A stretch of DNA of 64,000 bases from contig JBHGNT010000014.1 in NCBI GenBank assembly GCA_043228905.1, positions 868,001 to 932,000 on the forward strand, written 5' to 3'. The translations under genes and the position numbers were made by a program. The first letter of the stretch is position 1. Each line of letters starts with the position of its first letter. The stretch is from Azolla caroliniana (lineage: Eukaryota > Plantae > Polypodiophyta). The notes beneath the pieces are model-generated. The model was not told the DNA's origin and made no database searches. It was given only the letters and a program-made list of their open reading frames with translations. Positions 1 through 64,000 of the stretch are shown here, in pieces.

Positions 1-3000
1 CATCCCTTGGAAAGGCCATTGGTGAATTTTTTAGCATGCATTATGGGATGTCAGATGTGAATGTATATGGGGCACACCGAGTTGGGAAACATGGTGTTAC
101 TCGCTCCGGAGAAAGGCCTATTGTATGCACAATGACAGATGATACAAAGCGGCGGATCATACTCGAAAATAGTTGGGTATACCTCAAAGGTACACAATGC
201 TTTGTGAGTGAAGATCGTACTATCTCACAACAAAATGCTCGTCGTAAAACATATGAAGAAAGATTGAAAAACAAGGTTAAGGATGTGCCTAAAGATGGAA
301 ATGTAGGCAAATAGGGACACGTGATCTATGAGACTAACCCACGCCTTTTACGACTATGCTTTTGGAATTGCAATGGATACCCATGGAATGCGGGATTTGG
401 CATAGAGGAGTTCACCGATGACTCGGATATCACACTTCTTGTTGAAACATGGGAGCATGATACTCAAAGGATTCAAGGTTTAGGAAACTATAATGTACAC
501 TCTTTGATATGGAAGAAAAATCCAAGACAAAGAAGAGGACAAGGAGGGGTGGCATGTTTGATTAAGAAGGAAATAGAGAAATGTGTCAATCATAAAAAAC
601 GATGAAAATAAATGCTACATATGGCTCAAAATAGAAACACCTAATGATTTGCCCACTTTTGTAGTTGGATGTTACATTCCTCATCAAGATTTTAACTTTT
701 ATGCTTGTTTGGATAAAGATCAACCGTTTGCCAATCTAGAAGATGATATTGCTTATTTCAAATCCAAAGGGGAAGTTATTGTCTTTGGTGACATGAATGC
801 TCGTACAAGAAGTTTCCAACTTGATTCACAAGAATCTTTCATGCCACATATCTCAAGGATGCAAGAGGATATGCAAATGTATAATCGCTCTTCTAGTGAT
901 GAAAAAGATCCGGACCAATTTGGGAAGTTACTCCTACAAATGTGCAATAGTACCGGATTGCTTATTGCAAATGGTATTTCCTTATGGCCCAACACTAATG
1001 GTTTTACATGTAGAAAACATAACGGAAATAGTGTGATTGACTATGTGCTACTTTCCGAAGGTATTTTGGATCGTATACATAAATTCTCACTTGGTGAATG
1101 GACACCGGAATCCGATCATAAGCCTTTATGTATTGATCTCAAATGTATGCATAGGTTTGATTGTGAGAAAGCTATTGAAGATAATAAACAACCGCACTTG
1201 AGCATGAACCTTAAGCGAGCACCCATGTACTCCAAGATGGTTGAGGATATGTTACAAATGACAAAGATACAACATGGTGCCACACTAGAATGCAAATGGG
1301 AAGCTTTCAAGAAAGTCATTCTCTCATGTACAAACAAATGTTTTTCGACCAACCGCATATCTTGGAAATGCACCAAGAAACTTAGGAAAAAATGGTTTGA
1401 TAAAGAATGTCGTGAAGCTCGAAAGTGCCTTATGGTTTTGGATGTAGTTAAGGATAAAGAGAATTACCAAAAGCATTTGCATGAGTATAAAAGGCTTATT
1501 CAAAGAAAGAGAAGATTATGGGAAGTTACTCAACAATTTATCCAAACGCAAGAGAAAGCACATGCATGTGCTAAATTTTCGGGAAATCTAAAGGGAAAAC
1601 GTGTTGAGAGTTATGGTGACTTAACTCTTCACGACTTGTCTATGCATTGTAAGAATTTATATGAGTTATCTCTTGCCGGAAAGATGATGTGTTATGGTTC
1701 TCTTTCACATATGCCTCCCTTCTTTACAATTGAAGATATATATGCATAGGACTTAAGAAATTGGCCTCTTGAAAGGCAAGCGATCTTGAATGTATAAAGG
1801 CTGAAATGCTCAAATGGACAGGAAAGGAAGCACATATATGGATAAGCGATATGTTTAATGATGCATTGCAACATGGTATGCCGTACGATTGGACTACAAA
1901 TTGGATCAAACCTTTACATAAAGGTGGAGATATAAATAATGTAAACAACTATCGAACCATCATGGTTGGCTCATTAATGGCAAAACTATTTGGATGTATA
2001 ATGGAATCAAAGATAAGTGTATGGGCTGAAAAAAGTGGTAAGAGAGCTTATGGACAAGCTGGCTTTCAGAAACACCATAGCACCATTGATCACCTTATCA
2101 CCCTTCGAGTATTAATGGAGGAAAGTCGCCTTAGAGGTAAAGGTTTATATTGTTGCTTTGTAGACTTCAAGAAAGCTTTTGATATGGTACCTCGTGAGCA
2201 TCTTTGGAGGCGAATGGAAGAACTTGAGGTGCCAAGTGAATATATGCTTGCAATTTCCTGAATTTATGAGAAGGTTATATGTTGTGTGCGCATGAGAGAT
2301 AAACTTTCAGATTTTTTCAAAAGCACTATTGGTGTTAAGCCAGGATGCCCACTCTCACCAACACTATTTGGTCTATGCATTGATGAATTGGAAGAAATGG
2401 TTACCAAGTTTGCAAAGGAAGAATGTGTTGAAGAAGTTGCCATTGGGAATGTTGTGATTATGCTTTTGTTATATGTAGATGATGTAGTGCTTTTTGCAAA
2501 TACTTTAGGAGATACACAAAAGCTTATGAAGGCATTGGAAATTTTTTGCATGCATACTAAATTAAGTGTCAATAGCTCTAAAACAAAGATTATGCTTGTG
2601 AAGAGCCAAAAAAGAGATAAACCATGCATTATGTACAACAATGAGCCACTTGAATGTGTGGAAAGCTTCAAATATCTTGGCCTTGAAGTTCCTTCAAATC
2701 CTAGATGGAATGAATGTGCTACACGCCGTTTAGAGGCGGGCAAGCGAGCATACTATGCATTTGAGAACACATGCAATCTTGGAGATATTACGTGTTGGGT
2801 CCTCAAGAAATATCTTTTCGACACTTTGGTGACACCGGTTCTTCTCTATGGGGTGGAAGTATGGGGCGCTAGCATCCCTAAATCTACGTGGAAAGCGTTT
2901 GAAAATGTCCAAAAGCATTTTCTTACCAAGTTTCTACAAGTTAAGAAACAAACGCCCTACACCCTCCTCCTTGAGACGGGATTGCTTCCCATTAAGATCA

Positions 3001-3747
3001 TGGCCATGGAAAGGGTTGTTGAATACATGCTTAAGGTTCAAAAAAGTTCCTCACATTGACTTCCTAGAATTGTGTGGGAAGCAAGCAAAAAGATCCAAAA
3101 GACACATAAAAGCAAAATTTTGTGTTCTAGTTGGATGCAAGATATAGAAAAATGGTTTGGTAGATGGGATGCAAGACACTTGCTTCATGATGCATCATTA
3201 GATTACTCTGTAAATGAGGCATTTTTGCAACGCCAATGTATCATGACATGGTACAAATGTGGAGGCTCACGCTTCACACATTATACTACACATGTTGCAC
3301 CTAACTACAAAACCATATTCTTTGAGGAATGGGGAAATTGTACACATCCGTACATGTTAGAGCCCATACCGTTATCTTCCATTCGAACCATTGCTTCCAT
3401 GCGACTTAGCTCACATGCATTGCGATGTGAAACAGGGCGTTGGGGTACAAGTGATGAGAGTGGTCGGCTATGCACACTTTGCCCTAAACAAGTTCGCGAG
3501 TCTGAGTATCACACTTTGATACAATGCTCTGCCTTTGATCATATTCGACCATGCTTTCCACATCTCTTCGATCGAGCCCAATCTTTGCATGAATTCCTCT
3601 CACAACCACAATGTGCACTCTCGATTGCAACATTCATTGGTAAAGTTCTTGAACATAGAGAGTCACTACTCACTTTCAAACGTATCACGTGAAATGTAAT
3701 ATTTTTGGTCTCATAGGTCATATTTGACCTCTGAAGACGATAATATA

Positions 3748-3783
<36 letters not shown>
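1..3783 (+). mobile_element. RTE-X-like LINE copy 1 (ORF1 end + frameshifted ORF2), ending in (CTAT)n tail
   Basis: ORF1 C-terminus (36-314: HRVGK..RPIV..KRRIIL..FVSED). ORF2 endonuclease motifs (FWNCNG, VETW, GGVA, GDMNAR, IDYV, SDH) and RT motifs (QAGF, FVDFKKAFD, GCPLSPTLF, LLYVDD, KYLG). C-terminal RLSSHxLxxETGRW..CxxC..E.H...C. Stops/frameshifts near 590, 1749, 2261 and 3059. 3' hairpin 3715-3730; tail 3748-3783. Confidence 0.9.
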
Positions 3784-3785
<2 letters not shown>

Positions 3786-5339
3786 TAGTGCTCGCTTAGG
3801 TAAATTCTTGATGACCCAAGCAACCAAAGATAGGCTAACGAGAGGGTATGCATCCCTCTCACTCTTAGAGAGACAATGCCACCATGCATACTTTCAAGAG
3901 CCATGGACTAAGGGATGGCTTTTCTACTCATTAGTGACCCCTTCCCTCATGTATGCATCAGTAGTATGGGCTCCAGGTCTACCATCTTTCATGTGGATGC
4001 TATTAGAGAGACCTTTGGTGACGATGTTATCACGTCAACTCCAAAGCAAATCGACAGTACCACATGACATTATTAGAGCAGAGTTCAATCTGCCCCTGAT
4101 GTTAGTAGAAGCATTGTTTCAAGTGGTAGTTATTATTCATCGGATGCATAACCAACCACAAGATAGGATATCTCGTCGAGCCTTTGAGGCATCCCGATCC
4201 CTACATGTGTCTAGAGACACTAGCTCTTGGTATAACATTGTGGTGAGTTGGTTACTTGCAAACGACATAGACATTAATAACCTACCCCCCCTTAAGTACA
4301 ACCATGGGACTGATCAAACTCTAATATCTCATGAAGACCATAATAAAGTGATACGCCAAGAAATATGGCAAATTTACACTCGATATAAATGGATCACCCC
4401 ACGAGAGCCACTCTCATCTAAAATGTTGTACTATAAGGAACACTTCTTGCACTTCTCTCAATTAGGTTTTATTATACGACCAAGATATCTAAATACATTC
4501 TTATCAAATGCAATAAGGGTGACCATTGGACAACTTAGGATATCATCTCACCAACTTGAGATTGAGAATAGTCGGGCTAATAGAGTCCCTAGAGAGGAAA
4601 GGCTATGTAGGTTGTGCCACATAGAGATAGAGGATGAGTATCACTTCACATGCAAGTGCCCAACTTATGCCAAGATACGATTGGAATACCAAGACATATT
4701 AGGACCCTCTCCCACTCTCTTCAAACTATTAAATACCCTAGATGTAAAGAGACTGGGTAGGTATATCTTAGAGCTAAAACAACATAGGGAGAATAAATTA
4801 CAAAGTGTTAACCATAACCCTTTTACTATTCATCAACGTGTAACTAGTGTAATTTTTTAGGAACAAGGGGAGACGATGAATGTGGATACACTTACACCGC
4901 TCGACCTCACTCTTGAGGAAGCCGAAATGCAAAGAACAACCAAACGCCCTCAGATGTTGGGCTTCAAAACAAGTCGACACGGAATAGAAAGGATTAAGAA
5001 GATAAGGGAACGTGAGCTACATTGACTAGAAGCTATGGTTGGGGTACCTTTCACATTGGGGCCACGGGCCACATCCACATTGAAACCCTTTGACCTCCCT
5101 CTTCTCTTCAAGAGATTTGGATGGAAATGAAATTAGGCCTAGTATAACATCATTTTTATTGTAGAACATGTTTGTTATTTTACTAGAACTATTTAGCTTA
5201 AAACTCTATTTTTTTTTTACTTTCGATGAATGGGTAAATATCCCATTTTTTGTTGTAAACCATTTGTCTCATGGGCCAATTTTGGCCTTAGAAGACGTTA
5301 ATATATCTTTCTTTCTTTCTTTCTTTCTCTCTCTCTCTC
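3784..5339 (+). mobile_element. 5'-truncated RTE-X-like LINE copy 2 (different family), (CTTT)n/(CT)n tail
   Basis: Post-RT region in the 3724-4860 frame (LVTPSLMYASVVW; LRISSHQLEIE..RLCRLC..EDEYHFTCKCP). Same 3' signature as copy 1 (hairpin + GAAGACGTTAATAT), then microsatellite 5306-5339. Confidence 0.8.
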
Positions 5340-5399
5340 CAATAATTTCTCTAAATGCAAGAAAAAGCACATGCATGTGTCAGACTTAATTATTGTTAA

Positions 5400-7885
5400 C
5401 TTGTTTATGCATTGTAAGAGTTTATATGAGCAATCAATTGCCGGAAAGATGATTGTTATGGTTCTCTTTCACATATGTCTCCCTTCTTTATGATTGAAGA
5501 TGTATGCATAGGATTTAAGAAATTGGTCTCTTGAAAGATAAGATTTTCAATGTATAAAGGCTAAAATGCGCAAATAGACGGGAAAGGAAGCACCTGCGTG
5601 GATAAACTGAAATATTTTATCATGCATTGCAACATGGCATGCCCTATGATTTTCCTACAAATTGGATGAAACCTTTACATAAAGGTGGAGATGTAAATAA
5701 TATAAACAACTAGCGAACCATTGTGGTGGGCTCGTTAATGGCAAAACTATTTGGATGTATTATGGAATCAAGGATAAGTGCACGAGCTAAAAAATTGGTA
5801 AGAGAGCTTATGGACAAGTTGGTTTTCAAAAACACCATAACACCATAACTCACCTTGTCACCCATTGAGTATTAATGAAGGGAAGTCGCTTTTGATATAT
5901 GGTGCCTCATGAGCATCTTTGGAGGTGAATAAAAGAACTTGGTGTGTCAAGTGAATATATACTTGCAATTTCCCCAATTTATGAGAAATTATATGTTGTG
6001 TGTCTATTGGTGATTGAAGTGATTGGTGTTAAGAAAAAATACCCACTAATACCAACTCTATTTGGTATATCCATTGATGAATTAGAACGAATGGTTGCCA
6101 ATGTTGTAAAGGACAAATGTGTTGAAGAAGTTGCCATTACAAATGTAGTCGTCATGCCTTTTTTGTATGCAAATGATGTAGTGTTTTTTGCAAATAGTTT
6201 AGGAGATAAAAAGCTTATGAGGGAATTGGAAGAATTTTGCATGCATACTAAATTAAGTGTCAATATCTTTAAAACAAAGATTATATTTGTGAAGAGAGAA
6301 AAAAAACAATAAACACATGCAATAATGGAGAAATTAAGAGTTGGGTTCTCAAGAAATACGATTTTGACACTTTGGTGATTCTAGTGCTTTGTCTATGTAA
6401 CGGAAGTATGAGCATGTGGCATCCATAAATCTACTTAGAAGGAGTTTGAAAATTTCCAAAATCATTTTCGTACAAAGTTTCTCCAGGCAAGAAATAAATG
6501 CCATATACCATCCCACTTCTTGATAGGGGATCACTTCCCATTGAGATCATGGCCATGGAAATGGTTGTTGAATACATGCTTAAGGTTCAAAAAAGTATCC
6601 TAGAATTGCATGCAAAGAGATCCAAAAGACACATAAAGGCCAAATATGTAAGATATGGAAAAATGGCCAAAGACACGCTTGCTTCATGATTCATCTCTAA
6701 ATTTCTTTAAAATGAAGCCTTTTTGCAACAACAATACATCCTGACATGGGAAAAATATAAAGGCTCCCACTTTACACATTATAATGTATGTGTTACACCT
6801 AACTACAAAACCATATTATTTGTTGAATGGAGAAATTATATCAATCAATACATGTTAGGGCCCTTCATGGTGTTTGCCATCCGAACCATTGTTTACATGC
6901 GACTTAGCTCATATGCACGCAACACTACGATGTGAGATGGGGAGTTGGGGCACAAGTAATGAGAGTATTCGACAATGCACACTTTGCTCGGAACAAGTTT
7001 GGGAATTTGGGTATCACACTTTGATACAATGCTCTTCTTTTGATCACATTCGCTACGTTTTCCACACACCTTTGAAACCCAATATTTGCACATTTATCTT
7101 ATAGTTACATTATGCACTCTCAATTGTGACATTCATTAGTATTTTTGTTTAGTATCCAACACTTGAGACATTAGTTGTGGAGATCGCTACACCAACGAGG
7201 GACATGGAGCTCAACTAAGTGTAGGAAAAGGGGGATAGAAGAAACCAAATAGGAAGCAATGTAAGCCAATGGGCAACCTAGTGTGAAAGGAACTCACTTA
7301 CCTTGTAAAAAATTGTAAAAGCCATATTTTGATGTCTTTTGTAGCTCTTCTCGAATGTTAGGTTTTCTCTTTCTCATTAGTGCATTAGAGCTCCTTCTCT
7401 ATCCCATTAATCTCCCACTAGAGCTAAGACAGGTTAGAGTTAAGAGTTGAGTAAGCCAAACCCTAACCTCTTCCTTTTGTATGGTGTTAAACCTCCTTAC
7501 AATAAAGTAGTGTATTATTTCTTATGTCTTCATATTTACATCTATTACTAAGTGTAAAAAGAGAGTTGTGTGTGTGTGTGTGAGAGAGAGAGAGACAGAG
7601 AGAGAGACAGAGAGAGAGAGAGGTCAAGTACTAATCGTTAAGTTAACTAGTAGCTCCAAGGTGCTCGACAACCACCTTGGCCCCGTTTGCCACTAAAACG
7701 GTGTATACCGGTTCGGATCCTAGGCCAATGACATTGATGGGAGGCAAAACTTCATTGATTCATAGACATATTCCCATGAAGCACATGGAAGCCACAAAAT
7801 AAAGTTCTTAAACATCAAGAGTTGCTACTCACTTTCACATGTATTACATGAATTTTTTTTATCTCATAGATCATATTTTACCTTC
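5400..7885 (+). pseudogene. Degenerate 5'-truncated RTE-X-like LINE copy 3 (same family as copy 1), interrupted by an insert at 7142-7799
   Basis: 5400-7140 is collinear with ~1637-3641 and resumes at 7801 (AAAGTTCTT..), matching 3642-3730. Many stops and frameshifts. Confidence 0.85.
7142..7799. mobile_element. Unclassified 658-bp insertion (solo-LTR-like or TA-targeting element)
   Basis: Splits the LINE site CATTAG-TA-AAGTTC, with TA on both sides. Termini are TTTTTGT..ACAAAA. Contains AATAAA and a (GT)/(GA) microsatellite; no ORF. Confidence 0.55.
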
Positions 7886-7889
7886 TAGG

Positions 7890-8070
7890 AGGATTCTCTC
7901 ACAGTTGCAATGTGCACTCTCGACTACAACATTCATTAGTAAAGTTCCTGAACATCGAGAGTCACTACTCACGTTCACATATATTATGTGAAATGTAATA
8001 GTTTGGTCTTCTCTCAGATAAATCGCAATCAATCTCCCATGAACATTAAAGAGATATCTATCTATCTATT
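7890..8070 (+). mobile_element. Short 3'-end fragment of an RTE-X-like LINE (copy 4) with (CTAT)n remnant
   Basis: 7890-8010 matches ~3590-3710; ATCTATCTATCTAT at ~8056-8069. Confidence 0.65.
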
Positions 8071-8331
8071 TGCTTGTCATTTTCAAGCTTTCTCTTTCCT
8101 TTTCACTTCTTGTTTCTTTCTACATCTTGAAGAATTTTAATGCTTCAGTGATCAAGGCAATGTCATTATTTGAGTATTCAGCAATAGGGATTTCACTATT
8201 GGGTGCTTGTAGGAAATGGGGAAATGTGAAGCTTTGGAGATAGTCTTTTGATCAAGTCATACAACTAGATAACAATGGTGCGGCGGCATATGTTTGCATG
8301 GATGATATATTTGGAAGCGCTACTATGTTAG

Positions 8332-9995
8332 TGTCAGGATCAGTACTAAGATAGAGAAGGAATTAGTACTAAAAGATGAGGATTAGTACTAAGAGAGGTA
8401 TAGAACTCTCGAGAGAAGGAAAGGGTGAGAGAGAGAGAGATAGAGAGAGAAAAAGGGTGAGAGAATGATGATAAAAGATATATATTATGTGAAGAGAGTA
8501 TACAATAGTAGGTAGGAGGCTTAAGACTGGCGTTGAACCGATTTGGTTTGAAATAATGCCTTGTGCCTCCTTTTATAGTATTCTCAGGAATACTCTTGAA
8601 GTTTCTAGAATGTTCTAGAGAAATCTGGAATATACATCAATTTTCTATAATAAAACTTAAATGAAAATAATATTCTACGTATTACAATAGATGGTATAAT
8701 GGTCAAGAGCTCGACCTATATAAGCTAAGGTTTGCCATATCATGACACTATCCCCCCTTTAAAACGACAAGTGTCACGAGCCGTTTTGGATTGAGGACCC
8801 GATTTGTCTGGATATTGACGATGGAAGTCTTCAAGAAGAGCACGAGCATTGGTCACATTCGCTATCGGTTCCCAAGTACGCTCGTTGGGACTATATCCTA
8901 GCCAATCGACTAGATAGTAGAGCTTGTTGCGAACAATCTTGGAATCAAGGATGGCAACAACCTCGTACTCAGGTCCATCTTCAAGTTCGATCGGGGGTGG
9001 AGGTTGTGTAATACGTCCTGGGATGGTGTTGTCTTGATAGGGTTCGAGGAGAGAACTATGAAACACCGGATGTATCCGAAGTTGCGGAGGTAGATCGAGA
9101 CGAAAAGCGACATCATTAATCTTTTCGATAATACGGAAAGGACCTAATCGCCGATAATCCAACTTCTTGATGTGTCGTCGTAGTAGCCATACCCGATCTC
9201 TGACGTTAAAACTGGATGAAAGCCGATGACGATTTGCATAAACCTTGTTGTTGAGCTCGCTGGAGATGAGTAGATAAATCTGCTTGTATCTTGCGTAATT
9301 GCTCCAAACGATCCTCTGCACAAGGATTTGTAGGTAACTCTAGTGTTTCAAATACACACCATCGGGGGTGATAGCCCGTATAAGCATAAAATGGCGTAAC
9401 TTTAGTCGATGTGTGGATAGAGTTATTATAGGCAAATTCGGCGAAGTGGAGAATATCTGCCCAGTCATCCTGATGATAGCTTAGAAAGCATCGAAGATAC
9501 TCCTCCAGCGTTTGATTTGTTCGTTTTGCTTCGCTGTCTGTAGCCGGAGGAGAGGTTACAAGTGATCTTGACCATTTTAAAAAGGTGCTTCTTGAATTTT
9601 GAGACAAACTGGGGTCCACGGTCGCTGATGATACTATCGGGAAGGTCATGATGCCGACATACTTCACGCATGACAATTTTAGCGGTTTCTTCGTTGGAGA
9701 TTATCTTAGTACATGGCAAGAAATGAGCCATCTTTGTATATCGATCTACTACTGTTAGAATCGCATTAAATCCCTTCGAGACTGGAAGATCTGTGATGAA
9801 ATCTAGAGCAATGGATTGCCACGACTTGCTTGGAATTGGTAATGGTTCTAATAAACCATATGGATGATGCCTTGGCATTTTCGCTCTACAACATATATCA
9901 GAAGTCCGAACAAAATCTTCGACAAATTGTTGCATACAGGGCCACCATAATGATTGTTGTACTAAGTCTAATGTCTTAGTACTACCAATATGCGC
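8332..9995 (-). mobile_element. Ty3/gypsy chromovirus 3' portion (integrase + chromodomain, PPT, 3' LTR 8332-8747)
   Basis: Integrase motifs (GLLEPLPIP..WQSIALDFITDLP..VVDRYTKMAHF, ISDRGPQF, RTNQTLEEYLR), GPF/HPVFH module and chromodomain EYEVVAILDS..YLVDWLGY..TWEP. PPT 8748-8764. LTR bounded by TGTCAGGAT/ATCATGACA. Tcn1-like assignment is inference. Confidence 0.9.
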
Positions 9996-10173
9996 TCGCT
10001 ACAAGAGTTGACCCACCACAAGACAGAGTCTCGACGTAGTCAACAAGATGATGAAATGAGGGTAGCTAAGCCTCTTATTTATAGCGATACCCAAGGCCCC
10101 CATGCAAGTTCACACTTGGCCTAATGGGTTGTAACACGTTTGTGTTCACAAGTGGAAGGATCGCGCATAAATT

Positions 10174-11120
10174 TTACGGAGAATCACTACTATAACTAAT
10201 ATACAATGACGATTCCTCCTCGTCATCCTCGAATGTACCAATCAGTGCATTATCTTCGTCATAAACCAAATGGTTTGACTCTAGATTATATGTAGCAAAT
10301 CTCGTTTGCCTTTGACTTGAGCCACCTTGTAGACCTGGTAATTTTTCTTTTATTATATCTATTGTTGACTTCCTTAATTGTCTGGCTTTTGTAAGTGTGA
10401 AGTCGTACACGATGATATCCACATCAGAGATATCAAGGGTCGCTTCGTCTTCCTACCTCCCCTTCTTGTTGGGCATTCAATCATCTCCAATGTATACTTG
10501 CCTGTAAAAGCATTTGCACTTCTAGTGTTGTACCAATGAACATTTATAGACTTGATCGTGTTTTCTATTTCATGTATTAGCACTTCTAGAATTTTACCAA
10601 CCCAAAATTGGTGGCCATGTGAGTTCTCATCAGCCGGCGTTGCAATCAACATCCCCATGGTGAGCACTTGCAAATTGCCTTGCCATCTAGCTTCGGCTGC
10701 TTTGGTCATCCTTGGTCCCACATAAATGCCTCTTTGTTGTGGATGGACCAAGCTGTCATTAATCACATTTGCTGGTTGCTCTAGAGTTCTATTTACACGA
10801 TCATGTTGCAGCGACCATGTGAATGGCGTTTCCAAATTCCAATTATCACCAAATACACAATTGTCTATAATTCCTTTCTGATCACTATAAAATACATCCC
10901 ACCATGGTGTGTCTTGTTGTGCGGCATATTTCTTGGCGGCCTCAATATGCTTTCTTTTTTCTTCTAAGGCTTGGAGCCATGACCGTTTTTGTTCCGATAC
11001 CAAGTCACTCTGTAACTGTCCTTTCTTCTCAATTGGCATTTGCTTAGCTCCATGGACAATTGTACTCGGCATACAAAGTAATAACTGGCAACCACCTTCA
11101 GGTTCCCATGTTGTATTTAA
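10174..11120 (-). pseudogene. Frameshifted fragment of an unknown, probably DNA-transposon-associated protein
   Basis: ORFs 10374-11072 and 10174-10422 join into ..WEPEGG..LL..P..FWVGKI..VHWY..FTGKY..DFTLTK..LRKST. No retroelement motifs; lies between LTR-element remnants. Confidence 0.4.
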
Positions 11121-12914
11121 ACATTTTTAATATAATTTTGTTTACCTTCTTTTCCGAACGGAACATTGCCGATGTGCCGAATCGGGTGCGTAGTGTCGTC
11201 TCCGGTTTCGACATAGCCAGGTTGGTCCGACTCTCGAAGTTCTCGGAACCATTCTTGATGCGATGTCATATGGTTCGAGGCACCGGAATCGACGAACCAT
11301 ACGTCTTCCGGACCGGAGGCACTAGTTGAGGTAGAGGTCGACATAGAGTTTTCTCTATGTTTCATCATGAACATTCCGCCACGGTCGGAGTTGCGTGCAT
11401 ACATTCCGCCACCATCTTCGTAGTCGGAGTTATTCCCGTACATTCCGCTATACTCTTCGTAGTCGTGAGTTGTCGGCTTGTGGAAGCCGATTCACGCATC
11501 TTCTTTCGGCACTCTTCTTCGTGGTGGCCGAGTTTTCCGCAATATCCGCATTTGGTTGTGTTTTGACGGCTCGGGCCGGAGTGGAAGCTCCCCCTTCTTG
11601 CGAAGGTTCCTCGTTGGGCCTCCATTTTGCAGCCGAAATTTGGAGTTGTTGTTGTAGGTCGGACCTCGTCCGCCTTGTCCTTGGCTGAATCGGCCTCTCG
11701 CTTGTCCGCGTCCTCTTCCTCTGTTAGAGTGTGTGTAGAGCATGTGGCCTTCCGACTCATTGCTCCTTGTACGCACGTGGTTTTCTTCGACCAATAGCAT
11801 TGATTGGAGCTCAAAGAAGGAGGGAGATTTCGAATGTGCTAGAACGGCGGTTCGCATCGCACCGAACCGTGGTGCGAGGCCATCGAGGCATATTTGCACC
11901 ATCTCATCATCATCTATACTTACACTTATTGAGCCAAGCAAGTCGCAAAGCTCCTTGATCTTCAAGGTGTATGTCGTGATGGACATGTCCCTTTGTTGGA
12001 TGTTGTTCAACTCTTGGCGGAGGTGAAGCTTCCTCGCGGTCGTGTTGGCGGCGAAAATCTTTCGTAGATTTTCCCACACTTCCTTCATTGTCTTGGCTTC
12101 TCGAATGTAACCGAGCATGTGGTCGTGAGCACATGTCACCAAACAATACATCACGTGGCTTGCGGCTTGTGGCTTGCTCCCATGTCGCGTATCTGGGAGC
12201 CGCTTCGGCGGGTCGATCTTCATGCACTCCTTTGATGTAGCTCCAATAACCTTGTCCGACAAGGTATTGGTGCATCTTGTACTCCCAAGATGCAAAGTTG
12301 TTTCGATCCAACTTCTCGGTAGGGAGAGCGCTCCCCATTTGAGTATTCATTATGTCGATTCTTCTTCTTCTTCTTCTTCTTCTCTCTTCGAATGTGTGCT
12401 ATGTAGCGAAGCTACGATAGCGATGAGCCGGTTCTTGGTCGTTGGCGTGGAGCACAACACACGATCACGATGAGGCGAATGGGCTAGATCGAGCTACCAA
12501 ATCGCTCTGATACCATGTAAAGAATCAAGAGATGGATTCTTGTGAAGCGGAATAGGTGTGAATTGTGTGTGTATGAGAGAAAGAGAGAGAGAGAGAGTGA
12601 GTGAGTGAGACAAGGAATAACACAGAGAATACGCAAGGTAGAAATATATTAACAAAGGAGAAAGACCCAACAAAATACAAGGTGGGAGGAGGGTGCTTTA
12701 TATAGTGACCCTCTCTCTTTATTAACTACAAGACTCATGGAGCATGGGGAATGTGAAAGCTCAAAAGTTATGTGTCATAGAATATGATTCTATGACTCAT
12801 ACTAAATGCTAGAATACAAAGAGGTGGCATAATGGTGACTTTTGACCATTGGAGTGTCTATTCACTCTAAAGGTGAGTTCACACACTAGACCAAGTTGAG
12901 CTTGATTCTCAACA
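11117..12914 (-). mobile_element. Ty1/Copia 5' portion (5' LTR 12516-12914, tRNA-iMet PBS, gag, protease), truncated
   Basis: LTR ends TGTTGAGAATCAAG/CTTGATTCTTTACA. PBS TGGTATCAGAGC at 12504-12515. Gag (EKLDRNNFASWEYKM), zinc knuckle CGYCGKLGHHEEEC and protease WFVDSGASNHMT. Confidence 0.9.
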
Positions 12915-14084
12915 TTAACCATATGTACCAATAAGTCCCAAAAGGACTTAACCTGATCCACAACATGTCAAGTGTTTTCATCATTGTATAGGTTAGAACA
13001 CCTAGCTTTCCAAAGAACCCATAAAGCCAAAGAGGAGACAATCTGCCAAACATAACTTCGTGAGAAGAACGTGATTCCCTGCAAGGAACTTGAAGTAGAG
13101 TACACCTGAAAACTTCTCATATGTAAAGTCAAGGAAAAATCATGATAATGATAGATGGCCATTTGTTGATCCAACATTCCCCAGAAGACTACACCCCACG
13201 AGAAAATCCTACATCCTTACAAAAGAAGACACATGCCACAAGTCCATTAATCCCAAAGAAAAAATCGAACATTCTCATTCATATAATTCCAAACAAGATA
13301 ATGCATGTGTTGTGCCTCCTAACCTATCACACACATCCTCCAATATATTAAAGTCACCCGCAATTGCCCAATGGTCAACAATAGGCAATTGTGACAGTAT
13401 GCTCTTCCATAATAGCCTTCAATTTGTTGCATGATTCAGTGCATAAATATTCGACAAACCCGACTTCTTCAAACCTATTTGAAAAATTACATAATGACCT
13501 TGACCATTTGTCAAGACTTTGTAATGTAAGAAGGAAGACCACCAAATATCATTTATTGAAATGAAAAGTCCCCCTTTCAGACTATTATCACCAATTGCAT
13601 GCACACCGAAATGTCTCCACTGGCCTAGCAACAAGTTTCCATATTTCTCAATCCTTTGCTCATTTAAATGATGCTCTTGAATAAGAAGAAAATCAATCCT
13701 ACCTATCAAAGACTTCCTTAACTGACGATAGAAAACACTCCTTACTTTACAACAATGTCTGCTTCCTAAGCCCTGTACATTCCATGAAATAATATTTAAC
13801 TTATCCATCATTCATGTTTTTCCCTCCTACTCTCCTTTCGGCAAGTGCAACATCTCTACCGTTCCTTCCATCCTCTAAGGCCCGTAATTTTCTCTTATTT
13901 GAACAAATCTCTTTCCCAGTCAACTTATGTGAACGCATTGGCATGTACTTACCTACTGTGCTTATCTACTATAGAAACCCTATCAGAAGACCTAACAACT
14001 GAAGTGAAAGTAACTATATTGCCACAATGCATGTCATTATTAGCGGTTGGTCGAGTAGGTGGATGGGCTTCAACATTCGAACGT
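12915..14084 (-). pseudogene. L1-type LINE, 3' part (ORF1 end, endonuclease N-terminus, internal deletion, ORF2 C-terminus)
   Basis: 13419-13811 IISWNVQGLG..LIQEHH..NIYA; 12968-13177 LWVLWKARC. ORF1 continues across the gypsy insertion at 43326. Confidence 0.75.
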
Positions 14085-15679
14085 TGTCGCGGAAATCCGC
14101 AAGTACGTGTAGGATTTGGGCGGGACCACCGGGGTCTTGGACTAGAGAGAGGGATGGGAAGCCAAGACCTAGCTTCACTAGCACCGGTCACACTAGTTGG
14201 GGCACCAACCGGTGCGTTTCCGGGTATGAACCGAGTGATAGAGAGAGATTCATGCGCACATACACTGTTCTGGACTCGGTAATGAAGGGGGGATATGGAC
14301 AGCACGAACAACACAAAATGACATGAAACCAATTAATTGTTTATATATATGTCTTACAAGAACCTGTACATCCGGCAACAAACCTGTGAATTGCCAAACA
14401 GAATACCGTGAGTCTACGGTCAAGCCGCCAGTCGGGGAGCTCACGGACTCCCAAGCGCAAGTGGGGCCTTGCACTGTAATGGACTCTCTACCCAAAGAAA
14501 CCCAAAAGCGGAGACCCCTTACAAGAGACCCCTCCTTCCTTTTATAGCCCAAGGAGGGAGGTGCATTACAATGTGGGAGAATTACTACTCACAAACTAAC
14601 CCTTAGTGCACACTAGCACCTCATAGTCCTCTAGACTTTACCTCTATATACTTTTTCTCATATACTTGTGTGCACATTGTGACTTCACAAATTCCACCCT
14701 TATCACTAGACTTTCACACGGTGGTCGTGATTCTTCACGACATGCACCCCCACCAAACCGCACATCCACCGATATGTGCCAAAATTCGGTGAGGTGGAGA
14801 ATCGCGTCACTAGTTAATGTCACTTTCCAAACCCGACCTTGTCTCGACTGGTGCCCTCCTGCCGAGCCAACACCCAACTTCTCTGTTGGTTTCCGCTGGC
14901 CCGAACTATCGGGTCCTGCCAACCTCGTCCTTGGTCGGGAGCTCGTTTCTCCGTTGCCTTTGTTTCTCCACTTCGAGCTCCTCCAACCTCTCCACCCGAA
15001 CCACCGGCACCACTCGAGAATAGCGCTCGACCACAACCGAGACTCAAAACAGTTTGTGAAAAACCAAAAAACAGAAATGGAGATTCGTACACTTACACAG
15101 AAGAGACGATGCGGGATGTTTACGTGGAAAAACCCTAATAGGGAAAAACCACGGGAGCCCATAAACTCCAACTATCACTATATATGAGAAAAGAGGTACA
15201 ATAGGAGACTCAGAGGCAACGACCTTGAGTTCTGTATCTTCGCCAACCCGCGGCTTCTCTTCTCTCTCGCTCTCTGTACAACGATGGCAACAACAACAAG
15301 AATGATCTAACACTATAAAGTGATTGCCCTAATTCATATTTATACTTATATAATCTTAGGGCTATTTACAAATATAGCCTCAGTGGCTTATCCTAACATA
15401 TTTACAAATATGTCCTTGGATCCGGTTCGCACCGGATCCATCCGGATTCACTCATTCCGGTTTCCGGATCTCTCACCCAGATCCCTCCCGGATCCAGTTT
15501 CTTTATCCGGTTCATCCGATCCGGCTCCTCCAGTTCTCAATTGGATCCGATCTAGAGGGACCAAATTCACAACAAACTCCGCCTTCACTCCGGCATGAGA
15601 TGTCTCATTAGTTCGGTTTGCCTTCAACACGCGTCCAACTTGTCGGTTGTCAGCACCTTGGTCAGCATGTCCGACCCGT

Positions 15680-16602
15680 TGTCGTGAAGAAAACCGTCCC
15701 TAGGCGGAAACCGAGTTTAGCTTGTGTAAACCGGCCCTTACACGCGAGCACACTTTTCGTTGTATAGTAAGTAGGTAGGTACAAGTCGGCTGAGAGGAAA
15801 TCCTAGGCAGCATGCATTCAATAGAGAGCGAATCGAGGTGTATCTCTGTCCGAAGGGACAGAGAATTAATATGATGTAACGGATGATGACGGCCTCCCTC
15901 CTTGGGCTATAAGAGAGAGGGAGAGGAATGGGGGAAGGGGGGTTCGCACGTTAGAGAGGAGGAAGTGCTGCCGGACTGGGACTGAGCCCTTCTCCTCTGC
16001 CACTCTCCATAGCCATTTTTGCGTAGGTTTTCGAGAGGCCGACTCTGCTCCGTGGAACGCCCGTGTGCGTCCAGTAGAGTCTCCATCTCGCTCTTTTGTG
16101 TGTGTGAGTGAACAGGCGTCGGTGTTTGCCTTGCCGGCCTGCTAGTTGTAACCGTCTCGATATATATACATATATTAATATATATACGTGTTGCCGGACT
16201 GGGACTGAGCCCTTCTCCTCTACCACTCTCCATAGCCATTTTTGTGCAGGTTTTCGAGAGGCCGACTCTGCTCCGTGGAACGCCCGTGTGCGTCCGGCAG
16301 AGTCTCCATCTCGCTCCTCTGTGTGTGTGAGTGAACAGGCATCGGTGTTCGCCTTGCCGTCCTGTTAGTTGTAACCGTCTCCATATATATACATATATTA
16401 ATATACATACGTGTTCATATACTCGGGCTTCTAGTCGTCTCGTTTTGCTGTGTTGTTGGACTGTGATTCCTGTGTGCTCCCGTGTCTGTGCGTGTGCAAG
16501 AGTGTCCATTGCCTTTCCGCTCTCCTCCTTCTCAGCTATTTCTCGGTCCAAGACCCCGATGGTCCCGCCTTGTTCCCCACGCACGCCCGTAACAACGCAA
16601 CA
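15680..16602 (+). mobile_element. Solo LTR of the tRNA-Trp gypsy lineage with an internal 223-bp tandem duplication
   Basis: TGTCGTGAAGAA..CAACA; TSD CCGT/CTGT; interrupts Copia RNase H (GACCCGT^TCTCC). Shares TCCAAGACCCCGATGGTCCCGCC with the big LTR. Duplication 15969-16191 / 16192-~16412. Confidence 0.85.
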
Positions 16603-17921
16603 CTGTTCTCCTCCTTATGAACCTTCATCAGCGCAAAGTCTTTGTCCTCTAATCTCTCCTGGATCCAATGGTACCTGTGCCGGATGTGTTTTGTTATGGA
16701 GTGGTACGCCACGTTCTTATGGAGTGGATGGCACTTTGATTATTGTTGTAGAGCCGGTATTCCTCCTGTCGGATCCCTAGCTCTCCAATGAAGTCCTTCA
16801 TCCAGATTATCTCCTTGCTCGCTTCCACGGCTGCCATGTACTCTGCCTCCGTAGTCAATCGTGCAACCTTTTCTGCAATCTCAACTGCCACGATACAACT
16901 CCCCCTGCATAGGTCATAATGTATCCGGATGTGGACCGGCTGGTATCCGCATCAGTCGACATATCCGAATCCGTGAATCCTTCTAAAAGGGGTTTACCGG
17001 AGTCGAACCGGAGGCACATACTCGAGGTGCCTTTGAAATACCACAGTATCCACTTCACCGCGTTCCAGTGCTCTTTACATGGATTGCTCATGAACCGGCT
17101 GACTATTCCGACGGCATATTCGATGTCTAGTCGGGTACACACAATAGCATACATTAGACTTCCGACATCAGAGGCATATGGAATCTTCATCATATCCACC
17201 TTCTCTGCCTTTGTCCTCGTACTTTGCTTTCCAGATAGCTTGCAGTTTGCCAGAAGTGTCAATCCGACCAGTTTCGCCTCTAACATGTTGAACCGTTGAA
17301 GCACCTTTGTCACATACTTCTCCTGTCACAACCACAACAGCTTCTTCGACTAGTCCCGGATGATGTGCATCCCTAAGATCTGTCTCGCCGAACCCAAATC
17401 TTTCCTTGAGAAGGTCTGGTTCAGATCCTTCTTTAGCATTCAGATCTTGATTTGGTCTCGTCCGACGATGAACATGTCATCCACGTACAGAAGGAGTATC
17501 AGGAAATCTTCTCCGTTGAAGTTCTTCAAAAATACGCAGTAATCGGCTTGCATCTTGTGGTACCCTTGGTTGGTCATGAAGGAGTCGAACTTCCGGTACC
17601 GTATAAGCTCCTCTTCTGTCGGCATTCTAGGTGCTCCTTCCGTTTCTTGATGAATCCTTCCGGCTGCTGCATGTAGATCTCTTCTTCGAGGTGGCCATGT
17701 AGGAACACCGTCTGGACTTCTAGTTGCTCTACCTCGAGCTCCATGCTTGCCACTATGCTCAGCACCGTCCGGATGGATGTCATCTTCACTACCGAGGCAA
17801 AGATCTCATCGAAGTCCACACCTTTCTTCTACTGGAAACCCTTCACCACGATTCGAGCTTTATATCTCGGTGGATTTCCTGCATCTCCCGGTTTCAACTT
17901 GTACACCCACTTGTTCCAAAG

Positions 17922-19914
17922 TGATGAGAAATACACGAAATGTCGCTCAGCCACAACCGAGTCTTGAATCACAGAAATGGGAAAGAAGAAGAGTGCACCC
18001 AATTGGAAACAAGACACTAGATGTTTACATGGAAAACCTTGATAGGGAAAAACCACGGGAGCCCACAGACTCCGAACTATCACTCTGAAGAGAAGGTGTA
18101 CAATCAAAGACTCGGAGGCAACGACCTCGATCTCTGTTTCTTCACACAGTGGTGGTTACAAAAGAGTATCACTCTATATCTCTCTCTCTCCCTCTCACTC
18201 TGTACAACAGTTACAACAATATGACAGCAACACAAAAACATGCAATTTTTCTAAAGTGATTGCCCTAAGTCATATTTATAGTTATATGAACTTAGGGTTA
18301 TTTACACATATAGCCTCAATGGGCTTATTCAAGACATATTTACAAATTTGACTTCTCTTCCTATTCTCACCGGGTCCTCTTCATTCATCACTGGATCCCA
18401 TCCGGAGAGACCCATTTCCCAACAATCTCCCCCTTCACTCCAGCATGAGATGTCTTGTAAGTCCAATCCGCTTCCGCATGCGTCCAACTTGTCGGGTGTC
18501 AGCACCTTGCTCAGCATATCTGACCCGTTCTCCTCCGTGTGGATCTTCGTCAACAAGAACTCTCGATCTTCAACTCGCTCCCGGATCTAGTGGTACCTAC
18601 GATGGATGTGCCTCGTTCTGTAATGGTAGGCCGCGTTCTTTGCAAGGTGGATGGCGCTTTGACTATCGCAGTAGAGATGGTATTCCTCCTGTTGGATCCC
18701 TAGCTCTCCGATGAAGTCCTTCATCCATAATATTTCCTTGCCGGCTTCCACGGCTGCCATGTACGCCGCCTCCGTGGTTGACAATGCAACCGTCTTCTGC
18801 AGCCTCGACTGCCACGAAACGGCTCCCCCTGCATAGGTCATGACATATCTGGAAGTTGATCGGCTGGTGTCCACATCAACCGACATGTCCGAATCGGTAA
18901 AGCCTTCCATGAGGGGTTTACCAGAGCCGAATCAAAGGCACATACTCGAAGTGCCCTTCAAGTACTGGAGTATCCATTTTACCACATTCCAATGCTCTTT
19001 TGCGGGGTTGGTCACGAACCAACTCACCACTCCAACTACGTATCCAATATCCGGTCGAGTCCACACCATTGCGTACATCAAGCTCCCGACCACATAGGCA
19101 TATGGAATCTTCAACATATCCGCCTTCTCCGCCTTTGTCTTCAAGCTTTGCTTTCCGGATAATCTGCAGTTTGTCGGGAGTGTCGATCCGACCGGTTTTG
19201 CTTCTGACATGTTAAACCGTTGAAGCACCTTTGTCATGTACTTTTCCTGTGAGAGACAAAATTGCTTCTTCGACCGGTCCCAGATGATGTGCATCCCCAG
19301 TATCTGTCTTGTACGACCCAAGTCTTTCATTGAGAAGGTTCGGTTAAGGGCCTTCTTCAGTTTCTGTATATTGACTTGGTCTCGCTCGACGATCAACATG
19401 TCGTCCACGTACAGGAGCAATATCAGAAAATCTCCTCCGTCAAATTTCTTCACAAACATGCAGTGATTGGCTTGCATCTTGTGGTACCCTTGATTGGTCA
19501 TGAAGGAGTCAAACTTCCGGTACCATTGTTGGGCAGCTTGCTTCAGTCCGTATAAGCTCTTCTTCAGCCGGCACACCAGGTGCTCCTTCCCTTTCTTCTC
19601 AAATCCTTCCAGTTGATGCATGTAGATCTCTTCTTCGAAGTCTCCATGTAGGAATGTCGTCTTGACGTCCAGTTGCTCTACCTCGAGGTCCATGCTAGCC
19701 GCTATGCCCAATACCATCCGGATGGATGTCATCTTTACTACCGGAGCAAAGATCTCATCGAAGTCCACTCCTTTCTTCTGCGGGAAGCCCTTCACCACGA
19801 TTAGGGCCTTATACCTTGGTGGATTTCCGGCGTCTCCCGGTTTCAGCTTGTACACCCACTTGTTTCGGAGTGCCCTCTTTCCTTTCGGCAACTCCACCAA
19901 TTCGTATGTGTGGT
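17922..19914 (-). mobile_element. Tork-like Copia element B, 3' part (LTR 17922-18424, PPT, RNase H, RT); continues at 25438
   Basis: LTR TGATGAG..CCCAACA; PPT 18425-18441; RT ORF 18932-~19914 (QLDVKTTFLHG, LLLYVDDM); RNase H 18587-18910. No partner LTR in the window. Confidence 0.8.
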
Positions 19915-21142
19915 CCCGATGAACAACGCTCGGCCACAACCGAGCTTAGAATCAAAACACAGAAAAACGGGGAATGAATGCACGACACAATGGAGAGAAG
20001 AGAACACAGGATGTTAACGTGGAAAACCCAAACTAGGGAAAAAAAGTCACGGCAGCCCACAAACTGCAAACTATCACTATGTTAGAATGTACAAATGGTA
20101 AAGCACCAAAGCAACGACCTCGAGCTTTCTATCTTCGCCACAGGCGGCGGTTACAACAAAGGCAACAACCTCTTCCTCTCTCTCACTCTCTCTGTACACA
20201 GTTGCGCGCTCTAATCTTGCGCCAACAAGAATGACAACAACTCTACCCTAAGTTTGCCCTAAGTCATATTTATACTAATATGACTTTTCGGCTATTCACA
20301 AATATAGCCCCGATGGACTCTCAGAAACATATTTACGAATATGTCCCTTCATCCGGTGAGCACTCCTCACCGGGCCTGCATCATCCGGCTCTTGCCGGGT
20401 ACTCCCCATCCTGTTCTCACTGGGTCTTCTGTAGCCGGGTACTCCTCATCCAGTTCTCATGGGTCTTCCGTAGCCAGGTAGTACTCCTCATCCGGTTCTC
20501 ATCGGGTCTTCCGTAGCCGGGTACTCCTCATCCAGTTCTCACCGGGTCTTCCATAGCCGGGTAGTTCTCACTTCCCATCCGGAGGGACCTGTTTCCTAAC
20601 AAACTCCCCCATCACTCCAGCATGGGATGTCTTTCTAGTCCGATCCGCTTCCGGCATGCATCCAGCTTGTCGCGTATTAGTACTTTGGTCAACATATCTG
20701 ACCCGTTCTCGACCGTGTGGATCTTTGTTAGCACGAACTCCTGGTCATCTACTCTTTCCCGGATCCAGTGATACCTTCACTGGATATGCTTCGTCCGGGA
20801 ATGGTAGGCCGCATTCTTAGCAAGGTGGATGGCACTTTGACTGTCGCAATAGAGCCGGTATTCATCTTGTCGGATATCGAGCTCTCCGATAAAGTCCTTC
20901 ATCCATAATATTTCCTTGCCGGCTTCCACAACCGCCATGTACTCCGCCTCCGTGGTTGACAGCGCAACCGTCTTCTGCAGCCTCGACTACCACGAAACAG
21001 CTCCCCCTGCATATGTCATTACATACCCGGATGTAGACCGGCTTGTATCCACATCAGCCGACATATCCGAATCAGTAAAACCGTCAAGTTGAGGTTTACC
21101 GGAGCCGAATCGGAGACACATGTTCGAAGTGCCCTTCAAGTA

Positions 21143-23797
21143 CTAAAGTATCCATTTGACCGCGTTCCAGTGCTCCTTGTCGGGATTGCTCATAAACCGG
21201 TTCACCACTCTGACTGCGTATCCTATATCCGGTCGAGTACACACCATTGCGTACATTAAGCTCCTGACGGCAGAGGCATATGGAACCTTCATCATATCAG
21301 CCTTCTCTGCTTTCGTTTTCGGGCTTTGCTTACCAGATAACCTGCAGTTTGCCGGAAGTGTCGATCCGACCGGTTTCGCATCTAACATGTTGAACCGTTG
21401 AAGCACCTTTGTCACGTATTTCTCCTGTGATAGCCACAATTGCTTCGTTGGCCGGTTCCGAATGATATGCATCCCCAGCATCTGTCTTGCCAGACCCAAG
21501 TCTTTCATCGTGAAGGTTCGGTTGAGAGCCTTCTTCAGCATCCGTATTTTGGCTTGGTCCCAACCGACGATCAACATCTCATCCACGTACAGAAGTAGTA
21601 TTAGGAAGTCACCTCCTTCGAACTTCTTCACAAACACGCAGTGATCGGCCTGCGTCTTGTGGTACCCTTGATCGGTCATGAAGGAGTCGAACTTCCGGTA
21701 CCATTGCCGAGGGGCCTGCTTCAATCTGTAGAGGCTCTTCTTCAACCGGAAAACCAGGTGCTCCTTCCCCTTCTCCACGAATCCTTCCGGGTGCTGCATG
21801 TAGATCTCCTCTTCGAGGTCACCATGAAGGAATGTCGTCTTCACATCCAGCTGCTCTACCTCGAGGTCCATGCTTGCCGCTATGCTCAGCACTGTCCGGA
21901 TGGAGGTCATCTTTACTACCGGGTCAAATATCTCGTCGAAGTTCACACCCTTCTTCTGCTGGAACCCCTTCACCACGATCATGGCTTTGTATCTCGGGGG
22001 GTTGCCGGCATCTCCCGGTTTCAACTTGTACACCCACTTGTTTCGGAGTGCCCGCTTTCCTTTCTTCAACTCCACCAATTCGTACGTATGGTTCTCATGC
22101 AAGGAATTCATCTCATCCTGCATGGCACTTAACCATTTGTGGTTGTGGCTGTCACTTTTAGCTTCCTCGAAGCTTTCTGGCTCCCCCTCATCAGTCAGCA
22201 GCACATGCTCTGCATCCGGAAATCTCTGGGGGGGCCTTCTCTCTCTGAGAGGATATCTCCGTCTTTGGGCTTCGGTAACCAGGCCCTCTATTCGCTCTTC
22301 ATCTGAATCCGATTCGGGGTCTTGGCCGGTTCCAGTTTCAGCTTCCTCTACTTCTTCTTCTGCCGGTTCGGTATCCTCACCGTAACCGGCTGGTTCCTCG
22401 AGTGCTAACCGGTCTCTTTCCGGTTGGGTTTGCTCATCGTAGAATTGATCCTTACCGGTCGACTCGGAGTTCATTATCTTCTTCTCCGAATCCCAATCGG
22501 CGAGCGTCTTGTCCTCCATGAAGATAATATCTCGACTCCGGAATACCTTCTTGTCGACCAGGTCCCACACTCGGTAGCCGAACTCATCATCGTCGTAACC
22601 GAGGAATATGCATGGCCGGGTCTTTGGATCTAACTTTCCTCTCCGGTCCTTAGCTACATGCACGTACGCGAGACAGCCGAATACCTTCAGATGCCGGTAG
22701 GACACTTCCTTACCGGTCCAGACTCTCTGTGGCGTGTCTCCGTCCAAGGGTACTGAGGGTGATCTGTTTATCACATATGTCGCCGTCGACAATGCCTCAA
22801 CCCAAAACTTCTTGGGTAGTTTTGCATGCGCCAGCATACTCCGGACCCTCTCCATTATGGTCTGGTTCATCCTCTCGGCCAGCCCGTTTAGTTCCGGCGT
22901 CTTCGGCACGGTAAATTCGAGCCGGACTCCCTTCGAGCGACAGTACTCCTCGAACTGCCCCCCGTATTCACCTCCGTTATCTGCTCGAACCGCCTTCAGC
23001 TTCCGGCCGGTTTCTCTTTCCACTCTCGTGTGGAGCTCTTTGAAGACGGATAGCACCTGATCCTTCATCTTCAACAGTGTGGCCCAAAGCTTCCGGTTGT
23101 GGTCATCTATGAACGTCACGAAGTACTGCAATCCTGCATGTGACTTCGTGTCCACTTGACACACATCAATATGCACCAACTCCAATGGTGCATTACGTCT
23201 CATCGGTGGTCTTGGTGGGAAGGAGGTCCGGTTTTGCTTACTGGCTAGACAATCAGCGCACTTCTCCAAGTGCATGTTCTTCACTGGAATGAGGTTGTCG
23301 TCTGCAAGCCTCTTCATCCCCTTCTCGCTCATGTGACACAGCCTTTTGTGCCACAGCTCACCGACAGTGTCGAATGCCACGTTCACTTCCTCCGGACATA
23401 ACTTGGCATTCATCAGGTACAGCGTGTTTACCTTCCAGGCCCGAGCCACAATCAGGCTCCCTTTGTTGAACTTCATAACACCGTTCCGGATGCTACCCAT
23501 GTAGCCTTCATCATCTAGCTGACCGGCTGATATCAGGTTCAGACGAACCTCCGGAACGTGTCGGACATCCTTCAGCAGCATCTTGCATCCGGTTGGTGTT
23601 GTCAACCACACGTCTCCTATGCCGACAATTCGACATGTACCTTCATTCCCCATCCGGACACAGCCGTGATCACCGGTTGAGTAGGATGAGAAGCATTTCT
23701 GGTCCGGGGTAAGGTGGAACGACGCTCCAAAGTCGACCACCCAGGTCATCTCGTCGCCAGCAAGGTTTATCTCACTCTCCTCGATGATGAGCATCAA
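21143..23797 (-). pseudogene. Copia C pol (protease, integrase, RT), 884-aa open stretch with a premature stop before RNase H
   Basis: WVVDFGASFH, LWHKRLCH, TFIDD, RADNGGEY, NGLAERMN, QLDVKTTFLHG, LYVDEM. TAG at 21143; RNase H remnant 20620-21140. Confidence 0.9.
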
Positions 23798-23938
23798 CTC
23801 TTCTTTGCTTGCCGTGATTGCTGTCGTTCCCTTCCGGTCCGTCCCCCTCCAGTCTTTACCGTTCCGGTCCGGTGTCCACTTCGAATTGGTACCGTCGATT
23901 TCCTTGTCTTTTCGGAAATGCCGACAAATCTTCTGGAA

Positions 23939-24658
23939 CTATCCCAGCTTGTCGAAATAGAAGCAAGTAGACCTCCCCCTAGACTTTGACCGTGTCCCCA
24001 ACTTTTCCCGGTTCTGGGTGCTACGATTCCTTTGTCTTCTGCATTCCGATTCGGTAAGGAGCGCTTTGGAGTCGGAGCTCGTATCCTTATCTTTCCGACG
24101 CGCCTCCTCATCTAGCAAGCTCGACTTCACTCTTGCTCGGGATAACCGTTTCCCTTCCGGCCCGGCGTTACCCAAAGTGACAACCAACATCTCCCAGCTA
24201 TCCGAGAGGGAACTGAGCAGGAGTAGCGCTAGTACCTCATCGGCGAGAGGTACTTCCAATGATGTTGCCTGGTGGATCAGCCCCTGGAAGGCATTCATGT
24301 GCTCCGCCATGCTGGAGCCATCTTGGTACCGGAGTCTTACTAGCTTCCGGAATACCGAAACCTGATTAACAACATTTTTGTTTTGAAACATAATGTCGAT
24401 CTTCTCCCAGAGCTCATGAGCCTTGCTCTCTTCATTGAAGTTGTTGTATAGACTCATGTTGATGAAACACCGTATGTACGCCGTTGTCTTCATGTGCATC
24501 ACCTCCCATATCGTGGCGTCGATTTTGTCTGGTCTCTTGTCCCCGAACTGAACCGGCAACCAAAGATCTTTAACCACGAGCATGTCCCTCATCTTCGACT
24601 TCCACACCGAATAGTTGGAGCCGGTGAGCTTGAACATGCCTCCCAACGAATCCTCCAT
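23939..24658 (-). pseudogene. Copia C gag (disrupted at the zinc knuckle)
   Basis: MEDSLGGMFKLTGSNYSVWK..LALLLLSSLSDSWE; knuckle degraded to CFYFDKLG*. Confidence 0.85.
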
Positions 24659-25184
24659 TTTCTGTGTCGTTTCGCTCTGATACCACTTTGACAGGAACAC
24701 ACACTCTCGATGAACAACGCTCGGCCACAACTGAGCTTAGAATCAAAACACAGAAAAACGGGGAATGAATGCACGACACAATGGAGAGAAGAGAACACAG
24801 GATGTTAACGTGGAAAACCCAAACTAGGGAAAAAAAACCACGGCAGCCCACAAACTGCAAACTATCACTATGTTAGAATGTACAAATGGTAAAGCACCGA
24901 AGCAACGACCTCGAGCTTTCTATCTTCGCCACATGCAGCAATTACAACAGAGGCAACAACCTCTTCCTCTCTCTCACTCTCTCTGTACACAGTTGTGCGT
25001 TCTAATCTTGTGCCAACAAGAATGACAACAACGCTAACCTAAGTTTGCCCTAAGTCATATTTATACTAATATGACTTTTCGGCTATTTACAAATATAGCC
25101 CCAATGGACTCTCAGAAACATATTTACGAATATGTCCCTTCATCCGGTGAGCATTCCTCACCGGGCCTGCATCATCCGGCTCTT

Positions 25185-25393
25185 GCCGGGTACTCCTCAT
25201 CCGGTTCTCACCGGGTCTTCCGTAGTCGGGTACTCCTCATCCGGTTCTCACCGGGTCTTCCATAGCCAAGTAGTACTCCTCATCCGGTTCTCACCGAGTC
25301 TTCCGTTGCCGGGTACTCCTCATCCGGTTCTCACCGGGTCTTCCGTAGCCGGGTACTCCTCATCCGGTTCTCACCGGGTCTTCTGTAGCCGGG
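25185..25393. repeat. 40-bp tandem repeat (5 copies) in U3 of the Copia C 5' LTR; 4 copies at ~20394-20561 in the 3' LTR
   Basis: Unit GCCGGGTACTCCTCATCCGGTTCTCACCGGGTCTTCCGTA; TACTCC anchors at 25191, 25231, 25274, 25314 and 25354. Confidence 0.9.
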
Positions 25394-28300
25394 TGGGTAG
25401 TTCTCACTTCCCATCCGGAGGGACCTGTTTCCTAACATGTTGGGCAGCTTGCTTCAGTCCGTATAAGCTCTTCTTCAGCCGGCACACCAGGTGCTCCTTC
25501 CCTTTCTTCTCAAATCCTTCCGGTTTATGCATGTAGATCTCTTCTTCGAGGTCTCCATGTAGGAATGTCGTCTTGACGTTCAGTTGCTCTACCTCGAGGT
25601 CCATGCTAGCCGCTATGCCCAATACCATCCGAATGGATGTCATCTTTACTACCGGAGCAAAGATCTCAACGAAGTCCACTCCTTTCTTCTGCGGGAAGCC
25701 CTTCACCACGATTAGGGCCTTATACCTTGGTGGATTTCCGGCGTCTCCCGGTTTCACCTTGTACACCCACTTGTTTCGGAGTGCCCTCTTTCCTTTTAGC
25801 AACTCCACCAATTCGTATGTGTGGTTCTCATGCAGGGAATCCATCTCATCTTGCATGGCACTCAACCACTTGCGGTTGTGGGTGTCTCCCCTGCTTTCCG
25901 GCTCCCCCTCATTGGTTAGCAACACATGCTCTGCATCCGGAAATCTTAGGGGAGCTCTTCTCTCCCGGAGAGGATATCTCCGTCCTTGGTTTTTGACTGT
26001 CGGTTCCTCCGTTTGTTCCGAATTCGAATCCGAATCCGATTCGGGATCTTGTCCGGTACCGGTGTCTTCTTCTTCTTCGCTTGGTTCGGTTTCTTGTCCG
26101 TATCCAGCCGGTTTGTCGAGTGTCATCCGGTTACCGGCTAACATCCGGTTTTCAACCGGGTATATATCCTTTCATCCTCAAGCCGGTTTTCAATGGATGA
26201 TCCGGAGTTCATTACCTTCTTCTCCCACTCCCAGTCGGCAATGGTCCTATCTTCCATGAAGACTATGTCTCGACTCCAGAACACCTTTCTGTCGACCAGA
26301 TCCCACACCTGGTAACCGAACTCATCATCGTCCTATCCAAGGAATATGCATGGTTGGGACTTCGGATCCAGCTTTGCTCTCTTGTCCTTCACCACATGCA
26401 CGTATGCGAGACACCCGAACACCTTCAGATGCCGGTAAGATACATCTTTTGCCGGTCCATACCTTCTAAGGTGAGTCTCCTCCCAAGGGTATTGAGGATG
26501 ATCTGTTTATCACATAGGTAGACGTCATCAGCGCCTAAGCTCAAAACGTCTTGGGTAACTTGGCATGTGCGAGCATGCTCCGGACTCTCTCCATTATGGT
26601 CTGATTCATCCTTTCGGCCAACCCATTTAGTTCCAGCGTCTTTGGCACAGTGAATTCGAGCCGGATTCCCTTCGACCGGCAATACTCCTCGAACCGCCCC
26701 CGGTATTCTCCTCCGTTATCTGCTCAAATCGCTTTCAGCTTCCGGCATGTTTCTCTTTCCACTCTCGCGGGGAGCTCCTTGAAGACGGATAGCACTTGAT
26801 CCTTCGTCTTCAACGGTGAGACCCACAGCTTCCGGTTGTGGTCTTCTATGAACGTCACAAAGTACTGTGCTCCAGCATGTGACTTCGTGTCGACTTAACC
26901 CACATCGGTATGCACCAGCTCCAGTGGTGCATTCCGTCTCACCAATGGCCTTGATCGGAAGGAAGTTCAATTTTTCTTGCCAGCCAAGCAATTAGTGCAC
27001 TTCTCAAGTTGCACGTCCTTCACCGGAATGAGGTCGTCTTCGCAAGCCTCTTCATCCCCTTCTCACTCATGTGACACAGTCTTTTGTGCCACAGCTCACC
27101 GGCAATGTCGGATGCTACATTCACTTCTTCCCGGCATATCCGGGCATTCATCAACTACAGTGTGTTGACATTTCGGGCTCAAGCCACTATTAAGCTCCCT
27201 TTGTAGAACTTCATGACATCGTTCCGGATGCTACATGTGTAGACTTCATCATCTAGCCGACCGGTTGATATCATGTTCAGTCAAACCTCCAGAACGTGTC
27301 GGACATCCTTCAGCAGCAACTTGCATCCGGTTGATGTCGTCAACAACACATCTCCTATGCCGATAATTCCCCATCCAGACACAGTCGTGCTCACCGGTTG
27401 TGTAGGATGAGAAGCATTTCCGGTCCGGGGTAAGGTAGAACAACGCTCTGGAATCAACAACCCACATTGTCTCATCAACGGCAAGGTTCAACTCACTCTC
27501 CTCGGTGATGAGCATTAGTTCTTCTTCACTTGCCGTGATCGTAGTCGTTCCCTTCCGGTCCGGGCCTCACCAATCCGAACCGTTTTGGTCCAGTGACTTC
27601 TTCGAATCGGTACTGTCGGTTTCCTTGTCTTTCCAGAAATGCCGATAGTTCTTGTGGAAGTGCCCCGGCTTGCCGCAATAGAAGCAAGTGAGCCTCCCCC
27701 TTGACGTTGATCGTGTCCCGACTTTTCCCGGTTATGGGGACTCCGATTCCTTTGTCTTCCGCATTCCGATTCGGTAAGGAGGGCTTTGGCGTCGGAGATC
27801 ACCTCCTTGTCTTTCCGACGCACCTCTTCATCTAGCAAGCTCGACTTGACTCTTGCTAGGGATAGTTGTTTTCCTTCTAGCCCGGCATTGTCCAACGTGA
27901 CAACTAACGTCTCCCAGCTATCCAGGAGGGAACCAAGCAAGAGTAGACCAAGTACCTCATCAGCGAGAGGTACTTCCAACGAGATTTCTTGGTGTATCAA
28001 CCCCTGGAAGGCATTCATGTGCTCCGCCATACTGGAGCCATCTTGGTATCGGAGCCTCACTAGCTTCCAAAATACCGAAACCCGATTAACGGAATTCTTG
28101 TTCTAAAACATGATGCCGATCTTCTCCCAGAGTTCATGAGCCTTGCTCTCTTCATTGAAGTTGTTGTACAAGCTTATGTTGATGAAGCACCGGATGTATG
28201 TTGTCGTCTTCAGGTGCATCACCTCCCACACTGTGGCATCGATCTTATTCAGTCTCTTGTCCCCGAACTGAACCGGCAACCAAAGATCTTTAACCACTAG

Positions 28301-28817
28301 CATGTCCCTCATCTTCGACTTCCACACTGAGTAGATGGAGCCGGTGAGCTTGAACATGCCGCCAAATGACTCTTCCATTTGTTGTGTTGCTCGCTCTAAT
28401 ACCAGTTTGAATGGAATAGTGCTCGGCCACAACCGAGACTGAAAACAATTTGTGAAAGACCAAAAAACAGAAATGGAGATTCGTACACTTACACAGAAGA
28501 GACGACACGAGATTCTTACATGGAAAATCCTAATAGGGAAAAACCATGGGAGCCCACGGACTTCAACTATCACTATATATGAGAAAAGAGGTACAACAGG
28601 AGACTCAAAGGCAACGACCTCGAGCTCTATATCTTCGCCAACCAGCGGCTTCTCTTCTCTCTCGCTCTCTGTACAACGATGGCAACAACAAGAATGATCT
28701 ACCACTATAAAGTGATTGCCTAAGTCATATTTATACTTATATGATCTTAGGGCTATTTACAAATATAGCCTCAGTGGGCTTATCCTAACATATTTACAAA
28801 TATGTCCTTGGATCCGG

Positions 28818-29626
28818 TGTCCCGGAATTCCGCGCGTGCGTATCGAATAGGACAGGACCACGGGGGTCTTGGATAAGAGAGTGAGAGAAGGGAAAGAAGC
28901 TTCGGAGTTTAACCGAGAAGGGAAAGATTAAGGTTAGAGCGGTTAAGATTGGAGAGATTAAGATTAGAGGCATAACAAGACAAGATTCATCGAATGATTA
29001 TATTACGAAAACACCACATGAATTACAACCATGGCCGTGTAGGCCGAATGTAAACCCTCTAGATGAAACCCTAACCGGATAGGGGAAAAGAAGAAGAAGA
29101 AGAAGAAGAAGAAGAAGACGAATGAAACCCCTAAAATGAGATCCTAAAATCCAAAATTTTGAAACCCTAATGGCAACCCAAAGAAACCCAAATAGTGGAA
29201 GCCCCTCAAAAATGGCCCCTCACTCCCTTTTATAGTAGTAACGGGTTAGGAACATTACATAAAGATGAGTTCAAATCCCCCTTCTTTCAATGAGGGAATA
29301 TTTAGCCTTGATCTTAGGAGGAGAGATTGTTGGGGTCTTAACTCCCTCTCCTCTCACATTCACACACACCCACGCCCTCTACTTATTACACCGTACTTCC
29401 ATACACTCCCCTTTAGTCTACATGTGCATGAGCCCCTAAGTACACATTACCTTTATATTTCAGAAACTTTGTGGTGCCCTATTCGCACCTTATATTTTTA
29501 CCCTTCCCTTTACATTTTGTTACCTTTCCTATTTTACAAATTCCCTAAGTGCATGTGCAATGTTGCACATCCCCATTTTATTCATCCCACTTGGTTTTCT
29601 CACCATGGCCGAAAATCCTCACGACA
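28818..29626 (-). mobile_element. Solo LTR of the tRNA-Trp gypsy lineage inserted in the Copia A 5' LTR
   Basis: TGTCCCGG..TCACGACA; TSD CCGG/CCAG. The empty site GGATCCGGTTCGCACC is visible in the sister LTR at ~15418. Shares the GGACCA..GGGGTCTTGGA motif. Confidence 0.85.
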
Positions 29627-29767
29627 CCAGTTCGCACCGGATTCACTCGTTCCGGTTTGCGGATCTGACCCAGATCCCTCCCGGATCTGGTTTCTTTATC
29701 CGGTTCGTCCGATCCGGCTCCTCCGGTTCTCAACTAGATCCCATCTGGAGGGGCCAAATTCACAACA

Positions 29768-30444
29768 TATATGTCGTCGTAGAACCTGTACATCCGGTAA
29801 CAAACCGGTCAATTGCCAAAGAGAATATCGTGAATCTACGATCAAGCTGCCAATCGGCGAGCTCACGGATTCCCAAGCACGAGTAGGACCTTGCACCATA
29901 ACAGACTCTCTACCCAAGACGGAGCTCCCTAAAGAAACCCAAAAGTGGAGACCCCCTTACAAGAGACCCCTCCCTCGTTTTATAGCCCAAGGAGGGAGGT
30001 GCATTACAATGTGGGAGAATTACTTATCACAAACTAACCCTTAGTGCACACTAGCACCACATAGTCCTCTAGGCGTTACCTCTATATACTTTTTCTCATA
30101 TATGTGTGCACATGGTGACTTCGCAGTTTCCGCCCTTATCACTAGATTTTCACACAGTGGTCGTGATTCTTCACAACATGCACCCCCATCAAACCGCACA
30201 TCCGCCGATATGTGCCAAATTTTGTGAGGTGGAGAATCGCGTCATTAGTTAATACCACTTTCTGAACCTGGCCTTGTCTCGATCGGTGTCCTCCTGCCGT
30301 TGGCATGAACTGTCGGTTTTCGCTGGCCTGAACTATCGAGTCTTGCCGACCTCCTCCTCGGTCGGGAGTTCATTTCTCCGTTGCCCTTGTTTCTCCACTT
30401 CGAGCTCCTCCAACCTCTCCACCTGAACCACCGGCGCCACCCGA
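29768..30444. repeat. Direct duplicate of 14346-15017 (partial gypsy LTR to 30178 + PPT region)
   Basis: Collinear from TATATGTC.. to ..CCACC(C/T)CGA; abuts the Copia A ends on both sides. Confidence 0.85.
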
Positions 30445-31563
30445 TCCACCAAATCCTCCACACGCCCTCCGACTCACATCCCCATCCGATCCTTCCATGC
30501 GGCTTCTCGAACCACAATCTCCATTCGATTCGCCAAATTCTGCGTTCACACTTGATCTCCCTTTCGGCTTGAACAAAACTCCCGATCATCACTTTCGGAC
30601 CGACCAGTCTCCCTTCACTCTTCATGCCAGTTTCGAACCGACCGAGCACTCGTCCCGGCACCATCGTGTGTCGTCCTTTCTTTCTTGACCGCTTCCTATC
30701 GGCGTCGACCTTCTTTGAACACGTGCTCCTCTTTCAGCCCTTACGTGGCCACACTACACGTCTCTCGTTTCGTCCTATCACGCCGACATTCGTGCCAGTG
30801 CTACCCGCCTTGGTGTCCTTAATCGGCTCTTGTTACCGCTTCGTCTTGAGGCACACCCTCTCGGCCCACCAAGCCCGCTTAGACCCAAAACATCCTCCGG
30901 GATGCCCTATTCTCTCTTCTTGGTGCGTGATCAACCGTTCTCTACGCACCTCCTCCGTTTGCCCAAACACAACCCTCCGCTCGTGTTGTCCTTCATCCCC
31001 TACTTGCCTCTCGAAGGCCTGACCCAACCGTTATCGGTAATCACTCGTCGCGGCTCCTCCGAATACATGCTTGTCCCTTGGCCCTCAAGCGACCGTATTG
31101 TATGTGTTGTATTCCTTCCTTCACTCGTCGTAGAGCCGGTCCACGCTTCGGCCTCCCTCCCCTTCGTTGTCGTAGTCCTTTCATAACCCGATTGCCCCTC
31201 TTGGTCCCATTCGTCCATCATTCCGCACCGAATACCTCGTACGACATCCTCGTCTGCTTCGACTATCGACCACTCGCCGCCACCTTCCGTCTCCTCGGAC
31301 TTACGGTGGTCCGCAACCGCCGAAGTTTGAAGGTTAGGAGTGGAGAGTCCTTCCGTGCGCACCATCCTTTTCCAGTTGTTGCAACGCAACCACTTCAACG
31401 CATAGTCGGGTCGGTTCAACCATTCTTTCATTCAGCATCGACCGGCCCACTCCTGACCGGGTTCATGCTCAGTCGATCTGCCTCGATCGCCTCTTCGCCC
31501 CAGGTTGATCGTTCTTGCCTACATTGGGCCGGTCCTTCCTAAGCGACCCCTGCCTAGGTCGCG

Positions 31564-34500
31564 CTCCACCTAAATTAGAGGCTCAACCGGATTGTCCACC
31601 GACTAGACCAATTTCCGACTCCTCTTCCCAGGCCTCACACCTTGCCTTCACCTTCTCACAGATTACCTCCCGTCCACGTCTGTCTGCCTCGTTCGGGCCC
31701 GCCTCACCAACACCTCCCATCTCCTTGGTCTTATGTTGGCTCTTGGGCCCGATCGTTGATGTCTCCTGTGGCGGTATGGAGGAACCGCTCTGTCCATCCG
31801 CACTCTCGTCGCCATCTTCCGTCTCCTTGGTCTTATGTTCGCTCTCGGGCATAGTTGCCAAGGACTATAGAACCGGTGTGGGGAGACTCGTTCCTCCCCG
31901 TCCTTCTTCCCCGGGGCCTTCGAGCCCGCGTGTTCTTCTCCTCATTTCTTCCGGACATATCTGGATGCCATGGCTTGCCCACTCCGACCCACGATTAGGC
32001 CAGCCTCTATGACCTATCCGAATCGAAACCACCACAGTCCCGATTAGCGGTCCTTTCGCCTTCCATCCGGGTCGTCTCTTGGATACTTCCCATTTTTTGT
32101 GTGTTGCTACAACTTCGTCCTCGGCCCCTTTGTTGGCCAGCATTCCTCCGTACGTGCCCATATGGACCTTTTGCTTCTCGCCGCTAGCGCCCATCTCTCC
32201 GGTCTCACGTTGGCACACGGGCACAACCGCCGAAGTCTCCGACACCGGTGCAGAGAAAGCCTCAACTCCATCACTCGTCGACAACTTGTTCATAACCACC
32301 TCTGCCTCGACGTCGCCGCCCGTGGCCATCCCTTCCATGCAAGCTCTGACTGTGCTTGCCTCACTCTCGCTCGACATTTCGGACAATCGTGCCTGGACAC
32401 ACTCGTGCTCTCCCAAATCAGTGATCGTCGCCTCACCACCTGAATTAGAGGCTCAACTGGATCGTCCACCGATTGGACCGATTTCTTACTCCTCTTCCCG
32501 GGCCTCACGCCTTGCCTTCACCTTCTCGGAGCTTACCTCCCGTCCACATCCGTCGGCCTCGTTCTGGGCCGCCTCACCAACACCTCCCATCTCCTTGGTC
32601 TTACGTTAGCTCTTGGGCCCGATCGTTGATGTCTCCTGTCACGGTGTGGAGGAACCGCTCTGTCCATCCGCACTCTCGTCCCCTTCTTCCGTCTCCTTGG
32701 TCTTATGTTCTCTCTCGGGCATAGTTGCCAAAGACTCTAGAACCGGTGTGGGGAGACTTGTTCCCCCTTGTCCTTCTTCCCCGTGGCCTTCGAGCCCGCA
32801 CGTTCTTCTCCTCGTTTCTTCCAGACTTATCCGGATGCCACGGCTCGCCCACTCCGACCCACGATTAGGCCGGCCTCGATGACCTGTCCGGATCGAAACC
32901 ACCATAGTCCCAATTAGCGGTCCTTTCGCCTTCCATCCGAGTCGTCTCCTGGATACTTCCCATTTTTTGTGTGTTGCTACAGCTTCGTCCTCGGCCCCTT
33001 TGATGGCCAGCATTCCTCCGTACGCGCCCATATGGACCTTTTGCTTCTCACCGCTAGCGCCCATCTCTTCGGTCTCACGTTGGCACACAGGCACAACCGT
33101 CGAAGTCTCCGACACCGGTGCGGAGAAAGCCTCAACTCTATCACTTGCTGACAACTTGTTCATAACTTCCGTGCAAGCTCTGATTGTGTCTGCCTCGCTC
33201 TCACTCGACATTCCGAACAATCGTGTCTGGACACACTCGTGCTCTCCCAAATCAGTGATCGTCGCCTCACCACCTGAATTAGAGGCTCAACCGGATCATC
33301 CGCCGACTGGGCCGATTTCCGACTCCTCTTCCCGGGCCTCACGCCTTGCCTTCACCTTCTCGGAGCTTACCTCCCGTCCACGTCCGTCAGCCTCATTCTG
33401 GGCCGCCTCACCAACACCTCCCATCTCCTTGGTCTTACGTTAGCTCTTGGGCCCGATCGTTGATGTCTCCTGTCACGGTGTGGAGGAACCGCTCCGTCCA
33501 TCCGCACTCTCGTCCCCTTCTTCCGTCTCCTTGGTCTTATGTTCTCTCTCGGGCATAGTTGCCAAAGACTCTAGAACCGGTGTGGGGAGACTTGTTCCCC
33601 CTTGTCCTTCTTCCCCGTGGCCTTCGAGCCCGCACGTTCTTCTCCTCGTTTCTTCCAGACTTATCCGGATGCCACGGCTCGCCCACTCCGACCCACGATT
33701 AGGCCGGCCTCGATGACCTGTCCGGATCGAAACCACCATAGTCCCAATTAGCGGTCCTTTCGCCTTCCATCCGAGTCGTCTCCTGGATACTTCCCATTTT
33801 TTGTGTGTTGCTACAACTTCGTCCTCGGCCCCTTTGATGGCCAGCATTCCTCCGTACGCGCCCATATGGACCTTTTGCTTCTCACCGCTAGCGCCCATCT
33901 CTTCGGTCTCACGTTGCCAAACGGGCACAACCGTCGAAGTCTCCGACACCGGTGCGGAGAAAGCCTCAACTCTATCACTTGCTGACAACTTGTTCATAAC
34001 TTCCGTGCAAGCTCTGATTGTGTCTGCCTCGCTCTCACTCGACATTCCGAACAATCGTGTCTGGACACACTCGTGCTCTCCCAAATCAGTGATCGTCGCC
34101 TCACCACCTAAATTAGAGGCTCAACCGGATCATCCGCCGACTGGGCCGATTTCCGACTCCTCTTCCCGGGCCTCACGCCTTGCCTTCACCTTCTCGGAGC
34201 TTACCTCCCGTCCACGTCCGTCAGCCTCATTCTGGGCCGCCTCACCAACACCTCCCATCTCCTTGGTCTTACGTTAGCTCTTGGGCCCGATCGTTGATGT
34301 CTCCTGTCACGGTGTGGAGGAACCGCTCTGTCCATCCGCACTCTCGTCCCCTTCTTCCGTCTCCTTGGTCTTATGTTCTCTCTCGGGCATAGTTGCCAAA
34401 GACTCTAGAACCGGTGTGGGGAGACTTGTTCCCCCTTGTCCTTCTTCCCCGTGGCCTTCGAGCCCGCACGTTCTTCTCCTCGTTTCTTCCAGACTTATCC

Positions 34501-37500
34501 GGATGCCACGGCTCGCCCACTCCGACCCACGATTAGGCCGGCCTCGATGACCTGTCCGGATCGAAACCACCATAGTCCCAATTAGCGGTCCTTTCGCCTT
34601 CCATCCGAGTCGTCTCCTGGATACTTCCCATTTTTTGTGTGTTGCTACAGCTTCGTCCTCGGCCCCTTTGATGGCCAGCATTCCTCCGTACGCGCCCATA
34701 TGGACCTTTTGCTTCTCACCGCTAGCGCCCATCTCTTCGGTCTCACGTTGGCACACGGGCACAACCGTCGAAGTCTCCGACACCGGTGCGGAGAAAGCCT
34801 CAACTCTATCACTTGCTGACAACTTGTTCATAACTTCCGTGCAAGCTCTGATTGTGTCTGCCTCGCTCTCACTCGACATTCCGAACAATCGTGTCTGGAC
34901 ACACTCGTGCTCTCCCAAATCAGTGATCGTCGCCTCACCACCTAAATTAGAGGCTCAACCGGATCATCCGCCGACTGGGCCGATTTCCGACTCCTCTTCC
35001 CGGGCCTCACGCCTTGCCTTCACCTTCTCGGAGCTTACCTCCCGTCCACGTCCGTCAGCCTCATTCTGGGCCGCCTCACCAACACCTCCCATCTCCTTGG
35101 TCTTACGTTAGCTCTTGGGCCCGATCGTTGATGTCTCCTGTCACGGTGTGGAGGAACCGCTCTGTCCATCCGCACTCTCGTCCCCTTCTTCCGTCTCCTT
35201 GGTCTTATGTTCTCTCTCGGGCATAGTTGCCAAAGACTCTAGAACCGGTGTGGGGAGACTTGTTCCCCCTTGTCCTTCTTCCCCGTGGCCTTCGAGCCCG
35301 CACGTTCTTCTCCTCGTTTCTTCCAGACTTATCCGGATGCCACGGCTCGCCCACTCCGACCCACGATTAGGCCGGCCTCGATGACCTGTCCGGATCGAAA
35401 CCACCATAGTCCCAATTAGCGGTCCTTTCGCCTTCCATCCGAGTCGTCTCCTGGATACTTCCCATTTTTTGTGTGTTGCTACAGCTTCGTCCTCGGCCCC
35501 TTTGATGGCCAGCATTCCTCCGTACGCGCCCATATGGACCTTTTGCTTCTCACCGCTAGCGCCCATCTCTTCGGTCTCACGTTGGCACACGGGCACAACC
35601 GTCGAAGTCTCCGACACCGGTGCGGAGAAAGCCTCAACTCTATCACTTGCTGACAACTTGTTCATAACTTCCGTGCAAGCTCTGATTGTGTCTGCCTCGC
35701 TCTCACTCGACATTCCGAACAATCGTGTCTGGACACACTCGTGCTCTCCCAAATCAGTGATCGTCGCCTCACCACCTAAATTAGAGGCTCAACCGGATCA
35801 TCCGCCGACTGGGCCGATTTCCGACTCCTCTTCCCGGGCCTCACGCCTTGCCTTCACCTTCTCGGAGCTTACCTCCCGTCCACGTCCGTCAGCCTCATTC
35901 TGGGCCGCCTCACCAACACCTCCCATCTCCTTGGTCTTACGTTAGCTCTTGGGCCCGATCGTTGATGTCTCCTGTCACGGTGTGGAGGAACCGCTCTGTC
36001 CATCCGCACTCTCGTCCCCTTCTTCCGTCTCCTTGGTCTTATGTTCTCTCTCGGGCATAGTTGCCAAAGACTCTAGAACCGGTGTGGGGAGACTTGTTCC
36101 CCCTTGTCCTTCTTCCCCGTGGCCTTCGAGCCCGCACGTTCTTCTCCTCGTTTCTTCCAGACTTATCCGGATGCCACGGCTCGCCCACTCCGACCCACGA
36201 TTAGGCCGGCCTCGATGACCTGTCCGGATCGAAACCACCATAGTCCCAATTAGCAGTCCTTTCGCCTTCCATCCGAGTCGTCTCCTGGATACTTCCCATT
36301 TTTTGTGTGTTGCTACAGCTTCGTCCTCGGCCCCTTTGATGGCCAGCATTCCTCCGTACGCGCCCATATGGACCTTTTGCTTCTCACCGCTAGCGCCCAT
36401 CTCTTCGGTCTCACGTTGGCACACGGGCACAACCGTCGAAGTCTCCGACACCGGTGCGGAGAAAGCCTCAACTCCATCACTTGCTGACAACTTGTTCATA
36501 ACTTCCGTGCAAGCTCTGATTGTGTCTGCCTCGCTCTCACTCGACATTCCGAACAATCGTGTCTGGACACACTCGTGCTCTCCCAAATCAGTGATCGTCG
36601 CCTCACCACCTGAATTAGAGGCTCAACCGGATCATCCGCCGACTGGGCCGATTTCCGACTCCTCTTCCCGGGCCTCACGCCTTGCCTTCACCTTCTCGGA
36701 GCTTACCTCCCGTCCACGTCCGTCAGCCTCATTCTGGGCCGCCTCACCAACACCTCCCATCTCCTTGGTCTTACGTTAGCTCTTGGGCCCGATCGTTGAT
36801 GTCTCCTGTCACGGTGTGGAGGAACCGCTCTGTCCATCCGCACTCTCGTCCCCTTCTTCCGTCTCCTTGGTCTTATGTTCTCTCTCGGGCATAGTTGCCA
36901 AAGACTCTAGAACCGGTGTGGGGAGACTTGTTCCCCCTTGTCCTTCTTCCCCGTGGCCTTCGAGCCCGCACGTTCTTCTCCTCGTTTCTTCCAGACTTAT
37001 CCGGATGCCACGGCTCGCCCACTCCGACCCACGATTAGGCCGGCCTCGATGACGTGTCCGGATCGAAACCACCATAGTCCCAATTAGCGGTCCTTTCGCC
37101 TTCCATCCGAGTCGTCTCCTGGATACTTCCCATTTTTTGTGTGTTGCTACAGCTTCGTCCTCGGCCCCTTTGATGGCCAGCATTCCTCCGTACGCGCCCA
37201 TATGGACCTTTTGCTTCTCACCGCTAGCGCCCATCTCTTCGGTCTCACGTTGGCACACGGGCACAACCGTCGAAGTCTCCGACACCGGTGCGGAGAAAGC
37301 CTCAACTCTATCACTTGCTGACAACTTGTTCATAACTTCCGTGCAAGCTCTGATTGTGTCTGCCTCGCTCTCACTCGACATTCCGAACAATCGTGTCTGG
37401 ACACACTCGTGCTCTCCCAAATCAGTGATCGTCGCCTCACCACCTAAATTAGAGGCTCAACCGGATCATCCGCCGACTGGGCCGATTTCCGACTCCTCTT

Positions 37501-40500
37501 CCCGGGCCTCACGCCTTGCCTTCACCTTCTCGGAGCTTACCTCCCGTCCACGTCCGTCAGCCTCATTCTGGGCCGCCTCACCAACACCTCCCATCTCCTT
37601 GGTCTTACGTTAGCTCTTGGGCCCGATCGTTGATGTCTCCTGTCACGGTGTGGAGGAACCGCTCTGTCCATCCGCACTCTCGTCCCCTTCTTCCGTCTCC
37701 TTGGTCTTATGTTCTCTCTCGGGCATAGTTGCCAAAGACTCTAGAACCGGTGTGGGGAGACTTGTTCCCCCTTGTCCTTCTTCCCCGTGGCCTTCGAGCC
37801 CGCACGTTCTTCTCCTCGTTTCTTCCAGACTTATCCGGATGCCACGGCTCGCCCACTCCGACCCACGATTAGGCCGGCCTCGATGACCTGTCCGGATCGA
37901 AACCACCATAGTCCCAATTAGCGGTCCTTTCGCCTTCCATCCGAGTCGTCTCCTGGATACTTCCCATTTTTTGTGTGTTGCTACAGCTTCGTCCTCGGCC
38001 CCTTTGATGGCCAGCATTCCTCCGTACGCGCCCATATGGACCTTTTGCTTCTCACCGCTAGCGCCCATCTCTTCGGTCTCACGTTGGCACACGGGCACAA
38101 CCGTCGAAGTCTCCGACACCGGTGCGGAGAAAGCCTCAACTCCATCACTTGCTGACAACTTGTTCATAACTTCCGTGCAAGCTCTGATTGTGTCTGCCTC
38201 GCTCTCACTCGACATTCCGAACAATCGTGTCTGGACACACTCGTGCTCTCCCAAATCAGTGATCGTCGCCTCACCACCTCAATTAGAGGCTCAACCGGAT
38301 CATCCGCCGACTGGGCCGATTTCCGACTCCTCTTCCCGGGCCTCACGCCTTGCCTTCACCTTCTCGGAGCTTACCTCCCGTCCACGTCCGTCAGCCTCAT
38401 TCTGGGCCGCCTCACCAACACCTCCCATCTCCTTGGTCTTACGTTAGCTCTTGGGCCCGATCGTTGATGTCTCCTGTCACGGTGTGGAGGAACCGCTCTG
38501 TCCATCCGCACTCTCGTCCCCTTCTTCCGTCTCCTTGGTCTTATGTTCTCTCTCGGGCATAGTTGCCAAAGACTCTAGAACCGGTGTGGGGAGACTTGTT
38601 CCCCCTTGTCCTTCTTCCCCGTGGCCTTCGAGCCCGCACGTTCTTCTCCTCGTTTCTTCCAGACTTATCTGGATGCCACGGCTCGCCCACTCCGACCCAC
38701 GATTAGGCCGGCCTCGATGACCTGTCCGGATCGAAACCACCATAGTCCCAATTAGCGGTCCTTTCGCCTTCCATCCGAGTCGTCTCCTGGATACTTCCCA
38801 TTTTTTGTGTGTTGCTACAGCTTCGTCCTCGGCCCCTTTGATGGCCAGCATTCCTCCATACGCGCCCATATGGACCTTTTGCTTCTCACCGCTAGCGCCC
38901 ATCTCTTCGGTCTCACGTTGGCACACGGGCACAACCGTCGAAGTCTCCGACACCGGTGCGGAGAAAGCCTCAACTCTATCACTTGCTGACAACTTGTTCA
39001 TAACTTCCGTGCAAGCTCTGATTGTGTCTGCCTCGCTCTCACTCGACATTCCGAACAATCGTGTCTGGACACACTCGTGCTCTCCCAAATCAGTGATCGT
39101 CGCCTCACCACCTAAATTAGAGGCTCAACCGGATCATCCGCCGACTGGGCCGATTTCCGACTCCTCTTCCCGGGCCTCACGCCTTGCCTTCACCTTCTCG
39201 GAGCTTACCTCCCGTCCACGTCCGTCAGCCTCATTCTGGGCCGCCTCACCAACACCTCCCATCTCCTTGGTCTTACGTTAGCTCTTGGGCCCGATCGTTG
39301 ATGTCTCCTGTCACGGTGTGGAGGAACCGCTCTGTCCATCCGCACTCTCGTCCCCTTCTTCCGTCTCCTTGGTCTTATGTTCTCTCTCGGGCATAGTTGC
39401 CAAAGACTCTAGAACCGGTGTGGGGAGACTTGTTCCCCCTTGTCCTTCTTCCCCGTGGCCTTCGAGCCCGCACGTTCTTCTCCTCGTTTCTTCCAGACTT
39501 ATCCGGATGCCACGGCTCGCCCACTCCGACCCACGATTAGGCCGGCCTCGATGACCTGTCCGGATCGAAACCACCATAGTCCCAATTAGCGGTCCTTTCG
39601 CCTTCCATCCGAGTCGTCTCCTGGATACTTCCCATTTTTTGTGTGTTGCTACAGCTTCGTCCTCGGCCCCTTTGATGGCCAGCATTCCTCCGTACGCGCC
39701 CATATGGACCTTTTGCTTCTCACCGCTAGCGCCCATCTCTTCGGTCTCACGTTGGCACACGGGCACAACCGTCGAAGTCTCCGACACCGGTGCGGAGAAA
39801 GCCTCAACTCTATCACTTGCTGACAACTTGTTCATAACTTCCGTGCAAGCTCTGATTGTGTCTGCCTCGCTCTCACTCGACATTCCGAACAATCGTGTCT
39901 GGACACACTCGTGCTCTCCCAAATCAGTGATCGTCGCCTCACCACCTAAATTAGAGGCTCAACCGGATCATCCGCCGACTGGGCCGATTTCCGACTCCTC
40001 TTCCCGGGCCTCACGCCTTGCCTTCACCTTCTCGGAGCTTACCTCCCGTCCACGTCCGTCAGCCTCATTCTGGGCCGCCTCACCAACACCTCCCATCTCC
40101 TTGGTCTTACGTTAGCTCTTGGGCCCGATCGTTGATGTCTCCTGTCACGGTGTGGAGGAACCGCTCTGTCCATCCGCACTCTCGTCCCCTTCTTCCGTCT
40201 CCTTGGTCTTATGTTCTCTCTCGGGCATAGTTGCCAAAGACTCTAGAACCGGTGTGGGGAGACTTGTTCCCCCTTGTCCTTCTTCCCCGTGGCCTTCGAG
40301 CCCGCACGTTCTTCTCCTCGTTTCTTCCAGACTTATCCGGATGCCACGGCTCGCCCACTCCGACCCACGATTAGGCCGGCCTCGATGACCTGTCCGGATC
40401 GAAACCACCATAGTCCCAATTAGCAGTCCTTTCGCCTTCCATCCGAGTCGTCTCCTGGATACTTCCCATTTTTTGTGTGTTGCTACAGCTTCGTCCTCGG

Positions 40501-41648
40501 CCCCTTTGATGGCCAGCATTCCTCCGTACGCGCCCATATGGACCTTTTGCTTCTCACCGCTAGCGCCCATCTCTTCGGTCTCACGTTGGCACACGGGCAC
40601 AACCGTCGAAGTCTCCGACACCGGTGCGGAGAAAGCCTCAACTCCATCACTTGCTGACAACTTGTTCATAACTTCCGTGCAAGCTCTGATTGTGTCTGCC
40701 TCGCTCTCACTCGACATTCCGAACAATCGTGTCTGGACACACTCGTGCTCTCCCAAATCAGTGATCGTCGCCTCACCACCTGAATTAGAGGCTCAACCGG
40801 ATCATCCGCCAACTGGGCCGATTTCCGACTCCTCTTCCCGGGCCTCACGCCTTGCCTTCACCTTCTCGAAGCTTACCTCCCATCCACGTCCGTCAGCCTC
40901 ATTCTGGGCCGCCTCACCAACACCTCCCATCTCCTTGGTCTTACGTTAGCTCTTGGGCCCGATCGTTGATGTCTCCTGTCACGGTGTGGAGGAACCGCTT
41001 TGTCCATCCACACTCTCGTCCCCTTCTTCCGTCTCCTTGGTCTTATGTTCTCTCTCGGGCATAGTTGCCAAAGACTCTAGAACCGGTGTTGGGAGACTCG
41101 TTCCTCCCCATCCTTCTTCCCCGTGGCCTTCGAGCCTGCGCGTTCTTCTCCTCATTTCTTCCGGACTTATCCGGATGCCACGGCTCACCCACTCCGACCC
41201 ACAATTAGGCCGGCCTCGATGACCTGTCCGGCTCGAAACCACCACAACCCCGATTAGCGGTCCTTTCGCCTTCCATGCGGATCGTCTCCCGGATACTTCC
41301 CATTTTTTGTGTGTTGCTACAGCTTCTTCCTCGGCCCCTTTGATGGCCAGCATTCCTCCGTACGCGCCCATATGGACCTTTCACTTCTCGCCGCTAGCAC
41401 CCATCTCTCCGGTCTCACGTTGGCACACAGGCACAACCGCCGAAGTCTCCGGCACCGGTGTGGAGAATTCCTCAACTCTATCACTCGTCGACAACTTGTT
41501 CATAGCCACCTCTTCCTCGACGTCGCCGCCTGTGGCCATCCCTTCCGTGCAACCTCTGACTGTGCTTGCCTCGCTCTCGCTCAACATTCCGGACAATCTT
41601 GTCCAGACACACTCGTGCTCTCCCAAATCAGTGATCGTCGCCTCACCA
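31564..41648. repeat. Tandem array of 12 units (10 x 834 bp, flanked by two diverged 870-bp units)
   Basis: GEHECV frame starts at 32416, 33250, 34084, 34918, 35752, 36586, 37420, 38254, 39088, 39922, 40756 and 41626. Outer units carry an extra 36 bp. Confidence 0.97.
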
Positions 41649-42624
41649 TCCTTGACCTTGTCCTTGGTCATTTTTTCTCCGCAAGTCGAGATGGTGGCTC
41701 ATTCCACACCCTCTCCCGTGGTATTGATGTACCACTCTCCGGCCTCCACATAGGCCTCGACCTTCTCTTATGAAGAGACGACTCGGTCTTCGTCCTCCGT
41801 CTCCTCCGACCGCGTGTTGGGCCTCTCTTCTTCGTTGATCTTGGCCTTCAGGATTTTGAATGTTTCCCTGACCAAGGCTTCGACGTCGAACACCACCGAA
41901 CCATCCTATCGCATGCCCTCTTCTTGTTGTGACGGCACGCCATTGCGTGCCACTCTCTTCTGGTCACCGCACGTGGGACCGGTTTCGGCCATTGAAGTAT
42001 GGGCTCTCTGCCATCTCCTTTTGACCTCTAACCAATCTTCAATGAGGCCGTTCACTCTGCCGTCGTCCTCTAGCTCAAGTCTGACAGCCATCCGCTCCGA
42101 CCGATTGGTCGACTTTAAAAACAATTGGACCTTGTCCACCCCCACCAGTCGTCGACCCCGCTCCGAAAGCTGAGAAAACCGATGCTTGACTTCCCGGAAC
42201 GCCTCTTCCGCACCTTGGTGGGTCTTCGTCGACGCCACCCACCCGTCGAACTCGCATCATTTTCGGTCCTTCAGCTGCTCATAACTGTACTTCTTCAATA
42301 ACACTCATTCAAAGGCCTCCCACGAAACGTGAGCTTCCTGAAGCCCTATCACCTTGTCGTGTATTCATACGGCCACCACCCGACAAAAATATTCTAGCCT
42401 CAATGCCTAATCCACATCTCTCGTCGTCATCTCGGCATTGTAGGCTTCCAAGTAGAATGGGACAAAAATTGTCCCCACTTAACTAGCCGACTCATTCAAC
42501 CATGCTTTCGACAGCATGTTGTGCCGCCTCTCGTCTCGCCTTCTTCCATCCAACCTCCATCAATGTCTTCGCCATCATCTCTGCAAAGTCTTCGTCTTCC
42601 AACTCCATCCTCCGTTGCCGCCCT

Positions 42625-42642
42625 TTCACATCGGGTTCACCA
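42625..42642 (-). promoter_or_regulatory. Primer binding site complementary to tRNA-Trp
   Basis: TGGTGAACCCGATGTGAA lies 4 nt after the 5' LTR. The plant tRNA-Trp 3' end as recalled (..UUCACGUCGGGUUCACCA) matches with one C>T change. Confidence 0.75.
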
Positions 42643-43325
42643 AATATGTCGCGGAAATCCGCGAGTACGTGTAGGATTCGGGCGGGACCATCGGGGTCTT
42701 GGACCAGAGAGAGAGATGGGAAGGCAAGACCTAGCTTCGCTAGCACCGTTCACACTAGTTGGGGCACCAACCGGTGCGTTTTCGGGTATGCACCGGAAAG
42801 AACCTAGTGAGAGAGAGAGATTCACGCGCACATACATTGTTCTGGACCCGGTAATGAAGGGGGGATATGGACACCACAAACAACACAACATGACATGAAA
42901 CCAAATATTTGTTTATATATATGTCTTACAAGAACTTGTACATCCGACAGCGAACCGGTCAATTGCCAAACAAAATACCGTGAGTCTACGATCAAACCGC
43001 CAGTCGGAGAGCTCACGGACTCCCAAGCGCGAGTGGGGCCTTGCACCGTAACGGGCTCTCTACCCAAGATGGAGCTCCCTAAAGAAACCCAAAATCGGAG
43101 ACCCCTTACAAGAGACACCTCCCTCCTTTTATAGCCCAAGGAGGGTGGTGCGTTACAATGTGGGAGAATTACTACTCACAAACTAACCCTTAGTGCACAC
43201 CAGCACTACATAGTCCTCTCTTTTCCTCTATATACTTTTTGTCATATACGTGTGCACATGGTGAACTTTGCCATTTCCGCCCTTCTCACTAGAGTTTCAC
43301 ATGGTGGCCGCGATTCTTCACGACA

Positions 43326-44100
43326 ATGTAGCTTCTGACAATCTCGACCTAAATGACCAAACTGATGGCACACAAAACATTGATTAGGCAAACCTTGATA
43401 ATACACCTTTTACACAACCAAAGGTTTATTTATAAGCAAATTAGGTTAAGAAATAGTTGCCAGCAAACGAAAAGATCTTAGTGCGAGCAAGCAAACAGTT
43501 GGAACCCCATCCACTCTATATGTCCCATAAACCTATCCATCACATGTAGCAATGACTTTACATAATAAAGCCCCAATGTGAGGAAGAACATTCCTCCCCT
43601 CCTTCCTCAAACCAAGGAATATCATTGTAAAAATCATACTAGACTCTTGATCCTACAAATTCTTGTCTACCTTAACATTATGTGACCATTTATGAAAAGA
43701 AACCCACACACCTTCCACGCCCGCCTCCTTAATCGCTAATAGCCTGGTGATGGACTCCTCATCTGCAAATTCCACATAATAACATCCTCTAGACATGAAT
43801 TGAATGTGGAGGATGTTATCCGCTTCCTCCAAGAAAGCAGCATACAAAATATGACGGAGTTCCGATCTATTAGGTCACAAACCTTGGGCTAGGGTCTTGC
43901 ACTACCAAGGAAAATGCCTCCAATTGTTGTATCTCTCCCAATATGGTAACTTTATCCTGGTCCGACAACACAAGGTCAACTGTCTCATCACACAGATGAG
44001 GCAAAAGTTGGGGGGGTGCACCGAACTCCCCTGCTCGTGTTGGAAGCACCTCTCATGGTGGTCACGTTGTTCATGCCACACGCGACCTGTTTGGTAGTTG
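43326..44100 (-). pseudogene. L1-type LINE ORF1 (5' part of the element at 12915-14084)
   Basis: Zinc knuckle PNQCFVCHQFGHLGRDCQKL ends at the TSD; plant-L1-ORF1-like stretch RGCYYVEF..FHKW at 43653-43847. 5' boundary approximate. Confidence 0.7.
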
Positions 44101-44967
44101 TCACTTCCTTTTGCATCTTTTCCAAGTTCACGGTACTGAAATTTGTCATGTTCTTACATATTTTACCTTTTAGAACCACCACTTCATAATAAGCCAAATT
44201 TTTCATAAGATACACTTAATCACTACACTAATTAAAAAATATGTTAGTCTCAATTAAATTGATAATCACGATATAAGAAACATCAGAGATATCTTAATTG
44301 AATAGATAATTAATAAATAAAAATTTGTTATCTCCAATAATTATGTGGAAAAGCTATATCGAGGAAAATGGCTCTTAGTGGATGTAAAGGTTGCTCTACA
44401 CTTAGGGCGCCCAAATGCCTCTTTTACATTAGAGTTATTGCAGTCTTATACAAGTTGGAAACCCGAAAGTGTCCCTATCACATTACAAACCCATTGGCCA
44501 TTGACCATTCGTGCATAATAAAGGGTGGTTCCCTACAAGTTATTGATGTAATTATTTTTCTTGCATACATTTAGCTTGTGACCAAATACTAAAGCATTAT
44601 ATGGTTTAATACAAATAAATAAATGTGACATTATTCCCCTTAATAATCCCACTCTAGTAGTGCATGCACGCGTTATCGACGTCTAAAACTAAGTTTATGA
44701 TAGTGTAGGGCAATCAAGTCTCAAGATCAAGCATTACAAAAAGAAATATAATCATGAAGCTTGAATATGCACAATGTCTCCTCTTATTTTGGTCCCACAC
44801 TTGGTCTATGGTACCAATTCCAATGTCTTCATGAGTCATGACACGCATCAAAAGTATCTCACAAAAGGCAGTAATAATTATCTTGTGATAAGCCTTTGAA
44901 ATTTTAAGAAAATTATAATTGTGGCACAACGGAAACCACTAGTTTTGGTAATAAATGTACAATTAGA

Positions 44968-47900
44968 TGCACCATATCAAAATGGATATGGGGTTAGAAC
45001 CCAAAATGTCAAGGGTTGGCCTCCAAGAAAGCTAAGATCTTATTACGAATCAAACCAATGATGAGAAAAATAACAAGATATTAAAGAAAATAATGGATTG
45101 AGGGTGCTTAAACACACCAACCATCCCCGAGAGGAGGACATGAAAAAAACATAAAATATCATCGGTGTCCCATCCCACTAAATATTACCTTATGTTATAC
45201 CTTGGTAGTTTAATAATAGATCCAAATAAGAGAGTTTGGTTTCAATGTTGTCTCAAGATGTTGTCACAAAGGGGGCCCCTAGTCCCTAAGGCTCCTGATC
45301 CACAATATATTCCCAAGTGTCATTGGTCATTATGGGTTTGTCTCAATTCATAAGATAAATTGTTTCCCAACTATCCTAACCTTAACCCATCAAAATAAGC
45401 TATATACTCCCCGTTTCCAAAACATTGCACTCTTGCAATTTGAAAAATCAAAATCTTGGGAGTTAGATTTAAGAACGTGCTCTTTCTCCCAAATGGCATC
45501 ATACATTTTGATCCAACCATATAATTTTGAACTCTCGGGCTTGTTTAATTTGAGCATCAAGAATTTTTCAGGCAAATAGAGTTTAGGATAATAATCCTTA
45601 TGAGTTACCAAATCTTTTATGGTTACTATGTCGACATCCGAACCCATAAGTTCTTTGAGGTGACTAACATGGAAAACAAGATGTATGCTAACACCTTCAA
45701 GAAGATCAAGACAATAGGCAGATGAACCAATATGCTTGAAAATTGTGAAAGATTTAGAACAGCATGGAGTTAATTTAGCTCAGTTACCTGCAGATAATGT
45801 TTTGGAATTAGGACATACATATAAGAAGACTTTTTTGAGAAGAGTTAAGAGCACCAGGATGACTATTATAATCAGCATAGAAAAATTCTCTCTCTTGAGC
45901 AATCTTAAATGTAAAGCGTGCAATTTGCAACATTTCTTGCATATCCCTCTTCAATTTATCTCGTTGAAAATTAACATCAAAGGGACTCACGATTGAAAAC
46001 AATACACCAACATAAAAGAACTAAATGCAATTGAAGTATCTTTCTAACTTGTTATGAAAAAACTCTATAAGGGGAGGTATTGATCTCATTTTGTAAGCTT
46101 ATTGGCCATATAGGCTGACAACATATCTTTAATCATTTGATTGACTCCTTCAATTTGACCATCAAATTGAGGATAAGGAAGTCATGCTCAAGGTAGTTTC
46201 CGACTTTTTAAAGAATTGAGTTCAAAAATATCTCGCAAACTTGCAATAAAATACATGCATATACTTTCTCTTTATTATTAAGAATATCTAGTAGATGCAA
46301 ACGATCAATAGCTTTATGCCACTCCCCTTATTAAACTAACGTTGCAAACATTCGATTGCATAATTTTACACTTCATGGCATAGTTTAGGCCAAAGAAACA
46401 TTATAAAGTTTAGAACAGGTGCTAGGTGTATTCTAGGGTGCCAACTTGAGTGTACCACGACACTATCAAGAACTTTTTTTTTTACCTCAAGGAGATCTAG
46501 ATCACAAACCTTCCAACTATGGTAGAGCATCACATTATAAATGTGAAAGGTTGACATTAATGGTGTGGTATTTCTGATGGAATCAATACCAGCTTCAGAT
46601 CTCATTCAATATCTTTTGAGTAAATAATCATTAAGGTATTTCCCTTGAAGTTGATGAAAAATATCATATTTTAGTTTAATGAAGCTAAGCATGTTAACCT
46701 CAAGAAAATGTCTAAGAGCATTAACAACTATGTTAATTGAATATTTGCAATAACAATGGAAAAATTAAAAGTCTTGGATTACATTTACCCATTGAGACAT
46801 GGTTTGTTATGACCACAAAACGATTTCCATATAAATAATGTCTCCAAGTTTTAAGTGCATGAATGGTTGCAACAAGTTCTTTTTCTTGCACTTAATATCA
46901 ACATTGAGTAGAATCAAGTTTCCTACTGTCAAAAGAAATAGGTTTTTGGTAAAGTATCTAGCATCATGCAAACGATCAATTAAATCATCAACAACATGTC
47001 TGAATGGATGCAAATTATTGATAGTCACTTTAATCAAAGATAAAATTTGACATACATTATCTATTACTTTTTCTTTACTAAGGTAGCTAACGCACCTCAA
47101 GGAGATTTATTATGACAAACATGACCCATCCTTAAGTAATCCTTGATTTGTGTTGTGATCTCATCCGCGTCAAGTTGATTAAGTTAATAAGATGGAATGT
47201 TCATATGAATAGCGATAGGTATGAGATCTATTTTGTGGTCAACATTACTAATATGTGGTCATTCATGTGGTATTTTCTTAGAAGAAAGATCTCTGAAATA
47301 AATATTTATGATTGGATTGAGTAATCTTTGTTCATGAAAATGTAATTCTTTCACATGGACATTAAAATGACAATATTGAATCACTAGATCAATCACACAA
47401 CAGTGAAGTAGAGAACACGAATTTAATCAATTAAAGATATGAAAAGTTAGATTTTGAAAGAATTTTTGTATATTGAATAGTGTCACTATGTACTGCAAAA
47501 GTGATTGAATTGTTAATCTATAGACCTAAGAATAGCCTAGTATTACATCGGCATATCTCAATTTCCTCACATGGAAACGAAGCTTTTTTGCATATGAAGC
47601 TATGTAAATTAGTAATTACAAATGAACTTCACCATTCATGAATTGTAATCATCCATCTACTAAATGAACTTTATAAGTATGAACACTTATATCTATTCAA
47701 AGTCCCAACGTCGGTGCCAAGTAATCATCAATAAAATTGTGCAAGCTACCCGTATCAAAGAAGTAATGCATTGGAGATCCATTGATTTGACAAATTTCTC
47801 AGAGCAAGTCATTTGGTTCAAGTAAATGTTTGGGAAAAAAACATGGTCAATTGCTTGAATGTTGAGTTTGATTATCAATGATTTCAAGGAAGTCATTTTA

Positions 47901-48000
47901 TGGTTGAAACTTGAAAGTTTTGCATTTTTGTTCTTGAGGCGAAGAAGTTTTGGTTTTCTGCTTGAATCGGTGACAATTGTCTTTTATGTGCCCCTCTTTT
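44968..48000 (-). mobile_element. Old, highly degenerate Ty3/gypsy element (RT and integrase remnants, PPT, LTR ~44968-45404)
   Basis: DDLIDRLHDARYFTK (RT), IHLVFHVSHLKE (~45650-45695), PPT GGAAACGGGGAG at ~45408-45419. Boundaries approximate. Confidence 0.6.
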
Positions 48001-48424
48001 TTACAATATGCACATGAAAGGAGAATTCATGTAGCGTTTTGACCAACATAATTATGGTTAGATTTCCAACATTTCCCATTGAATAATTTGGGCTTTAGCC
48101 TATCAATTGACAAGGGTTTGGTTTGAACTGAACCGAACCGTGAAACCACAAAACCATAGCTCAATTCAGTTCAGTCTCAACAACATCTTCAAACATTTTA
48201 GGATCCTTATCCTACGCTATCCAATGATATTTCAAATTTGGGATAATATCATTGAGGAAACTAGTGATAACCCATTTTCTTCCACCATGCTTAATTTTTT
48301 AAAATTTTGTTTGTGTGTGATAAACGTAATTCTCAAAAGTCTGAAATGATTTATTAGATAGAGTTATTAGGTTTTGTGTTTCAATTTGAGAAAGTGATTG
48401 TAAAGTTAATTGTCATTTAAAGAT

Positions 48425-48669
48425 ACTGGAATCGATATACGTTGGTAGTACGTAGTACCCAGATGGTTGTTCCCCCCTCCCATTAGATGAAAGAGGGGCG
48501 TGAATGACATGAGACACATAGAGAACAAACATGTGGGCTATTGAGTGTAAGATAAATAAGTGATGTCGTCCATATGGAAGTAGGTAATGACTACCCGATA
48601 AAGGGACTAAAGTTGTGTACTGGATGACATTTTAACTAATGGAGTATATTCTTATTTGGTAAAAAAAAA
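48425..48669 (+). mobile_element. Short 5'-truncated L1 3' end with poly(A)
   Basis: Encodes IRW*YVVPRWLFPPP; A-tail 48661-48669; TSD AAAGTTAATTGTCATTTAAAGAT (second copy split by the next element). Confidence 0.7.
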
Positions 48670-48683
48670 GTTAATTGTCATTT

Positions 48684-49392
48684 TTTATTTTTTTTAAGTC
48701 AAGATTCACCGTGGTATTAATGAAAAGATGCCCAAAGGCTACAAAGTATCCATACAATATATTACAACCCTCCTACCCACATGAATCAACATGTCTAGTA
48801 TTGGAAACCTCATGCATGGTCTTTTCAAGACGGGGGGCGGAAAAAGGCATCTTGGTGGAGCATATCTCCATTTTATTATGTCCCCAAAATAGGTCAAGAC
48901 CTCTGCCTTTTCCAAATTTCTCGAAATTGTTGTTGCTTGCGAAACAGAACATCAAGCTCACCATGTATTGCCTCATATTGACCTCTTAGAGTATGTAGGA
49001 GCATCGACCATATCTCCTTGACTAACTCAACCACATTCAATTTGACATTCTGAAATACACACTTACATCTTGCCTTCCATAATATCCAAACTACTAAAGA
49101 AGATACAGTAGACCAAACCTTGTCTTCTTCCAAACAATGGATTGATGTAGTATAAGAGGCCTCCAACACATGTCTTCCATCAAAGAGGAGAAGAAAATCA
49201 ACTCAGTCCCTTTCATAATTCTGTATTTCTTCAACCAACCTTCCCCATCTCACAAAACCCCATGTGTACACTTGTTTACCATAAATAGGATACGAAATTC
49301 TCACCCCTCTTTTCCATACTGCTCTAGCTATAAGACATATCCATAAAACATGGTGCGTTGTTTCATTGGGAAAACCACAATTGTCACATTTT
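48684..49392 (-). mobile_element. 5'-truncated L1 (ORF2 zinc finger and C-terminus) with 16-bp TSD
   Basis: CDNCG..ETTHHVLWIC, VWILWKARC, KWRYAPPRCLFPPP. T-run at ~48681-48695; TSD AAGTTAATTGTCATTT at 48668-48683 and 49393-49408. Confidence 0.85.
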
Positions 49393-51354
49393 AAGTTAAT
49401 TGTCATTTAAAGATGTCAACCAAGTTATATTGACAACATCTTTGAAGCTTTTAGGATCTTTATCATGCCCTATCCAATGATAGTGTGAATTTGGAATGTC
49501 ATTAAGGAAACAAACAATATTTATGTAAGTACAATCTCGACAATATCTTCAAAGGTTCTAGGATCCTGATCATTCACTATCCAATGATAATTCAAATTTG
49601 GGTCAATGTCAACTAAGATACATGTCAATCCTCTTCCTCAAGTCTCAATTTTTCAATTTGCCTTAGTGTATGATGAATGTAATCCTCAAGAGAGCGAAAT
49701 GACTTACTATATAGATTCATTAGGTTTTGAGTTTCTTCACTTTTGAGAAGGTGGTTGTCGAAATTGTCATTGAAAGATGTCAACAAGGTTATCCCATGTA
49801 TTGAGCATTTGCTTTACAGTTCGAGAATTATGCCACCAAGCGATCGCTTTCCCATCTAACTCAGAGCAATGTAGGTTATTTTAGTACTATCATGCTTAGG
49901 ATGAATCTCAAGATGAGACTCCCAAAGACTTAGCCAAATGAAAATGCTTCATCTGTTTTTTCTTTCTTTCTTTTCTCTTTGAAGTGACTTTATAACAAAT
50001 GAAGGTTCAACATGTTGGTCATTCTTTGTCTCGCCGTCCGTTCGCATATTAATACCACAAGCTTCGAGAATATGATAAAATTTCCAAAATTCCAAAATCT
50101 CATGTAAAGTCATATTGATGGAGTCTTGTCATTGATGGAAATAATTTCGAACAAGACAATGGATCAAGTAGGGTGTGGGGTCAACTCCTTTTGCGAAGGT
50201 CCCGCTAGCTTTTTCGTTCAAAGTTTGAACCATGAATAAACAATTGAGAATTTGGCAATTGTCAATAATTTATCTAAGGATATACATTATAAAATTGAAA
50301 ATAATGAAAAAATATGTGTCTTAATAATTAACTAATGGTGAAATAAATAAGAAAACATCTCACATCAATAAGCCCATAAACATATAAGATGGTGATCAAG
50401 GTCATGTTATTGCACAACGACACGAGGTGACATAACATTCAATGTCTTCCCCTAATCTCTATCTTGTTGATGCATGGCGGCTCCCCGAGGCTCAACCATG
50501 TGTATTCACCATAAAATTATGTGTGGATTGTATTGGTGAAAATAACGTAAATTTGTATTGTTACCTAGCCTATGTTGCATATTATATGTATATGTGCGTC
50601 AATACACGTGTGACATGTAAACAACTTACATATGGATGCATGTATTTGTCTAAAGTCTCTTTGAAATATATACATAATTTTCTTTGTTATTATACACACT
50701 TTTGTTGTACGATCAATATTATATAACAATTTTGAAATATGTTGGTGGTTGACATTAGGTCTGTTATTAATGAGGTCGTGAGATTAAACACCACTTAACC
50801 AAGGGCCATGACTCAAATCAAGGCATAATCACATGTAAAACGATAACAATGTATGATTGTATGTACGCGCACAATATTTAACTTATAAGAACGTTAATAA
50901 AGATTAGTTCAAGATTGAAAATGTTGGGTTTATGATCAAATAAAAAATTAAAATCATAATCAAATCATCGATTAAGTAAAAAATCTAGTATTAAAATTGT
51001 AATGGTTGATTAATAAAATTCGTCCAAAGATATGTAACAATCAATGAAAATAATGTATATTCACATATAGATAAGATAACATTTGATAATAACGTTTATA
51101 TCAAGATATTGATTAAATGTTGAGATATCAAATGTATATTAATGTTAAATTAGATTGTTGTTGAGTTATTATCATTGAATAGTTGATGGCTCAAAAGATT
51201 AAACAAAAAGGACAACCAACAACATACCTCGATCATTTATGATGATCTCTCTACGCAAGCCTTGGCTTATCGACAAACGTCTCAAGCAAATAGGAACACA
51301 TCTCCACTAATTCCCAAAACACATGAATGTCTCATTAATCTTTTCATACAGAAC

Positions 51355-51425
51355 AAAAGAGAAAGAAAGAAAGATATATTAACGTCTTCTAAGAGGTCAA
51401 AATGGCCTATAAGACCAAACAAGAG
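51355..51425 (-). mobile_element. Isolated RTE-X-type 3' terminus (tiny LINE end or SINE tail)
   Basis: Reverse complement GGTCTTATAGGCCATTTTGACCTCTTAGAAGACGTTAATATATCTTTCTTTC matches the tail at 5266-5325. Confidence 0.7.
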
Positions 51426-51515
51426 ATTACATCTTAAGTGTTGTCTCGTCTTTGAGAACAACAAATTAAAATAAAATAAATATTACTCCGTAAATATAAA
51501 AGTATTTATCATGGC

Positions 51516-51607
51516 TCTGATATTAGACATAATTTGCAGGAACATCCAGTGGTCCTTGTGAGAGAGGCGAAAGGGTCAAAGAGTTACCCGGTGTGTGGTA
51601 TCACGTC
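51516..51607 (+). pseudogene. rps12: Organelle-derived (plastid-type) rps12 fragment
   Basis: IRHNLQEHPVVLVR/RGERVKELPGVWYHV versus canonical [28 protein letters not shown]; 2-bp frameshift at ~51561. Confidence 0.75.
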
Positions 51608-52142
51608 AACAAGCCATTCAAGAGGGAGACTCATAAAATTCAGAAGCTCAGTTCAATGAAGCCGCCAATTATCAGAGACAAGCAGTAGCACTTTCCCTTT
51701 GTAATTACATTGAAGCACATAATCAGCTGAAGATTACAAGGCGTTCTCTCCTAAGTGAGTGAGGGATGCACGAGCTAATTTTTTTTTTAAAGAAAAGATA
51801 CTACATTAGTATTAAGAAACATCCTAAGGTTGTACATGAAATGCCTACATATAGCTAATTGCGCCCTTTTTTATCAAGGTTAAGTTCTAACTATCGACTT
51901 AAATCAATACTTTGATATAGAGTAAAACCACTCCACCTTGTCAAAAAAACACCTATAAAATATTCCTTTGTCCCATGTGGCATGAAACTCTAATCATTGT
52001 AACTCTACCTAGTGAGTATTACCCTTTATGTTATCCAAAGAACCTCCTTGATTGTACACAATCTCTAAACAAATCCTGGTAATAGTCTAAGCAGGTCTTC
52101 CCATCATATTTTGGAATACCTTCAAGCACATGTTCTTCTAAC

Positions 52143-52519
52143 TATACCAAATCGTGGATCAAGCTAATTATGAGCATACTTATAAGAGATTAAAGAAAAG
52201 AATGGATTGAAGATGCTTATACACATTGACCATCATTGAGAGAAGGACATAAGACACAAAATACTATCAATGTCCCATGCCATTGAATATTAACTTATGT
52301 TGAAACCTTAGTAGTTGAATAACAAATCCGAATAAGAGAGCTTAGCCTCACCCAAAGGGTCTTGACAACATCTTAAGATGTCATCATAAAAGGGGGGTAG
52401 TTAGTCCCCTTTATATAACCCAAAATCTAAGTCTCCTAGACATGCACACGTGTCATAGATCCTTATGAGTTTATCCCAATTCCTACGATAACTAGTTTCC
52501 CAACTATGCTACCCTTTAA
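52143..52519. repeat. Degenerate solo-LTR-like copy related to ~45050-45404
   Basis: Collinear blocks AATGGATTGA..TGTCCCAT..AATAAGAGAG..GTTTCCCAACTAT..CCATCAAAA..AGCTATA occur in both. Confidence 0.55.
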
Positions 52520-55360
52520 TCCATCAAAACTAGCTATAGTGTTTTTCCTTAAGGTTTTGCCTATAACACACCCAACACAAATGTTAAAGTCAAAGGACAC
52601 GAACAACAAGTATTGGATGCAATGCTAGTGTTAGAGATGATTGATTGAACTATTACACTCTTGATTATGGAACTAAAGAGACCAATGTTTTGGCATCTTT
52701 CTAAATGAGCCCCAACTCGGTGTCCCACCCAAAGAGGATAGATTTGACGTAGTTACAAAATATTCTACAAAGTACATGGACAACCATATGGATGGACGAG
52801 TTACCAAACTTGATCTAATTCTTTCATCTCCACATAGAAATCATTGTCGTTTTGAGGAAATCTGGGCAAAAGACTATTCTTTGAAGTGTGGGAAACCATT
52901 AGTATTGTAATGGTGTTTCAAACTAGAAGTTGCCAAAATGCTTGATTCATAATTGATGTCACTTTAACCATATTAATAAAGGTATGAAATTTGACACCAT
53001 TCTCCTGACATCACTTAATGACTTTGTTTAACATTACATGTTATGCAGAAGCAAGTCCAAAAGATCCTCACTTGAGGTTCTTATTAGCATTATGCACCCG
53101 CAAGTTTCTAAAATGGAAAGATAAGGTATATAGGGAGAATGTCTTCTAACGACCTTTTTCTAAATTTTTCTGAAATGCTTTCAAAAGCGACATGTGTAGC
53201 TATATTTGAAATGTTTGGAAACACTCCATTTTTGCATATAAGTCTAGGGCTCAAGAACTTAAACCATTATATTGTATATAGCCTAGCATAAGGCAACTCC
53301 ATGCATATGTACATCAAGATGATTGAATCTACATGTGTTTTGGTTTGAAATGGTAGAAAAGAACATGATGTGCATCAGTGAAGCTACCCCATTCTACAAA
53401 ACTTTGTACTTTATATTGTTTCCTATGATTGTATGTGTTTCAATGACATAATTACATACCTAGGTAATGTCAAATTCTTGCGGCGCTACAAATCTTACTT
53501 CACTCCATGTCTGCAAGATATGAATGAGAATGTATATTGATGGAACGATTGTCCATTTGTACTAACATTGAAGAAAATTTGAAGGAGATAAATGAAGCTT
53601 TGTTCTTAGCATTGAGTGTCAATGAAAACACAACATGTTGAATTCACCAACTAGCCCAAGGTCAAGGAAATAAGTATGTGGGTCACTTTGACACTATATA
53701 GGTGGAAAAATCCACAAAGAAACTTGGGTCCCAATCACCCGATGTTTGATACAAAAATAAAAGAAAACAAAACTTTTTGGTGAAGTGACCCATTATGTGT
53801 TTGGGCAAAAGCCGTAAGATTGAACGGATCGAATGCCACATTGCACATTAAGGTTTGCTTAACAATAATGGTACATGCGTCATGGATATTATATATATTA
53901 TATATCTATCTCCCTATTATAAAGTTAGGTACGTAGTATGCATACATATTATTCCATAAAGGTATTTGCATAGTGGACAACACCTAGTACTCAATCCATT
54001 TGTTCTATAGTGTGTTCAACCAAAAGTCATAAGATTGAACACCATCTGCCGCACTAAATCATCGTTTGCTTGACCATAATGGTACGTGGATGTATGTGTA
54101 TATACATTAAAAAATGTAGCACGCACTATTTGTATGCTTGCATGCAACACACATATTTTAGTTATATCTTCCCCCATAGAGAAAGTTTTGGCACTAGCAT
54201 TCCCATCCTATATTCTAGTGTTCTAGAATATGTTTACGCATCAAGACAAAAATCGAAGCAGATGTTTTTAATGTTTACAGCAAATGCAAATGGCCAAACA
54301 ACGAAACAATGTGTAATTTAAATGTCTACAAAAAAATGCAGAACGGGTGCTTACAAAATATTCATTTGATATTTTTAAGTTCAAGACAAGGATTCACACA
54401 TGGTTCGTTAACAACGCCAAGAGATACTACTCTCGAATCGAAGAGCTGATTCTGAGCTTACGAAGAGGTCTGGTGCGGTTATTCGTACACGTCGGGCCCA
54501 AGCATAAGATTGTGAGCCTTCCTAGAGGGATAAAGGGCAGGCATGCATAGGGGGATCAGATCGATGAGCCAACATCCTGGGGAGCAGGGGCGGCCAGGGT
54601 CCAAGGCTAAGAAGAACAAGAACCAAAGGTACAGACTTGTAGAGAGTTTTGTACGACTGGGCTATAAACTATTTTGGCAAGCGAGCTGCCATTCAGGGCA
54701 TAAGTTGTATACATAATGGCAGGGGCTAACTAACTGTAGCTATCTATCTGGGCGCCGAAAGGGCTCTTCTCTGCCGCCCATTGCGCCCGAGCTTGTTAGC
54801 GGTTTTATGTGTGTTTACGGAAGAAGAAGAAGAAGAAGCTTCGATGAAGCCATCGTGACGGGTTCGATACTCCCTGGGGATTTCTATATGTACATACATT
54901 TTTCCTAATTATAATAAATTCATAGAAGAAGAAGAAGAAGAAGAAAAGGAAGAACTAAAAAAGGAAGAAGAAGAAGAAGGAAGGAAAGAAAGAAAACATA
55001 AAAGAAAAGGGGGAATCATATCCAAGAGTTAGTGATGAGTCAAAAAAGCTGAGGCTATGGAGCTTCTCCCCTTCTAAACCCTAATTCTCTCCATTCTCTG
55101 CTGCTTTACTCAGAAAAAGGAGAAGAACCCAGTGACCCTTTCATTCACTGGCGACAGCTAAAGTATCCAGCAAGAAGGGGGGGGGAAACTCACAGGGGAA
55201 ACCCGGAAATCCCGCCATATCTATGGCAATGATGCCCTGTTCCCCTCTGAGAAGTCCCTCATTTTTCTTCATATGAAAAGGGTTTTGAGGAGGTATCCGT
55301 ATTCCAGATGGAGTGATGTTGCAGAGAAAAATAGCCCGGATGCTCTAAGAAACCCTAGCT

Positions 55361-58300
55361 ATGGCAGAAGACATTTTCCAAAGGAGAATTGATCCCTATT
55401 CTTCGTCTTCGTCTTCATCTTCACCTTCATCTTCGTCATTGCCTTCACAAATTCGTTGTTTACCGGAGGCAGTACTGGGTCACATATTTGGATTCATCGA
55501 AGAAGCATGTGATAGAAGCTCTATCTCCCTGGTATGCAAAGAGTGGTATTCGGTCGACAGGAAAACCAGAAAATCCGTCACCATTGCATCTTGTTACTCA
55601 ATAAAACCCAGCCGCCTCACAAACCGATTTGAGTCTCTCGCGGCCGTCAAGATCAAAGGCAAACCAAGGGCTACAATGTTCCGTCTTTGTCCAGACGATT
55701 GGGGTGGTCATGCTGAACCATGGATCTCTGAGATCTCCAAACATTGCTCATCCATCGTGTCTGTCCACCTTCGTCGGATGATCGTCACTGACAAAGATCT
55801 CACATCTCTTTCAGCACGACCTGGCAACCTACTCCAAGTTCTTAAGCTTGAGAAATGCAGTGGATTTTCGACCCGCGGCCTTGAAGCCATTGCGAGGTCT
55901 TGCGGGTAAGCTTCTCTTTCTACGTCTCGTGTTTCAGTTTGAAAATTCAGAAGCACTATGCTATTCTTTTGGAAAATCGGAGCTTTGTGGTCATTGAATT
56001 GGGTGTAAGTGTTGGACTCACAGTTCATTTTGATGGGCCAAAATTATGTTCGTAATATGGGTCTCATAGTTAATTCTGGCCTTGTTTGTAACTTTTGTTG
56101 AAAATGTCACTTTGGCATGTAAAAAGATGCTTGTAACTTTGGTCTTATTAGTCAATTATATCTTTGGTCTTATAGATAATTTTGGTTCATAACTTTGACC
56201 TCATAGATCATTCAGGAGAAACATGTTGATGGCTGTCACTTTGCTCTCGTACGACAATTTTCTTTCATCTCTGGTCTCATAGGTCAATTTGAGGCTGCAA
56301 GATGGCGATTGTAACTTTGTTCTCTATCTCATTTTAGACCAAAAGATGGGTGGGTGTAACCTTAGCCTCATAGCTCATTTTGGTCATTTGCATGCCTTAA
56401 CATCACTTTTTCTTTCAGTTCAATTCAGTCTCACAGATATGTCATGCACATACTCACAGAGGCATATCTCATTTTGGTCTTTTGTAAGCCATCATATTAT
56501 ATTTCATTTCATTTGTATCTGTCTCACGCATGCTTAGTGCACCTAACTTAGCAAACAAGAAATGGGGGAGTGAGTAGTTCGTGTGAATCACTTCTTATGA
56601 AAGATGAGTAATGTGAATCCATACGAGAGAAGGCATGAATACTCATTGAAGAAAAAAAACCAACCGTAAAAGGAGGGTGAAGGATCTCATGGTTATATGG
56701 GCGATATCTAATACATGTATGATGAGGTATCCAAAACCCTCATGACTAGTATTGGGTACCAGAACAAGTTTTGAGCATAAATAGTGAGATTGCAGTTAAA
56801 AGCTTCCTGCTTAGCATTTCCCAATATATTAGAAAGCTTCCATGTCTTCGTAAAGAACCAAAAGGGACATGGTCATTCATGTGGTCAAAGTCTGGTTCCT
56901 GAACTTCTAGTCTCTCTCTCTGTGCTATGTATGTATGTGTGTGTGAGTATGTGTATGTTAATATACATGCATGCATACAAACATACACATACTCACATAC
57001 TCACACACACATACATACATCCATACATATATGTAGGGATATTATACATGGACATAACATGATAAAAACTAAGAGCTTCTTTCTACGAAAAGAGAAGATA
57101 AAATCAATGAATTGTATGTGAACTATGATAAGATGTCCATGAAATTTGCAATGTGAGCTCTTTGATGAGCCCTTTTTTTCCAGATCATTGAAGGTCCTTT
57201 TTCTAGAGGAGAGCGTTATTCAGAATGAGGGCAATGCATGGCTGCGTGAGCTTTCTCTCCACAATACATCCTTAGAAGTCTTAAATATCACAGGAACAGG
57301 CCTGGAAAATGTTGACATTGCCAATCTATCAAAAATAGCAACAAATTGCAAATCCTTGATTTCGTTGAAACTAAATGAACTGGAAGTAGAAGAGCTAAGT
57401 GAAGTTCTCAATAAAACTACAACGCTTAAAGAGCTTGGTGGAATTTGTGTGGGTAACTTTAATCCTGCTGATCAGCCCATGACAAGTTTTAAATTGCCAG
57501 CTGGCATTACGTCACTGGTTGGCCTCTACTATTTTGGCGTTAACGAAGGTGATGAATATGTGAACTCACTCATTCGACCCATTGCACCAGGTTTAAGGAA
57601 GTTAGATCTTCAATATTCATGTCTTAGCATAGATGGCCATTGCCAGCTCTTGGAACATTGTGCAAACCTTGAAGCTTTAGAGGTAAAAACAAACTTTTTC
57701 ATTGCACATCATCAAATTTTCGGTTAGGGAAAACACCAAAGTACCCCAAATTTTTGGGATATTTACAAGAATACCCCTAAGTTTTCAAAAGTTACCAGAA
57801 TACCCCCGTTGTCGCAGTAAATTTTAGCCTGCAGAGGGATATTCTGCCTATTGTTCCTGAAAACTTAGGGGTATTGAGGTAAAGATCGAAAAACACATTA
57901 GGGGTATTTTATTGTTTTACCGTCTCATTAATATGACTTCTTAATGTATGATTTGATCAATGTTTATCTTTATTTATTCAGTATGCAAACCAACATTATC
58001 TTACAGGTTTTCAACGCCATTGGTGACGAGGGTCTCGAGGTTATAGCAAAAAATTGTAAGAACTTACGTTGGCTCCGTGTGGAGCGTGGTGATAGAGATG
58101 TTCAACAAGGTTTCATAACTCAAAGGGGGCTCATATCCATTGCTCTTAATTGTCACCGACTGAAGTACATAGCAGCATATATAACTGACATAAACAATGC
58201 CGCCCTCACAACAATTGCAAACAACTGTCAGCAGTTGAAAGATTTCCGCTTGGTGCTTCTAGATGAAGACAACGATGTGTCTGAATATCCTCTTGATGAG

Positions 58301-58771
58301 GGGGTTAAGGCGTTGATGGAAAGATGTGTAGATCTGAATCGTCTTGGTCTTTATCTAAGACCAGGGTTCTTAACTGACAAAGGGATGGAAGATATTGGTA
58401 TCTATGGTAAAAACCTCAGCTGGGTTCTTTTTGGTTTGCTTGGAGAAACTGATAATGGCCTAAAGCTTTTCGCAAATGGATGCCCCAACCTTAGGAGGCT
58501 TGAAATACGGGATTGTGTGTTTACTGAGGCTGCAATTACAGAGTCTATTTTGAAGATGAAGAATCTGAAATATGTCTGGATCCAAGGCTACAAAGCAACT
58601 GGAAATGGGCATGATTTGTTGCCTTTAACACGTGATTTCTGGAATGTAGAATTATTACAAGATCCTGATGCAATGGGAGAAGAGTCTGATGCTCCACCAC
58701 AATTCCTAGCATATCGCTGCCTTACCGGAAAAAGGACCAACGTGTCAAGCTCTGTGACATGTCTTGGCTAA
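55361..58771 (+). CDS. COI1: Coronatine-insensitive 1-like F-box/LRR jasmonate co-receptor; exons 55361-55905, 57184-57682, 58007-58771 (602 aa)
   Basis: F-box (LPEAVLGHIF..SLVCKEW) and COI1-type loop KGKPRATMF..DWGG (not TIR1 KGKPHFADF); LRRM, LRVERG, DFRLVLLD, LYLR, LEIRDC, YVWIQGY. GT-AG introns give 1809 nt in frame. Confidence 0.93.
57727..57921. mobile_element. Foldback MITE (Mutator-like) in COI1 intron 2
   Basis: Long imperfect inverted repeats: GGGAAAACACCAAAGTACCCC / GGGGTATTTTATTGTTTTACC and AATACCCCTAAGTTTTCA / TGAAAACTTAGGGGTATT. TSD not clear. Confidence 0.7.
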
Positions 58772-60244
58772 GTCTTTAGGCAATCATATCACAGTATCCT
58801 TCATGTTTTTAGAAGCCAACCAGCATTATGACACAGAATTTGGCAGCCTTAATTGGTGTTAACAATGTATAACTACCTGTAATTGCAGTCTGTAGTCAAC
58901 CTCACCTCGAAAATTATGAGCCTGGTGAAAGTACCCTATGCGATAGTCCAAGTATGTTAGATAGATGTCAAGCTCTAGGCAGAATTGTAAACTTTATTTA
59001 TCCACCTTATTTTTCCAAATTTCTCTCATCAAGCCTTGTCATAAGGCAGAGTTGTAACATTAGTATTAACAGCTCATTTTTCTAAGTATTTCCCTATTTG
59101 AAAATTATCATGAACATTGGTTCACCTTTATATGGTGCTCTTATATATTTAATGTCAGCCTTTCAAAACGTGTCTCGGCTATAAAGCTGTACAGGTTCTA
59201 CCTATGGTCCACAATTTAGGATTGACTAACCCACGTCCAACTGCAGTTTACAAGTACAACAACAGGTGAGATCCCTCCAAGTAGGAATTATAAATCTAGG
59301 CATGTGCCTCAAAAGGAAGGTTATGGGCAATGTATAGAAAGAAACAAGTTTATAACATTGAGGTGGATAAGTTGCCATAATAAATAGCCTCTGTTGAAAC
59401 AAATAGTTGAAATCTGTGAAGTTCTATGATAAATAGCCTATCGATGCCACATGGATCCTGGCATGACTAATATAATTTCTATCATTAATGCCCTGTAGGG
59501 TGTTCATATGATTCGGTTACAAACAAACACCATTACATGCTTATTTGCATTGTGTTCATCCAGTCTCAGACTTGGGGTCCTTCGTAAATGTCTTATCTAT
59601 AGAATTAAAAGATGATATTATGTATGCTTCACTCTACATTAATGACTGAAAATTTCTATCACTAATGCCCAATGTTGTACTCTTATATGATTTGGTGGCT
59701 AGCAAACACTGTCTTTGCACACATTTGGACTGTGTTGATCCTATCTCAGACTTGGGAGTCCTTTGCAATGTCATATCCATATGGTCAAGAGATGTTATGT
59801 AAGATTCATTTTACATTAATGGTTTCAATGTTTTCACCTCCAAAGAGAACAGAAAGATGGTATTGCTCAATTAATATCCCAGCATCTACTTTAATAATTG
59901 ATGTAGATTTGCCAAAATTCTCAGTGTGATGCAATAAATTTGTTTGTATTAAAAAAGAACAATTTTCTTCAATAATTTGCCCACCATCTATTTTAGAGAT
60001 GGATATGGATATTCCAAATTCTTAACGTTCACATCTGATTACAATTAACCATATGGTCATGTTAAAAGAATCTTTCAATTATGCTCAAAGCGACATTGAT
60101 AGGAGGGCATGTTAGATGGAACAATACAATGACGCAGCACTTGCTCCTGAGTCCTGATCGATGCATTTCTACTTTCACATCAACTAATAATTTGGAACTT
60201 CTACCATGCTTGTTCAGATACTCACAACCTTACATGAGGTTGGA

Positions 60245-63200
60245 TTACTGAGACTTTGGTCCTTTACGGAAGCTTGAGACTCTGTCCTGAGCTTTCCGTC
60301 TTTCCCATAAATGTTTACGATTATTCATTCTGGTGGTAGGGATGTATTGTTTTCTTTGGAGGCCTAAGACAGCCTGCATGTTCCTTTGTGCTCTTACTTC
60401 AAGTTTTTCATCTAATATGAACCTAAGTTTTCTATATGTGAGTTCATCAGGTAGTTGATTCTCCATGCACATCTCTTCATGGTATTTGAATGCAGTTGAG
60501 AAGTCACGTACGCGAAAAAGAGAGTATATGAGTGTCGTGTAGGTAAAGGAATCAGGATGGAGACCTTTCTCTCGCATCTCTTTCAAAACTTCAGGTAATT
60601 TTGAATGTCGAAAACCTCGAGCATATGCATTGATGAGCATATTGTAAGTCTTCCTATCTGGCTTATAACCAATTTTATTGAACTCATACATCACATCCCT
60701 TGCTTCAGCATAACATCCTTGTTTTGCAAAGGCATCCATTAGCACATTAAACGTAACCCGTGTGCCAATACACTTATGGTGTCGCATCTCTTTCCAGATA
60801 CGCTTTACATTGTCCACATCGCCCGCTTGCCTATATCCATGTAACAAAGAAGTATATATCTCTACAGTGGGAATAAACCCTTCCCGGAGCATATTTTGGA
60901 ATGTATATTCTGCTTTCTTATGCCACCCACTCTCAGCGAAGGCATGGATAAGAGCCGAATATGATACTATATTCGGAGAGACTCCATTCTTTTTCATTCG
61001 TAAAAAAGTGGCTGATGCTTTTTCACTGAGGGCACGCCTTCCATAAGCAGTCATCAATGTTGTATATGACTGCACAGTCGGCTTAAGACCTTTCTCAAAC
61101 ATCTCTTCCAGTATAGCTTCTGCAGTTTCAAATTGTCCTTGGTTTGCATAGGCAGCAATCAAGGAATTGTACGTAACCACCGACATTTGGACCCCTTTTG
61201 CTTTCATTTCTGAAATCAGTCCTTCAGCCTCCTCCAGCATGAATGCTTTTCCGAATGAATCTATCATTATGTTATATATGGTAACGTTCGGGATCAAATT
61301 CCTCCTTTCCATTTCTGCCATCAACTTGAGGCCTTCTTCTAACATCCCCCTTTGACAAAATGCTTTAATAAGTACCCCAAATACCTCATGCCCAGCAAAA
61401 ACATTCTGTTCTTCCATGTCACAAAAGATCCTCCAGATAGTTTCTACATCAAGACCTCTCTGATGAGCCAAATTTATCAAAATACAGGAAGTGACGCTAT
61501 CCGGTTCAATTTGTTTTTTGGACATCTCTCGAAAAACCTCCTCAGCGTCATCAAACCTGTAATTTATATTTGATGAGCCAAACTTAAGCTGACACTAAAT
61601 AGGATAAAATATAGTGACTAAAGATGAAATACCTTCGATGTTTTGAAAGGGCAGACAACAAAGCATTGAAGACTTGCACAGAGAGCAACTCATTGCAATC
61701 TTTTAAATTTTCAAACAGCACAATAGCTCTATCCACCATATTTGCTTCCCCTAACATTGTGAAAATTGTGCATAAACTTCTAGGATCAAGCAAGCTGGGT
61801 GTGTGAAGTCGCATCCACTCAAAACAAGAGAGGGCAGGCCAATAAAGGCCCTCCTTCATAAGCCTATAAAGTATGGCATTTCCACAAATCACATCTATTC
61901 GGCCATAGAAGTCATCTAATTTTTCTTGCAATGTCACATTTTTTGGCAGACCTTTAGCAATGCCGAGAACATTGTTTATAGTTTCACCATATGATTCTTC
62001 AGAAAGAGTTGGAGCTTTAGCATTGCTTTCTTCTTCATACTGCCAAAGTTTTTCCCATGAACGAGATACCCCATGTCTATTCAGATGTGTTCTTCTGTTA
62101 ATGACATTGTTCCGACTAAATGTATTGTTTGTACAAGCCCTCCCAACGCTACTTGCTTCCCTGAGTTCATCAGACGCTGCTTTGAGCATGTTTGTGGATG
62201 GCCAACCTGAAGTGGAAGGAAAGTTCTCCATGATGAGGATATCAGCATTTTCTTCTTCTAATTTGGCAAGGTCTAATACAGAAGTGTAGAGTTGAGTATG
62301 ATCTCTGCCCTCATTTGGTGTGAATCCAATGTGATTAGCAGAAGTTTCACTCTCTTCAATACCCAAATTAGTATCGCTTGAATTTCCATTCAGTGTGAAA
62401 CTGTGGTTAGTAGCACACTTCCCTTCTTGGATGCCTGAATTAGTATCTCTCAAATCTAATTCCTGTTCGAAACTCAAGAGAGCATCATCTTGTGCAGTAA
62501 CCAATCCAGACTCATACTTGTCCTCTCTAAAAAGCCTCATTCTGTAATGACCTGAATCCTCCCCTGCATCATAACACTCATATATAGTCATTTATTTTCA
62601 AGTAACATTTTGAGGGCCTATTTCTAAGCAAAAGGCATTAAGATGATCGTCTTTCCTTACACAACATGAGACGTCCCTTGCATTAAAAAAATTCATTTCT
62701 ATCTTTTTTATAGCAATGGAAGCATCAGTTTAAGGATCAAACACCATGTAAAATGCATTAACATGAACCATATTCCAGTATATGGCATGAGACTTGCTCT
62801 GCATCAGAGAACTCATTTGTGCTCATCTTTCCAGGAATGCAGGAATCAATTTTAGGACGCTTTTCCATGTAAAATGCATCCATATGAATATATTCTGCCA
62901 TATGATATGAGACGACCGGTGCACCCAAACATCCATTTCCAGTCATATCTGCTTCACTAAAAGTGTCATTTTTAATGACCAATCTTTATGTGAAAGTGCA
63001 TAGATATGACAAAGTTCTATTGTGGATCAAAACATTCATTCCTATTCATCTTACCCTTACTGGAATTCCCACCCGAGTCCTGACCCATTTCCAAGAAAAC
63101 AATGCATAGATATGAACATATTCTACGATATGCGTAACACCAGCACTCGTTCTAGTCATCTTAAATGCAAAGATATGCAAATTTCCTCCGCTGTCTAAAT

Positions 63201-63458
63201 TCTTCCACGAATATGATTTTAAACCAGAAATTTTGACATACCATTCGGAAAGAGAGGAATTGGGTGACCTGATTCATGTTTCAATGTAGGGGTTAAAGGC
63301 AGATTATCCTTCTTGATGTGGGTTTTAGAGGGATTTGCTTGAGCTTTCTCCAGTATGTGAAGGAACAGAGTATTTTGAGACTGCCGCTGAAGAAGAGATG
63401 TATGAGGCTGAAGGTCATCTGGAAGAACACTGCAGAGAGGAGAATGAAGAAAATCCAT
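60245..63458 (-). CDS. EMB1006: P-class pentatricopeptide repeat protein, EMB1006/At5g50280-like; exons 63458-63269 (tentative), 62563-61633, 61556-60245 (810 aa model)
   Basis: Tandem 35-aa PPR motifs and family-like segments FEWM.L..PSL.PR, SGWH.KA, GTRVTFN.L.D.FAKQG.Y.EARDV, RVRDF..AF.YH, Y.KLR.IL. The 76-bp GT-AG intron 61557-61632 restores the frame. Exon 1 and the 62563 acceptor are inferred from phase compatibility only. Confidence 0.85.
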
Positions 63459-63555
63459 AATCCTCATCTTCCTTCTCCTTCTCCTTCTCCTTCTTGCTTT
63501 CTTCCTTATGTGAAGATGTACTCAGAGTAAGAGTCAAATTTCAATACACACAACA

Positions 63556-63908
63556 CACTAAGATAGGAATATGTTATATATGTATATGTATGTGTATGTG
63601 TATGTGTATATGGATATGTGTATGTGTATGTGTATATGTGTATGTGTATGTATGTGTATATGTGTATGTGTATGTGTATGTGTATGTGCATGTGTGTACA
63701 TATATGTATACAGTATGTCTATGTCTATGTCTATGTCTACACTAAGATAGGAATATGTTATATATGTATGTGTATGAGTATGTGTACGTGTATGTGTATG
63801 TGTATGTGTATGTGCATGTGCATGTGCATGTGCATGTGTGTATATGTATACAGTATGTCTATGTCTATGTCTATGTCTACACTAAGATAGGAATATGTTA
63901 TATATGTA

Positions 63909-63939
<31 letters not shown>

Positions 63940-63959
63940 GTGTGTATATGTATACAGTA

Positions 63960-63996
<37 letters not shown>

Positions 63997-64000
63997 GTGT
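63556..64000. repeat. Compound (TGTATG)n microsatellite organised in three higher-order units
   Basis: Spacer CACTAAGATAGGAATATGTTATATATG recurs at ~63556, 63740 and 63880 between hexamer tracts. Confidence 0.9.

What the first reader, a model, noticed from the sequence alone, without database searches (positions are those of the whole stretch)
14346..30444. Second independent case: Copia A has the same polarity with a ~675-bp target duplication
Seen: 14346-15017 reappears at 29768-30444, directly abutting Copia A. Again the U3 end is exact (..CACAACA|29768) and the U5 end is clipped (TGAATG missing at 15018). The outer gypsy TSD and the continuous L1 ORF1 show a single host locus, so the apparent third gypsy LTR fits a duplication. 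Two of two assessable insertions of this Tork-like lineage share the geometry. Inference: the family may routinely integrate asymmetrically and so duplicate host DNA; I do not know this as a described regular property of a plant Copia family. Caveat: clustered differences (GTCTTACAAG vs GTCGTCGTAG) could mean an ectopic repair template.
Basis: partly seen in the sequence, partly recalled or inferred. Interest (0 to 1): 0.82.

Follow-up and report, generated by a model that had tools for sequence, protein, structure and literature searches.

The report
One-ended Copia insertions duplicating host DNA
Two plant jumping genes at this locus each have one perfect end, one trimmed end and several hundred bases of duplicated host DNA, likely because the enzyme inserted only one end and host repair finished the job, an accident known from retroviruses that appears to be occasional rather than routine in this lineage.

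Summary
The geometry is real. 14346-15017 recurs at 29768-30444, against Copia A's complete U3 end; A's U5 end lacks 6 nt. Nested Copia C matches this (388-bp repeat, U5 clipped 16-17 nt). Short-read contigs bridge A's U3 junction. The third gypsy LTR piece groups with the local LTR (7 shared methylation-type changes against 1 and 1), so a local duplication fits better than an ectopic template. Against this, the repeat is slightly more diverged than A's LTRs (10.9% vs 7.1%, p=0.03).

This is the product described for one-ended HIV/ASLV integration; HERV-K has similar long duplications.

The 'routine family property' claim is not supported. A third insertion here (B) has an intact U5 end. Among related LTRs in metagenome contigs, 44-45 of 48 independent U5 ends are intact, 3 solo LTRs show 5-bp duplications, and 0 of 25 show long repeats. 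That survey covers sister subfamilies, not A or C, and some contigs are chimeric.

The scan noted similar single events in other genomes. My searches found no plant description. Verdict: a well-preserved natural example of a known accident.

The parts
12920..14084 (-). Decayed L1 host, end of ORF1 and start of ORF2; last 4 bases are the gypsy TSD ACGT
   Evidence: translation and junction print
14085..14742 (-). Outer gypsy 3' LTR (L1 in my three-way test)
14346..15017 (.). Left copy of duplication A (397 bp of gypsy LTR plus 275 bp of gypsy interior; 672 bp)
15018..15574 (-). Copia A 3' LTR, U5 tip lacking TGAATG
   Evidence: a contig in X2 fits this junction (record 15)
15680..16602 (.). Solo gypsy-type LTR inside A, 4-bp TSD CCGT/CTGT
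16603..17921 (-). Decayed RT-RNase H remnant of Copia A (continues 15575-15679)
   Evidence: tblastn and identity profile
17922..18424 (-). Copia B 3' LTR with intact U5 TG; no partner LTR in the window
19527..19914 (.). Left copy of duplication C (388 bp of B's RT)
19915..20601 (-). Copia C 3' LTR, U5 tip lacking 16-17 nt
20602..24688 (-). Copia C interior; gag ORF and 931-aa open pol stretch (integrase, RT)
24689..25437 (-). Copia C 5' LTR, complete U3 end
25438..25825 (.). Right copy of duplication C
25826..28407 (-). Copia interior (RT to gag and PBS); B-derived at its left end, the switch to A not located
28408..29767 (-). Copia A 5' LTR, complete at both ends, interrupted by a solo gypsy LTR at 28818-29626 (TSD CCGG/CCAG)
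29768..30444 (.). Right copy of duplication A (677 bp), abutting A's U3 end; GTC-repeat scar at 29776-29780
30445..42646 (-). Outer gypsy interior with an 834-bp tandem array (about 31566-41648)
42647..43325 (-). Outer gypsy 5' LTR (L2), followed by TSD ATGT
43326..44300 (-). Decayed L1 ORF1 with CCHC knuckle, upstream part of the host element

Best explanation
Copia A and Copia C each have a complete U3 end, a trimmed U5 end and a long flanking host repeat, likely because integrase joined only the U3 end and host repair finished the U5 end, as an occasional accident rather than a family rule. Shown: the junction geometry in both elements, one host locus, the local origin of the repeat, and mostly intact U5 ends in related elements. 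Inferred from the retroviral model: (1) integrase joined the U3 CA-3' end to the host at 14346 (A) or 19527 (C); (2) the free U5 3' end was trimmed by 6 or 16-17 nt; (3) it primed host-polymerase synthesis on DNA 672 or 388 bp beyond the first join; (4) recombination closed the intermediate and left that stretch on both sides. Speculative: U5 may be the weaker end because this lineage has a 3-nt LTR-PBS spacer against a 2-nt PPT-LTR spacer.
For: Both elements have exact U3 joins and clipped U5 joins with 0-1 nt homology. A random later deletion would end this close to the LTR tip with chance about 0.0004 (A) and 0.003 (C). At 71 methylable sites the duplicate shares 7 C>T/G>A states with the local LTR against 1 and 1 for the other pairings (binomial p=0.008; star-tree expectation 1.2). 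Duplicate C's divergence (9/383) fits C's LTR divergence (18/478 in the non-tandem part, p=0.33), and both copies of it carry a letter at 25693 that under 1.1% of the laid contig depth can hold. The A junction is present in short-read contigs. The same anatomy is described for HIV/ASLV: one normal end, one often truncated end, and host duplications of hundreds or thousands of bp (PMC5041404). Sporadic nature: 45 of 48 independent non-PBS U5 ends have TG at a family distance. Short type 20 of 22 against chance 0.22; long type 24 of 26 by a stricter motif against chance 0.14. Both clipped window ends fail the same tests. 5-bp TSDs at L009, L053 and, with one mismatch, L018.
Against: Duplicate A is more diverged than A's LTR pair: 72/660 vs 38/538, p=0.027; p=0.065 at non-methylable sites; p=0.041 without the first 14 bases. 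Over the same 392 columns it is as far from the local LTR (38) as the two gypsy LTRs are from each other (36), although it should be younger. Junction homology is minimal, whereas the retroviral model says a short homology is usual. A is a composite whose B-to-A switch was not located, so its two LTRs may not come from one insertion. At a 4-6% rate, two events among three insertions has probability 0.005-0.01; it needs selection of this window from many, or a higher local or subfamily rate. 16 of 19 two-ended metagenome loci show no TSD; chimeric assembly explains this only in part.
Confidence: 0.68

Rival explanations
1. The third LTR piece is older than Copia A. A tandem three-LTR gypsy already existed; A entered the middle LTR, and the DNA between 15017 and that site was lost, either when a free U5 end was joined about 12 kb away (one-ended integration with deletion) or by a later deletion or recombination between two A copies.
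For: Duplicate A is more diverged than A's LTRs (p=0.027-0.065) and as diverged as the gypsy LTR pair. Internal rearrangement did happen here, since B lacks its 5' LTR. Pseudo-TSD models of this sort are discussed for HERV-K (PMC5488345).
Against: It needs an extra tandem element and an endpoint only 275 bp into a 12-kb interior. A later deletion must stop 6 nt inside the LTR tip without microhomology. The three divergences are only borderline heterogeneous (p=0.053; 0.15 at non-methylable sites). It does not explain C, whose repeat is as young as its LTRs.
Confidence: 0.17
2. The A and C subfamilies in this genome often integrate one-endedly with fixed polarity (U3 joined, U5 failing), so long host duplication is a regular product.
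For: Two events of different age (LTR divergence 7.1% and 3.8%) and different subfamily share the polarity. 2 of 3 here against 2-3 of 48 gives Fisher p=0.014-0.023 (a post hoc comparison). The 3-nt against 2-nt spacer asymmetry is seen in window and metagenome copies. The survey did not sample A or C themselves.
Against: 44-45 of 48 related U5 ends are intact; for 3 of 48 clipped the 95% upper bound is 17%. Canonical 5-bp TSDs exist in the lineage. No long flanking repeat was found in 25 loci. B is intact at U5. The window was picked out of 264 noted in this genome.
Confidence: 0.09
3. The 29768-30444 piece was copied from another genomic gypsy copy (ectopic template) during repair.
For: The duplicate has 24 private substitutions against 12 for the local LTR (p=0.065), including the cluster at 29776-29780.
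Against: It shares derived states with the local LTR. It starts at the base that follows the U3 end and runs straight on into the local interior at 30445. Contig depth over this gypsy is low, and the other listed contigs match the locus's own 5' LTR (29 differences, 1 gap). The cluster reads as a GTC slip.
Confidence: 0.05
4. The structure is an assembly artefact.
For: The region is dense in repeats, and no single contig spans it.
Against: The copies differ by 11% and 2.3%. Contigs from up to three samples bridge 29767|29768, and one fits the 15018 junction.
Confidence: 0.01

Closest known systems
Aberrant one-ended integration of HIV-1 and ASLV DNA (Varadarajan et al. 2016, PMC5041404; passages, section 10 and the Discussion read)
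   Same: One normal end, the other often truncated; host duplication of hundreds to thousands of bp in place of the 5-bp repeat; explained by host-polymerase extension of the free 3' end followed by recombination.
   Different: There it was induced by drugs, integrase mutants or a mutated end (0 of 99 and 0 of 85 in wild-type controls). Here it is a natural, old plant Copia pair. Junction homology is usual there and only 0-1 nt here.
HERV-K (HML-2) insertions with long target site duplications (Kahyo et al. 2017, PMC5488345; parts 2 and 3 of 4 read)
   Same: Natural germ-line LTR insertions flanked by long repeats: 8 sites over 10 bp, up to 450 bp, among 451 putative TSDs; two checked against pre-insertion alleles; pseudo-TSD alternatives discussed.
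   Different: A retrovirus, not a Copia. End polarity was not analysed in the parts read. Empty alleles were available there and not here.
Canonical Tork-lineage Ty1/copia (Tnt1, Tto1) and plant LTR retrotransposons in general (Neumann et al. 2019, PMC6317226; passages read)
   Same: Copia domain order; C's RT-RNase H region is 62-65% identical to proteins named TNT 1-94-like; TG...CA LTRs; relatives with 5-bp TSDs.
   Different: A and C lack the 4-6-bp TSD and the U5 terminus. That survey kept only elements with a TSD and TG/CA ends, so it could not record such copies.

Membership tests
Aberrant one-ended LTR integration (HIV/ASLV type) | One end precise, ending in CA at the host junction | tested here: met
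   U3 ends at 29767 and 25437 are complete
Aberrant one-ended LTR integration (HIV/ASLV type) | Other end truncated | tested here: met
   6 nt (A) and 16-17 nt (C) missing at U5
Aberrant one-ended LTR integration (HIV/ASLV type) | Long direct duplication of adjacent host DNA that starts at the precise join | tested here: met
   672/677 bp and 388 bp; local origin supported
Aberrant one-ended LTR integration (HIV/ASLV type) | Duplication as old as the insertion | tested here: inconclusive
   Met for C (p=0.33); for A the repeat is somewhat more diverged than the LTR pair (p=0.027-0.065)
Aberrant one-ended LTR integration (HIV/ASLV type) | Short homology at the aberrant junction (usual, not obligatory) | tested here: inconclusive
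   0-1 nt exact; imperfect TCTC-ATG likeness at C
Aberrant one-ended LTR integration (HIV/ASLV type) | Pre-insertion allele holds one copy of the duplicated DNA | not testable with these tools
   No genome held; no empty allele seen among the listed contigs
Tork-lineage Ty1/copia | Copia domain order and Tnt1-like RT/RNase H | tested here: met
   Pfam order gag, protease-like, integrase, RVT_2; 62-65% identity to hits named TNT 1-94
Tork-lineage Ty1/copia | Placement in the Tork clade of a reference tree | not tested
   No reference set was treed; Tnt1 is listed under Tork in PMC6317226
   44-45 of 48 independent U5 ends intact in related subfamilies; A and C subfamilies themselves not sampled
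   0 of 25 long repeats; 3 of 19 with a 5-bp TSD, 16 without, in partly chimeric contigs

The most novel reading that the evidence does not exclude
The A and C subfamilies of this Tork-like lineage fail to join their U5 end in a large share of insertions (20% or more), perhaps because of the 3-nt U5 overhang. That would make them a polarised, regular source of 0.4-0.7-kb host duplications that TSD-based annotation misses.
Probability: 0.1. Interest if true: 0.7.

Novelty: new member of a known kind. Interest (0 to 1): 0.36.

Why it matters
It suggests that the host-completed, one-ended integration route, worked out with drugs and mutants in retroviruses, also occurs naturally in plant Copia elements and is inherited. 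Annotation tools that require a 4-6-bp TSD and TG/CA ends discard such copies, and the duplicated host LTR can be misread as a three-LTR element or as a second insertion. The natural rate and end bias of this route in plants can be counted in any good assembly. As an occasional accident it is a modest finding; a subfamily-wide bias would be a new source of local duplication.

Tried and rejected
A genome-wide survey was not possible: no assembly is held. Laying contigs on A's U5 end to count intact and clipped ends was inconclusive: 129 and 112 contigs were laid, the rows shown were mostly other subfamilies, and 43 loose-end rows were not shown. The LTR motif scan of viral contigs found nothing. 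No metagenome locus held the outer gypsy family, so no outgroup could polarise the three-way test; polarity rests on CG/CHG context alone. The B-to-A switch in 25826-28407 was not visible in an identity profile against C; the gag rows of that tblastn used an out-of-frame query and were ignored. Single-strand deamination of a displaced flap was considered for the duplicate's excess changes and dropped, because its private transitions are 5 C>T and 9 G>A. Rows dropped from the 60 loci before the U5 count: 1 without upstream DNA, 7 PBS-bearing 5' LTRs, 4 repeats of the same left junction. The short/long type labels and the allowed distances were set by eye. The loose long-type test has a 0.59 chance rate, so the stricter test is the one to trust. 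Literature searches turned up no plant Copia case; the library lacks most subscription papers. PMC7497039, PMC9312197 and PMC12786077 (passages) held nothing on long duplications. No supplements were read; the junction table of PMC5041404 could bear on end polarity and homology lengths.
Full report
Anatomy. Self-comparison and reading of the sequence give a nest of elements, all on the minus strand where strand can be told. A decayed L1 is split by a gypsy element with LTRs at 14085-14742 and 42647-43325 and a 4-bp TSD (ACGT/ATGT). The L1 ORF1 frame is in register across that TSD, so there is one host locus. Inside the gypsy lies Copia A (LTRs 15018-15574 and 28408-29767). A holds two solo gypsy LTRs and Copia B (3' LTR 17922-18424, no 5' LTR). 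B in turn holds Copia C (LTRs 19915-20601 and 24689-25437). C's RT-RNase H region is 62-65% identical to proteins named TNT 1-94-like, which fits the Tork label but was not tested on a tree. The PBS reads as tRNA-Met (recalled). Earlier, unchecked notes on this genome call it a fern.

The observation. 14346-15017 recurs at 29768-30444. The right copy starts at the base after A's complete U3 end and runs on into the gypsy interior at 30445. The left copy ends against A's 3' LTR, which lacks TGAATG. C shows the same: 19527-19914 = 25438-25825, a complete U3 end, and 16-17 nt missing at U5. Junction homology is 0-1 nt in both. Short-read contigs from four runs (at most three samples, one labelled as a second organism) cross A's U3 junction with 0-7 differences. 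One contig fits A's clipped junction by position and difference count; its flank letters were not shown. An assembly artefact is therefore unlikely.

Is the third LTR piece a local duplicate? In 392 ungapped columns the private differences are 12 (local 3' LTR), 22 (5' LTR) and 24 (duplicate). At the 71 sites in CG or CHG context, 7 show the decayed base in both the local LTR and the duplicate, against 1 and 1 for the other pairs. A star tree predicts 1.2 (p=0.0002; binomial p=0.008). The duplicate thus shares history with the local LTR. This polarity rests on context alone, with no outgroup. Contig depth over this gypsy is far lower than over the Copia interior, and the only other long contigs listed at 29781-30033 match the locus's own 5' LTR (29 differences and 1 gap, as computed).

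Timing. For C the repeat (9/383) and the LTRs (18/478 outside the tandem part) agree (p=0.33). For A the repeat is more diverged than the LTR pair: 72/660 against 38/538 (p=0.027), 31/516 against 14/427 at non-methylable sites (p=0.065). It is not younger-looking than the gypsy LTR pair (54/653). The three values are borderline heterogeneous (p=0.053; 0.15 without methylable sites). This is the main evidence against duplication at insertion for A, and it keeps the older-tandem rival alive. Gene conversion between LTRs could lower A's value (recalled, not tested).

Mechanism. The anatomy is that of aberrant retroviral integration. PMC5041404 (passages, section 10 and Discussion read) reports one normal end, a second end often truncated, and host duplications of hundreds or thousands of bp. 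It explains these by the free 3' end priming host synthesis nearby, then recombination, which gives a duplication on one side of the first join or a deletion on the other. Here the U3 end would be the integrase-joined end and U5 the repaired one. A later random deletion would end within 6 or 17 nt of the tip with chance 0.0004 or 0.003. Natural long TSDs are known for HERV-K: 8 over 10 bp among 451, up to 450 bp (PMC5488345).

Is it a family habit? No genome is held, so I scanned metagenome contigs for a conserved LTR motif that both clipped window LTRs still carry and obtained 60 loci. Their best matches to the window's LTRs are about 68-88% identical, so they are sister subfamilies from a host I did not identify. 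After dropping 1 locus without upstream DNA, 7 PBS-bearing 5' LTRs and 4 repeated junctions, 45 of 48 U5 ends have TG at a family distance. The short type gives 20 of 22 (chance 0.22); the long type gives 24 of 26 by a stricter motif (chance 0.14). The two clipped window ends fail these tests; A5, B3 and C5 pass. One of the three failures (L018) is full length with a near-matching TSD; L037 and L041 may be clipped. Of 19 two-ended loci without PBS or PPT, 3 have a 5-bp TSD (L009, L053, L018) and 16 have none. Same-left, different-right pairs (L003/L056, L045/L046) show chimeric assembly, so this tally is weak both ways. None of 25 loci had a long repeat between its flanks. Clips that remove the motif would be missed. 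Routine asymmetry is therefore not a property of the wider lineage, while A and C themselves remain unsampled. At a 4-6% rate, two of three in a window has probability 0.005-0.01; as a rough illustration that assumes three scorable insertions per window, this is one to three windows among 264.

Novelty. Ten literature searches found no plant Copia report. Structural surveys filter on TSD and TG/CA ends (PMC6317226, passages), so such copies would be missed. The scan itself noted two comparable single events in other genomes (unchecked notes). Verdict: a real and well-preserved pair of likely one-ended integrations, a new member of a known kind, interest 0.36.

Noticed in passing
window 14081-14084/43326-43329, 15676-15679/16603-16606, 28814-28817/29627-29630: All three gypsy-type insertions have 4-bp TSDs of the form NCGN (ACGT, CCGT, CCGG), each with one copy showing CpG decay. 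PMC6317226 gives the NCGN preference for the Phygy lineage only.
   Followed up: partly
window 17922-28407: Copia B has an intact 3' LTR but no 5' LTR; its interior runs into A's PBS and 5' LTR, which suggests recombination or a template switch between B and A.
   Followed up: partly
window 24686-24688, 28405-28407, 15575-15576, 18425-18426, 20602-20603; L002, L005, L029, L033, L036, L040, L055: The lineage has a 3-nt spacer between LTR and PBS and a 2-nt spacer between PPT and LTR, so the two cDNA ends would carry different overhangs.
   Followed up: partly
window 31566-41648: About 12 copies of an 834-bp unit inside the gypsy, much alike in the middle, with open frames of 186-215 codons on both strands.
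   Followed up: no
window 8332-12915: A chromodomain-bearing gypsy 3' end (Chromo, SH3_Tf2-1) abuts a Copia gag and 5' LTR of another lineage with no LTR-PBS spacer; each seems to lack its other half.
   Followed up: no
window 15965-16415: 228-bp internal tandem duplication (94% alike) in the solo LTR at 15680-16602.
   Followed up: no
window 55349-62591: A TIR1/AFB-like F-box gene (+ strand) and a PPR gene (- strand) lie to the right of the repeat nest.
   Followed up: no
L037, L041: Two related LTRs whose U5 ends lack the expected TG and may be clipped.
   Followed up: partly
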